Source: Paragordius varius
Lineage: Eukaryota > Animalia > Nematomorpha
Length of the DNA stretch: 64,000 nt
Reading direction: 5' to 3'
NCBI GenBank assembly: GCA_964247055.1
Contig: OZ176054.1
Location: 9,424,001-9,488,000 of the forward strand
Shown: in pieces, positions 1 through 64,000 of the stretch
Position numbering within the stretch: the first letter of the stretch is position 1
Layout: the number at the start of each line of letters is the position of its first letter
Made by a program: the position numbers and the translations under genes
The notes under the pieces: generated by a model
What the model saw: only the letters and a program-made list of their open reading frames with translations
Database searches by the model: none
What the model was told of the DNA's origin: nothing

Positions 1-52
1 ATTATTATCGGCCTTTTAATATCTTTGTTTTATATATGGCTTAAATTAACAG

Positions 53-282
53 TTACCGAAAAATGTATTGCTACAACAAAAACGTCCCTAAGTGCAAACG
101 GTACCACCAAAAATATAAATGTCGAAAAAAAAGAAATCAAAATGGAAAAATCACCCTTTTTAACACAGCCTATACCTGGTAAAGATGAGAAAAAGTCTAA
201 GAAAGATAACAAAAAGTCCAAATTATCTCCAGGAGCTTCGGCAAAACAGGCCTCCATGATGGATTATTTTAAGAAAAAATAA
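53..282 (+). CDS. POLD3: Terminal coding exon of a probable DNA polymerase delta subunit 3 (Pol32/Cdc27-like); rest of gene lies upstream of the window
   Basis: AG acceptor at 51-52 (ttaacag|tt), then (V)TEK...Lys-rich linker...KQASMMDYFKKK*. The extreme C-terminus is a PCNA-binding PIP box (Qxx[LIM]xx[YF]F), and VTEK plus a terminal PIP box matches the recalled POLD3 C-terminus. Other PIP-tailed proteins are not excluded. Confidence 0.55.
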
Positions 283-639
283 ATTTACAATGAAATGTTT
301 GCTGTTTTTATTGTTATAAAATAATTTTTACCCCTTTAGATAATGCAAATTAAAAATTATAAAATTGCTGCTTATTTTAACTAGAGATTTAAAATTAACA
401 GTTGGAACCGAAATAAACGGCTTTAAAACGCGTATAAAATTATTTTGGATTATATAGCTATGTTTTTGCGGCTAAATCAAATATGAATTTTATAGGTCCC
501 AACATAAATTTCTAGACATCTATGGGTGAAGTTTTTTTAAAAATAATCGCAAATATATCGAGATTGCGCGATAGTATAATCATATAGATATCAAATTATT
601 ACATCAAAATGATTTTTCCTATTTTGTTAAGCAAAATTT

Positions 640-900
640 ATTTGGTAAATTTTTCACAATTTTAATTTTTAGGGTTCGTTGCTTTCAGATTTTGTTAAAT
701 TTTGTAAAAACCCAATTTACTTCAAACATGAATTTGAAGACGAACGTTATTTGAAATTAGCATGAGATAGAAATTTTTAGCATTATCAATAATAGATAAT
801 GTGCCATATAATATCTTACGATTTCATACCCTTTTCTTGATGCTTCCAAATAAGATGAAGTAACTTGAACAAAATTTTGCTTGAAATTTTATTTTTGAAA
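640..900. repeat. Dispersed repeat fragment; inverted diverged copy at ~8280-8530
   Basis: cttgaacaaaattttgct and gggttcgttgctttc...aaaacccaattt blocks recur as reverse complement at 8280-8530; related gctgaaca...cttcagaatt motif at ~1490 and ~55740. Confidence 0.55.
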
Positions 901-949
901 GAATACGCACATTTATAAAAATATTTTTGGCTGATATTAAAATTTGGCA

Positions 950-1190
950 TACATTGACATTGATGGCTTTTTGACTTCATATTTGAAGGTTTCCTTGAAC
1001 GGTCTTATTCCAAAGGTCCTTATCTAGACATTTGGTAATGTCGAGGTTTAGTATTTTTATGTCATTTTTAATGTTGTCGCTCCAGGAATGTGTTGGGCAC
1101 CCTATGCGGTTGTTTCGGGTTGTATGTGCTTAATGGTTTGGAGTGCATGGTCGGTTTGTCTTCTTTCATCAGCATTTTTGCGTTTATTTA
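950..1190 (-). mobile_element. 3'-end fragment of a non-LTR retrotransposon (RTE-like)
   Basis: Minus strand reads ...NRIGCPTHSWSDNIKNDIKILNLDITKCLDKDLWNKTVQG, like the R-x-x-G-x-P...W-x-D-x-I...D-R-x-x-W tail of RTE-type ORFs; locally higher GC. Confidence 0.5.
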
Positions 1191-1869
1191 AAAAGAATCA
1201 GCTCATTTTGGAAGAGCAAAATTTGGGAGATTTTGGAACCCAAATCTAAAAATAAAAACCTTTTAAAAATATTGTATTTCTTAATTTAGTATATGACATA
1301 TTTTAGTGAAATTTTTTAGAATGAAAACTTTTACAAAAAAATTTTGTTTAATGTGCGAAAATTTCATCATTTCACTCGTAGGTCCAAAATCAAAAGCATT
1401 ATAATCCTGATACGTTATCCTATCAGAATATTTCATCAGGACATTTTTTGGTCCATATTATAAAAACTCTTTAAATAAATTCGATGATGCTGAACAGTTA
1501 TATCACTTCAGAATTTTTGATTATTTTAATCTTTCGTATTCTAATTAGGTTAAATATAAGTTGGCCTTTTCACAAAAAGTCATTTAGAATTTGGAGTCTA
1601 AAATCGGGGCAGCTCCAAAACATGATTAAAACAAACAGCTGTTATTGAAATAAAATATTAGTTTTTTGCTCATGTACCTGACAGCTTTTTAAAGTTAAAT
1701 ATTTACAATTTTAACCATATTATGGATAATGGAAATATGTATAGAATTTAATAGAGAAATTTATATGTGCTTTGAGGATTTTTCCAAGTCATTCTTAAAA
1801 CAGACAGGAGTTTCATCCAATCGACATCATATTCTCTATTTACTTAAGTTCGACGAGTTTTCCACAATC

Positions 1870-2714
1870 CATGCGTAACTGATTCATGTATGGTGAGTGT
1901 GGGGTAACGTCAGAATGTCTTCTCATCCATTCTGTTTAATGCATATCTCGAAGCACAAAGACTTACCCGTTACATTCGACATCCACATCGGAGGTTCTGA
2001 TCTAAATTCTATTGACTATGCAGAAGACACATCCAAACTCCTTAGCCCTCATAATACAATATTATGAGTGTCAAAAATATGGGCTACAGATTAATCTTTA
2101 AGATACCACAAATTAACCCGAAATTTGCAAAGGTTTCAACGGGCATACTATTAAAATAGTCAAAAACTACACATCTTGATTTAATACGTGACGATAATAA
2201 TTGTTATCCGGGAGAAAAAGGTATGGCCAAAACGGCCGCAAATAATTAAATAGAATTTGGGCATCCCAGGATGTGAGTTTAAAAATAAAACTTGATTCGC
2301 AAATGCACTCATTTTCCCAACTTTTCTCTCCTTTTGTGAAGGCTGGAGCTAAAATCCAACAAACTGATATTTAACCTTTAAGTCTGGATATGGAGAAAAC
2401 TACTGCAAATAACAACACAATTTTAAATAAAATCATTCCCGATATGTCACTACGGGAATGTCCATCTCAGCAAACCATCCTACTTTGGCCACATTATGAG
2501 ATCTAAATCACTGGAAAAGTTTTATGTTGGAAGAGGTTAATGTTACACGTAAAAGGGTCTGGAGAAGGATAAGGTGGATGGACAATATTCTAAAAGAAAC
2601 CAAAACATTGGCAGAACTTAACATTAAAACTAAAAATCCCAATATATGGAGAAGTTTTATTTATAATATTGCTAAAAGTCGACCTCGACCCTGGCAATAC
2701 ATATATATATATAT
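1870..2714 (+). mobile_element. 5'-truncated, decayed RTE-clade LINE ending in a (TA)n tail
   Basis: IHIGGSDLNSIDYAEDT near 1985-2035 (RT YADD-like motif); YFGHIMRSKSLEKFMLEEVNVTRKRVWRRIRWMDNI at ~2480-2590 (RTE C-terminal signature); stops and frameshifts; (TA)n at ~2698-2714. Explains ORF 2524..2736. Confidence 0.7.
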
Positions 2715-2731
2715 AAAGAGGGTCATTTTGA

Positions 2732-3640
2732 TTTAACGAAAAAAATTTTTTTCGTGAGATAGCTTATGACCAGTGAATTTATGTGCCGCAAATATTTTAA
2801 TTTGTTGACAAGTTTTTGAATTATTGAAAGAAAATCGAAATTGGACAAAAAGTGAAAATTAAGGATAATTAAGGATAATTTAAAAAATAATGAAAAAATT
2901 TGAGATTTTATGGTTTATTATCATTTCAGGATATATTTTCAATATATAAATAGCCTAAAATCTTATAGTTAGGGTTTCTATAAATTTAGCTCAAAATATG
3001 GCGTTTTTTTTAACACACTCACAAGACATTTTTTTTTATAAAATTATAATAATATAATTTTTTTAATTATTCACTAGCTAAACTCACTATTAAATCTTAA
3101 CATCCATATTTTATTCTGTAAAAAAAACTTTTATATCAAAATAAAGCCAAAAAATATCCTTTTTTATTTTTTTGTCATCTGGTTTGTGAGTGTATAAAAA
3201 ATTATACTGTTTTATTTTGAATTTGGGAATTACAATGTATATAATTTATGCAAAATAGAATTAAAAAATAGTGGAATATCAACCAAAAATCTGTACAAAT
3301 TACAATACAATAATTAAAAAAAATTATATCAATATAGTTTATAAAAAAATTTTGTCTTGTGAGTGTGTTAAAAGAAAAACGCCATCTTCTGAGCTAAAAT
3401 TTTATCGAAACCCTAACTATATGATTTTAGGCTATTTATATATTGAACATATATCCTGAAATGATAATAAATCATATATCTCAAATTTTATCATTATTTT
3501 TAAATTATCCTTAATTATCCTTAATTTTCACCTTTTGCCCAATTTCGATATTCTTTTAATATTTCAAAAACTTGTCAACAAATTAAAATTTTTGCAGCCC
3601 ATGGTCATAACTATCTCATGAAATAAAATTTTTTGTTAAA
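2732..3640. mobile_element. Foldback/MITE with ~330-bp imperfect terminal inverted repeats
   Basis: 2732-~3060 is the diverged reverse complement of ~3325-3640 (e.g. aaggataattaaggataatt vs aattatccttaattatcctt; cacactcacaagac vs gtcttgtgagtgtg); both ends carry TTAA; no coding capacity. Confidence 0.75.
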
Positions 3641-4264
3641 AGTTATTTTGCACAATGCATTCAACCATAATATACATTTATTTGCCTGTTGCATGAGCGA
3701 TTTTCAAAATTTTTTATTAAGCGCCTAAAAGCTAGAGAAAGTATATTTTTAGATTTGGCATATATTATAAATTCTGGATAATCATTTTAAATCGCTCGGA
3801 TATAAAACTACCCCAAAGACAATAAAGTGTTTAGCAAATCTATTTGATCCCATAGTTTAGTTTTTACCATTCTTGTGTTTATTAACAAACACTAAAAGGG
3901 TCCAAGAATTTTAATGCTATTTCAGTAGAAATATAGGATTTGTCCTTCATCAAAAAATTAACAAAAAATGTTAATAATTTCATAAGCTTCATTTTTTACA
4001 GCTAAATTTCCATATTTAATGATTTTAAAATTCTAGGTTTAACACTTGGATACAACACATAATTTCAGTCCTTTGATTCAAATTGGCTTAGCTAACTACC
4101 CCAGAATTATTTGATATTAAATAGTTTAAAAAATATGGAATAAATTGAAGCAAGGGCAAAAGTTTGCATTTATGTAACATTAATAACCGAAATATAAAAA
4201 AAACATATAACAATATACTTATTCAGAGGTTAAACCCAAAGGTAAATATTTGGTCAACATGATA

Positions 4265-4900
4265 TACTATTTGCACTTCAGATTGTCCTTGAACACTTTA
4301 TGTTGGTCCCATTTCAAGTTGGTCATTGACTTCAAGTTACCCCTTAAATACTTCGAATTGCTTAAAATTTTCAAATTTTGATTCCATAATTTTTGCATGT
4401 ATTTTTTTATTTTATTATTTTTGTATATTTATTATATATTTATTCATTAAAAATTTTTTTTATTCAAATCCACTTTTTTGTTTGAAACTAATTTTTTTTC
4501 TTTTTAACGAAATTATTTACTTTTGAATATTTTCAATAAAAATTTTTAAATAACAACCAAGAAAGCTTATATATTTTTTGATGTGTTAATCTAAATAAAA
4601 ATCCAAAATATTTCTTAATTAATTATTATATACGGTTTCGTAATGATTAAAAGTTGATATTGATTTAAAATTTATGTCAAATAATAGAAAATATGTTAAA
4701 AACAATAAAATAGATGAATGATATACGATTTGATGGAAAAAATTTAAAATAAAACAAAAAGTCAAAAGACCAGCATTAAATGTTTAAGGACCAACTTAGA
4801 GAGTTCAAGGACCAAATTGAAGTGTTTAAAGACGAACTTGAAATGTTTATTAAGGACCAACCGAAGTCTTCAAGGACACTCTTGAAGTGCAATAATATGT
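4265..4900. mobile_element. MITE-like element with inverted arms containing short aaggaccaa subrepeats
   Basis: tgcacttcagattgtccttgaa (~4275) pairs with ttcaaggacactcttgaagtgca (~4870); aaggaccaa repeated several times at 4785-4865. Confidence 0.55.
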
Positions 4901-5751
4901 GTGCATAAGTTAAATATATATAAAGCAAAATATACCATTTAAATCAATGTTAAATGTGATTTTAATAAAAATTAACTATTAGAAATAAACATCATATTTT
5001 GAAGAAAATTCTATACTATGGAGTCAAAGTAGTTTGATGCGAAAGATTTTTTCCAAAACCATATTTTAATGGGGTATTTTGGTTTATTTATATAATTTTT
5101 ATTAGGAAAGCATAAATTTATATTGAAACCATTTCTTTCAGCATATTTTCAGCAATATCAACTTAAATATTGTAAATATTTAGATGAATTTGAATAGTGT
5201 TAAAGCTATTCTAACTTACTCGAAGTGCAACACTCAATTACCTTTTAGGATAGTTTTATATCCCAGAGAGATTGGAATCTTGAATATCTTTAATAAAATT
5301 TATGGTATTAAGCCGAATTAAAAATATATTTTCTTAGGGCCTATTTGTTAAAAATAAAAATTTCAAATTGCAAAAAAACATCATCTCAAACCCTTTGCCA
5401 CCATTTTTTATCTAAATTATTTTAAAACGCTAATGCAGCAGGCAATTTAATGTATATTATGCAAAAACTTGATATATTTTGGTTTTAATACCAACTGTTC
5501 ATTTCCATCGTGTTTTGTAAAAAAACTTATAAATCTGTATTTTATTTTAAATTTTGAGCTCTTAGATTTAAAACACAAATATGTAAAGGAAAAAATTAAA
5601 GGCAATATACTGTTAAATATGTTCATGTATATGCACATAACATATTTTGGCTACTAATGACAGGGACAACCTTTCTTAGAAATAATATTTTGGTGTAATA
5701 TATTATAAATGTCATTTATTATTACATTTTTAAGTTATATCATACGCCATC

Positions 5752-6600
5752 ATGGATTGCTTGCATAAATTAAATTTTGAGAATCTTCGTCCATTGCCTT
5801 TTAAATACAGTGGCAGTACCGAAAAAGTAGATAAATATATTAAAAAGGAAGTTAATGGTATGGAAATTGGGGAGCTCCCTGTTCATTATATACTTGAAAA
5901 TATTTTTGAATCAGAACACCCAGTGATTGGTAAATATTTTTTAATTTTAGGTGTATACGTGCATCCTTCTATTACTCCAGGTTTTAAGTACCATGTTCGA
6001 ATGCTTGGAAATAGTGGAAGGTTTATATTTGATGGACCAAAATATTTATTAAGTGTTGGATATGGAATAGCTAAGCGTCTTACATTTCAAGGTGCATCGC
6101 TTAACAATAATAAAAACTTTTTTTGGAGCGACAGTAATGAACCTTTTGGTTTTGCGTTACGCTTAGATGTCCTTAATATTGGCAATACTTTTATCATAAT
6201 TTTAAATAATAATACTCTTTTTTGTCACGCCAATCAAGATGACGATATGTTTATCCTCCCTTCAAACCTAAATAATAAAATCCCAATAGGGTCATTGGTT
6301 ATAATATCCATTTTTCCAGAAGATGACAAAGAACTTAAAACACTTTGTTACCAAACAAATAAAAACAATACAATGCTCAACATCATTGAGAAACACGTTT
6401 TAGTTAAGTTTTCCTGTCATATTACTTTTGCTTCTGTTAATTTACCAATCAAAGAAACCGAATATTCTTTGTTGGAGGGCACCGCTGTTTTAATTAAAGA
6501 ACAATATAAAGGAGGAGCTCGTTCTTTTGCTGAACTCCAGAAAATTTGCAATGTTACAATACCTGGCCTTCCTGGTTCTTATACACTAAATCGAGCATAA
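5752..6600 (+). CDS. Intronless 282-aa uncharacterised protein
   Basis: Clean ATG-TAA ORF with globular-protein composition (LPVHYILENIFESE, GVYVHP, GYGIAKRLTF, NFFWSDSNE). Resembles a recalled conserved invertebrate family of unknown function; no symbol assignable. Confidence 0.75.
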   Translation: MDCLHKLNFENLRPLPFKYSGSTEKVDKYIKKEVNGMEIGELPVHYILENIFESEHPVIGKYFLILGVYVHPSITPGFKYHVRMLGNSGRFIFDGPKYLLSVGYGIAKRLTFQGASLNNNKNFFWSDSNEPFGFALRLDVLNIGNTFIIILNNNTLFCHANQDDDMFILPSNLNNKIPIGSLVIISIFPEDDKELKTLCYQTNKNNTMLNIIEKHVLVKFSCHITFASVNLPIKETEYSLLEGTAVLIKEQYKGGARSFAELQKICNVTIPGLPGSYTLNRA

Positions 6601-9054
6601 TTTTATTTAGTGTTATTGATTTTTTATATAATTACGCACATAATATATTAACTTTAATAAAATCCTGTTCTATGTCATGTGATATTCTTGTTCCAAAAAA
6701 CTTTTTGTTATTACAATACCGCTCACTATATTTAAAAAAGCATTCTTGTCAATATATTTGAAGTTTTAAAATATCAATGATTCTTTCCCTAATAATGAGC
6801 CTTCCAAAAATGTTTTTTATGAAAAAAAGTCAATATTTATCTGCTGTTTATTAATTTTAATTAGCCAAGCCATTTCATTATAATGTTAGTGATGTGACGC
6901 ATTTTATATTTTAATTTATGTCAGCAATTTTTATTTACGCATAATGTAACAAATTGGAACAAATAAGAAATAAATTATTTTATAGTATTCATATATTTTA
7001 TGACTTCTCGACCAAATATATATGTTGATTTAGAAATGACCTTGTCTTTTACCACTATTTTGGTTAAATAAATTTTAAGCTAACAGAAAAACATTTTGCT
7101 ATTATTTAACCTGTTACGAATGATAAAAATTTAGCAGTATTTATCTAAAATAGTTAAAAATATGCAATAGATATCTATATATATTTGGATAAGGTTTATA
7201 AGCCCATTTGAGAAAAAGGAAAGGGCACAAAACAGTATATGATTGATAAATAGACTTATTAAATATTTACAAAACTATTGTATTGAAATTTGATAACTTT
7301 TTTATTTATATTGATAATCATATTAAACATAGTTTAAAAGTTTTTTGTTGTTTTAACGACTATCTTAACACTCCTGCACCAGTCAGACTCAACCTTATTT
7401 TAATAGTTTATGTTATAAAAAAAGATGATTTAAATATTATCCCCAATATATTAAAAATAGTGTTTCTGAATAAGGCCGTTTTTTGTGATTATAGGTCTCT
7501 TAACGATATTGAAAATTAATGATATAAAAAATGGTTCTTCCTATGAGGTTTTATATTTAATACAATAGTAGATTAGGCGAAAACATATAACAACCTAATA
7601 TTATGCTTACATGCTTATGAGTGACGTATCAAAAATTTCTGGCAAGGTGCAGAAAATTTAATTATGTATTCAATAAAATACATAATCTATACATTTACTA
7701 TCTGGCCATGTCACGCGTCGCTGAATCTGAAAAAGACTTGATAAATTTTAACTGATGAAAAGTTATAAATAATAAAATTTAAATATATTTTTCTGAAACT
7801 GATTGAATACAATGTTTCTGTCAGAGGCATGCTTGAAATCCAAAAAATTAATTAGCACAAAACGTTATAAAAAATGCTGCGAATATTTAACCCATTTTCA
7901 ATGGGGTGGGAGTAAGCTGAGGGGTGTATTATAATGTCACCAGATATTTTGAACCCTGCCGCAATACGAAATTAAAACATAATTGCCTTTTTTACACCAG
8001 ATATTTACACTTGATAAAATATATATATATATATATATATATATTCTGATAGGAATATGTATCACGATTATCATGGTGCTTTTGGTTTTGGCCCTTACTA
8101 GTGATAAAAAACTATTTACATTGTGATAAGTGCTCCATAATTATCTCCGAAAGTCTCAAATTTTTTCGCTCTTCTAAAATGGGATAGTTCTCTTTAAATA
8201 AACGCAATTTACCGATATTGTATTATAATTTTAAGGATTTGATATCAAACATTTTTTTAAAAAATGCAGACATTTTGCAAAATTTTATTTTTTAGCAAAA
8301 TTTTGTTCAAGCGTACTTAATACTATATTTGAGGCATGGTAGAAACTGTATAAAAATGCTTTAAGATAGAAAACAATACTTTTTCCAAATATATACATGA
8401 TGCTGAACATCTCTATCTCCTTAGAATTCGATCAAAATATTCGTTCGTCTTTGTGTAAATATAAATTGGGTTTTTTACAAAAATTTACCAAAATTAGAAA
8501 GCAAACGAACCTTTAAATTAAGAGGTAAAAAAATATTCAGCATCATTGAATTATATAGAAAAAGTGTTATTGTAATATCTAAAAGCAGCGTTTTTATAAG
8601 GTTTCCATCAAATCTACAAATAGGATAGTACGTTTCAACAAAATTTTGCTATAAATTTTATAAAAAATATTCATTTTTTTAAAAATATATTTTTGATGTC
8701 AAAATTTAGCATATTTTTGAAAATTTTATCATGCGATCCCGAAATTTTTGCGGTTATTTTAAAAGACTAGCCTATTTTATAGGAACGAAAAAATTTGGGA
8801 CTTACCGAACCCACATCTAAAAATTAAAATATTTTAAATATACTGTTTTGCTTTTTATAGGTAGTTTATGACATAATTTAGTGATATTTTTTCGAATGGA
8901 ATAATTAGCTTTCATCAAATAAATTTTACAAAAAATGTGCTTAAATTTTGCTATTTTCTGATAAAGAGAACTTACCACAAAAGTGTATATAAATTTCTTG
9001 AATCAATCAGGGCCGAAATCAAATACACTATAAAAATTCTGAGCAGTGTAATGC

Positions 9055-9410
9055 CTTAACCATTACCTTTTAGGGTAGTTTTATATTCCAGAGCGATTAA
9101 AATTTGAATATCTTAAAAAGTATTTAAGGTATTAAGCCGAATTCATAAAAAGGATTTCTTTAGGCGCATTATAAATTTAAAAAAATGTAAAATTGTAGAA
9201 AAATCCTCATCTTAATTTTTTTGCCGCCATTTTTTTCTATAATTTGTTCGCTATTGCAACAGGCAAATAAATGTATATGGTAATTTAAAAAAATTAACTT
9301 AAATAAGCTTTAAGGCTACATCTTACCAGACCTTGATTATTTTAATTTTAATATCAGCTGATCGTTTCAATCGTTTTTGGTGTACCAATTTAAACTCTAA
9401 AAGTCACTGT
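9055..9410 (+). repeat. ~350-bp dispersed repeat family, at least 7 copies in both orientations
   Basis: Core ttttagggtagttttata(t)cccagagcgatt...gcaacaggcaaataaatg...cagctgttcgtttcaatcgtgttttggagct at ~5235-5460 (+), 9055-9410 (+), 16790-17110 (+), 3660-3830 (-), 13340-13700 (-), 40420-40750 (-), 41890-42245 (-), partial at ~1600-1720 (-). Some copies start near TTAA|CAC, suggesting a non-autonomous DNA transposon. Confidence 0.75.
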
Positions 9411-10132
9411 AAACATTATGAGCATTTAATCTGATAGATAAGAACTTGATAATTTAATTTTAACTAAAATAATTATAGATTATTTACTATATTGAGCTCT
9501 GGGTTATAAATATACAACATTATGTACACTAAGACAAAATAGTTAAAAGGTAATGGAGTGTTATAATTATATAAAGTTCGCTTACAGAATTTTGCTGAAA
9601 AATAAATAAATTTTAAATATAAGTATGCATTTTTGAAAAATATGTCAAAACTAGCTAGTCCTATCACTCTTCGACGTAGTCTGACCAATAATTATTCTAA
9701 TAAATTTTTGCCTATTTGCTATCTTTAACTGATCTTTTCGACGTTTTGCATACTCTTAAATAACTGTACCTATAACACATTAATGATATTAAAAATGTCC
9801 CTAATAAACTTGATCCCATTTGTAAAAGATGAAGTATAACTATACAAATCCTAGAAGTGCACTTACACTATACTATATTTGGTAGCCATTTTACAGATCT
9901 AAAACCGCTCAGCAAATTTTTTTACCCTAACTATAAGATTTGTAACAAATTTACCTTTTATTATACTAGAAAATCTTTTTTGGGAGTATATTTTGCAGCT
10001 AATTACAGGGATTAATTTGAAAGAGCGGTACCAAACTGAATATATTCAAATGTAATTAAAATTTAATTATCTCAATTTTATTTTATAAAATTAAATAAAA
10101 TTTTGATTATTAATATGGAATAAGAGTTAGAA

Positions 10133-12828
10133 GATATATAAAAATAAATCGAAAATGCTGGCTTTGTGATCTGTTTCCGGAAAACCGTCGAATCCTAACG
10201 AAAAAATATAATCATTAATGAATGCTCCGACAATAGCTTAGTTTTTTTTTTAATTAGGCCCCAGTTCGGGCCCGCCCCGTGTAAAAAATGTTTTTTTTGA
10301 AAACAGAAGTCCACAAAAATCATGTCTTTGAGAATTTTCCGAAAATCGTGTTGGACCATTCGATTTCACATATGATTTTTTTTGCTTTTTTTTCAATTGC
10401 GCCGATCGCTCGCTTTTTTAATTTAGGCCCTCTGTTTACCCCTCCCCCCCGTAAAACGTTTTTTTACAGCTAAACCAAGTCCACAAAAATAATTTTTTGA
10501 TTCTATTTTTGGTAAAGGGTATGAGACCGTAAATATTCATTATTAATTCCATGTACACCTTGTTAAAAAGCAAAAATTTTAGTCGTACGTTTTTTATATT
10601 GGCTGCTGGGTAAGGAGATACCCGCTAAAAACTGCCCCGTCATATCGAAATAGCGTGCCTTTGGGGCTAAATATCAGAAAACCTATTAGGCTATATGAGT
10701 TCAATAGGTGCTTAAAATATGACCCGTAACAAGGCAAAAATTCAAATCGTGCGGTGTTTTAAAACTAGCCGTTAATTGGGCCCTTCACGCCTTGAATGCG
10801 CCACCATAGAATGATTTTTTAGTTTTGAGACAAATTTTCCAAAAACTAATGAGAGCATATGGAATCAATCATGATTCCAGGTATAGGCAAAAATTAAATC
10901 AAGCGGTTTTTTGTATCAGCCTCTGGGTAGGGAGCTACCCACCTAAAATTACGCCACCACGAAATTGCGTTGTTTAGGAGTTAATTTTCAGAAATCAGGC
11001 CACATAAGTTTAATAAGGGGCTAAAATTTTCACCGTTAAAAGGCAAAAATTTAAGTTGAGCGGTTTTTTTAAAATTAGCCGTTATAGGCCCTTTACACCC
11101 TAAAAAATGCGCTATCATTGAACTATTTTTTAGTTTTGAAGCCATTCTTCCAAAAACTATTAAGAACATAAGGAATAATGATTCCAGGTATTTCCCTATA
11201 AAGGCAAAAATCTTTTATCGAACGTCTTTTTTTATTGGCTTCTGGGCAGGAGACCCGCCTACAACTGCGCCACCTTCTCGATACAGCGTGACTTTGGAGG
11301 CAAATTTTAGGAAACTATCAGGCCATAGAGTTCAATAAGGGTTTGAAATGTTACCCGTAAAAAGGCAAAATTTAGATAGAGCGGTTCTATTAAATTACCC
11401 CTTAATTAGGTCCTTGCCCTGAAAGCCACCATAAGATGACTTTTCGGTTTTGAGGCAATTTTACGAAAATCTTACGAGAGAATATGGAATCAATCATGAT
11501 CAGGTATTACCCGAATTAAGGTAAAAATTACAATCGAGCATTTTTTGGTTTCGCCCCTGATTAGGAGGCTATCTACGGAAAACTGCGTCACTATATCGAT
11601 ACAGCTTGCCTTTGGAGCCAAATTTCAGAAAACCTATGAGACTATGTGAGTAAGGGCCTAAAATATTTATTACCTCTTAAAAAACAAATATTTTAGTATA
11701 GAGGATTTTTTCAATTAGTCTCTAAGTAAAGTTTTATCCCTGAAAAATGCGCCATCATAGATCAATTTTTTAGTTTTGAAGCAATATATTCAAGAACTTA
11801 TAGGAACATTTGGAATCCATGATAATTTCAGATATTCCCCATATAAAAGCAAAAATTTTGCCCGACGGTTTTTTATACTTGCCTCTGGGTAAGGAGCTAT
11901 CCGCCAAAAACTGCTTTACTATATAGAAATTGCGTTGTTTTGAAGCTAATTTACAGAATTATAAAGCCATATGAGCTCATTAAAAGCTTGAAGTATAACC
12001 CGTAATTAGGAAAAAATTAAGGTCAGGCGTTTTCTTTAGCCGTTAATTTGGGACCTTTATGTTTTAAAAATACGCCATCATATAATGATTATATAGTGTT
12101 GAGATATTTTTTCGAATAACCCAAAAAGTTCAATAAAGGTTTTAAATAATACCCATAAAAAGGTAAAAATTATAGTATAACGGTTTTTTCCGTTGGCCGT
12201 CAATTTGGGGCCTTCACAACAGTAACCATTATATTAGCATGAATGCACAGTTTTGAAAATCCTATGAGATCATACTATTAAATAATATTACGAAATAATC
12301 GACATATATGGATCACAATTTTGTGAGCCCTTTATTCAAATAGCGGCTTCGCAGGCTCCAATCCAATTAAGTGTAAGCCATGTATGCCTACTCCATAAGG
12401 ACAAATTACGCTCATTACAGCATCAATTGCATCACAGGTTATGCATTAATATATATACATATATATAAGAATTTTAGATATGTGTGTAGGTCAAACCTCA
12501 TTACTCCATAAGGACAAAATTATACATGTCTTTTTTTATTTATAATATATCAGATGTCAAAAATAAAGCTTTTTTTTGCACGCTTCTCCAATGATTGCAC
12601 AAGTTTTTTGGTACTTAGTAGATCATGCTGAATAAATATTTTTTTGTTAACATTATTTAAATATGGTGGGCTTAGGGATTTTATACCCTTAACCGGCTCA
12701 ACAATATGTTTTTTAGGCTATTTTTGGCCACAATATGAGATCATACGCGTATATAGGCAAAAAATTTGCCCCCCTAATAAGTCCAAACGACTTCCTTGGG
12801 CTGCTTAGATTCCCGAGATTTACGCTAG
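10133..12828 (+). mobile_element. Long non-autonomous Helitron with internal tandem array
   Basis: 5' region gaaaatgctggctttgtgatctgtttccggaaaaccg shared with copies at 22967, 47098 and 52534 (5' TC degenerate here); 3' end gagatttacgCTAG|T at 12825-12828 preceded by the family's subterminal hairpin region. Confidence 0.75.
10560..12200 (+). repeat. Diverged tandem array of ~5 units of ~320 bp, each built from two ~160-bp subunits
   Basis: Anchor ctg(g)gtagga recurs at 10606, 10923, 11242, 11557 and 11884 (spacing 317, 319, 315, 327); aaggcaaaaatt recurs about every 160 bp. Confidence 0.8.
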
Positions 12829-13829
12829 TAATATAGTAAATCTATTTATTATTAACAGCATTATTATCAATTAATATCAGCTCAATATGTGATTTTATCA
12901 TATTGACATTTTTGATGCTTTTTTGGGTTGCAATAGTACACTATTGAAACTAGATGGCCCACAAGTTTTCCGGAAGTTCTGAACTTAAAATTTCAGGAAC
13001 TTGCATTTTTTCAAAACCCAATCTTCACAGGGGGTAGGGCAAAACTTAGGGTCTAATTCAAAAAAGGGCATAGCCACATTCGGCGTATTAATAAATGAAA
13101 ATATAGTTTTTACTTTGGAATCGGAATGGGCTTATCCGTGTTCCAGCCTATCTCAAAGCTCACACCTCTTATATTTATCAATATCTAGATTTAACATATA
13201 TTTTAAATTAATATCGCGCAATATCGGCATTTTTACGTTTATCTCAATACTTTATTACCTTGAAAGTTACATTGGTCAAAATTTAAATCAAACATTTCAT
13301 GTAACATAAAACTTATATTTTTTACAATTTTGTGACTTTAAGAGTGTAAAACAGGGACAGCTCCAAAACACGGTTGAAACGAACAGCTGATATTGAAATC
13401 AAATTATCTCTTTTTTGGTATAATGTAGCCTGAGAGCATTTTAAAGTTAATTATTTACATTTTATAATTATAATATGCATTTATTTGCCTGTTGCATTGG
13501 CGATTTAAAAAAACAAAAAAATGGCGGAAAATGAGAGGATTTTTTTCATTTTTTTGAATATTTTTTTGTACAATTCGCCTAAAAGACTAATGAAAGCATA
13601 TTTTTAAATTCGGTCGGCGTAATATTAAATGCTTTTTATGTTTAAATTCTCTAAGATATAAAACTACCCCAAAAGGTAATGAAGTGTAAATAGAACCACC
13701 CCATTTTTAAAGGGGAATATCTTTCGGATTCTAGATCTAAAATATTAGTAAAAAATGTTGTTTTTCTCTCTATATGTAGTTTATGATATATTTTAGTGTT
13801 TTCTAACACTCCGATTCAAATTGGATTTT

Positions 13830-15262
13830 TTAAAAACTACTGAAGAAAACGGTGCTAATTTAAATTTATGCGTCTTACTTAATAAAAATTATATAAATAT
13901 GGCAATATTCCAACTAAAATTTTGTTTCGAAAAAAAAGTTCCATCTCAAACTATATCGACGCCATTTTTATTTTACAAAATATTTGCAAAATATCGTTTT
14001 CGTTAGGTTTTAAGGGTAAAATTAAAGCTAATTTTTTATTTAAATTACATCTTACATTGAATAAAAAAAACAGTTTATTTTGTATTATTTTTTAATTTTA
14101 CCAGTGCACACATGTCACGTTGCTTATACCTTTCGGTTTTAGCTTAAAATAAGTAATATCAAGTATTTTTGAATAAATATTTTTATATATTTCGGTTTAT
14201 TGATGTTATATAAGTGCACAATTTTGCCATGGTTATTTAATTTTAAACAGGCCTGGGGTATTTAAATGCCCCAATTTGAATTGAAGGACTAAAATGAATG
14301 TGATGTATCCAAGTGTTAATTAAGCGATTAGTCACCAAAAAATTATAATTTAAAACTTGATTTTAAATTGAGATATCTAAATAGCCCAGACATTTAAATT
14401 GATTTTTAAAAAAACCTGAAAGCACCGGGTCCAATTCAAATGTAAGCTTCTATCCAAATTAAAATTATAGAAATAAGCCAAAACATCTAAATGAAATTTA
14501 GTTTTCAAAAAAATTTTCTTATCGAACTACATGGACGGCCTAAAATTTGGTTTACTTTTTATTAAAATAAAATTAGAAAAAAGGGTATATTTTGCATTAT
14601 TTTTATATTTGGCTTATGCGCGTTGGCTAAATTTTTTACTTTGGGATTTTACATCTGAATATTTTCTAATAAGTATTTTTAAATATTTTTGTTATATTTC
14701 GGTTCATTTAGGTTATATGGAAACTTTTGACATGGTTTCAGTTTATTCCAACTTTTTTAAAATAATTAATTTTCAAACTTTAACACATCGATACAACACA
14801 TTCATTTTAGTTCTTCGACTCGAATTGAGGTAGTTGGATACCCCAGTTTTAAATAAATACTTAAAAAATATAGAAGGAATCGAAATCATAATTTGCACTT
14901 ACACACCAAAAATAAACCGGTATATAAAAAATGTATTCAAAAATACTAGATAATACTTATTTTAAGTTAAAATCCAAATGTAATTTAGTCAAGATAACAT
15001 GTGTGCATTGGTAAATCAAAAAATAAACAAAATAAACTACTTTTTCTATTTCTATCAATTTTAGATGTAATTTAAATTTTATCTTTAACCTTACTTTTAA
15101 AGAACACGATATTTTCAAAAATTTTATAAAATATGGCGCCGAAGTAGTGAACATGAAACTTTTTTTTCTAAACAAAATTATATTCAGATGTCTTGTCTTA
15201 TTTAAATAATTAGGATATAAGCATTAATTTAAATAAGGACCATTTTTTGCAGTAATTTTTTA
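13830..15262. mobile_element. Large foldback element with ~500-bp diverged inverted arms
   Basis: 13830-14330 matches the reverse complement of ~14780-15262 (e.g. tttaccagtgcacacatg vs catgtgtgcattggtaaa; ctggggtatt vs ataccccag); inner motif also at ~4035-4110 and ~15280-15350. ORFs 14531..14833 and 14957..15175 look non-coding. Confidence 0.7.
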
Positions 15263-15700
15263 TATATATTAATTTAAATTTAGTCTGGGGTATTTAGAAA
15301 CTCCAATTTGAATCGAAGTAATCGAAGAACTGAAATGTTTAAGTGTTAACCAAAGATGTGCAAATTTTGCCATTTTTTGATGTGGAGCATTGCCCCAAAA
15401 ATGTAAGAAACTTTTTTAAACAACTCTTAAGCCATAAAAAAAGCATCATTACTATTGATGCATTCTTTCTATTTGAATATATTCCCATACATATAATGTG
15501 AAGAAGTTGTCACAAAAGTGTAAATAACTTTCTTACTCACAAGTGCCAAAACCTAAGGCACAATATTAATTCTGATACATTTTACTATCAAGATAAATAT
15601 ATTTCACGATTATTTTGTCGAGACTGTAATGCGTAAATGAGCTTTAAAAAATTATATTTTGATATCACAATATTAAATAATGAATGAATAAATTTTTAGC

Positions 15701-18700
15701 ATGGAAAGCGAAGCACAAAATTTGCTTCAAAGCATTATTGAAGGAGATTCTTTTAATCAGAACTTGCGTAAATTTTTAAATTAATCTTGATAAGCTGATG
15801 AAATAAATGAGGTATCTGTTGATTATCCCAGTCAATTCTTAAATGGAACTTTAACCTTTGAGGAGTATCAACATCTGCTTGAATATGGATCCAATGACGA
15901 AGAGGATGGTATTATTTTTATTTATTATTAGATAGGTTTTCTTTAAGCGATGAAGATTGGCTTCCGTCAGACAAGAAAAATGTCCAAGAAACAGAGAAAA
16001 GGGAACGCTCACGCATAAAAAGAAGTAATCTTCCCAAACATCTTCAAGGATTAATGGGGACTGCAAATTTACAATGGGCTAATGGCCACATTTCTGAGGC
16101 TTTTAAAATATGTATGGAGATTATCAGGTTCTTAATAATTTAATATGTTTCTTTGCTTAACTACAATACTACAACGAAATTAGTTTAAAGTCCAATGTTA
16201 TTATTTGCTATATGATCGATTAATGAATTTATTGTTTTTTGGCATTTCAATTAAAATATAAAATGACACTATAGTTATCTCGCAAATCCATTTTTCAGCG
16301 AAAAATATTTTCGTTTGGTATTTAGGGTGGCCACATTTGATATCTAGGGTTGTTGGCGATTAAAGTGGATATTGGTTGTTTAATGCCGGCTTTTTTTTCT
16401 CCTTTTAGGATATTTTCCTCATAACTGCAATTTAGGGGCGGGGGGTGAGGTTTCATTTAGTAAATAATTTTAACTCTTTATTAATTTTAATAAATCATCC
16501 GGCTTATGAAAAAGTGGGCCCAATTTGTGGGATATGTGGCCTAATTCTTATATATTGTTTACCTTATGTACTAGATGTCTTTTATTGTTAATAATAATTT
16601 TATTAAGGATTAATTGTGGTCGCTTAAAATATTCATCAAAATGTGGTATAAATTATTTAACTCTTTTATTTTCATTTAATTTTGAGATATTTTGATTATT
16701 TATTTTCACAACTTATAATATCCGCAAACATTGGTATAACACTGGACACTCTGCATTTTTAACCTTATATTTTATTGTATCCTCGAAAAGTTTTTGATTA
16801 CCTTTGCCTCTTATGATAGTTTTATACCCTTGAGCCAATTAAAATTTAAATGTCTAATAAGTATTTAAAGTGTTGAGCTAAATTTAAAAATCTTCCTTGA
16901 AAAATTTTAAAAATTAAAAAATCCTCATCTCTAACTTTTTTTAAAAATTTTTAATCAATACAACCGGCAAATAAATGCATATTATGGTTTAAAAAAGGAA
17001 ATTAACTAACTTCAGAAAACTTTCAGATTTTTATAGTAAATTGATACTCATAGATTTTAATATCAGTTGTTTGTTTCAATCGTGTTTCGGAGCTATCACC
17101 TGAGATTTAAGAAAATTCTTAAAATAATAGCTTTCTTATACAGGTATACAGACTTTAATATTAAATCTTAACCAAAACGTTTTTCATAGTAGTTTTTGTG
17201 TATAATATAACTTAAAAATGTTATCTGCAAAAAAATATAAAATAAAAAAGTATTAAACTGTTAAAAAGAATTCTAGCAAATTATTGTAAAAAAGTTGTTA
17301 TTAATATATTACATTTTATGGGTTTTAGTTCGTGTCCTTCGGCACATGAACCGTATAGCCTTTTAAGCGTTTTATACAAAGAAACGGGTGAACCCCAAAA
17401 AGCTTTACAAAATGCCATTATAGCAGCTAATCTTGATACAAGCCTCGATCCCAATCGATGGATAAAACTGGCCGAACATTATATGGATGATGGTCAAACT
17501 GTTGAGGCTCTAAAATATACTCGAAAGGTTTACATTTTTTTTATAAAAATATATTTTTATTATATTTTTATATATAATTTTATTAAATATATTTACAATA
17601 TTGTTTGAAACATTTTAATTGTATGCCTTTTTAGGGTGTCTTGCGAATTTTCACAATTTTTTTATAACACTCTACTTTAAATCTAATCATAATTCCACAA
17701 AATATTCCTTCACTCTAATTTGTATTTTAATAATATTATTTTCAATATACAAGGGACTGTAGTATAAAAAGTGCTATGTTTTTACATTATCTCCTATATT
17801 ATTTATATCAAACAAGTGTAGACAAACGTAAAAAACCATTGAAAATCGAAATGAATAAATTCTTATATTGATCGATCCCTTATAATAATAATATCACTAA
17901 TAATATGTGTTTTAGGTACTGTGTCTTTTGTATTCAAACGATTTTCGAATCGTCTAATATAACCGGAAGTACTTTTTTTGTTAGATTTTACTTTTAGAAC
18001 CGGTGCAGAAATTGTTTTAAAAGGAGGATAAAACCAATATTATTTTGAAATTTGACTGTAGCGGCTTACGAAATAATTGGAAACTTAACATGCAATTATG
18101 CGCACAACATCTTGGTAAAATTGATTTTTCGCAAATAATTTTTTGGAGAATAGTCTATTCAATTTAAAACGAACAAGAATACATTGTTTTACGGTCTTAT
18201 GTTGAAATCTATTAAATGGTTATAAATGCTCGCATATATTCTTTAAATGCGACCCGCCATTATATTTTGAGTTCAAAATGCGGCCCACGAAGCCATTTGT
18301 GTTTGACACCCCTGAACTTTAAAGATATGTTTTTCAAATTTTTTATGTCTTTCTGTTTATTGCCAATAATATTGATTAATTACAATTTACAAATGTTTCA
18401 TATTATATTTGATATTATTTATTTTTTAGGCAATCACTTCCCTTCGTTATAAGATTAAACGCGATAACAATGAACAAGATATTTTTCTACTTATCAGTTT
18501 GTGTTTTAATTGCGCTTTAGAGGAAGAAAAATTGAGTTTTCGAAAAGCTCTACAAGGTTTCATTTATTATATTTTTAAATGAGTAATTGTGCATAAATTT
18601 GTGTGAATTCAGTTAAAAATTAGTAAAAAGGTTATTTATTATTAAAACATTTATTGCTTCCCTTAATTGTTTTAACATAAATTTAACTTTAATAATTTTT

Positions 18701-21700
18701 TAGCTTATGAACAACTGTATCAGTACATGCTTAAATTCCGTGTATTCAATCATCCCGAAATCAAAGAACAAAACGTTATCGTTAAAATTGCTCAATTACT
18801 GCAATCACAGAAGAATGATGCACAAGCCTACAAAAGCTTACAAGCTATTTTTGTCAAATATCCCGTCGGGGATATAGATCATACAATCATTAATCTTTAT
18901 CTTGATGTTGCGGTAAATATATTAACTAACTAACTAACATGATTTAATTGTCAATAATCTATCTGACCTATGATTTTAATTTGATTAACGATTGTTTAAT
19001 TAAACTATTCACAAAAATGACTACAAATGTACTCTGAAATCAAACTGCTTAGTTCCAATTATATTTTTTTCTATTACGTAATCGGGTTGTTTTAGGGGTT
19101 AAGTTAAACCCTTGCACTTTAATTTAAACCAAACTATATTTTCAATAATTTTAGATAAAAACCGGAAATTATTTTGAAGTTCTTATCATACTTGGTAAAG
19201 TTTGTGCAATAGATTTTCTCTCACCTGCTCTCGTAAAATCGAATGTCGATTTCATCGATAGTTTTGCCAATAGACATATCAACCTACCTAGTAATTTACC
19301 GATCGATCTGCAATGTAAATTAGGCATTGCTCTTATTTTGTTGCAAAAGAAACCGCAATATAACTTTTTCGATGAACTATATTCTTTTCATGAAAATGAG
19401 GGTTTATACACCAAACTCCTGAACGAAATTGAACAAACGTTATTGAGTCTTGAACCAAATATGTTTGGTGATTTATACATAGATCTTATAGAGGCTTATA
19501 AAATAAAACCTGATATTGATATAGCCAATAATGCCACCTTACACCCAACAAAATTGGATTCATCAACATTCGCATATCGAATTCGTGATCTACATTTAAA
19601 AAAATCTTTGACTTTATTTTATAAACTACTAGGCATAACAACGCCCAATTTATCGGAATTGATTCAATCACGAAAAAAAAATAACTGGTCCCATTTCGAA
19701 ACCCAACTTAACGCTACTAATTATGTCGATATCCCAGGTATATGGCTTTCATTTTCCGAAGTTTTGGAGTATTTGAATTATCTTTCTCTGGCTCTTGAGG
19801 CGATTGAAAAAGTGCTAGCCATAATTCCTAATCATTTTATTGCAAAATTTAAGTACCGCACACTTAACAAAAAATTGGGGATTGAATTACCCATTAACAC
19901 GGTGGAAAAAACTTCTTTTGATGCCGTAAATCAAACATCAAACCTAAATGAGATTAAGGATTTAGGGAATGAACTAAACATGTTCCCATACCCCGCTCCC
20001 TATTATACCTTGCAATATTTTTCGAATCTCAATGATCTCGACCTACTTGAAGAATGTTTGAAAGAATGTCAAAATCTCGAATTACAAATGCATATTCATC
20101 AACATAATAACACCAGTGCACTCATGTTACCTGCTAATCGTACAACTGAAAATATATATCTTGAACGTTTTATAAATTATTCCATAATTTCATACGTAGG
20201 TATGGGCCTTTCCATTATCTATTCACTGGCGCTCGATAATACGGATGAGAGGTGCCTAATACCCAAATCATTTATTCAAAGGCATTTACATGCAACGAAA
20301 ATGAGATTACAGCATGATACTCATCATGGTGATATGTCGTCCGGTTTAAATCATACGCCCTTAACAAATGAAAAATATAGTATGGGATCAAAACGTGGTT
20401 ATTATATCATGAATTTGGCTAAAAAATTGTTTGAACGAATGATTGATACGTTAACTAAGCTTGTATTACAGCAAGAAAGCTATATGCGTGATAATGAAAA
20501 CTTTGAAAATCAAGAGGGGGCTAAATTTATACATGATACCCTAAATACTCTCTTATTTTTGTTATTGTGTGGCGCGGGATATCGAAATTTATTTTGCAAC
20601 AAAGATATAAGAAAACAATTAAAGTACAATGTAACATTCCTAGCCATTAAGCTTAACAATTGGCCGCTGACCATGGAATTTTTAAGAATGTTTATACGGG
20701 AAACTGATACAGGCATAAATAATGTCCAAATTAGTGACAGTACTTTATCAACAGATCAAATGATTTCGTTAACCGAATCGACTCATAAATATCGAGCCGT
20801 ATATGTGTTAAATACTAGCTTACTCAATACCTTAATTTACGTTTTTAATAAGACCCTATACCCAAGTGGAGATATGGAGGATGCATGCTTTAAAACTCCA
20901 TTCGCCGAAATGAATCTCACTGAGTCTCGGTCCTCACATGAACCCATAAATCCATCGGTAGTTAAGTTAAAGACAAACCTATATAATTTTAATGGCATAT
21001 ACAGGCTAATACGTTCCCGTTTAAACCAATGTGTCAATAGCTCTCGAGTTGTCGGACCAACTTACGAACCGTTGAATCAATTGATGGTGCTGACACACGA
21101 ACTTTTACATTCTTTTGCACTTGCTTCTATAAACATGAGCATTGGATATCATGGATCTGCCCTCTCTGAGTGCCGTAATTTACTTGTTTTGGCCCATAAA
21201 ATTCGATCCTTTCTGACACTTAACCCGGAATGTTTAAACATTTATTTTGGCCCGGATGAAATGGATCACATAGAGGCTCAAACATATTTCATGTTAGGGG
21301 TCTGTTTACTTAATCATTCCTGTAAACCGTATACCCTACATCGCCAAGCTCCTATATTTTTAGGGTTTCCCTCGCTCGACGCCCAAAAAGCATACGAGGA
21401 TTGTGCCAAAATTTTGGCTCCGTACATACCTATAACATATGCTTTTATCTGTTTTTCAATGTATCGATCCTTGAGAGTCGGTGAATATATTCGGGAAAAT
21501 GTTGAAAAAGATCAAACTTCAAGCATTGATGAAAAAAATAACCTATGTTTACAGCAAGAAGTGTTATATAATATTGGACGCGCATTTCATCAAGTTAATA
21601 TGATACCCCAAGCCTTGCATTATTATGAAGAGGCTTTATCCGTACCGCCAGCGCGTTTACAATCCCCTTCAACAGACGCCAACATTAAAAAAAAAATTAG

Positions 21701-21818
21701 TAAGGTTTTTACCTATGATCTCACAAAACACATAGCTTTCAATTTGCGAGCCATATATATGAACTCTGAATCCTATGATATGGCTTCCTATATAACACAG
21801 AAATATTTGCAAGAATGA
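15701..21818 (+). CDS. GTF3C3: General transcription factor IIIC subunit 3 (TFIIIC102/Tfc4), TPR protein, predicted 7 exons, ~1191 aa
   Basis: Exons 15701-15767, 15795-15908, 15932-16127, 17329-17527, 18430-18556, 18704-18912, 19155-21818 join in frame with GT-AG introns (3576 nt). Motifs FLNGTLTFEEY, SNLPKHLQGLMGTAN...ICMEII, EPYSLLSVLY...AIIAANL, LPIDLQCKL and C-terminal QEVLYNIGRAFHQ...ALHYYEEAL...AFNL match GTF3C3. The first exon is the least certain. Confidence 0.88.
18240..18314. mobile_element. One end of a Charlie/Buster-type hAT MITE in a GTF3C3 intron
   Basis: atgcggcccacgaagccatttgtgtttgacacccctg ends in the reverse complement of a CAGGGGTGTCAAAC-type TIR; the matching end and TSD are not clearly found. 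Confidence 0.45.
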
Positions 21819-22356
21819 ATAAATAATTATTAATTTATAACTTTGCTAATACTTTTACAATCCTTATTTCTACATAAGATATGTATGTGCAAAGATGACA
21901 ATATAATACGAATACTTTTAAACGTTTTATAGGAGTTGTAGACTATAAATATGTTTGTCATTTTTTCAAGTGTTTAATTTGATAGCAGGTATCAACTATA
22001 GATAAAGCTTCATTTCCTTAACTCGTATAAATATTACTATACGAAAAAAATATATTTATAACTCAAAATTATGCAAATATGACCGTTGCTTTTGTTTTAC
22101 TTGGAACCTTTTTTCCAAAAACTTGTCAAACATATATCACTATATATACATATATACGAGATTTGCATTTAAAGCAAAAATTTGCCATTTACCATAGTTT
22201 TCCTACGTAGGATCTTTGGTATTAAGAAAAAAAGTTTAATATATTGTTTAAAGTTTAAACCTTCTAAAAAAGCATTAATCCTAAGTCCAATGTACTTTTG
22301 TTGGAATGATGTTTATCTAACAGAGTTCACATCTTATTCCTACAGTAGTTTTTTTC

Positions 22357-22360
<4 letters not shown>

Positions 22361-22394
<34 letters not shown>
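22361..22394. repeat. (TA)n microsatellite
   Basis: Uninterrupted TA run; similar runs at ~8020-8044, ~30735-30758 and ~33245-33276. Confidence 0.9.
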
Positions 22395-22397
<3 letters not shown>

Positions 22398-22966
22398 TTG
22401 ACAATATCTTATTGACAATATTCGGTCACGGAATATTGACAATCTAGAGAATGGTTTTATAAGGACAAGTGTCGTATAACTTTTTTCATGTAACCATTTT
22501 TATAATAGGTCTATGTGTTTCCCACTATTCAGAAAAACTTTAAAAAATAGATTTCGAAATAACGAATCATAAATTAATCTTTAATCTTAGCCATCATTAC
22601 AAACCAATATCTTATTATAAAACGAGTTATTTTAGCCCTATTAGTCAAGTATATTTTTTACTTAAAATATGTTTGGTTTATTTTACGTTTGTAGGTTTTT
22701 CGGATATATATTACATAGCTCTGGGATTCACTAACTAAGCTTTTTTTGTCCAAAACACAGGGCATGGCATAATACAGAAACTAATATGAATTATCTCTGA
22801 TTTCGCATTCCCAACTAAATGAAATTTAATTACGTTATTTATTTAAACACACGATTATTAAGGCTTCATTTTTTGGTATTTTATATTATTCATATTATCA
22901 CAAAACGACCAAATATTTTATAAAATACATAGGTGTGGAATGTTTTATGGTAAAAACAGTACATAA

Positions 22967-24047
22967 TTTATATATTTATAAAAATGGAAAATGCTGGCTT
23001 TGTGATCTGGTACCGGAAAACCGGTAGACCCATTCAAATCCAAACTTCGAAAAAATATAATCATTAATGAATGCCCCGACAATAGCTTCGCCCTTTTTTT
23101 GAAATAGGCCCCCAGTTCGGGCCCACCCCGTGTGAAAAATGGTTTTTTTGAAAACATAAGTCCACAAAAATCGTGTCTTTGAGACAATTTTCCGTAGAAT
23201 GTGTTGGACCATTATTTCAAATATGATTTTTGTTTACTTATTTTCAATTGCGCCGAACATAGTCGTCTCGCTTTTTTGATTTAGGCCCTCTTTTTACCCG
23301 CTCCCCCTTAAAATGCCATTTTTTTCAAAAAACAAAGTCCACAAAAATAATTTTTTAAATCTATTTTTTGCCCTAGGTATGAGACCGTAAAAATTCGATA
23401 TGGATTCCGCGTATTCCCTGTTAAAAGGCAAAAATTTAAGTCAGGCGTTTCTTTGATGATAGCTGCTGGGTAATTAGCTACCCGCGAAAAACTGATTCCT
23501 CATGTAACTTCGTGATCTGTTTCCGGAAAACCGGTAAACCCAATCAAATTCAAATATCAAAAACATATAATCATTAATGAATGCCCCGACAATAGCTTCG
23601 CCCTTTTTTTGATATAGGCCCCCAGTTTGGGCCCACTGTGTGAAAAACGGGTTTTTTTGAAAACAGAAGTCCACAAAAATCGTGTCTTTGAGACAATATT
23701 CTGGAAAACATGTTGTATCATTAAATTTTAAATATGATTTTTGTTTGCTTATTTTCGATTGCGCCGAACATACTCGCTTTTTTGATTTAGTCTCTCTTTT
23801 TGCCCGCTCCCCCCTAGAATGCCATTTTTTAAAAAAACAAAGTCTACAAAAATAATTTTTTAAATCTATTTTCCCCCCAATTAAACAATATATTAGTATG
23901 AATGCTCCGTTTTAAAATTCCTATAAAATCATATCTATTAAATAATTTCGAAATAATCCACATAAGTGGATCATTTTATTGTCCCTTATTTCAAATAGCC
24001 CTACCCCCCCAGAGTCCGAAGGACTTCCTCGGCGAGATTCACCCTAG
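22967..24047 (+). mobile_element. Non-autonomous Helitron with internal duplication
   Basis: A|TTTATATATTTATAAAAATGG start (TC changed to TT), end accCTAG|T at 24044-24047, hairpin agtcc-gaa-ggact upstream. The 5' ~450-bp block occurs twice (22990-23400 and 23505-23900), joined by one satellite-type subunit. Confidence 0.85.
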
Positions 24048-24465
24048 TTTTATATAAAATAATTATAATAATGTTAAATCTGTTGAGAAATTAAAAAAAC
24101 ATACAGTTAAAATTTGTAATCCCTTAAATAAATGTTGTATTAAAATTAATGCTTAAAGGAAGAAAATCTTTATTCTTTACTTCACATCACCCTATGAAAT
24201 ATTTGTATAGAAAAAATTAATGAGAGATTTCCTTTACAAAAGGTATATTTATTGGCGTCTATTAGTCTAATCCAAAAATTAAATAATTATATTTTAACAC
24301 TTGTGCTGTTACGCAAAAGAGAATATGTCATGTAATTCTGGTATTTTAACTATATATACAAGGTGATGAATGCCTTCCCCAATCATTCAATTTTACTTTA
24401 TAATTTTTTGGTTATTGAAAGCTTTAACGATGAAAGGATGTTAATATAGATTTGGTTTAGTTTCA

Positions 24466-25803
24466 ATGTCATATAATACCACCAAAATTTTAATAATTGA
24501 TAAAAAGTTAGTTTCACGGTGTGTAAACTACAGTTCAATAGATTTATTTCCACGAATATTTCCAAACGAATTCACTAAATACGTGTCTATCATCTTATTT
24601 TTTATGGGTATATTTGGGAATGCGTATGGTTATCGATTGGCCAAATATCGTCTTTTCCCTGCTTCTAAACAAGTCCAAGGGAGACGCTCAACCTCTTTGA
24701 ATACATCCAAGTTATCAATAAATCAATATCTGTTGAAATGGTTTTACCAAATTAATTTTATCAACACGTTTCTAATGATCCTATCACCCATTCTACAGAT
24801 CTGGGGTAATGCTGACAAAAATTTGATTTGGGCCCGAAGGGATTGGAATTTTTATCTTGCCCATATCCATTATTTTTTGTGCAAGAGTTTGATAAGTTTT
24901 GGTTTTCTTATCTACATTTTATTTTTTGCTAATGAGCTGGTAGCTGTGTTTAAACCGTTCCAATATCGTACGATGGTAACATACAAACGCATTAATTACC
25001 TATTACTCATATGTTTTATTGCTTGTTATGTTTGGCACATTCCCACAATCTTTTGGTTAAAATCTTACCGTGTCTATATCTGTGTCAATGATACCAAAAG
25101 AATCCCTTTAATGCGGGGATTCCGTTTTTTTCCTGCTCAGTATGACAATTACGGTATGTTCATCTGGTACCATAAGGCTAACCCCATAAGCGCCCGGTCC
25201 TCGACTTGGGATAAGCTTTCCAAAGCTTATGAAATATCACGGGATTTATGTCTACGGATTTTACCCTTCCTAACAGTATTTGCTGCTAAAATTTTTCTGA
25301 TTAAGCGTGAAAACAAAGTTGCTCAAACAATACGTAATTATAGTTCGGTTGCTGCTGAATCTCCAAGCGATTTTAAATCGAGTTTTGTTGCGGTGGATAC
25401 CGTTCGTAGCCGTAGTGAAAGTAGAATGAGTTACATATTTACTGCACCACGTAAATCATCTCGCATAGCTGATGAAGAGAATAAAAGTAAGTCCTCAATA
25501 ACAGGACCATCAACTTCCACATGGTACACGAGGAAGATGGAAAAGAATGCCGAAAACTTGAAGACACTTTTCGTGCTAACGGCAGAATTTATATTTTTTC
25601 TTTTACCAATCTCTTTGATACAAATGTTTTGGGATTTTATAGCACCTCGCTTATCGCCACACCTTATATCAACGTGGTTTGAGTTTTTTTGTTTGTTGGA
25701 ATATGTTTATGTAACTTGTACATTTTACTTTAATTTTGCTTTTAACAAATATTACCGTAAATCTGCGATACTTTCATGGAAACATGACGTTAATAAAGGG
25801 TAA
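24466..25803 (+). CDS. Divergent single-exon rhodopsin-like (class A) GPCR, 445 aa
   Basis: About seven hydrophobic segments, TM1 GIFGN, TM3 end LVAVFKPFQYR (equivalent to xIAVCxP..Y), TM6 EFIFFLLP, TM7 FYFNFAFNKYYR. Loosely peptide-receptor-like; ligand unknown. Confidence 0.8.
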   Translation: MSYNTTKILIIDKKLVSRCVNYSSIDLFPRIFPNEFTKYVSIILFFMGIFGNAYGYRLAKYRLFPASKQVQGRRSTSLNTSKLSINQYLLKWFYQINFINTFLMILSPILQIWGNADKNLIWARRDWNFYLAHIHYFLCKSLISFGFLIYILFFANELVAVFKPFQYRTMVTYKRINYLLLICFIACYVWHIPTIFWLKSYRVYICVNDTKRIPLMRGFRFFPAQYDNYGMFIWYHKANPISARSSTWDKLSKAYEISRDLCLRILPFLTVFAAKIFLIKRENKVAQTIRNYSSVAAESPSDFKSSFVAVDTVRSRSESRMSYIFTAPRKSSRIADEENKSKSSITGPSTSTWYTRKMEKNAENLKTLFVLTAEFIFFLLPISLIQMFWDFIAPRLSPHLISTWFEFFCLLEYVYVTCTFYFNFAFNKYYRKSAILSWKHDVNKG

Positions 25804-28800
25804 GATTGGCTAAAGGGCGTATAATATATATATTTTTGTATAATATTTTATAATTATCCATTAATAGTATCTTGTCATTTATATTATATGATATCATAAA
25901 CAAACTTTTATAAATATTTAAAAAATAAATAAACCATTCCATGTTAGTAAATACGAATGGGATATTTAATTACCATAAAATTTTGAAAAAACACAGAGTA
26001 TTGGCATAATTGAAAAAAATTTATTACACATAAAGGGTCCAAAAAACTATTTTAAGATAATTATTAATCTATATTTTAGGGCATGCTTTGCCAAGATAAA
26101 TGATCTACCAATACATGTAAACATATATATCTTCTATTATTAAGTGTAAAATCATAAAAGCTTCATTATTCAGCCAGAGACAGAGGAGATAAAAAAAAAT
26201 AGCCAGGATACATATTCATAGGCATTAAGTACGATTTAGATGCCTAATTAATCGCAATAGTAAAGGAAATGAACCATAGAAGTTAACACCTCATAAGGTT
26301 ATCTAACATTGAAATCGGTTTTTGCTTTAGCTTCTTATATCATAACAGCAGTTTAAAACGGATATAATGATAAGCAGTTTCACCTATTTGAAATTATATT
26401 GGAGAGAATTTCATTTTTTTTTACTTATTTTATGGATTAATTAATTTAACTATTTAGTTTGAATTTTAATTCCATAATAATCATAATTATTGTGAAAATA
26501 AAAAAAGGTTATTAAAACCTCAACCCTTGTTTGGTATTACTGAATTATCTCTAGTAAACATTGCAAATACAAAAGCTTCATAAAATATTTAAAACAATTA
26601 TTATAAAGAATATTTTTAAAAAAATTTAATAAAAAATTGACCGAGTTAGTATTTATTTTTTATGAACACATCTTTGTCCGGCGCTAAGATCTCATTGGAT
26701 AGGGTGTCGTCATCTAATTGTTCGTGTTTATGAAAGCAGAATATCAATATTTCTCTCTAAGAATAATTAATACGGACTCTCTTTTGGGACGCTGAAGATT
26801 GGCGGAGCGGTAACCTAGAATCGATTCATTTTTTTACCTGGCGTAAATAGTGATTTCAAATGTTCTTTTAAGTGTATACAACACGTTCGACCACATTTTT
26901 TCGTGGATGATAGGGGGCCTTAATCTCAATAATATAGTCATATCCAATTTAAAACTTAATAAATGCCGCTAAATGTTTTTTTATGTTTTCCGGCCGCTTA
27001 TTAACCTTCACAATCAAACCAACTGTAGTTGTAATTCGAGTAAAAACTATTTATTATGCTAATTATGCACTGTCTCGCGGCGCTGTGACTTAGTCAACAC
27101 TATCATTAATTAATTGATAATAAATTTTTTCCAATTAAGACAATAAAAAGCTGTTTGTAAATAATCTAACACTATTTTATTTCATGCGTCCATAAGGGGT
27201 TGTACACAGCAAGCTAATTAAAATCAGTGACTTATTTTGCTTTTTTAAGGATACATAAAAATAAATTGAATCCATCTGCCTCATATATATCGAAAGCTGT
27301 TTCACAGCAAGTATTTTAAATTTTGTTTGCAAAAGATGGAGCCCACACCATCTACTTAAAAAAAAGCGCTAAACTAGAATTTTTGTCTTATGGGAATAAA
27401 GACATTATTATCAAATTATCATTTAAAAACAAACTTTGCTATAAAACAGATTAATTGACAATGACAATAGCACGGGGTACGTCCTTCATACAATTGGTGA
27501 ACCAAATGTCGGAGTACCGATTATAAGTACTAGGAAAAAACCTTTTAAAACTTTTTCTACTGAAATTTTTATGTTTGAAAATATTTGTTTATACATATAA
27601 TTATTATCCTGTTTTTTATTGTAAGTTATTTGGATCAGAGGTTTGTTATTGATAGTTGTTAATATGAGATATTTGTTTTAGTTACATAAAACGTTAACGA
27701 CAAAAAACAATAATAATTTTATCGAGCAGACGATAACCCAAATATAAAAATATATGGATGATATTATTAAATAAAAAAATTTAGTATGAAAAGAGACTTA
27801 TCTTTGGTTTTCCTGTGGCATAGGTACTGTTCTCCTAAACAATTAACTGAACTTTTACGGGACACTCAACTTTCATAATAAAAGATTCCTTTCCGAGTTA
27901 CCCTAAAACTTCATCAGGGTAATAAGCCTTTTAGATTGCACTCTTTACAAATGGCGGAGAGTCATCCATATTTCTATAGTATAAATATAATAAAATGTAG
28001 CTTGGTATGTTCTTCTCATATTAAAAAGGCAGACGATCTTGACCGAAATGCAAAAAGTCCAGCGGTGAATTAATTTTTAAATTTTAATCACATGATAAAC
28101 ATATGTTTTAAAATTCTTAATTAATTTACAAAGTCGTAGCCACTTTCGTCAATATTATAACCGGTCCTACCTGAGCTTAGGTAAATAAAACTATAATGAC
28201 TCCTTAGCCCCAAAACTCAAAGCACAATAAATTCGCGATACAATCTGAATGCATACGTTATGTCGGTTTCTGAATTTAGGATAAAATCTGAGCGACCTTC
28301 TGACCATTCACATTAATGAATTTCAATAATTTTTAATTTACCACAAGCACCGTGTTATTTTAAAAATGATAAAATTATCATTTCAGATTTTTAGATGTCA
28401 CTTGATAAGTATTGATAAAATTATATATAATCAATTAGCTTGCAAAAAAAGAATAAGTACCGAGGAAGAATGACTTATTATGTCAATTTTTACTGATTTA
28501 TTTTATCAGTTGTAAATAAGAGCTAACAAATGCTCAAATTACTTTATAATAATCATAATACAAAGTCAAATCCCACATAATATCCATATATTGTAATGTT
28601 AATGATATGCCTATTAAATATTCAGAGTCATAACTGTAACCTATACATGCAACTACTATTAATTATAATTAACGTCAATATTATCATGCGCCATTATAAA
28701 ACAAAAACACTAATTATGAAACTTTTTTACTATCGATTTATCAATACATTAGCAATGTTTTTTTGTTAATTTCATAGGATTACAAATAAGATATATGTTT

Positions 28801-31117
28801 GTTTGGTTTCACCAAAAAATTATAAAAAGATACATTGATAAATGGTTAAAGCGATTATATTATTTTACTATCATAACTTTACAGAAGACTCATCAAAATC
28901 TCTAATATAATCGCACATATTTACATTAATTCTCCATAATTTATTAATCAATCAAAATCAATTTTACATTATCAAAAAAAAATATTTTTAGACTAACTAT
29001 CACTCACAAGATATTTTTTTATTATCATATGTATATAACTTACTTAAAATAGAGTTGTATAAAGTCAAACATTGTCTTGTTCGCATCGAAAAAGTATCGT
29101 GGTTATATTATAGTTAAAATTAGTGTTAAATTTTATTTTGTTAAAATGTGTGTTACATTCTTTAACCAAATAATATTTGTATATGAGATTATGTAGATTA
29201 AGTAATCCTGCTAAGAAGTGTAATTGTTTTTAAAAAATTACAAATTAATCCGTAAAAACAATATCCAAAAATATCTGGGACCATTAAAATTTAATAATGA
29301 CTATTTTGTAGTAAAATATATGTTAATTATTAATTAAATATTTTTAGTTTCTATATTCACGCATCTGTAAAATTGTCGTATTTATGAAAAAGCAAAATTT
29401 AAACATCGATTTCAGATGCCAACTTTAATAATTAGCCATCGGTTCATTGATAAAATTCGTGTTTTTCAAACCTAATTGGCTCTAGATTTTGAGTTGGAAA
29501 CAATATTCGTAATACCCATAAATTAGCCCGATATTAATGATTGACCTTTGGATTTAGTCCACAATCAGTAAATAACCGCAGAAATACAAGTTTAGTATCA
29601 TCAGGGGAAAAAATTAGAAGCGATTCAATTATTAGTCGAGAAGGTTAAATAAAAATCCGTAAATTTTATTAGATAAACATAATTTTTTAGGGCACAATTA
29701 ATATAGTAATGATGCTGATAAGTTCATATTTAATTCCAAACGCCAATGTAGCTAGTAAAGCAGAAAAACCCATAAACTCCTATTCTTTCTAATCAAAACT
29801 TTTTAATTTTTACTGTATAATAATAATAATATATCTATTTATGTATTAATATATTATTTTTACTAAAATCTGGTGTGCATCTCTACTTGAAAATAAGTGT
29901 GTAATGATAATAATCAATCGTAAAGAAAATTTCTTTCTCTATAATAATGAAAAATGATTGCAATTAAGTTTTTTGCACATATGAAAAGATTTGATATTTT
30001 TCTCCTAATAAATTCTGATTCTCATTTAGAATGTGTGTGATAATTATATATAATAATAAATTTAATAAAAATTTTTTAGATAGAATATATATATATATTT
30101 TTAATTAATCAATAATAATGATAAAATATATGAACATACTTAAACTTAAACTAACTAAGAAAAAAATTTTTTTGGTAACCAATATATATTATACAATAGA
30201 ATATAAAAATATTTTTTTTACTCTTTGCAATAATTATCTAGTATAAAGTAATAAATTTGGATTTTCGATACATATTTTCACATATAATTTTAAAATAAAT
30301 CAATCACTAATCAATATCTCAAGTTTTTCCCATAAAGCTACCATGTTTTTAATATATAGCTCTTTTCTAACTGTCAACATAATTTATTTTCTTCATTTAC
30401 TATATTCGGATAACTTAATCTAGTATACACACACGACCTTTATTTAATTTCACATTTAAAACATAGTTCGTGTCGTAGATCTTCTGTTAAATTTTTATGT
30501 TCCTATATCAAATTTGAATAAATTATTTGAAAACAACTTATTTGAAGGATTTTGATTTTCTTTCTTTTTTTTCTCATTCCTCAGTTAGTTAGCACCTAAT
30601 AATGAGAGTAATAATTAATGATATGATATGTTATAATTTTATTAATAAATTCCAAACCAATCCAATATATATAAATAAATAAATCATGATAAAGTGAAAA
30701 TTGACACCTAAAATCGAAACATTCCCGCACACAAATATATATATATATATATATATATACATAATATATTAATCAAATTCCAAATCCTATTTTAGTCAAA
30801 TCTAAACCTATCCTTATCAATTTTTTACATACAATTAAATGCAGTTTAAAAATTAATATACTCATTATTCGAAATAGTCATAACTGAATGTCATCCTTAA
30901 ATTTGACTATTTAATTTACACCAGTCAGGCCTGAAAAATATTGTGTGGTGTGAAATATGGTGCTAACACTACCATTTTAATTGCCTCGAAACTTAATCCT
31001 TTCTTAATTACGGCTTATCTATCTTAGACTCTTATCCAAAGCAATCACTGCAATACAATTTTTAATTATAAAGGTATACAATAGCTAAAAACGTTCGTTT
31101 TATTTCTACTTCATAAA

Positions 31118-33242
31118 ATGCTTTTTTGGTTGTTGTGCAAAAATCCCATAAATTTTATCCTAATTATCCTCTCTAGTATGACAGTCTTGCACAAAAAATG
31201 TGAAAGTAAAACCACCACAATGTCGATTCCTACCTTAGTAAAGATGAAATATATTGCAAACTTAATGGGCTTAAATCCAGCAATCATATTTTTTTATAAT
31301 ATTCCAGAATCTATATCACATTTTACGAACGATCCCGGGAAGTATTTTAATAACCATGGTTTTAAGAAATTCAATAATATTTCACCCACAAATATGCATT
31401 TAAACAACGAAAAGCTTAATATCCATCGAATATTTAGAGATATTAAAAAGTTTAACCCAAACTTGTTACAAAAAAATCAGGTATTAAAATTGAATAATGT
31501 CGTAAATATTACCGAAACTACTATACTTCTACCTAACGGAGAAAACGCAGATAATAATAAGAATAAGAATAAAAACAATAATAAAGGGCTTGTTTTACAA
31601 GGTATAGATCCATTCCAAAATTTGAATGAGAATGGGAGTGATCCCTTTATAACAAACATATTACCCCAAGAGCCCCTATTCCATATAAATTTAACTAACA
31701 TTTCAGATATAACAATTTCAACTCCCACCACGACTAACATACCGAATATTACTACTGCGATATTTTTATCTTCCATTGCTGATTTTCATCCCAAAAATTT
31801 GTCTAACATCAATCGAGCGGCATTTGTAAACAAAACCCAAAAGAGTAGAGTTTATCCATCCACGAGCATATTAAGTACTCCACCATATCAGACAACTCCC
31901 GCTATCGATCTACCAACAACATTATCCACAAACGATCTCAAACCCGAAGAACAAGAAAGCGAACAACGGCAACGGAGTATCGTACTGTTGAAAAGTCAAA
32001 TAACTTTTACACCCATATATCTCATTCTCCTGATCCTGGGTATTTTTGGCAATGCCCTTGTGATATATGTTGTGTGTTTTGATCGAAGTATGCGAAGTTT
32101 TACCAACATTTATTTGGTTAACTTAAGTTTGGCAGACTTGCTCATTATGCTAACATGTATGCCGACAGCTTTAGCTGATCTCTACTCTCAGGAGATTTGG
32201 CTATTTGGCAAAAATATGTGTAAGTTCATTCTATATTCCTTTTTCTATCTTTTTGATTACTAAGTGGCGTGGCAAACATATGGATAATAATAGATGATGC
32301 TGAACTATTTAGCATCAAAAAACTAATTAACTGTTTTCTGTGTTTGCGTATATGTGCTAGGGTTTTTCAAAAGACTTTTTATAATTTTATTGTTGTGTTT
32401 CTTTTGTAATTTAAATATTTTAGGAAGCAAAATTGTAATAGCTAGAGTCAAGTTGACTAAACCCATGATGATAATTAATATATGTGCAAAAAAAGTTTTG
32501 CTTGGCAAAAGTCAGAAAAATTTGTATGCTAAAGACAAACCCCGCATTTTTTATTCAAAAGAAAAATTTCATTGATGTCATTTTATGAATAAATTAATGG
32601 GATATTTTTGCAACACAACTACAAGTTTTTCGATTAAATTTTTGTAAGTAAAGGAACCTGGTTAACATAAAAAGGTAACAATTAAGTTAATTTTTTTATA
32701 ACATTATATAACTTAACGATATGAATAAATTTACTAAATGTTAAACTTAAATTCCAATTTTGTTAAAAACATGTTTGCACATACTTATTACAGTGATCAA
32801 GATCCTAATTATCGGGCTACTTTATTTGGGGAACACAGATAAAATATATTATATTTAAGCAATATAACTTGTAATATTTTTCTTCTCGCAGTGGGATTCT
32901 TATGTCTTAAAAATATATTTGGGATAATATGAGTATATACTTCATAACCGTTTTCAATTCATTTGCAAAATTATTTTGAAAAATGTGATGTATATTTTCT
33001 CTTCTCAAACTTTTGTCTCCATGTATTTTTTTGGATTCTTTGCAATAAAAGATAAAAACCCAAAATTAACGAGCGATTTTTATATGCATGGGAGCATAAT
33101 AATTTTGGACCACAAAAGTTGGAAAATTATTAGAAAAAGCTTTTTGATAACAGTTAGTATAACGTTTTGCAATTTATTTTAAGTAAAGTTTTTATTATAT
33201 TTTTATTACGATATTAAGACTGTATTAGATATAGATTCATAT

Positions 33243-33281
<39 letters not shown>

Positions 33282-36200
33282 ATATAAGGAAGTTAATTTA
33301 CATTTACTATAAAAAATTTCTGAGTTAAATACATATTTCGATAAACGAATCATGATTATTAAGGACTTTTTGCTAACTTTTGTGGTTGTCCCATACAGAA
33401 AGGTCATATAATTAACGTATGCAATTATTTTTTGGTAAAAGTCAAAAGCTTAAATCCAAATGTTGATATAAATTTATAATAAACTATGTAAGCAAAACAA
33501 AAACTATAAATATAATATATAATATAATTATTTAGAATGCGCTAAAATAGAGTATTGTTCATATAAACAAAGATGATTAGCTGGAATTTTTAATGTATGC
33601 CAAATTATGCTAAATTTTGCAGATACTAATATTAAGCCATTTTGAAGCATAGAAACGGTATAATAACATTTTAGGATATTTGTTTTACGGCATAATTCAA
33701 TGCTTCTGAAATCTATATTCACAAAATATGATTAATCGATTCGTTCGTCCAATTTACGTAATTTTAAGGCAAATCTTTTAAAAATGTGAAGTAATAAAAA
33801 TGATCATCATTTTATGAGGAAAAAGTTTTTTTATAGATATTATAATTATAATATCTTTAAGTTTTAATTATACTATTACCACGTTTTAAAATAGTATAAA
33901 TGCCAAAATATAAATTTTAAAGCAAAATATGCTTGAAAATATTTATTTGATGTTATAAATAAAAAAATATGGCACATCCGCTCTATTGTGTTTAACGGAT
34001 TTTACAAGAGTAGTTTGAAAATATGAGACTTTTGGAGCTCATATGTAATTATTATGTTATAATTGTTTGGCTTTTTGTATCTAGTCTATGATATATTTTA
34101 ATATTTTTTAGTATAAATCATCCTTCCACTAAAATATTTAGTACATATACGCTAATTTTGCGATCATATATGTGGTGCAAATCACAAAAACAGTCTATAT
34201 ATATTTTAAACACTGGGCCAAACCAAAAAAAAAGTGTTCCAGATACATTTTTCTTTCACAGTTATGTTTTATCAGTGTAAAATTTATCACAACCGTTTTG
34301 GGGTGTTGAAAATCATAAATCATTTAAATTTGTAGAGAGAACGTTATTCGCTTATTAGTCAATATCAAATACACATTTTTGCCACAACTTAAAAACACAA
34401 GTAGATTTTATTTATTACTGTATTTATTACCATTAGATGTGTTTGACTTATAAGTCTAAAAGATGATATGCGCTCGCTATGATACTTCTGCAAACGCCTA
34501 ATTAGTATTGAAATTTTGCCACAGAATGGTAATTAGGATCAGACTTATAACTAGGGTGGGATTTGGACCGGTCCAAGGATATCCGGTCACGCTTCTGAGT
34601 ACAGTCTTATTTAGTAATAAGAACTTTTTATAATATTAAAAACTCAATTTTCTAAATATACAACTTTAACAATTGATAAAAGTTTAGGTGTTCTTATAAT
34701 TAAAACTTAAAATATCATTTACTGATTGTATATCAGGTGATGAACATATGGTCAAATGTTTTTGTTATTTTTATAAGCGTGAACAATCACGGTTTCGACG
34801 TATTAATACGATCAAATTTATTCTTTCATCTTATAAGTTTAACTTATTAGATTTATTTTGGCCATAGTAATAATAATTATATATAATAATAGAGAATATT
34901 ATAGTTTATCATCTAAATTTAATAAAATAGCAAAGGGCGGCTATGGATACGACCTGCATAATAATAAAGTTTAAATAATCGATTCACAGATAATTATAAT
35001 AATCAATTTTAGGGATTTGTGATCTGAAATGTTAGTTATTGATATTTAGCCATTATTCTAAAAAAAACTTTTACATTTTCATTTATTTGAACTACTGTTT
35101 TTTCCTGAATGGAACCGTCCAAAATATTTTTTTTCTCATAACACAAAATTGACCTATTTTTTATGTTTCTTTTTATTCTAAACTAATAAATACCACACAA
35201 AAAATTGTTGCGCCAATATTTTTTATTTTTGGCTAGTTATTTAAAATTCAAAATAATTAGGCTTTCCATATCTTTTGGCGTAAAATCAACGGAACCGTAA
35301 CTCAACCATTATTTTCGCAAATTTTTTGGACCATTAATCGGAATAAAAATAGAAAAAAATAAAAATGATATGGAACCAAAAAGGATTTCAGTTATTCTTT
35401 ACATATTTCGAAAAGGAGCCAGTCTTAATAGTCATATTGCTTATATATTATTAATGGGTAAATTTATAATGCTACTTGCAAATGATGCGCTTTTGATGAA
35501 TGACTTAAATTTAATAAAATATAATGGCCTCGAAATATTCCCTTTCTTTATATCTAACAACGAACCCCTATGTATGCATTGAATAGTTTTGCTCATTCAA
35601 ATATCTCATAAATATCTAAGGGAACATTACATTTAGGTTGCTGTCTGCTTAGTGGTGGTTTTTTAATCTCTTTATATGACATATGAATAATTCCTTTTAA
35701 TCAAACCTAAAATTAAAACATACACATCCTTCATCCAAAATCAAAAGAGATTGAGATAGAAGATCAACAATGTCCAATTATTTTATTGCAAACATTTTTC
35801 ATTTAGTAAATCTTTGGAATCAAATAAATCGTAAAAATAATTTGTCACTTTTAGTTTTTGCTTTAACATTTTTTGATGGTTTGTTTTATGTTTATAAAAG
35901 TATATAATAAATTATATCCTTATATCCTTATTTCCTTTTATCCTTATCAGTCATTTTATATGTTAGTGGTGTGTTGTAAAACCAAATGAATATTAGGAGG
36001 TATAGATATTCACAGTTTAGTATTAGATAGAGATATAAATTAGGTAAATAGAGAGGACATATTAAATCACACGAGGAAGGATGTGTATGTATACGATATA
36101 ATTATAATGGCATCGAAACTAATCTGTCATCTCGTTAATTTCGGATATTATTGTGCCAGTGTAGAACGTTTAGATAAACTTGATTTGCAATGTAGTTTTG

Positions 36201-39006
36201 ACAATTTATAATTTCCATATAAAATTCATAACACGATCTCCCTATCTCTCTAAAATATATTAAACCATCTTTTACACTGAAAAATTAGTAATAGGATAAT
36301 GTGATGTTGACTAACTGTTTGATTTATGGTATCATTTATATTATCGTCGCACATATACAGGATTCAAACGAACTAATTATTATTATTACAGAATTAATTA
36401 AAATATAATTTTTCATGGTTGTTTTAGATTAAAATATACAAATTTACAGTAAAAATTGATACGGACAAAACGCGTAAAAATGTAGAGGCAAATATTTTTT
36501 TTCTAAAATACATCCATACTTTTTAAAACCTATTTAATATAACTTATTGGTTTAAACTCCAAAGTTCAGAATAGAGATGTATATTGGTAACACAATCAAT
36601 TACATATTTCACGATTGTTAATAAATGATTTTAATAGGAAAGATTAAGGTTTGAAAAAGTATGATTGTCTTTTGAAAAAAAAAATGTCTTTATATTTTTA
36701 CTGTAAATAACAATTCATTTTTAGGTAAAGCTGTTCCATTTCTCCAATCGACTGTAACTCGAACATCAGTGTTAACTATATTAGCCATAAGTTTTGAACG
36801 CTTCCTAGCCATATGTTATCCACTCAAAATGCAAGGCTACATATCAGGGGCAAGCCTTGGGCGTTCAACGCGAAACATTCTAATTATATGGAGTGTTTCC
36901 TTACTCACTAATACCCCTTACATAAATATAACGAAATTTGTTTTAGCGCCCCATCAAAATGGTCAAATGGTACCAGTGTGCGTTACTTCCATCCACAAAC
37001 AATGGGAACAAATATTTTTCTTAGTATCTGTAACTATTTTTTACCTTATACCCCTAATTATATTGCTCTGTCTCTACTATAAGATTGTAAAGGTACTGGC
37101 CAAGAGTCAGGACATTGATTCTACAGTTGAACGTATGAAACGAAAGGACACCAAGCGCTTACTAGCCAGGCAAAAAAGATTTGAGGCACAAAATTTACAA
37201 GTGTGCCACACGGGAAAAAGTAGGGATCAGGATGAAAAAAATGTGTATCATAAATTACAATTAATGTGTAAAAACAGGAAATCTGCCAACACAAACTTAT
37301 CTAAAGTCCAAAAAAGTTTTACAATAAATAATAAGAACAATGACAAAAACGTTAATGTAATAAATTACGACACAACAAAGGCTTTAAAAAGCACAAACTT
37401 ATGTTATAAAAAACCGCCAATTACTTCGTTAGTTAATAGTGATATGTTAAAGGCTTGTATGACCACCACAAACCACAATCAATCTATTAATGTGAATGAG
37501 AGAAAAAAGAAATTAAAAAAATGCAATTTCACAAATTCCATTGTAAATGTCAACAGTGGAAGCACTGATAAAGATGATGTTCAAGACCTTGATTTTTCCC
37601 ATGATGGTAATGGTATTGATAATTATTTAAACAAGCCTACAAACCACCATACAGTTAGCACACATATTAACGCAAAAAACAATACAATAATAAATTCCAT
37701 TATTGATAATGGCCAACAACACTATCAGCCAAATGACAAATTTTATTCTTGTCCTTCTTCTCATTCTTCAACTCAAAGGCCAAAAAATCAAGATAATAAA
37801 TTATTATCAAATTGTGATTCCAAGAAAGACACAACTAAAACAAATAAATTTTATCAAAATATTACAATGATGATGGTTCCCATTACATCTTCTCCCATGT
37901 CAAAAATGTCATCACAAGAAAAGACTGTTTATCAAGCGTCCTCCCTCTATAAATCAATAATGAAAAATGGTAATAAAAATTCAACTATTGCCAATATGTC
38001 AACAGAGTGTCAGCATCAAAATCCTATCGAAAACAATAGCAATGAAGAAGATCATTTTAACACAAATAATCATACGAATGATGAAATTGAATTTAGAAAA
38101 AACGATTTAGATAAAGAAAATAGCCAGCAAGTTGATAATACAATAGTAATAAATTCCCTTTTAGATAAATCGTCAGTTGCACAATCCAATTTTATCAATG
38201 TGACACGCGATCGTGATGCCGAAAAATGCCATAAAGACAAATGTCAATCCAAAGTTATACTTCAATTTAATGATAATAGTAATTCTAATAAAAAGTCATC
38301 AAAATTAAAAAACAAGTCTCAAACATTAAACGGTAACCACAACAATACTGACGATGATTTTAATAAAACAATTATAATTTCCAACAAGGACACAAAAAGA
38401 AATTTCACATTATCCAAAATTGATGGAACCGATAAAGTAATTCTCCCAGCCCACGAGAGTAACAAAATTAAACGATCCAAATATATTAAACATTCATTAA
38501 CACAACCAATCCGGCCCAATAGCATACGAAATCAACAGAATCAACACATCCAGCATTATTCATGCGATACACCTTCTTTTGGGAATAAAAAAGAAATTTC
38601 ATCATCTCAAAGCAGGAGTTTTAAGCGAAAACAATTTACCCTTAATCGTTCCATTACTTTAGGACAAAGTACAAGTGTTAGTGGGTCCAAACCCAAAACA
38701 ACAATTACAGCCATTAATCAGGGCCGTAAACAATTGATTGTAATGTTAATTTCGGTGGTCGGTATGTTTTTTATTTGCCTACTTCCATTCCATTGTCTCA
38801 GTATTTGGTTAATGTTCGTCCCTCATACACGTGTGATGGCTTTGGGTGTCGAAAAATATACCGTTATTTTATGTTTTACACGAGTTATGTATTACCTAAA
38901 TTCAGCCATCAATCCAATCTTGTACAATGTTATATCAACCAAATTTCGGAAATCGTTTGCCCGCGCACTTAACACATGTTTTTGTCTTCGTTCATCTTCC
39001 CAATGA
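31118..39006 (+). CDS. Class A neuropeptide GPCR, ecdysis-triggering-hormone-receptor-like (TRH/GHS receptor-related), 2 exons, ~1127 aa
   Basis: Exons 31118-32219 and 36725-39006, phase-1 GT-AG intron splitting MC|KAVPF. Motifs GIFGNALV, NLSLADLL, CKAVPF...SVLTILAISFERFLAICYPL, RKQLIVML...FFICLLPF...LWL...LG.E.Y...F.RVMYYLNSAINPILYNVISTKFR closely resemble recalled arthropod ETHR sequences. Confidence 0.85.
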
Positions 39007-40804
39007 TTTATATCAGTGGTACTCACCCAAAAACATATATGACCGCAAAATATATTTCTCTGTGTCAAGGGCCGTCCTCCATATAATATCGATAAAGTTT
39101 TATAAAATGTTTAACAAATTCGCAGATATTAATACTTCAATGTACATAAAAATATTTAGTAAAGGGCCATAAAAAGCACTTTTAGGGTCCCAAGGGGCCC
39201 CCGAGCCTCGTTAGTGTATCACTGATTTAATTTATCATAAACACCCTGTAAAATTTAGAGTTTTTATTATCTCTAAAAGAGTTAAATTATCATATAATAA
39301 TAAACCAAAGATTAGATTATTATATCTCTTTTGAGAAGTTTTAACACGTGCCAAAATATGTTTTCATACTTATAAATGACAATGCAATTTGTGAATATAC
39401 CAGTGCACATAAATAAATTTAAATTATTTGATTAAAAAAATTTTTATTATATAAAAAATTATTTAATAAATTATATGAAGCTTTAATTGGCCAAAATTGC
39501 ATTATTTATTAATGAAAGGGAATATAATAATAAAATAGCGTAAACCTAACATATGATAAAAAATATTGTAAGGGAGTAATTTAAATTTTTGGTAAGCCAA
39601 TGTTGTCATTTTTCGAAAATCACTCAAGTCTAAGATAAAATAATTTTAAATGTAACGAAATTCTTGTATTGGTAATTATGTGAAGCAATTCGATTTTTTG
39701 TTGAAAATCAGGCTTGCTTGAAAATATTGATACAACTTTTTTGTAATTTAAGCATCTTCGTTTTTTTATAAATTTTTTTGATGCGTATTTTTACTCATTT
39801 ACGTACATTTAAACCCCTATATATATTTTCAAGTCTAGTGTGCGGATAATTAAAGGTTTCTTCTCGATTATAGTTCAAACTATTTGTACTTTGTTGAGGC
39901 AAAAATATATATTTTTGTATAAAATCAAATAAATCGCAATTATTCAGTTTGATATTCAATCCATAAATATTTTTTAATTATATTTAATTGTAAAAGACAA
40001 AATAGCGTAGTATAAAATTCGAAAACAGTGGACTTTAATGTCCCCAATTCTAGGATGAAAAAATGGTTCAATATCCTGACGACCCTTTTTAAAATAAATT
40101 AAAATATTTTAATTTATCTTCATAATACTCAGTTTTACTAATTATATATTATTCTACGGATATTTTTGAGAGAAGGATTAAATTATAAGCATTATAAAGT
40201 AACTTATGGAAAATAAATTTTCCTTAAATTTTAAGATAAAATTGGTTTATGTTAACATTTCGTGATTTTGCTTTTTTTTGTACGCGATGACATTTTGCGG
40301 TAGTTTTATACCCCAAAGTTTTATCTTGTAAACTACTGTTTTGAAGGTTGTTTTAGTTAATTAAATTATCAAACATTGTTTTCCTGTAAAATAAAAAGCT
40401 TATATTAAAGTTTTGTAAATTTCTGAGTTTAAAATTGGGACAGCTCCAAAACACGGAAATAAACTAAAATTTAAATAATAAATATCAATTATGATGTTAA
40501 GTGTAACCTGAAATTTAACTAAAATTAATTATTTGTTTTTCTAACCATAATTATATCGCCTATTGGATTGCGATTTAATAAAAAGGTAAAAAATGGCGAA
40601 TATTATGCATTTTTTATTTAATTTGTTTAAGCATTAGTCTTGAATATAAAGACTTTTAAATTCGGCTTCTTAATTACCTTTTGAGATATTCAAACGTTAA
40701 ATCACTCTGGGATATAACACTACCCCAAAGTCACATGAGGTGTTAAACTGGATATAAACAATATAAAAGCAAATATTTATTTACAATAGAGCAATTGTAA
40801 TATA

Positions 40805-41008
40805 TTTTATTAAAACAATCTTTGGTATAAATGCAGTATAAATCCTTTAATTTCGAGGTGTATTTTGATTTGATATATTTGGTGATATAAAGTTGAGAGT
40901 TCCTTGTTGAGGCGTTGAACTAAATCCAAATGAAGAGGGGGGTGGAGGTGGAGGGACCATCATTAACGATGATACAACAACGTTGTGTGTTGAGCCAGTA
41001 GAATGCGA
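40805..41008 (-). other. Possible additional or alternative 3' exon of the Hakai gene (Pro/Ser-rich)
   Basis: Acceptor tttactag| followed by SHSTGSTHNVVVSSLMMVPPPPPPSSFGFSSTPQQG..., the same composition as Hakai exons 4-5; no in-frame donor identified to connect it. Confidence 0.35.
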
Positions 41009-42504
41009 CTAGTAAAATATTTAATTTAAAACAAAAATGTGTTAGCCTTTCCTTATTACTCTGATTTAGGAGCTTAATGCAAAATGCAGGAATTAAAATT
41101 AAACCGTGATAGTGGAAATCTATCATAATTTTTGGGAAACCTTTTGAAACCAAAAAACGGTTTTAAAAATATTATATTCTATGGAGATTTGAAAACAACT
41201 GTTGATATAAATAATTTTTGAACTTTTTAGTGAATGTATCATACAATACAATTTTAGGCTATATTTATTAAAATAAAGAGATCTGAGATTCATGATTATA
41301 TACGAGTTCAGTCAATTTAAAAAACTATGCAATCACATCATAAATTTTATCGAATAATTTGTCAGTTTAATATGCTTTTTGTTAGATAATTTTTTGATCA
41401 TTTAAGTCAGGAATATAATTAAAATACACATTTAACAAAAATAATGTTACATGATATATGTTTGTATTATTATGGAAATCAAATAAGATTGGAAAATAAT
41501 GAGAAATATGTGGTTAAATTTAGTAAAAAATGCGAAAAATAATGAAATATACGTAATTTATAACATTTATATATCGTATAAGGATTCAAAAAATATAATG
41601 AAATATTTACCGTATAGGGTTTCGATTGCATTCCAAATCTAATAAAATATAATGTAGTAAAGTAAAATGCAAATATTAAATTACATTTTGTCAAAATAAA
41701 AATCTAATAGAATTAGACAAAAAACCCAAGATCAACAGTTCATTATTTTTTCCACTTTTTTTGTATTATTTAACCTTTTGGGTTAATATTCCAGAGCTCA
41801 ATTTTGTAAATAAATTCTAGTTTTGAAAGTTATTTTAGTTAAAGTTTAATTATCAATATATTAGATAAAAAGTTATATTTTTACAGTTTTGTGATTTCTA
41901 CTGCTCCAAAATACAATTGAAACGAACAGCTGACATTAAAATAAAAAATGTATAAGGTTTTGCTGGTAAAATGTAGCCTAAAAACTTTTCAAAATTAATT
42001 ATTTTATTTTTCTAACCATGGTGTACAGTTATTTGCCTGTTGCAATAGCGATTTAAGAAAATTATAGAAAAAATGGCGGCAAAAAAGTTTGAGATGAGGA
42101 TTAATTAATAATTTTACATTTTTAATGCGCCTAAAAGGCTAAAGAAAGCATATTATTAAATTCGGCTTAATACCTTAAATACTTTTTAAGATATTCGAAT
42201 TTCAAATCGCTCCAGGATATTAACCTGCCCCAAAAGTGTTAAATTTATATTGAGGACAATCATTTTTAAAATAAACGATGATTGCTCCAAGTCCAACTAT
42301 GTTTTAAAATGTGCAAATATTTGGTCATATTGTAGTACTGAAATTCAATTTTAAATAGAGCCCAAATTTTTTAATAACATTAAAAACATACTATGGCAAT
42401 TTTTTACAATAACTTAACTAATTTAAACCCACATCATTATATAAATACACAATTATTTTGTAAACTTTCACTTATTTGAAGTATATAAAATATATTGATG
42501 GATC

Positions 42505-45027
42505 CTACTTTGATGCCAAAGAATTCGAGTTTGCAGAATCTTTGAGTGTTTTAGAGTGCCGACCACCCGAAGAAAAATTGAGGAGTAACAAGGCGGCTGG
42601 ATCAATGTTAGCCATTGTTTCAGGGGAAGCTAATGGGCTTGGAGTAGTCGTACTCTTTCCCAACACTAAATAACATTTTGTAAAAATGTAGATTTAAAGA
42701 AAAATGTTTAAAAAGGTCGTTAGAAAGCCATTTTCTGAAAAAGTAGATTACATATTTTTTATTGAAATAAATACGAAGAAAAATGTTTTAAAAGCAATGT
42801 TATTGTTAAAATTTATACAAAATTCGCCAAATTGAGCAAAGTTAAATAAAAATTTTGAGCTAGAAATAGCAAAGAAATGGATTAAAGGCGAACAAAATCA
42901 TAGTTTATAACATAAAGGTTTGATGCACAGATAAAATAAATGAGAATAAAACGCAATATATATTGCAATAACATCAAGAAGATTGAGTTAATGATTTATT
43001 TAGTTAAAACATTTTTTAGAAAATTTTATGTTTTATACACTACAATATCTTTGGAAATAAATTTATAATAAAAATAAAAATCATTATATTGAATAACCTA
43101 ATTATAAGGTTTTAGTATTTTTTATACTAATCATGGTTTAAGGCGGTATACTTATTTTATACCATATTCTATTACAATTTTATATATATAATTTAAAGCG
43201 TTTATTGTTAAGCATTTAGAAATAGGGACATTGCTTTACTTGAAACTATAGGAGGGGGCGGGGGTGGGACACACAATATCACATTGCTAGAAACATTAGG
43301 GGTGGAACTTAAAATTATATTATGCTTGGAGTCAGGAGGAACAGGCAATAATGATTGTGGTAAGGAGGGAGCTTGCTGATGTTGCAAGGTTGTAGTATCA
43401 ACCAAACTTTTCATCCCTAATTATATATATACCATTTTCAGTTCAAATTCACCCTGAAATATTATGTTTTTTTTAAAAAAATTTAAAATTAACTACATTT
43501 TTTAACATTTTTAAAAAATGATTTTTGTTTAAAATTAATATATAATATTGAAAAAATAATGAACTATGCTATAATGGATATATTTTATATTGTTGCTAAA
43601 TTCATTGTTAGTGCAATGATATGGATATTAGAAAGAGGTCTATAGTATGCATTTTAATGGTTGCTTATTTCACACCATAGTAGGGCAACTTGCAGCGCAG
43701 GATGTATAAAAAAGAAAAGAAATAATTTTTTGTTTAACATATTGTTGTTTTTTCCACACACTACTGTGTTGCGAATTGCCCTACTATACTGTGAAATAAG
43801 CAACTATTAAAATGCATACTGTATATTAATATAATAAACCCTAGAATTGTTTACAAATTAGGAAAAATAATGCAAAAATGTTTGTCTGCAAAAGTTAAAA
43901 TTTATACATTTCCAGGTTTAAAACGATTCTTAAAATTATAAAAACAAAAAAAATTCAAATGAAATTCGGAAAATACAAAAAATATGATGAAAAAATGGAA
44001 AAGATAATTTTTCAAAATAAACCCTATGAAAACGTTCTATCCTAACTAACTTACATATAATCGCTAATAATTACAACCTGGGCAATTAACATTGGTGTTG
44101 GAGAATAAAAAGGGTATAGGTGGTGGAGGCATATTCAATGATGACGATATATTTGCTAGCGTTTTGGTATCAAGCGGTTTGTATGAATTTATGCTGGATT
44201 CAGAGGTTTTAGGGTTGGTTTGTTTGTAAAAAATTGAACTTATTGGTTTATTGTAATTTGAAGGGGCAATCGATGATTTATTAGCCGGTGTCATATTTAA
44301 TTTTTGAAGCGACGGAGTTGAATGCAAATTTGTGGTATCTTTACTACTGACTACCATATATGGATGGGTCATGGTTCTTTTATAATTTTGAGAGAGTTTT
44401 GTGGTTGAAACACCGGATTCTAATTTAATGTCTTTGTTAATATCCAATTTTCGAGCCTGATTATCAGAAGGTTGAATAGGGGGATTTTTAGATTTACTGT
44501 TATTTTTGGCTTTTTCAGTTTCAATATTTTTTCGTGTTTCGGTCAAAATCGATTTTAACGGTTTTTCATCCGTGTTGGTTTCATTGCTATGTTTACAAAA
44601 TATATTTAAATCCTCTTTCGAAAGATATGATAAGTTGCAAATTTTGGCTTGTATTATCTCTTGGCAAATATGAATTTTATCAAAAGGAACTTTTTCAACA
44701 AGCGTTATTAAAGAATTACACCTATAATATATTTAATGATAACTGAAAGCAGAAGTGATCCTTTAAATTATTAACACAATCAAAGCAAAACGAATGTTTG
44801 CACGGCAACTACTAATTACAAAAAGAATACCAAACGGCCGTAAATAATTACAGGGCAGTCACATATACCACACATATAAAATTTTGTTTTTATAACAGAT
44901 GCATTGTTAGAAATCTATATAAAAATAAAATAAAAACCGGATAATCCCATTTTAAAGTTGTTTCTTTTTTGAAAGGAAAGCTGTTAAAGTCGAAAAAATC
45001 GCAATTCAAATCAGAGTTTTTCTCCAT
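42505..45027 (-). CDS. CBLL1: Hakai/CBLL1 E3 ubiquitin ligase (RING/HYB domain plus Pro-rich tail), 6 exons, ~406 aa
   Basis: Exons (-) 45027-44938, 44914-44831, 44808-44744, 44721-44078, 43416-43240, 42665-42505 join in frame (1221 nt). Spliced protein: LKWDYP|ISNN...FYICGICDCPVIIYGRL|LPCKHSFCFDCVNNLKDHFCFQ|CNSLITLVEK...IHIC...ICNLSYLSKEDL, matching recalled Hakai [27 protein letters not shown]...CPGC...FMC...CKRTYLSQRDL. Confidence 0.85.
43643..43821. mobile_element. Tc1/mariner-type MITE (179 bp) in a Hakai intron
   Basis: ~50-bp TIRs (tagtatgcattttaatggttgcttatttcac...tagtagggcaa vs ttgccctactat...gtgaaataagcaactattaaaatgcatactg) flanked by TA on both sides. Confidence 0.85.
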
Positions 45028-45439
45028 GTGTTATTGTGCATACATGTTGTTAGCTAGAGGTTTCGATCTGCGCAAAAGCGGTTTTCATTATTTTATTTGC
45101 TAATATTCTTGCTTGCCTAGAATCTTACTAATTTTAATTCTTTTCTTGGTCTGAATATATTTTTATTATGGATTCACTCTTGCCTATATTAATCGAATTT
45201 CCTCCTTATTTATAACTATTCGTTTTCGCTTTTAGCGCTATTTAACATGATATTTAGTTTTTTGATGATTAATTTTGTTAATCGGTAACTCGCTTGTAAT
45301 ATGTTAATTTTTAACTCATCGTGTTGTTATCATAAATCATTAATTAGTTTAGGCCCCTAATATATATCGATTTTTTACATTTGCTTATCATCTATGTATT
45401 CTAGTATCATAAGTTTCATTGCATATATTTGTTAGAAGC

Positions 45440-46100
45440 CGTGAAGAATGATATGACGTTCCCCTGTCCTGAGGCTAAAAGGGTAGGAAGGCAGTAAGGG
45501 TCGTCCTGTGAGGACAGTTACGGTAAGGGTAAGCCTGTCACACCCTTTTGTGGATACCTGGATAGCTTTGGATACAGAAAGGGAGATCTTTTGTTGACAG
45601 GGCGACGTAGGTCTGCTACATCCTTTTCAAGCAATCTTGATACTCCGTGTTGAAACACGGAATCGTACCATGCCCGTCGCACTTAAACAGCGAAGTTAGA
45701 AAAATATGGAGACTTTTGTTTGAAAAATATCATGATCTAAAAAATTCAATTTTGGGCATCAGCCGCTTCTATAGCGTGTCAGATACATGCGGATCAAATG
45801 TTATCAAAGTTTTTAATTATAAAAAAGATATTTATCATATGATAATAACAGTTTAAGTAACAACATTAAGCAATAATATAGATTGATGTCTTATCTCTGC
45901 TTCCACGTGGTAATGCCGTAAAAATTACCTGCAAAACTAAGGAAGCATGTTGATTATAGTCTTTTATTACATCTCTTGCCCAAAACAGTAAATAAGCTAT
46001 TATCCGAAGTTAAACGTTGGTTTATATGGACATATATTCCGACTTTGCATACTACAAAACTGTCGATAAACGACTCTCAAAATCATTGATTATGTGTATT
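45440..46100 (+). mobile_element. Probable decayed 5' end of a LINE (UTR plus AP-endonuclease start)
   Basis: GC-richer block; LILRVETRNRTM and EKYHDLKNSILGISR loosely resemble the APE N-terminal TWNVRT and DILGISE motifs; many stops. Confidence 0.3.
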
Positions 46101-46497
46101 ATAGCACTTGTTTTACTAAGAGCACTAATCGGTTATCCAATTTTAAGAAAATTTAATTAAAAATAACAACACACAGGAAAAACAACCATTATCAAATTGA
46201 TTCTCTTAACAAAACGCGTGACCTTTCCTGATCACGCCTCATTGTGACTTAGTCTTTAAATGGATCGGACGGTTTTTTTCAAAAAAAGAAAACAATAAAT
46301 AAGCCTAGACCTAATATATTTTTTAACAAGAGTTTACCTTAACGTTATTTTTATTCGTTTAATGCAGCTCTCACACTATGCTCATAATTGTTCCCTATTT
46401 AATACTAGATTATTGTATTCAATTATTAGAGGTGTATAAAATTTATATTTCTAAAACAATTTTAATTATATTCCTTTCGTGAAACTTTAGTTTATAA

Positions 46498-47098
46498 CTA
46501 GCGTAAATCTCGTGCTGCTACCAGCCCGAGGAATTCCTTCGGACTTCTGGGGGGGGGGGGGGGGGGGCTATTTGAAAAAAGGGACAATAAAATGATCCAA
46601 ATATGTGAATTATTTCGAAACATTATTTAATAGCTATGATCTCATAGGAATTTCAAAACGGTGCATTCATACTAATTTGTTTACTTGGGGGAAAAAGAGA
46701 TTCAACAAATTATTTTTGTGGACTTTGTTTTTTGAAAAAAATGGGATTTAACGGGGGGAGCGGGTAAAAAGAGGGCCTAAATTAAAAAAGCGAGACTACT
46801 ATGTTCGGCGCAATCGAAAATAACTAAACAAAAATCACATTTGAAATTGAATGGTCCAACAAATTCTCCTGAAAATTGTCTCAAAGACACGATTTTTGTG
46901 GACTTCTGTTTTCAAAAAAAACCTGTTTTTCACACGGGATGGGCCCGAAATGGGGGCCTATTTCAAAAAAAGGGCGAAGCTATTGTCGGGGCATTCATTA
47001 ATGATTATATTTTTTCGAAATTTGGATTTGAATGGGTCTACCGGTTTTCCGGAAACAGATCACAAAGCCATCATTTTCCATTTTTATAAATATATAGA
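46498..47098 (-). mobile_element. Short non-autonomous Helitron (601 bp)
   Basis: On the minus strand A|TCTATATATTTATAAAAATGG...cgggctggtagcagcacg hairpin...gagatttacgCTAG|T: canonical 5'-TC, 3'-CTAG, A|T insertion and no TSD. Confidence 0.9.
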
Positions 47099-48065
47099 TT
47101 ACAGATGAGTTTTTACACATTTTTACCCCTACATTTTTGAGTAAAAAAGTAAAATTATATACAGACAAAACGTTAAATCCTAAAACGAAATTTTAAAAAG
47201 CAACCAAACTTTTTCACCCTTGATTTTTTATTTCTTAAAAGTAATCGTTTAAAAATTGCAAAATACAAATAGAGATGTAAATTGGTAACATATTTAATTA
47301 TTTTATATATTTAAAATTGTAATTACAAAATTTAGGTAGTACCATCAATATTTAATAATTATTATTAAAAAAATTTATCTGCCTATTAATTTTTAAACAC
47401 ATCTTGTCTGCATGATTATTTTGATTTTATTATCTAGTATAAATATTGATAATAAAAAATTTAGCCAAAAACAATATTCCGAAAAAAGTTGTACATTATG
47501 ATTTCAATGGTTTTCTTTTTTCTCATGGGTAATTTTTGAAATTATATACATAATTAATACATCCTATATTGTCATTTAAATACGATTTTCGTAAGTATTC
47601 ATCAAAATTAAAATTTGAACAATTTAATATCATTTTTATTTTATTCACTAACCTTTTAAAAATAATTGTGAAAAAAATATATAAATCTCATAACCAAACC
47701 AATATCTCTCTTATTTATGTTGTAATTTAGCCCAGAAGCACATAATCTGTTTCTAGGATGAATTTGAATAATTGTTAGAGTTAATTTCGATGGTAAAAGA
47801 AAAAGTTACTATTTTAAAGCGGTTCTCAATTCACATCCTGGTTTAAAAATTAAACAAACAAATATTTTTCAGTCCTCAGTATATTATATTTTTTAATACG
47901 ATTTTTCCGTTTATTTATTGATTATTATGCCATATAGTAGCATATGGTGCGAAATAATTTTGGCTAGTTAGATATTTTTTTTGCTTTTTCTTGCTATCCA
48001 CCAATTATAATTCTCTGGCTGTATATGATATTAGCATTAATATTCAATGAAAAACTAGCAATGTA

Positions 48066-48261
48066 CAGTATGAGTAAGTATCCATTGCTCGAAAGTTATT
48101 AATGATTGCCAAATAGTGTATACAACAAAGGGCTGTATTATTGGCTTATAGTTATTTTTTTCACTTTTTACTATTATTAACCAATAATACTTCCATTTTT
48201 GTATATGTTTTTTGGCAATAATTGATAACTTTCTAGCAACAATGTATACTTACCAATACTA
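48066..48261. mobile_element. Small foldback/MITE with ~80-bp inverted arms
   Basis: agtatgagtaagtatccattgctcgaaagttattaatgattgccaa...gtattattgg is the diverged reverse complement of ccaataatac...ttggcaataattgataactttctagcaacaatgtatacttaccaatact. Confidence 0.7.
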
Positions 48262-49379
48262 CCCTCATAGTAAGTTATTCACACTGAAAAAAAGCTAAAC
48301 ATTCTCGAAATCATTTGTAAAAAATATTTTATAAACTTTTATCTTATTAAAAATCAAAATGCTGTTTGTATGGGAATAGTATCGTAAGACCCAGTATAAT
48401 GATTACGCCAGTTAAGGTAAAACCATGGTACCTCGGAAGTAATCCAGGTTCCAAGACCTACCACTTCTAATCCCGACATCACAAATCATGAATAGACTAA
48501 ATAATAAATTTTATAATATTAGAAAATGTTATATAAACGTGCTAGATTAATATTTTATACATATATGTAAATTGCGGTATAAATTGAAAATGTACACATA
48601 AAACGTAAAAATAAAACCATTTTTTAAAAAGACAACCATATTTTTTATACCAAGATACCTTCTACATATATGCTATATAATTACAGTTATTCAATGGTTT
48701 AGTTAAGTGTGTTACCAATTCAGCTTTCTATCAGCCTGTAGCTACTTTCTAATTAGCCCTTCAGTTAGACCTTATCGCCTGTTTAAATAGAGTTGTCGAA
48801 ATAACATTAGCCTTAAAATGGTGCATTTAAGACAACTTTCCGCAAAACATGTAGATCATTCGAATTATAAAGAATTATATTTATTTTTTTATAAATGCCC
48901 CGACTATTTTCAACGCATTTGGTTAATTTATGTAAAAAAAACTAAGTAATTTAAAATAAAATTTGGACCGATTGTCTCAAGTTATAGATTGTTAAATAAA
49001 TAATAATTTCTAGTGTTCCACCTACAAACACAAACATTTTAGTAAAGCTCGTTTTTATATAAGGACTTGGTTGGGCGCAAGCGTTAAATAGCTCCATCAT
49101 ATAACGTAGCTTTAAAACAAATTTCTAGATAATAAAACCATATGGATCTCATTTCTCAAATGGCAAAAAATTACAGAACATTTTTTTTCAATTAGTCAGT
49201 GTGTAGGGATTATCCTATGTAGAATACGCCACCACGGGAAATTTGTTCTAAAGTAAGGGAATTACAAATGGTTTAATGAATTTTTTATATACAATAAATC
49301 AGTCCAGATTTATCAAGCGCTGAGGCCCACGTTTTGTAAAATCCACTATTATCTTAAAAATAATTTGGCTTTAAGACTC

Positions 49380-49900
49380 GTTTTTGAAAAAATTATGAAA
49401 CATATGGAATCAATAATGACTCTAGGAAAGGTGAACGCTTAATATCTGGTGGGTAAATCTCCCTGCTCTGTAAAATAAGCCACCGTGTAAAAATGAGGTG
49501 ACACAGACCATAAAACTTAATATGCCATATTTAATTTTTGATCTAGTTTAATGCTAAAAAAAGATATTTTTTTATTAACCACTGATTCCATCTTTTTAAA
49601 ATACGTTATTATGTTTGCTTTTACATTTTAAACGATTTTTTACATTGGCCAGGTAAGACACTACCCGCTTAATACCCGTCATATCAATAACCGTGTAAAA
49701 TTTTACCAAAAGCACATACCATGTTCTTGAGATATTTCTCGTACAAAAGCAAAAATTATAGCCAGGCGCTTTTTTGAATTAGCCTGGTAGGGCTCCACAT
49801 CTTAAAAATGAACCTTTTCATGTGAATAGTGGTTTGGTAGGGATTTTCAAAAAATAGAGATTACATAAAATATAAAATATCTGAAAGTCAAATTTAGTTA
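49380..49900 (+). repeat. Old remnant related to the ~320-bp Helitron-internal satellite
   Basis: catatggaatcaataatgact and aaaagcaaaaattatagccaggcgctttttt match unit motifs at 10855-10910 and 23420-23455. Confidence 0.45.
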
Positions 49901-50053
49901 TGACGCTATGCTTTTAGTGACTTATGAACTGAACCTTACCCTACAAGCCACCATGTGAAAATAGCATGAATTACCAGATAACAATAAAGGGATAACTATC
50001 TTTTGTATGAAGGCAAATTCAGTCACACTTTTATATTCATAAGCTTCTATTCA

Positions 50054-50321
50054 ACGGCGTAGCTAGAGGGGGCGGGGAAAGGGGGCTGATGCACCGGGCG
50101 CCATAGTAGAGGGGCGCTGGATTTCAAAAAATATTAATTTTAAAAAATGGTATTTAAAGGTTATCATTTTAAATAATACATAAAAAATCACCCATTTATG
50201 AGTGTTAACGACCACATTTTAAAATTGATTATATTTTTAATATGCAAGGGGTCCCATGGAGGGGGATGGACGAGTCATCTCGGATTTATGCACTAGGCGG
50301 TAGAAATGCAAGCTACACGTC
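50054..50321. mobile_element. GC-rich MITE-like element with short imperfect TIRs
   Basis: acggcgtagct...agctacacgt termini and internal tgcaccgggcgcc / tgcactaggcgg motifs in otherwise AT-rich DNA; a similar-style element may lie at ~39066-39225. Confidence 0.5.
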
Positions 50322-51288
50322 TATTTTTAAGGCACCGCTCTAGTTTGTTTAACGTCAAAAACGGGGTTTTGAAACAATCGAGCTGTTTAAAACAATAATT
50401 AGCTATTTCATGTACAGAGGCCAAGAATTTAGTTAAGGTGCTATTTACTATTAGCTCGTAGGCAAGACCCTACTCTTAATTATAACACTACAATATCTGA
50501 TTTTTACATTTTCCCTAAAGCTTACCTTATGAAATTAATATTTTCCATTTAAAGCAAAGATTTGGCCAAGAGCTTTTTTGAAATGAGCACGTGGTTAAGG
50601 ACGTCCTCCTATACGCCTCCAATCATAAATATCGTACTAGCCAAATTTTTTTCTGTTCATGACAGAATAAATTCATTCTGATATACTAATGTTGTCGAGT
50701 CACATAGATGCGTGGCAAGGCCTGTACGATAAAAATGCAATTTTTTAATTTTCATAGTCGTAAAAATACAATAACTATCCAGCGTGTAACACCAAATTTT
50801 TCATTAGCCATTAAAATGATGATTTTAGCTATCAATTATATCATTCATTTCTTATTTTGTGCGCTCACCGTTGTGCAAATAAGAATACCAAATTTATACA
50901 GATATCAAGCGCATTCCAGTTAAAACCAGTTAAGAGGCTCTTGGCTGTAAATGCATTAAGCAATGTTATGTTTAGCAAATAAAGATAAAATTAAATTTTA
51001 CAATGTGCCCTAGCCTATATAAAATTAAATTAACATTTTTAAATAGAAATAAAATCATCCTCATGCTTAATTAAACATTTGTTGTATCATGAATAGGTAT
51101 CTATAACATAAGCATTAAAATTGAATCGACCTATAACAAAATTGCATAAGATTCGTTACTGTTAAAAAGCCAAATTAAACAGTAAATTAAAGATTGCGTA
51201 AGATTTCGATAACCCTTAGTTGGAAAAACTATATAAATAACGTATCTGTATCAGAGATTATTATTAAATTTTTTACACAGTTTTTTCG

Positions 51289-52074
51289 ATGAAATCTACG
51301 CTATTAATAATAGCCATCTATCTTCTTTTTGGAGCTTCTTTGGCAGGTAAAAATTTTGCAGTTATTATATGCATGAATTAGTAAACTCGACTTTAAAGGG
51401 CCCTATGCTTATAGTTATTATTTTCTCAAAATCATTTAACGAAGAAATGTTACTTAAATGTTCACAAGGATTATCAAACTTCAAATTTATTTTAAATTAG
51501 CTTTATTTAATAACAATTTTATTTTTATATCAACATTTTTTATTAGCATACATAATGGATCCCAGTAGAGATGTTGCATATCGTGCTTTTCATAAAGATA
51601 CACCATACCATGTAAATATTTATCTGTTGTGTTAACTAATTGGTTGTTTTTTACAGATTATGGATTCTACTATTTAAAACCATTTATATTTAACAATTAG
51701 GTAAAAATAGTGCTTCCTTCTCGAAACTGTCTGGGAAGCTACATATCGCGTAAACACATTTTAGCATCAAAGGAGTGCGTGAAAGACGTTGAGTATGTCA
51801 AACAATTTTTTTGACAAATTTAAATTTTTTTTGTTAAATATTAATGGAATTTTTTTCATCAGCTGAAATGATGTAATTATAGTGTTAGCATCTAACGTTA
51901 ACCAAACTTTATATTTATTTTAGCCCGGATTCCATATCGATTGAGGGGGAAAATATAAAAGATCCAAGCATTAAAGTTGAGGATGTTATTAATGGGCCCA
52001 AAGACTATCCATTATCTATATTAATACTTAAAGAGGAACAATATGGGTCAACGTTTTTTGCGGATACTTCATGA
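51289..52074 (+). CDS. Small secreted trypsin-fold (S1) protease homologue lacking catalytic residues, 4 exons, 121 aa
   Basis: Exons 51289-51346, 51547-51611, 51701-51792, 51924-52074 join in frame with GT-AG: MKSTLLIIAIYLLFGASLA (signal peptide) AYIMDPS...TPYHVKIVLPSRNCLGSYISRKHILASKECVKDVDPDSISIEG...IKVEDVINGPKDYPLSILILKEEQYGSTFFADTS*. C-x15-C spacing equals chymotrypsin Cys42-Cys58. Confidence 0.7.
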
Positions 52075-52404
52075 TAAATTTTAAAATCAATAGTTTATGT
52101 AAAATTTTTACTTTTACTAATTCTTTATTCAAAACAGGGAGTTTGTTTATAGATGTGATGTATTTGAATAATTTATTAATAAATTGGCATTATTTTTGAT
52201 AATTCAATAACAGTCGCTTCTTATATATAAATAGATTTTTGAATAAAATATTTTATTTGGTTTGTAATATGGTCTATACACTGTTTACACAAAAAATATC
52301 TTGATGATATATATATTTTATAGATAAATATATCAAAATTCTCAAGGTTATTTTTGGGTCTTACAAGTAGAAAATTATTACCACTTGTGTAGTAGCTCCA
52401 TATC

Positions 52405-54955
52405 TAAGGTGACCAGATTTTTTAAAGGAAAAGCCGGAAAAATCTGAGAAAGTGGGGGAAGGGGCATGGGGGGGTACAACCAAAAATTTTTATACAAAAA
52501 ATTATTGTAATATTTATTTATATTTAACACAAATCTATATATTTATAAAAATGGAAAATGCTGGCTTTGTGATCTGTTTCCGGAAAACCGGTAGACCTAT
52601 TCGAATCCAAACGTCTAAAAAATATAATCATTAATAAATGCCCCGACAATAGCTTCGCTCTTTTTTTGAATTGGGCCCCCAGTTCGGGCCCACCCCGTGT
52701 AAAAAACGTTTTTTTGAAAGCAGAAGTCCACAAAAATCGTGTCTTTGAAACAATTTTCCGGAGAACGTGTTGGACAATTCAATTTCAAATATGATTTGTG
52801 TTTATTTATTTTCGATTGCGCCGAACATAGTAGTCTCGCTTTTTTAATTTAGGCCCACTTTTTACCCGCTCCTCCCCGTAAAATGCCATTTTTTTTCAAA
52901 ACAAAGTCCACAAAAATAATTTTTTTAATTATTTTTCCCCCAAGTAAACAATATATTAGTATGAATGCACCGTTTTAAATATGAGATCATAGCTAATTAA
53001 TGCTTCGAAATAATCCACATATGTGGATTCTTTTATTGTCCCTTTTTCAAATATCCCCCCCAGAAGTCCGAAGGACTTAATCGGGCTGCGTAGCAGCACG
53101 AGATTTACGCTAGAACATTATAAATACAAAAAATATTATACTCCTTGGTATATTTTTTATTTGAGTGAATGCGTGTTAGCAGATTGTCATCATTTTTTAA
53201 AATATTGTAGAAGTCTTCACAAGAATTCGTCAAATTATATTTGATAGATAAAATGGCCTTGAAAGTTTCATTATTTGAATTTGATTTTTACGATGCCCAC
53301 ACTTGATTTACTGTGGAAAAAACGCGCTCAGTAGCAGCGTTTGTCCAGGTAAAGATAGTGCAAATTCCACAATTATCAAAACATTATTGTTTGGAACATA
53401 GTTTGTTTCAAAATAATGAAATATTTCTAACCATTTCTTTTCTACTCTATTTTTTTCTGTTGTTTACAATTTAAGTTTCTCATTATATTTATATTTTTTA
53501 GCTAATGATACTTCAGAAAAAAGTCTCTGAAACATTACTTTTTGGGAATTTTTGAGAGATGCAGATGTAATCAATGATTTTTGAACATCGCACCAATTAA
53601 ATTCTGGTTTGAATGTTATCCAATGAAAATGTTCAATTTCATTGAATTGCACCGTCCAGTCTTCCAAATAATCTTTACAGTTTTTATAAACATTTTTATA
53701 TGATACAGGCTATCTGGCGATTTATTAAGCCTTGTTTTTCTAAATTATATATAATATTGCGGATGATTAATGGTATACATTATTTTCTAACCTTTCGTGA
53801 CATTGGAATTTTAGGTTACTAACTTCATTGGCTACTTCGATTGCTGAAATTACCTTCTAATTAATAACATTTTGAAAGAGAGAAGCTTGATTATGTAGGA
53901 ACTCTAACCATATTTTTGAAGAATAACTACTTTTCCAAAGTTTTAGGACATTTGTCTGATAAAAAATTGGATTTTATAGGAATACATTTTTAAAATTCTT
54001 TCGATAGCTGGCAGAAGTGCTAACCAACGAGTTTCACAATATCCAAACATTTTTTATATTGAACTTCTGCATTTTCACAGAATTCCTTAAGCGTTTTCAC
54101 GCGTACCATGTATATAAAAACATAGGAATGTATTTTAACAACTACATTTTCCACATCTAGGGGTAACAAATTAGCAGCTGTTTGAATAGCGTTGTGCATT
54201 ATATGCGCTGCACACCCAACGCCAATAAAGTTTTGATGAAGATTATCTGCTAATTAATGAAAAATATTTTTTGTCCCCCTTTTTGCTTTTCCACCGAAGT
54301 TCGTATTGGTGTTGTCAGCGCAATATGCGATGATTTTGTCTTTTAAATTATTTTTTTCTAGAATATTGATTATTTAAGTAAAAATTATGACGGAATTTTC
54401 ACCGGATAGAGAAATAAAATTTAAAATTTCTGGATTAAAATATCTTATTAAAGTGGGAAATAATTTTGTTTCTTTATACTCTATTGCATCAGAGTATAGC
54501 CGTATGAAATTAATTTTCAGCAAATTTTTTTGTATTTTAGAAAATGCATGTGGTGAAAGGACATTGCATACAATGGCTTCAGCCTTTGTACGGGAGCATG
54601 TAAATTTTTTATTGGATAAGGTACGATTAACCTGTGAGGTACAACCCATAGATCTAAGGGAATGATTGTGATTAACGGCGTGAAAAGATAAAACGCCTTC
54701 GGCTAGTGCCAAATTCTTTTCTTCCTCCAAAAGCGTTAGAAAAACGCTCATTTTGTAAGATGATTCCGCCATATCTAAATATTTTTTTTGTTTCTTTGTT
54801 TCCATATGCTTTGTAATATCATGCTTGCCACCATGTGCTAGGGTAAATTCCCCCTCGCATAAAGAACATTTAACAATTGAATTCCTCGTTTTTTTGATAA
54901 AAAGAAATTCCTTCATTAATTCATCGTTGAATTTACAACCTCTTTTCGTACTCAT
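52405..54955 (-). pseudogene. Decayed hAT DNA transposon (Blackjack-like TIR) with transposase pseudogene at ~53230-54955
   Basis: Minus strand: N-terminal zinc finger CSLC...HGGKHDITKH, SD..KLFPTLIRYF, ADNTNTNFGG, GVGCAAHIMHN (CxxH), TRWLALLPAIERIL, ERVFS, with stops and frameshifts; TIR-like taaggtgaccagat at 52405. The other TIR was not found. Confidence 0.85.
52534..53113 (+). mobile_element. Short non-autonomous Helitron (580 bp) nested in the hAT element
   Basis: A|TCTATATATTTATAAAAATGG start, cgggctgc-gta-gcagcacg hairpin and CTAG at 53110-53113; collinear with the 46498-47098 copy. Confidence 0.9.
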
Positions 54956-55386
54956 ATTTAACTAATATAATAAAAATATTATATTACCTTGATTTTCTGG
55001 TGTAATAAGCTATTTGTGGTATTTTGTCTTTTTGATGATGTTGGCAGGTAAAATAATTAGAATATAAGATAAAAAATATTTTATTACCTTAATTTTCTGG
55101 AGTAAACACATAAGCTACCGATTTCTGGTATTAATTTGTCTTTTTAATAATGTTGGCAGTAGGAGTTGGAAGCAAAGTGTATAATCATATGAGATAAATT
55201 CGAAAAAATTAAATGTTTTTAATTTAAAAAAAAAATTTAATTTAAAATCGATATAAAATAGGCATTTTAAATTAAAGGTCAAAATACTGAGATTGCACAA
55301 TAAAAATTCAAAACATATGCTAAATTTTATTGAAGCGCACTTACTATTTTGAGGCATTTTGAAAACGGTAAAAAAACGCTTTAAGT

Positions 55387-55697
55387 TAGGGGTCGGCAAC
55401 CTTTTTTGGAGGTGAGCCGTTTTCAAATAGAAAATTTTAGGCGAGCTCTACAAAAATATAATTAAAATAGTACCATATGCCAATATAATAGTATATTAAT
55501 AAAATGGAAAAAAATTTATTTAACATTGCATGCTAAAATAATAATAATAATGTGACTATGATTAAGCGATTTTGCACTCCTTTTCAATTAAAAATACGAT
55601 TAAACTTATATTTTTTATAGATTTCCAAAAGCATTGAGCCATATAAAAACACACAGCGAGCCAAGTCAGGCTCGCAGCCATAGGTTGCCGACCTCTT
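55387..55697. mobile_element. Buster-type hAT MITE (311 bp)
   Basis: TIRs taggggtcggcaacct / aggttgccgacctctt (14/16); 8-bp TSD ctttaagt / ctttaaga fits the NNNTANNN Buster target. Confidence 0.85.
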
Positions 55698-56664
55698 CTT
55701 TAAGATAAAAAACACTTTTTTATATAAATCAATGTAGCTGAACATTTCTATCGCTTCAGAATTTTAAAATTCGTTTGCTTTTTAATTTTGGTGACTTTTC
55801 GTAAAAAACCATATTTGTTTTAACATATTTTTATATTTTAAAGCTTTAATTTTGGGGCGTAATTTTGCTTAAATTTAGGTGGAAATAAGCTGGTTTAAAA
55901 AAGCTCCACCATTGGGGTATTCATAAAGGAAAAAGTTTGTAAATTTGAATGGGCCTTTCCGGAATTTTTCATTATAATACATTGCAACAAAATGTCGCTA
56001 AAATTCAATTAAAAAAGTAATCGACTTTTTGCGCTATCTTAAAGACGGGCAAAATTCTGACAATCTCGAAGCCCATATAAAAAAAATTGATAGAAATTGT
56101 TTCGCTGTCTAATAATTATAATTATGATCTTATAAAATATATAGTAAGTTTCATAGCTCAAAACTCGATTTTCTGGCCGATACCACGTTCTTTGAGTTTA
56201 ATTGCAAACGCTCCGATTTATGGAAAAAGAAAAACATCTTCTAGCTAAATAAAAACAATCAAAGCTGACAAACTTAACATTCTCGAATTGATAGTTTACG
56301 CTTCACAATTTAATAACCGATGATAACAGTTTCCAAATACGCATAGTGTGGATGCAAATAATTTTGCTTAAATTATTATTTAATATATTTTTATTAACTT
56401 TGTATCGATATATGTCATAATTTATTTTACAACATTTATCTATTATATATCTATTTTATTGAATAAATATCACAATCCAATTCTTCTAGGAGTGCGTTTT
56501 TGTATTTGCTGGTTGTTTGGATTATTTTGTGATCTACACATTATATAATACAAAATTTTATTAGATTATTTTAAAAAAAATATTTATTACGATGTCCAAT
56601 ATTATGAATCAAAGCTTTTATAACAAAAACCTATGATGCTAAATGACATGACACAAAAATTAAG

Positions 56665-64000
<7,336 letters not shown>

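What the first reader, a model, noticed from the sequence alone, without database searches (positions are those of the whole stretch)
15768..15931. Two more ultra-short introns (27 and 23 nt) at the 5' end of GTF3C3
Seen: the conserved FLNGTLTFEEY exon joins the SNLPKHLQGLMG exon by removing GTATTATTTTTATTTATTATTAG (15909-15931, 23 nt; read-through hits TAG). The upstream ATG exon joins by removing GTAAATTTTTAAATTAATCTTGATAAG (15768-15794, 27 nt). The 27-nt intron is a multiple of 3 but contains an in-frame TAA, while the other four tiny introns are non-3n. Established: this pattern (stopless 3n introns avoided) was described for Paramecium tiny introns. Inference: an independent second gene supports the class. 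Alternatives exist: a 71-nt intron (15865-15935) that discards coding-looking sequence, or a 20-nt intron after an ATG near 15807.
Basis: partly seen in the sequence, partly recalled or inferred. Interest (0 to 1): 0.75.

Follow-up and report, generated by a model that had tools for sequence, protein, structure and literature searches.

The report
Two tiny introns in GTF3C3
The start of an ordinary housekeeping gene (GTF3C3) in this AT-rich, hairworm-like animal reads as a normal protein only if segments of 27 and 23 bases are spliced out; introns this short are published for only two other animal groups, and no RNA was available to show the cutting.

Summary
At 15768-15794 (27 nt) and 15909-15931 (23 nt) there are AT-rich GT...AG segments (15% and 9% GC) between exon-like pieces (34-38% GC).

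The gene is GTF3C3/TFIIIC102. Exon 3 matches human GTF3C3 residues 130-177, and the last exon matches its C-terminus. The whole gene is colinear with the RefSeq protein of the hairworm Gordionus (LOC135922984), including the ATG exon and the FLNGTLTFEEY exon.

Between the conserved anchors, the 27-nt segment is the only GT-AG solution. The donor at 15909 is the only GT donor for the second intron. Acceptor 15931 (23 nt) is favoured by composition, codon statistics and being the first AG.

I validated the class independently. 180 kb upstream, the RPL17 gene is split exactly between residues 27 and 28 by a 22-nt GT-AG segment.

A 27-nt intron of this composition has an in-frame stop 59-68% of the time by chance.

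No RNA evidence could be obtained. Earlier agents of this scan noted the same intron class many times elsewhere in this genome.

The parts
15701..15767 (+). Exon 1 of the GTF3C3 ortholog (ATG start, 22 codons plus 1 base, phase 1)
   Evidence: First ATG after an in-frame TAA at 15689-15691. Residues 3-16 match residues 4-17 of Gordionus XP_065313628.1 at 71% identity, E 4e-4. Shuffle p is 2.5e-4 against the first 40 residues. Codon log-odds +7.0 bits. GC 34%.
15768..15794 (+). Intron 1, 27 nt, GT-AG, phase 1, 15% GC, with three in-frame stops if retained
   Evidence: The only GT-AG solution between the conserved anchors 15748 and 15803. No internal AG. Codon log-odds -13.2 bits if read as coding. 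Stops if retained are shown.
15795..15908 (+). Exon 2, carrying the conserved TFIIIC102 N-terminal motif (QFLNGTLTFEEYQHLLE)
   Evidence: The motif profile from 17 non-hairworm orthologs hits this ORF alone in the window, E 2.5e-5, and the alignment runs to 15883. BLASTP to Gordionus residues 41-65, E 4e-6. The tail 15866-15907 scores +5.5 bits, above the 95th percentile of non-coding sequence.
15909..15931 (+). Intron 2, 23 nt, GT-AG, phase 1, 9% GC; retention gives TAG at 15929-15931
   Evidence: 15909 is the only GT donor between anchor 15889 and the exon-2 frame stop, and 15931 is the first AG. Composition. Codon log-odds -8.1 bits. An alternative acceptor at 15955 (47 nt) also keeps frame and is not excluded.
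15932..16127 (+). Exon 3: acidic-Trp-x-Pro motif, a basic stretch and the start of TPR1 (LPKHLQGLMGTANLQWA...CMEII)
   Evidence: phmmer against human GTF3C3 8clk_D residues 130-177, E 4.7e-7. BLASTP to Gordionus residues 135-170, E 1e-14. The first 8 codons score +2.2 bits.
16128..17328 (+). Intron 3, an ordinary long intron (1,201 nt, GT...TTTTAG, phase 2)
   Evidence: Donor read and acceptor. 25% GC. Many database fragments of GTF3C3 from other animals run into junk right after the EIIR/EIIK motif, which points to a conserved intron position.
17329..17527 (+). Exon 4 (TPR region, PSAHEPYSLLSVLY...)
   Evidence: tblastn of Gordionus P0058 residues 173-236 onto 17336-17527, E 1.6e-14. Boundaries read.
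18784..18909 (+). Part of a middle exon (boundaries not determined)
   Evidence: tblastn HSP to Gordionus residues 308-349, E 0.023, colinear with the other HSPs.
19155..21818 (+). Large last exon (about 887 codons) ending at the stop codon
   Evidence: tblastn to Gordionus residues 371-1178, E 1.9e-71. Matches the C-terminus of human GTF3C3, residues 811-881, E 3.8e-11. Pfam TPR_1 at residues 741-768 of the ORF.

Best explanation
15701-21818 (+) is the single-copy GTF3C3 (TFIIIC102) gene of an AT-rich animal. Its closest relative in the public protein collections is the hairworm Gordionus.

The first two introns are genuine GT-AG spliceosomal introns of 27 nt (15768-15794) and 23 nt (15909-15931), both in phase 1. 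They are very AT-rich, start with GTA, and end at the first AG after the donor. Ordinary introns of about 0.1-1.2 kb follow.

Splicing joins the ATG exon to the exon with the conserved N-terminal motif, and that exon to the exon that begins the TPR array.

If either intron is retained, the reading frame stops at once (TAA 15782, TAG 15929). An unspliced message therefore cannot make a full-length or aberrantly extended protein.

Shown here: the exons, their homology and colinearity, the frames, and the existence of the class in this genome (RPL17). Inferred: that the cut happens at exactly these sites in RNA, and that the major U2-type spliceosome does it.
For: **Gene identity.** Exon 3 matches human GTF3C3 and the last exon matches its C-terminus. 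The gene is colinear with Gordionus LOC135922984 across five HSPs, and with named cluster members.

**Exon 1.** BLASTP E 4e-4 at the very N-terminus; shuffle p 2.5e-4.

**Exon 2.** The pan-animal motif profile hits only this ORF in the window, E 2.5e-5, with the next best hit at E 1.1.

**Need for removal.** Read-through is closed at both places.

**Uniqueness.** There is one GT-AG solution for intron 1. There is one GT donor for intron 2, and the 23-nt version uses the first AG.

**Composition and codon statistics.** Introns are 15% and 9% GC against 34-38% in the exons. Log-odds are -13 and -8 bits for the introns. They are +5.5 bits for the stretch the 71-nt model would discard and +2.2 bits for the 8 codons the 47-nt model would discard.

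**The class exists in this genome, tested by me.** In RPL17, exon 1 matches residues 1-27 and the next exon starts at residue 28. The two are separated by a 22-nt GT-AG segment. The heme-lyase gene has a similar 22-nt candidate. Adjacent Ras-family exon hits across the genome imply gaps of about 19-26 nt.

**Copy number.** The gene is single-copy in the 110.6-Mb assembly.
Against: - No RNA evidence was found.
- The linker regions around both junctions are poorly conserved, so homology cannot fix the junctions to the residue, unlike in RPL17.
- Acceptor 15955 (47 nt) is also in frame and keeps the [DE][DE]DW.P motif.
- Rough estimates from the Ras table suggest that introns of about 46-58 nt may also exist in this genome. 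Length class alone therefore does not exclude the 47-nt version.
- The tail of exon 2 and the head of exon 3 are not individually significant against Gordionus (p 0.15 and 0.09).
- ORF-bridging and composition scans of 264 kb gave no clear excess of GT-AG over control dinucleotide pairs.
Confidence: 0.74

Rival explanations
1. Intron 2 uses the same donor (15909) but a downstream acceptor. The most plausible is 15955 (47 nt). Acceptors 15970, 15988 and 15994 are also in frame. These could be the sole form or an alternative 3' splice site.
For: All are GT-AG and in frame. The 47-nt version still yields an acidic-Trp-x-Pro motif at the junction. Rough gap estimates suggest some 46-58-nt introns elsewhere in the genome. 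In canonical spliceosomes, an AG very close to the branch point can be skipped (general knowledge).
Against: 15931 is the first AG and follows a T-rich run, whereas 15955 follows a purine-rich GATGAAG. The 24 nt that would be discarded are 33% GC and score +2.2 bits as codons, just above the non-coding 95th percentile. The validated RPL17 intron uses the first AG, at 22 nt.
Confidence: 0.12
2. Exon 1 is not part of the coding sequence. Translation would start at ATG 15808 followed by a 20-nt intron (15813-15832), or a distant upstream exon would splice into exon 2.
For: The ATG and a frame-keeping GT..AG exist. Human GTF3C3 starts close to the motif (P0045). Gordionus isoform X3 lacks the first 27 residues.
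Against: Exon 1 is homologous to the Gordionus N-terminus, start to start, and looks coding at +7.0 bits. The 20-nt candidate is 35% GC, unlike the validated tiny introns. That model would also discard the INEVS stretch that aligns with LNEIS in Gordionus.
Confidence: 0.08
3. A single 71-nt intron (15865-15935) joins the motif exon to exon 3.
For: It is GT-AG and keeps frame.
Against: It would delete YQHLLE, which both the pan-animal motif profile and the Gordionus alignment cover. The discarded 44 nt are 41% GC and score +5.5 bits as codons. It would also skip the AG at 15902 and the strong first AG at 15931.
Confidence: 0.03
4. No splicing occurs here. Either the gene is a decaying pseudogene, or the segments are assembly errors or insertions.
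For: There is no RNA evidence. Frame 1 stays open across 15898-16140, so a single indel could link exons 2 and 3.
Against: The gene keeps an 887-codon open exon and full colinearity with its ortholog, and it is single-copy. Three in-frame stops in intron 1 cannot be explained by one indel. The same kind of segment splits RPL17 exactly between residues 27 and 28.
Confidence: 0.03

Closest known systems
Ultra-short (<30 bp) introns of myxobolid myxozoans and the dicyemid Dicyema japonicum (Hadjez et al. 2026, PMC13644364)
   Same: These are animal GT-AG introns of about 22-27 nt. The 5' signal is reduced to GTA, there is no real polypyrimidine tract, and the introns sit between conserved exons. 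The authors describe the spliceosome as conventional U2-type.
   Different: Those are the only two animal groups reported among 51 genomes, and the main text does not mention Nematomorpha. Here the nearest relative is a hairworm. The tiny introns are the first two of the gene and are followed by a 1.2-kb intron in a repeat-rich 110-Mb genome. In that paper RNA (Iso-Seq) supported the junctions; here none is available.
Paramecium and other ciliate tiny introns with a 3n deficit and in-frame stop enrichment (PMC5014332, citing Jaillon et al. 2008)
   Same: Length is about 25 nt, and intron retention gives premature stops.
   Different: The 3n deficit and stop enrichment were shown on tens of thousands of introns. 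Here there are five introns and a chance expectation of 59-68% for the one 3n case. The rule is untested in this genome.
GTF3C3 / TFIIIC102 (human 8clk_D; Gordionus LOC135922984)
   Same: It has the N-terminal [YF]L.G..[ST]F.E[FY] motif, an acidic-Trp/Tyr-x-Pro plus basic linker, the LQGLMG start of the TPR array, and a C-terminal TPR.
   Different: The sequence is very divergent: about 27% identity to Gordionus over the large exon. Word-based searches found nothing.
Small 5' introns with large 3' introns in Schistosoma mansoni genes (recalled from memory of the 2009 genome paper; not verified here)
   Same: Short introns sit at the 5' end of genes and long ones further 3'.
   Different: As I recall, the schistosome small introns are above 25-30 nt with a mode in the low 30s. 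My one literature search did not retrieve the source.

Membership tests
GTF3C3 / TFIIIC subunit 3 (TFIIIC102) | Sequence similarity to a solved or annotated GTF3C3 at the start of the TPR array and at the C-terminus | tested here: met
   8clk_D residues 130-177, E 4.7e-7, and residues 811-881, E 3.8e-11. Of the 57 representative hits, the great majority are GTF3C3-like.
GTF3C3 / TFIIIC subunit 3 (TFIIIC102) | Conserved N-terminal motif upstream of the TPR array | tested here: met
   The profile of 17 orthologs hits only ORF 15794-15928 in the window, E 2.5e-5.
GTF3C3 / TFIIIC subunit 3 (TFIIIC102) | Colinearity over the full length with an ortholog; single copy | tested here: met
   Five colinear tblastn HSPs to Gordionus P0058, residues 4-1178. 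One locus in the genome.
GT-AG (U2-type) spliceosomal intron | GT...AG termini and restoration of an open, homologous reading frame on removal | tested here: met
GT-AG (U2-type) spliceosomal intron | Junction fixed to the residue by alignment with orthologs | tested here: inconclusive
   Both junctions lie in poorly conserved linkers. Intron 1 is unique under GT-AG rules. Intron 2 has alternative acceptors.
GT-AG (U2-type) spliceosomal intron | Absence of the segment from mature RNA | not testable with these tools
GT-AG (U2-type) spliceosomal intron | Branch-point adenosine | tested here: inconclusive
   By eye there are A residues at positions 15-17 from the 5' end in both introns and in the RPL17 and heme-lyase introns. 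In sequence that is about 85-90% A+T, this is expected by chance.
Ultra-short (<30 nt) animal introns | Length under 30 nt in an animal nuclear gene, with independent examples in the same genome | tested here: met
   27 and 23 nt here. A 22-nt segment in RPL17 sits exactly between residues 27 and 28. A 22-nt candidate sits in the heme-lyase gene.
Ultra-short (<30 nt) animal introns | A distinct genome-wide length class | tested here: inconclusive
   Scans of 264 kb show only a small excess of GTA...AG at 22 nt (8 cases against 1-2 at neighbouring lengths). There is no overall excess over control dinucleotide pairs.
Translation-policed tiny introns (Paramecium type) | Deficit of 3n introns, and excess of in-frame stops in those that are 3n | tested here: inconclusive
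   There is one 3n intron with stops. The chance expectation is 0.59-0.68. The sample is too small and ab initio detection too noisy.

The most novel reading that the evidence does not exclude
A hairworm-like ecdysozoan is a third, independent animal lineage with a discrete class of 22-27-nt spliceosomal introns. They are concentrated at the 5' ends of genes that also carry kilobase introns. As in Paramecium, they are kept harmless by premature stops on retention, with stopless 3n introns selected against.
Probability: 0.3. Interest if true: 0.8.

Novelty: new member of a known kind. Interest (0 to 1): 0.58.

Why it matters
Introns under 30 nt were long thought absent from animals. As of September 2026 they are published only for myxobolid myxozoans and one dicyemid (PMC13644364).

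A hairworm-like genome where such introns sit next to kilobase introns in the same gene would show that extreme shortening is not just a by-product of genome compaction. It would also give a system for asking how one spliceosome handles 23-nt and 1,200-nt introns.

There is a practical consequence too. Gene finders with a minimum intron length of 30-40 nt will truncate or mis-start genes like this one, which may depress completeness scores for such genomes.

This particular locus adds two cases and one caution: the 3n/stop pattern cannot be read from a handful of introns.

Tried and rejected
**Word-based protein searches.** Two searches with the 826-aa exon (whole, and residues 540-826) returned nothing. 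A search with the Gordionus N-terminus found only Gordionus itself, so there is no second hairworm ortholog to compare.

**Representative search with exon 3.** It found no protein of this species, so no RNA-derived protein spans the junctions.

**Ab initio scans of 264 kb.** I tried ORF-bridging, composition islands, donor trinucleotide and a first-AG rule. GT-AG counts were no higher than control dinucleotide pairs, apart from a small GTA peak at 22 nt. I did not use these as support.

**Ras-family exon-hit table.** It gives only rough intron sizes without the sequence, so I did not use it for a 3n test.

**Other blanks.** Rfam found nothing in the window. A literature search for the schistosome 5'-small-intron precedent did not retrieve the source.

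All searches were exon by exon, by reference.

Nothing in the window looked human.

Full report
**What is there**

The window is 25-34% GC throughout. It is G000:C5:9424001-9488000 of a 110.6-Mb assembly in 44 contigs.

An ATG at 15701 follows an in-frame TAA and opens 22 codons. A 27-nt GT...AG segment (15768-15794) comes next, then 38 codons including QFLNGTLTFEEY. A 23-nt GT...AG segment (15909-15931) follows, then 65 codons including LPKHLQGLMG.

Read-through is closed at both places. There are three in-frame stops after 15782, and a TAG at 15929. Both segments are in phase 1. The junction codons would be CCT (Pro) and GAT (Asp).

**What the gene is**

- Exon 3 matches human GTF3C3 (PDB 8clk chain D) residues 130-177, E 4.7e-7.
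- The large last exon matches its C-terminal TPR, residues 811-881, E 3.8e-11.
- Word-based searches with the big exon were blank, so I ran the full representative search with exon 3 alone.
- That search returned 57 hits, the great majority GTF3C3-like. One stands out: P0020 shares GTAN.QWA and an N-terminus like exon 1.
- P0020 and its cluster mates are XP_065313627-9, LOC135922984 of Gordionus sp. m RMFG-2023, a horsehair worm.
- tblastn of that protein on the window gives five colinear HSPs: 15707-15889, 16021-16128, 17336-17527, 18784-18909 and 19155-21809 (E 1.9e-71).
- The locus is single-copy.

This is therefore the GTF3C3 ortholog of an animal whose nearest sequenced relative is a hairworm. 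It is very divergent, about 27% identity over the big exon. Its genome is smaller than the 200-300 Mb quoted for published nematomorphs. I do not name the species.

**Are exons 1 and 2 real coding exons?**

All searches were exon by exon, by reference.

- *Exon 1.* Residues 3-16 align to Gordionus residues 4-17, 10 of 14 identical, E 4e-4. Shuffling exon 1 gives p 2.5e-4 against the first 40 residues.
- *Exon 2.* Residues 3-31 align to Gordionus residues 41-65, E 4e-6.
- *Independent test without the hairworm.* I built a 28-position profile of the N-terminal motif from 17 non-hairworm orthologs. I searched it against all 3,585 stop-to-stop segments of the window in six frames. Only ORF 15794-15928 scored (E 2.5e-5; next best E 1.1). 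The alignment runs through YQHLLE to 15883.
- *Exon 3.* Residues 30-65 align to Gordionus residues 135-170, E 1e-14.

**Which segments must be removed?**

With the conserved residues as anchors I listed every GT-AG pair that gives an open, in-frame product.

- Between 15748 and 15803 there is exactly one: 15768-15794.
- Between 15889 and the start of the DEDW motif there is exactly one: 15909-15931.
- With the more cautious downstream anchor (16021), the donor is still unique at 15909. However, acceptors 15955 (47 nt), 15970, 15988 and 15994 also work.
It would still produce an acidic-Trp-x-Pro motif at the junction.

Composition and codon statistics:

| Segment | GC | Codon log-odds (bits) |
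|---|---|---|
| Exon 1 | 34% | +7.0 |
| Intron 1 (27 nt) | 15% | -13.2 |
| Intron 2 (23 nt) | 9% | -8.1 |
| 14 codons the 71-nt model discards | 41% | +5.5 (non-coding 95th percentile 2.3) |
| 8 codons the 47-nt model discards | 33% | +2.2 (non-coding 95th percentile 2.1) |

The exons overall are 34-38% GC and the long intron is 25% GC.

The codon log-odds model was trained on this window's long ORFs against its non-coding DNA.

These results reject the 71-nt alternative fairly firmly and the 47-nt alternative only mildly.

**Is the class real in this genome?**

Earlier notes of this scan report 21-29-nt introns in many genes of this genome. I treated them as leads only.

In the 200 kb I could fetch upstream of the window, an ORF-bridging scan pointed to a ribosomal protein gene.

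- On the minus strand of L004, residues 18-44 of ORF 1796-1927 align to residues 1-27 of RPL17/uL22 (E 3.6e-6).
- The next ORF starts precisely at residue 28 (E about 1e-16).
- The two are separated by a 22-nt GTAAC...TTTAG segment with an in-frame stop.
- This junction is fixed to the residue in an essential, highly conserved gene, so a 22-nt intron is unavoidable there.

Two further observations fit. A heme-lyase gene has a similar 22-nt candidate between two halves of the Pfam domain. Adjacent Ras-family exon hits across the genome imply gaps of roughly 19-26 nt in six cases, and of roughly 46-86 nt in six others.

**What did not work**

- ORF-bridging and composition scans of 264 kb showed no general excess of GT-AG over control dinucleotide pairs. 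There was only a small GTA peak at 22 nt.
- No protein of this species covering exon 3 exists in the protein collection.
- No RNA evidence, and no Gordionus gene structure, could therefore be obtained.

**The 3n/stop inference**

The Paramecium rule is real: 3n tiny introns are under-represented and enriched in in-frame stops (PMC5014332).

It cannot be read from these five introns. A 27-nt phase-1 intron of this composition carries an in-frame stop in 59-68% of random trials. The non-3n lengths 22-23 are simply the mode of the class. The inference is neither supported nor refuted.

**Mechanism**

Most likely (about 0.75) both segments are GT-AG introns removed by the ordinary major spliceosome. 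They have minimal signals: GTA at the 5' end, A/T-rich interior, and the first AG as acceptor. This is the pattern described for myxobolid and dicyemid introns.

Retention gives immediate premature stops. Candidate branch adenosines at positions 15-17 are seen by eye but mean little in such A/T-rich sequence.

**Novelty**

The current literature reports animal introns under 30 nt only in Myxobolidae and Dicyema japonicum (PMC13644364). The Gordionus genome paper never mentions introns.

The class in a hairworm-like animal is therefore unpublished as far as I could find. It is a new member of a known kind. This locus is one more instance of something the scan has already noted repeatedly in this genome.

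Noticed in passing
L004:1774-1795 (-) = G000:C5:9245774-9245795: The RPL17/uL22 gene is split exactly between residues 27 and 28 by a 22-nt GT-AG segment (GTAAC...TTTAG). This is the cleanest calibrator of the tiny-intron class that I found.
   Followed up: yes
L014:6769-6790 (-) = G000:C5:9350769-9350790: The holocytochrome c synthase (Cyto_heme_lyase) gene has a 22-nt GT-AG candidate (GTATAT...CTTTAG). It lies between ORFs matching Pfam positions 48-175 and 236-297.
   Followed up: partly
window 16128-17328: Intron 3 of GTF3C3 sits right after the EII(R/K) motif. Dozens of short database fragments of GTF3C3 from other animals run into junk at the same point, which suggests an ancient conserved intron position.
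   Followed up: partly
window 15690-15700: A T-rich ...TTTTTAG lies immediately before the start ATG and looks like a 3' splice site. There may be a 5'-UTR intron and an untranslated first exon upstream.
   Followed up: no
Gordionus proteins P0058/P0020/P0060: RefSeq isoform X3 of the Gordionus ortholog starts at Met28 and lacks the first 27 residues. This hints at an intron or alternative first exon close to where intron 1 lies here.
   Followed up: no
G000:C5:5361143-5361730 (+): Four consecutive Ras-domain exon hits are separated by only 1-4 bases, with overlapping model ranges. That implies three introns of roughly 19-22 nt in one small-GTPase gene. The sequence could not be fetched.
   Followed up: no
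window 24466-25803, 31118-32263, 36769-39006 (+): Three long ORFs carry rhodopsin-type 7TM receptor domains (Pfam 7tm_1). The last two look like parts of one or two GPCR genes.
   Followed up: no
L017:5769-6609 (+): An MFS/SLC22-like transporter gene has candidate 25- and 27-nt GT-AG segments between long ORFs. The second junction is not clean.
   Followed up: partly

Follow-up and report, generated by a model that had tools for sequence, protein, structure and literature searches.

Three predicted 22- to 23-nt spliceosomal introns in the 5' part of a Hakai/CBLL1 gene of the horsehair worm Paragordius varius

The introns of Paramecium are about 25 nt long and those of the Bigelowiella nucleomorph 18-21 nt, and in the surveillance model derived from Paramecium such introns are of a length not divisible by three and lead to stops upon retention. 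Even introns of 15-16 nt occur in Stentor (cited in PMC13644364). Among 51 animal genomes, introns below 30 bp were found only in myxobolid myxozoans and in one dicyemid (Hadjez et al., 2026; PMC13644364), a study of September 2026 which linked introns of this size to parasitism and genome reduction. The myxobolid medians range from 22 to 27 bp, the other case is Dicyema japonicum, and the genome of Henneguya salminicola is compact with a size of 75 Mb, while no nematomorph is named in the text of that study (PMC13644364). A further class of short introns, the microintrons of flatworms, was described in Opisthorchis felineus and other species including Schistosoma mansoni and a tapeworm; their lengths peak at 37 nt, with a second peak at 90 nt, and they occur alongside introns of approximately 3 kb (PMC6530080). 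As for horsehair worms, one genome paper gives a BUSCO completeness of 71.6% and never mentions introns.

In the present analysis of a stretch of 64,000 nt from Paragordius varius (contig OZ176054.1, positions 9,424,001 to 9,488,000; hereafter the window, whose own numbering is used throughout), three short segments on the minus strand, at 44937-44915, 44830-44809 and 44743-44722, were found to have the sequences, the GT..AG ends and the lengths of 23, 22 and 22 nt that had been assigned to them in a preliminary description, in which they were proposed to split the RING domain of Hakai. Sequence comparisons indicate, with a probability of roughly 85%, that these segments are genuine spliceosomal introns of the U2 type (GT-AG) and that the gene they interrupt in its 5' part is an intact orthologue of Hakai/CBLL1. 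In the predicted gene, exon 1 (45027-44938) begins with the ATG at 45027, which is the first start codon past an in-frame TAA, and consists of 30 codons that remain open up to the donor and end in phase 0. Tiny intron 1 (23 nt, GC 9%, phase 0) separates it from exon 2 (44914-44831), whose 28 codons include the first RING CxxC and the IYGR motif, and tiny intron 2 (22 nt, GC 23%, phase 0), which carries a tandem AG at its 3' end, is followed by the 65 nt of exon 3 (44808-44744) with the RING core C-x-H-x2-C-x2-C, ending in phase 2. Tiny intron 3 (GC 14%, phase 2), which comprises 22 nt in the window and 23 nt in the common allele, lies inside the last CxxC, and exon 4 (44721-44078) adds the last RING Cys, the HYB zinc-finger part and a low-complexity linker in an open frame up to the donor CAG/GT at 44077. 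This arrangement agrees with the preliminary description for the third junction, which splits the Gln codon of C-F-Q-C in phase 2, and for the Cys/His pattern as a whole, but the spacing has to be corrected to CxxC-x12-C-x-H-x2-C-x2-C-x8-CxxC, with x12 in place of x11. Likewise, introns 2 and 3 are indeed located inside the RING, but intron 1 precedes the first Cys by 14 codons and does not split the domain. In the predicted protein, junctions 1 and 2 follow residues 30 and 58, respectively, and junction 3 falls within codon 80.

Without splicing, stops are met in every frame of this region, and the spliced frame is open from the ATG at 45027 through 44064. Between 45027 and 44560 there are 156 GT..AG segments with a length of 15-200 nt. 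When every combination of at most three of them, without overlaps, was removed, 487 combinations kept the frame open and a single one of them, the three tiny segments, produced the RING pattern, which upholds the earlier claim that their removal restores the domain. In a second approach, segments with any ends were removed and those preserving both frame and RING were counted. For intron 2, there were 64 such placements, exactly one of which had GT..AG ends (0.12 expected by chance), and for intron 3 again exactly one among 18 (0.03 expected by chance). The corresponding test was uninformative on intron 1, because this intron lies outside the RING constraint; 1019 placements qualified, 1.9 of them were expected to be GT..AG, and its ends were no better than chance. 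Intron 1 is, however, the sole GT..AG segment between 8 and 79 nt in length whose removal puts exons 1 and 2 in one frame. Overall, support is strong for introns 2 and 3 and only moderate for intron 1. As noted before, none of the three lengths is divisible by three. Translation also ends prematurely if any one of the segments is kept: retention of intron 1 causes a frameshift and a stop 15 codons later, intron 2 contains an in-frame TAA, and translation through a retained intron 3 stops at the intron's own TAG. Use of the inner AG of the tandem pair in intron 2 would also leave an in-frame TAG behind. The GC content of the tiny introns (0.09-0.23) is lower than that of the flanking exons (0.31-0.34) and of the gene's exons overall (0.31-0.45), their 5' sites are GTT, GTA and GTT, respectively, and their bodies are T/A-rich with several A residues 3-8 nt ahead of the AG (n=3 introns). 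A blind census of GT..AG segments of 18-32 nt joining a pair of open stretches, each 25 codons or longer, returned 208 cases, compared to 204-294 for control dinucleotide pairs, and thus had no power, so that homology is required to call introns of this size.

Such homology is provided by the joined protein domain. The joined RING matched the Pfam profile PF00097 (zf-C3HC4) over positions 1-40 of 40 with 22.0 bits (cutoff 21), and every RING zinc ligand is intact. In a comparison of the spliced 101-residue RING/HYB region with the PDB, the best matches were the solved Hakai structures 2mq1_A and 3vk6_A (E 4e-11), as anticipated in the preliminary description, and the next RING protein after Hakai reached only E 3e-3. 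The alignment covers 83 residues (query 17-99 on chain 2-84), passes junctions 2 and 3 without a gap in the match and runs 47 residues into exon 4. Taken separately, the pieces were far less informative. Exon 2 aligned to 2mq1_A and 3vk6_A only once it was joined to exon 3, and alone it had no match in PDB or Pfam; exon 3 by itself covered positions 15-30 of 40 of the Pfam RING profile and gave generic partial RING matches only; and the exon-4 ORF alone matched nothing in the PDB and had only chance-level matches in Pfam, with no Hakai-related family among them. A protein atlas search with the separate pieces returned only noise, no homologue of the exon-4 ORF was found by a word-indexed protein search or by an exhaustive search of 1.84 billion representatives, and neither a homologue search with the joined 101-residue domain nor a scan of metagenome loci for Hakai found any match. 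Similar to human Hakai (3vk6, 2mq1), the predicted protein possesses a C3HC4 RING with the signature P-x-x-IYGR-x-x-PCKH-x-FC-x-DC, followed by a zinc-finger part of the form C...C...YLS-x-x-DL. It differs from the human protein in the last RING loop, which is three residues shorter, in the loop that connects the two HYB cysteines, which is three residues longer, and in the third zinc site, where both Cys align and one His is kept, but a Phe with a Cys alongside is aligned to the first His of the H-x2-H-x-H cluster in the human protein. Judged by these sequence features, the gene is an orthologue of the E3 ubiquitin ligase Hakai/CBLL1. The gene itself is ordinary, and its unusual feature is the absolute size of its introns, which is below 30 nt.

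The tiny segments are present in contigs from the DNA libraries X1, X2, X4, X6 and X7, with intron 1 found in those of X1, X2 and X4, and since several separate libraries contain them they are not assembly errors. Joints skipping the segments were absent among those listed for the DNA libraries, including Hi-C-type ones. There were also no listed indels in the Hakai exons, and the sole listed indel in exons and tiny introns together is a 1-nt insertion behind 44727 inside intron 3, which occurs in libraries X2, X6 and X7. In the spliced frame, 14 of the 24 listed SNPs are synonymous, compared to 7 and 2 when the alternative frames are read, and to an expected share of 22-28% (P 1e-4 to 2e-3), with the SNP list being incomplete for 44241-44459. 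The RING/HYB part has five synonymous and two nonsynonymous SNPs; exon 2 contributes two synonymous and one nonsynonymous SNP and exon 3 a single, synonymous one. We conclude that the Hakai gene is intact and under purifying selection. Sequence words of the gene were found only in DNA-type runs and in none of the listed RNA runs under the species label, and the runs X8 and X9 gave no Hakai contigs, even at 80-90% likeness. One contig of X4 departs from the window sequence at 44768, within exon 3.

This divergent X4 contig, the lack of a transcript in any run and the failure of the protein collections searched to yield anything homologous to the exon-4 ORF would all be compatible with a decaying pseudogene or with local indel errors of the assembly, in which the segments would be chance intron-like insertions. 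Such an origin is nevertheless highly improbable, given that the segments are reproduced in separate DNA libraries, that GT..AG ends and a GC content far below that of the flanks are common to all three segments that break the frame, and that the RING retains its zinc ligands and fills the whole Pfam profile above the cutoff. Moreover, the synonymous skew of the SNPs appears in the spliced frame only, and the one listed indel in exons and tiny introns sits in a tiny segment. There is even less reason to assume that the segments are removed by a process other than pre-mRNA splicing, either by somatic DNA excision, as are the internal eliminated sequences of ciliates, or by translational bypassing. 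Although the eliminated sequences of ciliates are likewise short, AT-rich and interrupt coding regions, they have TA..TA ends, whereas those of the Hakai segments are GT..AG, and the segments persist in the DNA libraries, also in those of the Hi-C type, without any listed joint that skips them. A ciliate-type internal eliminated sequence was consequently rejected as a candidate, its TA boundaries being absent here and the segments being retained in all DNA libraries. We know of no precedent for a nuclear gene in which translation bypasses three separate elements.

A more limited objection concerns only the first segment: introns 2 and 3 could be real while intron 1 is not and 45027-44938 is noncoding, in which case the protein would start with the ATG that precedes the codon of the first RING Cys by one codon, or another upstream exon would be spliced to the acceptor at 44915 via a longer intron. 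Exon 1 is indeed the least secure exon of the model. It has no homology in database searches, its two listed SNPs are both nonsynonymous with no synonymous one, an open stretch of 30 codons is only mildly unusual at 28% GC, and the counting of placements (1019, with 1.9 GT..AG expected) gave no significance for intron 1. On the other hand, the 23-nt segment matches the other two in length, composition and the terminal TAG, and no other GT..AG segment of 8-79 nt links the ATG-headed ORF to exon 2. In addition, the spliced protein reads W-D-Y across junction 1, exactly at the distance expected from human CBLL1, which we take to carry a W-D-aromatic motif 18 residues ahead of its first RING cysteine. 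Considering both sides, a noncoding exon 1 appears unlikely, and all three segments are retained as introns in the model.

The introns that follow in the same gene are much longer, and the lengths of 661 and 574 nt given for them in the preliminary description proved accurate, with GT..AG ends in both cases. Intron 4 (44077-43417, phase 1) has a GC content of 0.23, compared to 0.32-0.43 in the flanking exons, and contains very high-copy repeat sequence, including a MITE-like element (43641-43823) with 60-nt terminal inverted repeats. The arms of this element (43641-43700 and 43764-43823) are 87% complementary, and its word depth is approximately 1000 times the single-copy level in the DNA libraries X1 and X2; the length of intron 4 is thus inflated by a high-copy MITE. 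Intron 5 (43239-42666, phase 1, GC 0.21) has the depth of single-copy sequence in the DNA runs. Short and long introns therefore coexist in one gene that has high-copy repeats in and beside it. The inference that the spliceosome handles both extremes is supported as far as this coexistence is concerned, but the combination is not unusual in itself, as is evident from the microintrons of flatworms (PMC6530080).

Splicing of the Hakai pre-mRNA would presumably proceed by intron definition, with each tiny intron offering a minimal 5' site (GT and then a T or an A), a T/A-rich body and a putative branch A, assumed to lie a few bases ahead of the terminal TAG. Unspliced Hakai mRNA would encode a truncated protein, because no intron length is a multiple of three and retention leads to an early stop, and it would probably be removed by nonsense-mediated decay. 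In their lengths and retention stops, the Hakai tiny introns fit the Paramecium surveillance model. Ciliates and nucleomorphs demonstrate that a canonical U2-type spliceosome is able to remove introns of 15-25 nt; however, these systems are unicellular, nearly all of their introns are tiny, and no long transposon-laden introns coexist with them. Among animals, the introns of myxobolids and the dicyemid are similar to those of Hakai in that they interrupt protein-coding genes, have GT-AG ends and measure about 22-27 nt (PMC13644364), with a 5' site of little beyond GT and one further base, no clear polypyrimidine tract and a possible branch A near the 3' AG. In contrast to the Hakai introns, they belong to compact genomes whose introns, taken together, have a median of this tiny size, whereas the tiny introns of Hakai share their gene with introns of 574-661 nt and with high-copy transposons. 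A tiny size as the genome-wide norm of a compact genome is not what we found in the window, which includes these 661- and 574-nt introns, the roughly 1000-fold MITE and an intron of about 4.5 kb in a GPCR gene.

A layout closer to that of the Hakai gene is seen in the flatworm microintrons, which also form a distinct short class beside kilobase introns in large, repeat-rich parasite genomes, lie adjacent to one another with a 5' bias in genes, and are under-represented by annotation software with too high a minimum intron length (PMC6530080). However, the flatworm peak of 37 nt lies above the 30-nt limit and the Hakai introns measure 22-23 nt, and the splice sites of the flatworm introns are nearer to the consensus (PMC6530080), whereas the three tiny Hakai introns have weak 5' sites. 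The tiny introns may accordingly be viewed as a 5'-clustered short class in a repeat-rich genome and not as a by-product of genome compaction, since the same gene goes on with two ordinary introns, one of 574 nt and a MITE-inflated one of 661 nt.

The three Hakai introns offer a clean case of the class below 30 nt in a non-compact genome. Introns 2 and 3 cut a zinc finger whose ligand spacing leaves the junctions no freedom. If confirmed by RNA, they would mean that the lower size limit of animal splicing is not tied to compaction, that the 5'-clustered microintron layout of flatworms extends to about 22 nt in another phylum, and that gene sets and completeness scores of such genomes require intron-length settings no higher than 20 nt. 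A broader proposal, that the horsehair worm adds a third, independent lineage to the animals with spliceosomal introns of about 22-23 nt, in its case 5'-clustered in a large, transposon-rich genome with long introns, is tentative and at present somewhat doubtful. If it were true, the miniaturization of introns would be uncoupled from genome compaction, gene finders with a higher minimum intron length would break such genes, and the low BUSCO values and the loss of universal genes reported for hairworms could in part be an annotation artefact.

The complete gene model encodes 407 amino acids, with a short N-terminus of 44 residues ahead of the RING and a C-terminal half without detectable similarity to human Hakai/CBLL1. 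This half includes exon 5 (43416-43240), which is proline-rich and open from phase 1 to phase 1 (GC 0.43) and has four synonymous and three nonsynonymous SNPs in the predicted frame, and exon 6 (42665-42505), which is open to a TAG stop (GC 0.45) and whose two SNPs are both synonymous. An Rfam scan of the window gave no matches, and no match was obtained either in a search with the GTF3C3 ORF or in exact look-ups of two ORFs of the window. The GPCR gene with the intron of about 4.5 kb lies in the same window, and the genome, with approximately 28% GC, is AT-rich and repeat-rich.

The window is AT-rich (GC 25-35%), and the Hakai gene (CBLL1, an E3 ubiquitin ligase) opens on its minus strand with a stretch of 30 codons that begins with the ATG at 45027. 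Left unspliced, the region 45027-44700 contains stops in all three frames. The preliminary description had proposed that removal of three GT..AG segments of 23, 22 and 22 nt restores one open frame and a RING domain, and this was borne out: after removal of 44937-44915 (intron 1, 23 nt), 44830-44809 (intron 2, 22 nt) and 44743-44722 (intron 3, 22 nt) a single open frame runs to 44064. All three segments begin with GT and end with TAG, intron 2 carrying two tandem AGs at its 3' end, and their GC content is 9-23% compared with 31-34% for the exons on either side. Introns 1, 2 and 3 interrupt the frame in phases 0, 0 and 2, respectively, and the third junction does fall inside the final CxxC of the RING as had been claimed, cutting the Gln codon of its last C-F-Q-C. 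The zinc-ligand pattern read from the spliced sequence is CxxC-x12-C-x-H-x2-C-x2-C-x8-CxxC, so that the x11 spacing given earlier was short by one residue, and of the three introns said to split the RING only introns 2 and 3 do so, while intron 1 lies 14 codons upstream of it. Retention of intron 1 causes a frameshift and a premature stop 15 codons on, and retention of intron 2 or intron 3 leads to a premature stop at the internal TAA of the former or the terminal TAG of the latter.

The stretch 45027-44560 contains 156 GT..AG segments of 15-200 nt. When these were combined without overlap in every possible set of at most three, 487 combinations gave an open frame, and just one of these, identical to the set originally proposed, also gave the RING pattern. 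In a second analysis one intron at a time was varied (8-79 nt, any ends) with the other two fixed. For intron 2, 64 windows preserved both frame and RING, one of them GT..AG (0.12 expected), and for intron 3 the corresponding numbers were 18 and one (0.03 expected). Since GT..AG ends are unique among the frame- and RING-keeping windows, introns 2 and 3 are strongly supported as true introns on sequence grounds, and in this predicted zinc finger the ligand spacing appears to fix where the junctions fall. Because of its position upstream of the RING, intron 1 is left unconstrained by the same analysis (1019 qualifying windows; one GT..AG found, 1.9 expected); its candidacy rests on its resemblance to introns 2 and 3 and on its being the sole GT..AG link between the ATG-headed open reading frame and exon 2.

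The identity of the gene emerged once the exons were joined. Exon 3 alone matched RING profiles at positions 15-30 only, and the remaining pieces, searched singly against Pfam and PDB, gave no identification because they are too short. By comparison, a 53-residue RING query joined in silico covered positions 1-40 of Pfam zf-C3HC4 at 22.0 bits (cutoff 21), and its top PDB matches were the two solved Hakai structures (E 3e-7). Extended by the next 47 residues of exon 4, it aligned to Hakai 2mq1_A and 3vk6_A over 83 residues (E 4e-11), unbroken across junctions 2 and 3, the next-best protein being TRIM56 (E 3e-3). The homology search thus upholds the earlier assignment, and the spliced gene is a Hakai/CBLL1 orthologue. 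The third zinc site departs in part from that of human Hakai: Phe, next to a Cys, takes the position of the first His in the human cluster. Queries with the exon-4 open reading frame and the joined domain found no Hakai homologues in the protein or contig collections.

Local indel errors in the assembly, a frameshifted pseudogene or excision of the segments from DNA could each be invoked for a frame so interrupted. The tiny segments recur in the contigs of five DNA-type sequencing runs (X1, X2, X4, X6 and X7) covering the region, and one X2 contig (44482-45070) spans all three. All runs lie within ~2% of the window, so they stand for individuals or haplotypes of a single species rather than for several species. 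In the two joint listings for these contigs, one of them empty, no joint skips the tiny introns, which argues against their removal at the DNA level. Across the Hakai exons and tiny introns a single indel is listed, one extra nucleotide behind 44727 in X2, X6 and X7; it lies inside intron 3, which is therefore 22 or 23 nt long depending on the allele. Among the listed exon SNPs, 14 of 24 are synonymous in the spliced frame, compared with 7 and 2 in the other two frames and an expected share of 22-28% (binomial P 1e-4 to 2e-3), although this list is incomplete, X2 differing further in 44241-44459. In the part encoding the RING and the following Hakai-type zinc-binding segment, five SNPs are synonymous and two nonsynonymous. 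With segments shared among runs, a synonymous skew and no listed exon indel, the locus is very unlikely to be an assembly error or a pseudogene.

Loose ends in X6 and X7 start with GATC, which suggests that these are Hi-C libraries. X4, X6 and X7, with low-depth contigs within ~2% of the window, carry three different organism labels, which may denote hosts, relatives or mislabelled samples. Part of a 308-nt X4 contig fits 44768-44999, and for its remaining 76 letters there is no match in the vicinity. The break at 44768 falls within Hakai exon 3 and does not coincide with a GATC or GANTC site; it could reflect an insertion allele or other structural variant, or chimerism of the contig. Words of the Hakai gene were not found in the RNA runs searched, and two RNA runs under the same species label yielded no contigs on the region.

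The tiny introns are most likely spliced by the major spliceosome in the ordinary way, through intron definition; each has a minimal 5' site and a T/A-rich body, with a putative branch A near the 3' end and TAG as its last three nucleotides. Use of the inner of the two tandem AGs of intron 2 leaves an in-frame TAG, and the outer AG must therefore be used; a branch point too near the inner AG would be consistent with this choice. As retention introduces stops and the lengths are not multiples of three, surveillance could clear unspliced mRNA.

Downstream, exon 4 (44721-44078) ends at a CAG|GT donor (44078/44077) and is followed by intron 4 (44077-43417, 661 nt), exon 5 (43416-43240), intron 5 (43239-42666, 574 nt) and exon 6 (42665-42505, with a TAG stop at 42507-42505), in agreement with the two long introns reported initially. 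The full model encodes 407 residues. Homology was not detectable for exons 5 and 6; their frames are open, their GC content is 0.43-0.45 vs 0.21-0.23 in introns 4 and 5, and six of their nine SNPs are synonymous. Intron 4 harbors a MITE-like element (43641-43823) with terminal inverted repeats of 60 nt, 87% complementary, and a word depth in DNA runs ~1000x the single-copy level. Short mirror-image open reading frames on both its strands are palindrome artefacts.

Among 51 animal genomes, introns <30 bp were found in only myxobolids and Dicyema japonicum and were tied to compact parasite genomes, nematomorphs going unnamed in the text (Hadjez et al. 2026, PMC13644364). Flatworm microintrons are short, adjacent and located at the 5' end beside kilobase introns, and were overlooked by default annotation settings (PMC6530080). 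The Hakai gene shares this layout, with longer introns alongside, but its 22-23 nt introns differ from the flatworm peak at 37 nt (PMC6530080), and it would thus combine myxobolid intron size with flatworm layout. No paper was found containing both 'hairworm' and 'short introns', and the word 'intron' is absent from the Gordionus genome paper. The 28% GC and repeat load of the window are compatible with the Gordionus montsenyensis genome (GC 26.9%, repeats 63.8%). What the Hakai case adds is ligand-fixed junctions in a zinc finger, population evidence in the form of an indel allele and a synonymous skew, the case against excision from DNA, and the flatworm parallel.

GTF3C3 appears to hold two further tiny introns on the plus strand. 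At its 5' end (15701-16127) the ATG at 15701 joins the downstream exon only with two AT-rich, phase 1 GT..AG segments removed, 15768-15794 (27 nt) and 15909-15931 (23 nt). The exon just downstream matches residues 130-176 of human GTF3C3 (E 1.6e-6), and the C-terminal end of a large open reading frame at 19338-21815 aligns to residues 811-881. Elsewhere, a rhodopsin-type GPCR (31118-39003, plus strand) is divided over two large open reading frames; positions 1-68 of Pfam 7tm_1 stop near 32260 and positions 74-200 begin at 36769, a gap that implies an intron of ~4.5 kb. A DEAH-box helicase gene enters from beyond the window end (exons 62533-63958, minus strand; HA2 domain at 60633-60953), with introns, judged from its open reading frames, of a few hundred nt and not tiny. 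Past the Hakai stop comes another repeat of very high copy number (41768-42303), which shows many internal deletion variants among contigs. A further family of repeats is represented in the window by up to four copies (10134-11914, 22961-24026, 46498-47101 and 52529-53113), and ~12% of the window has a match elsewhere within it.
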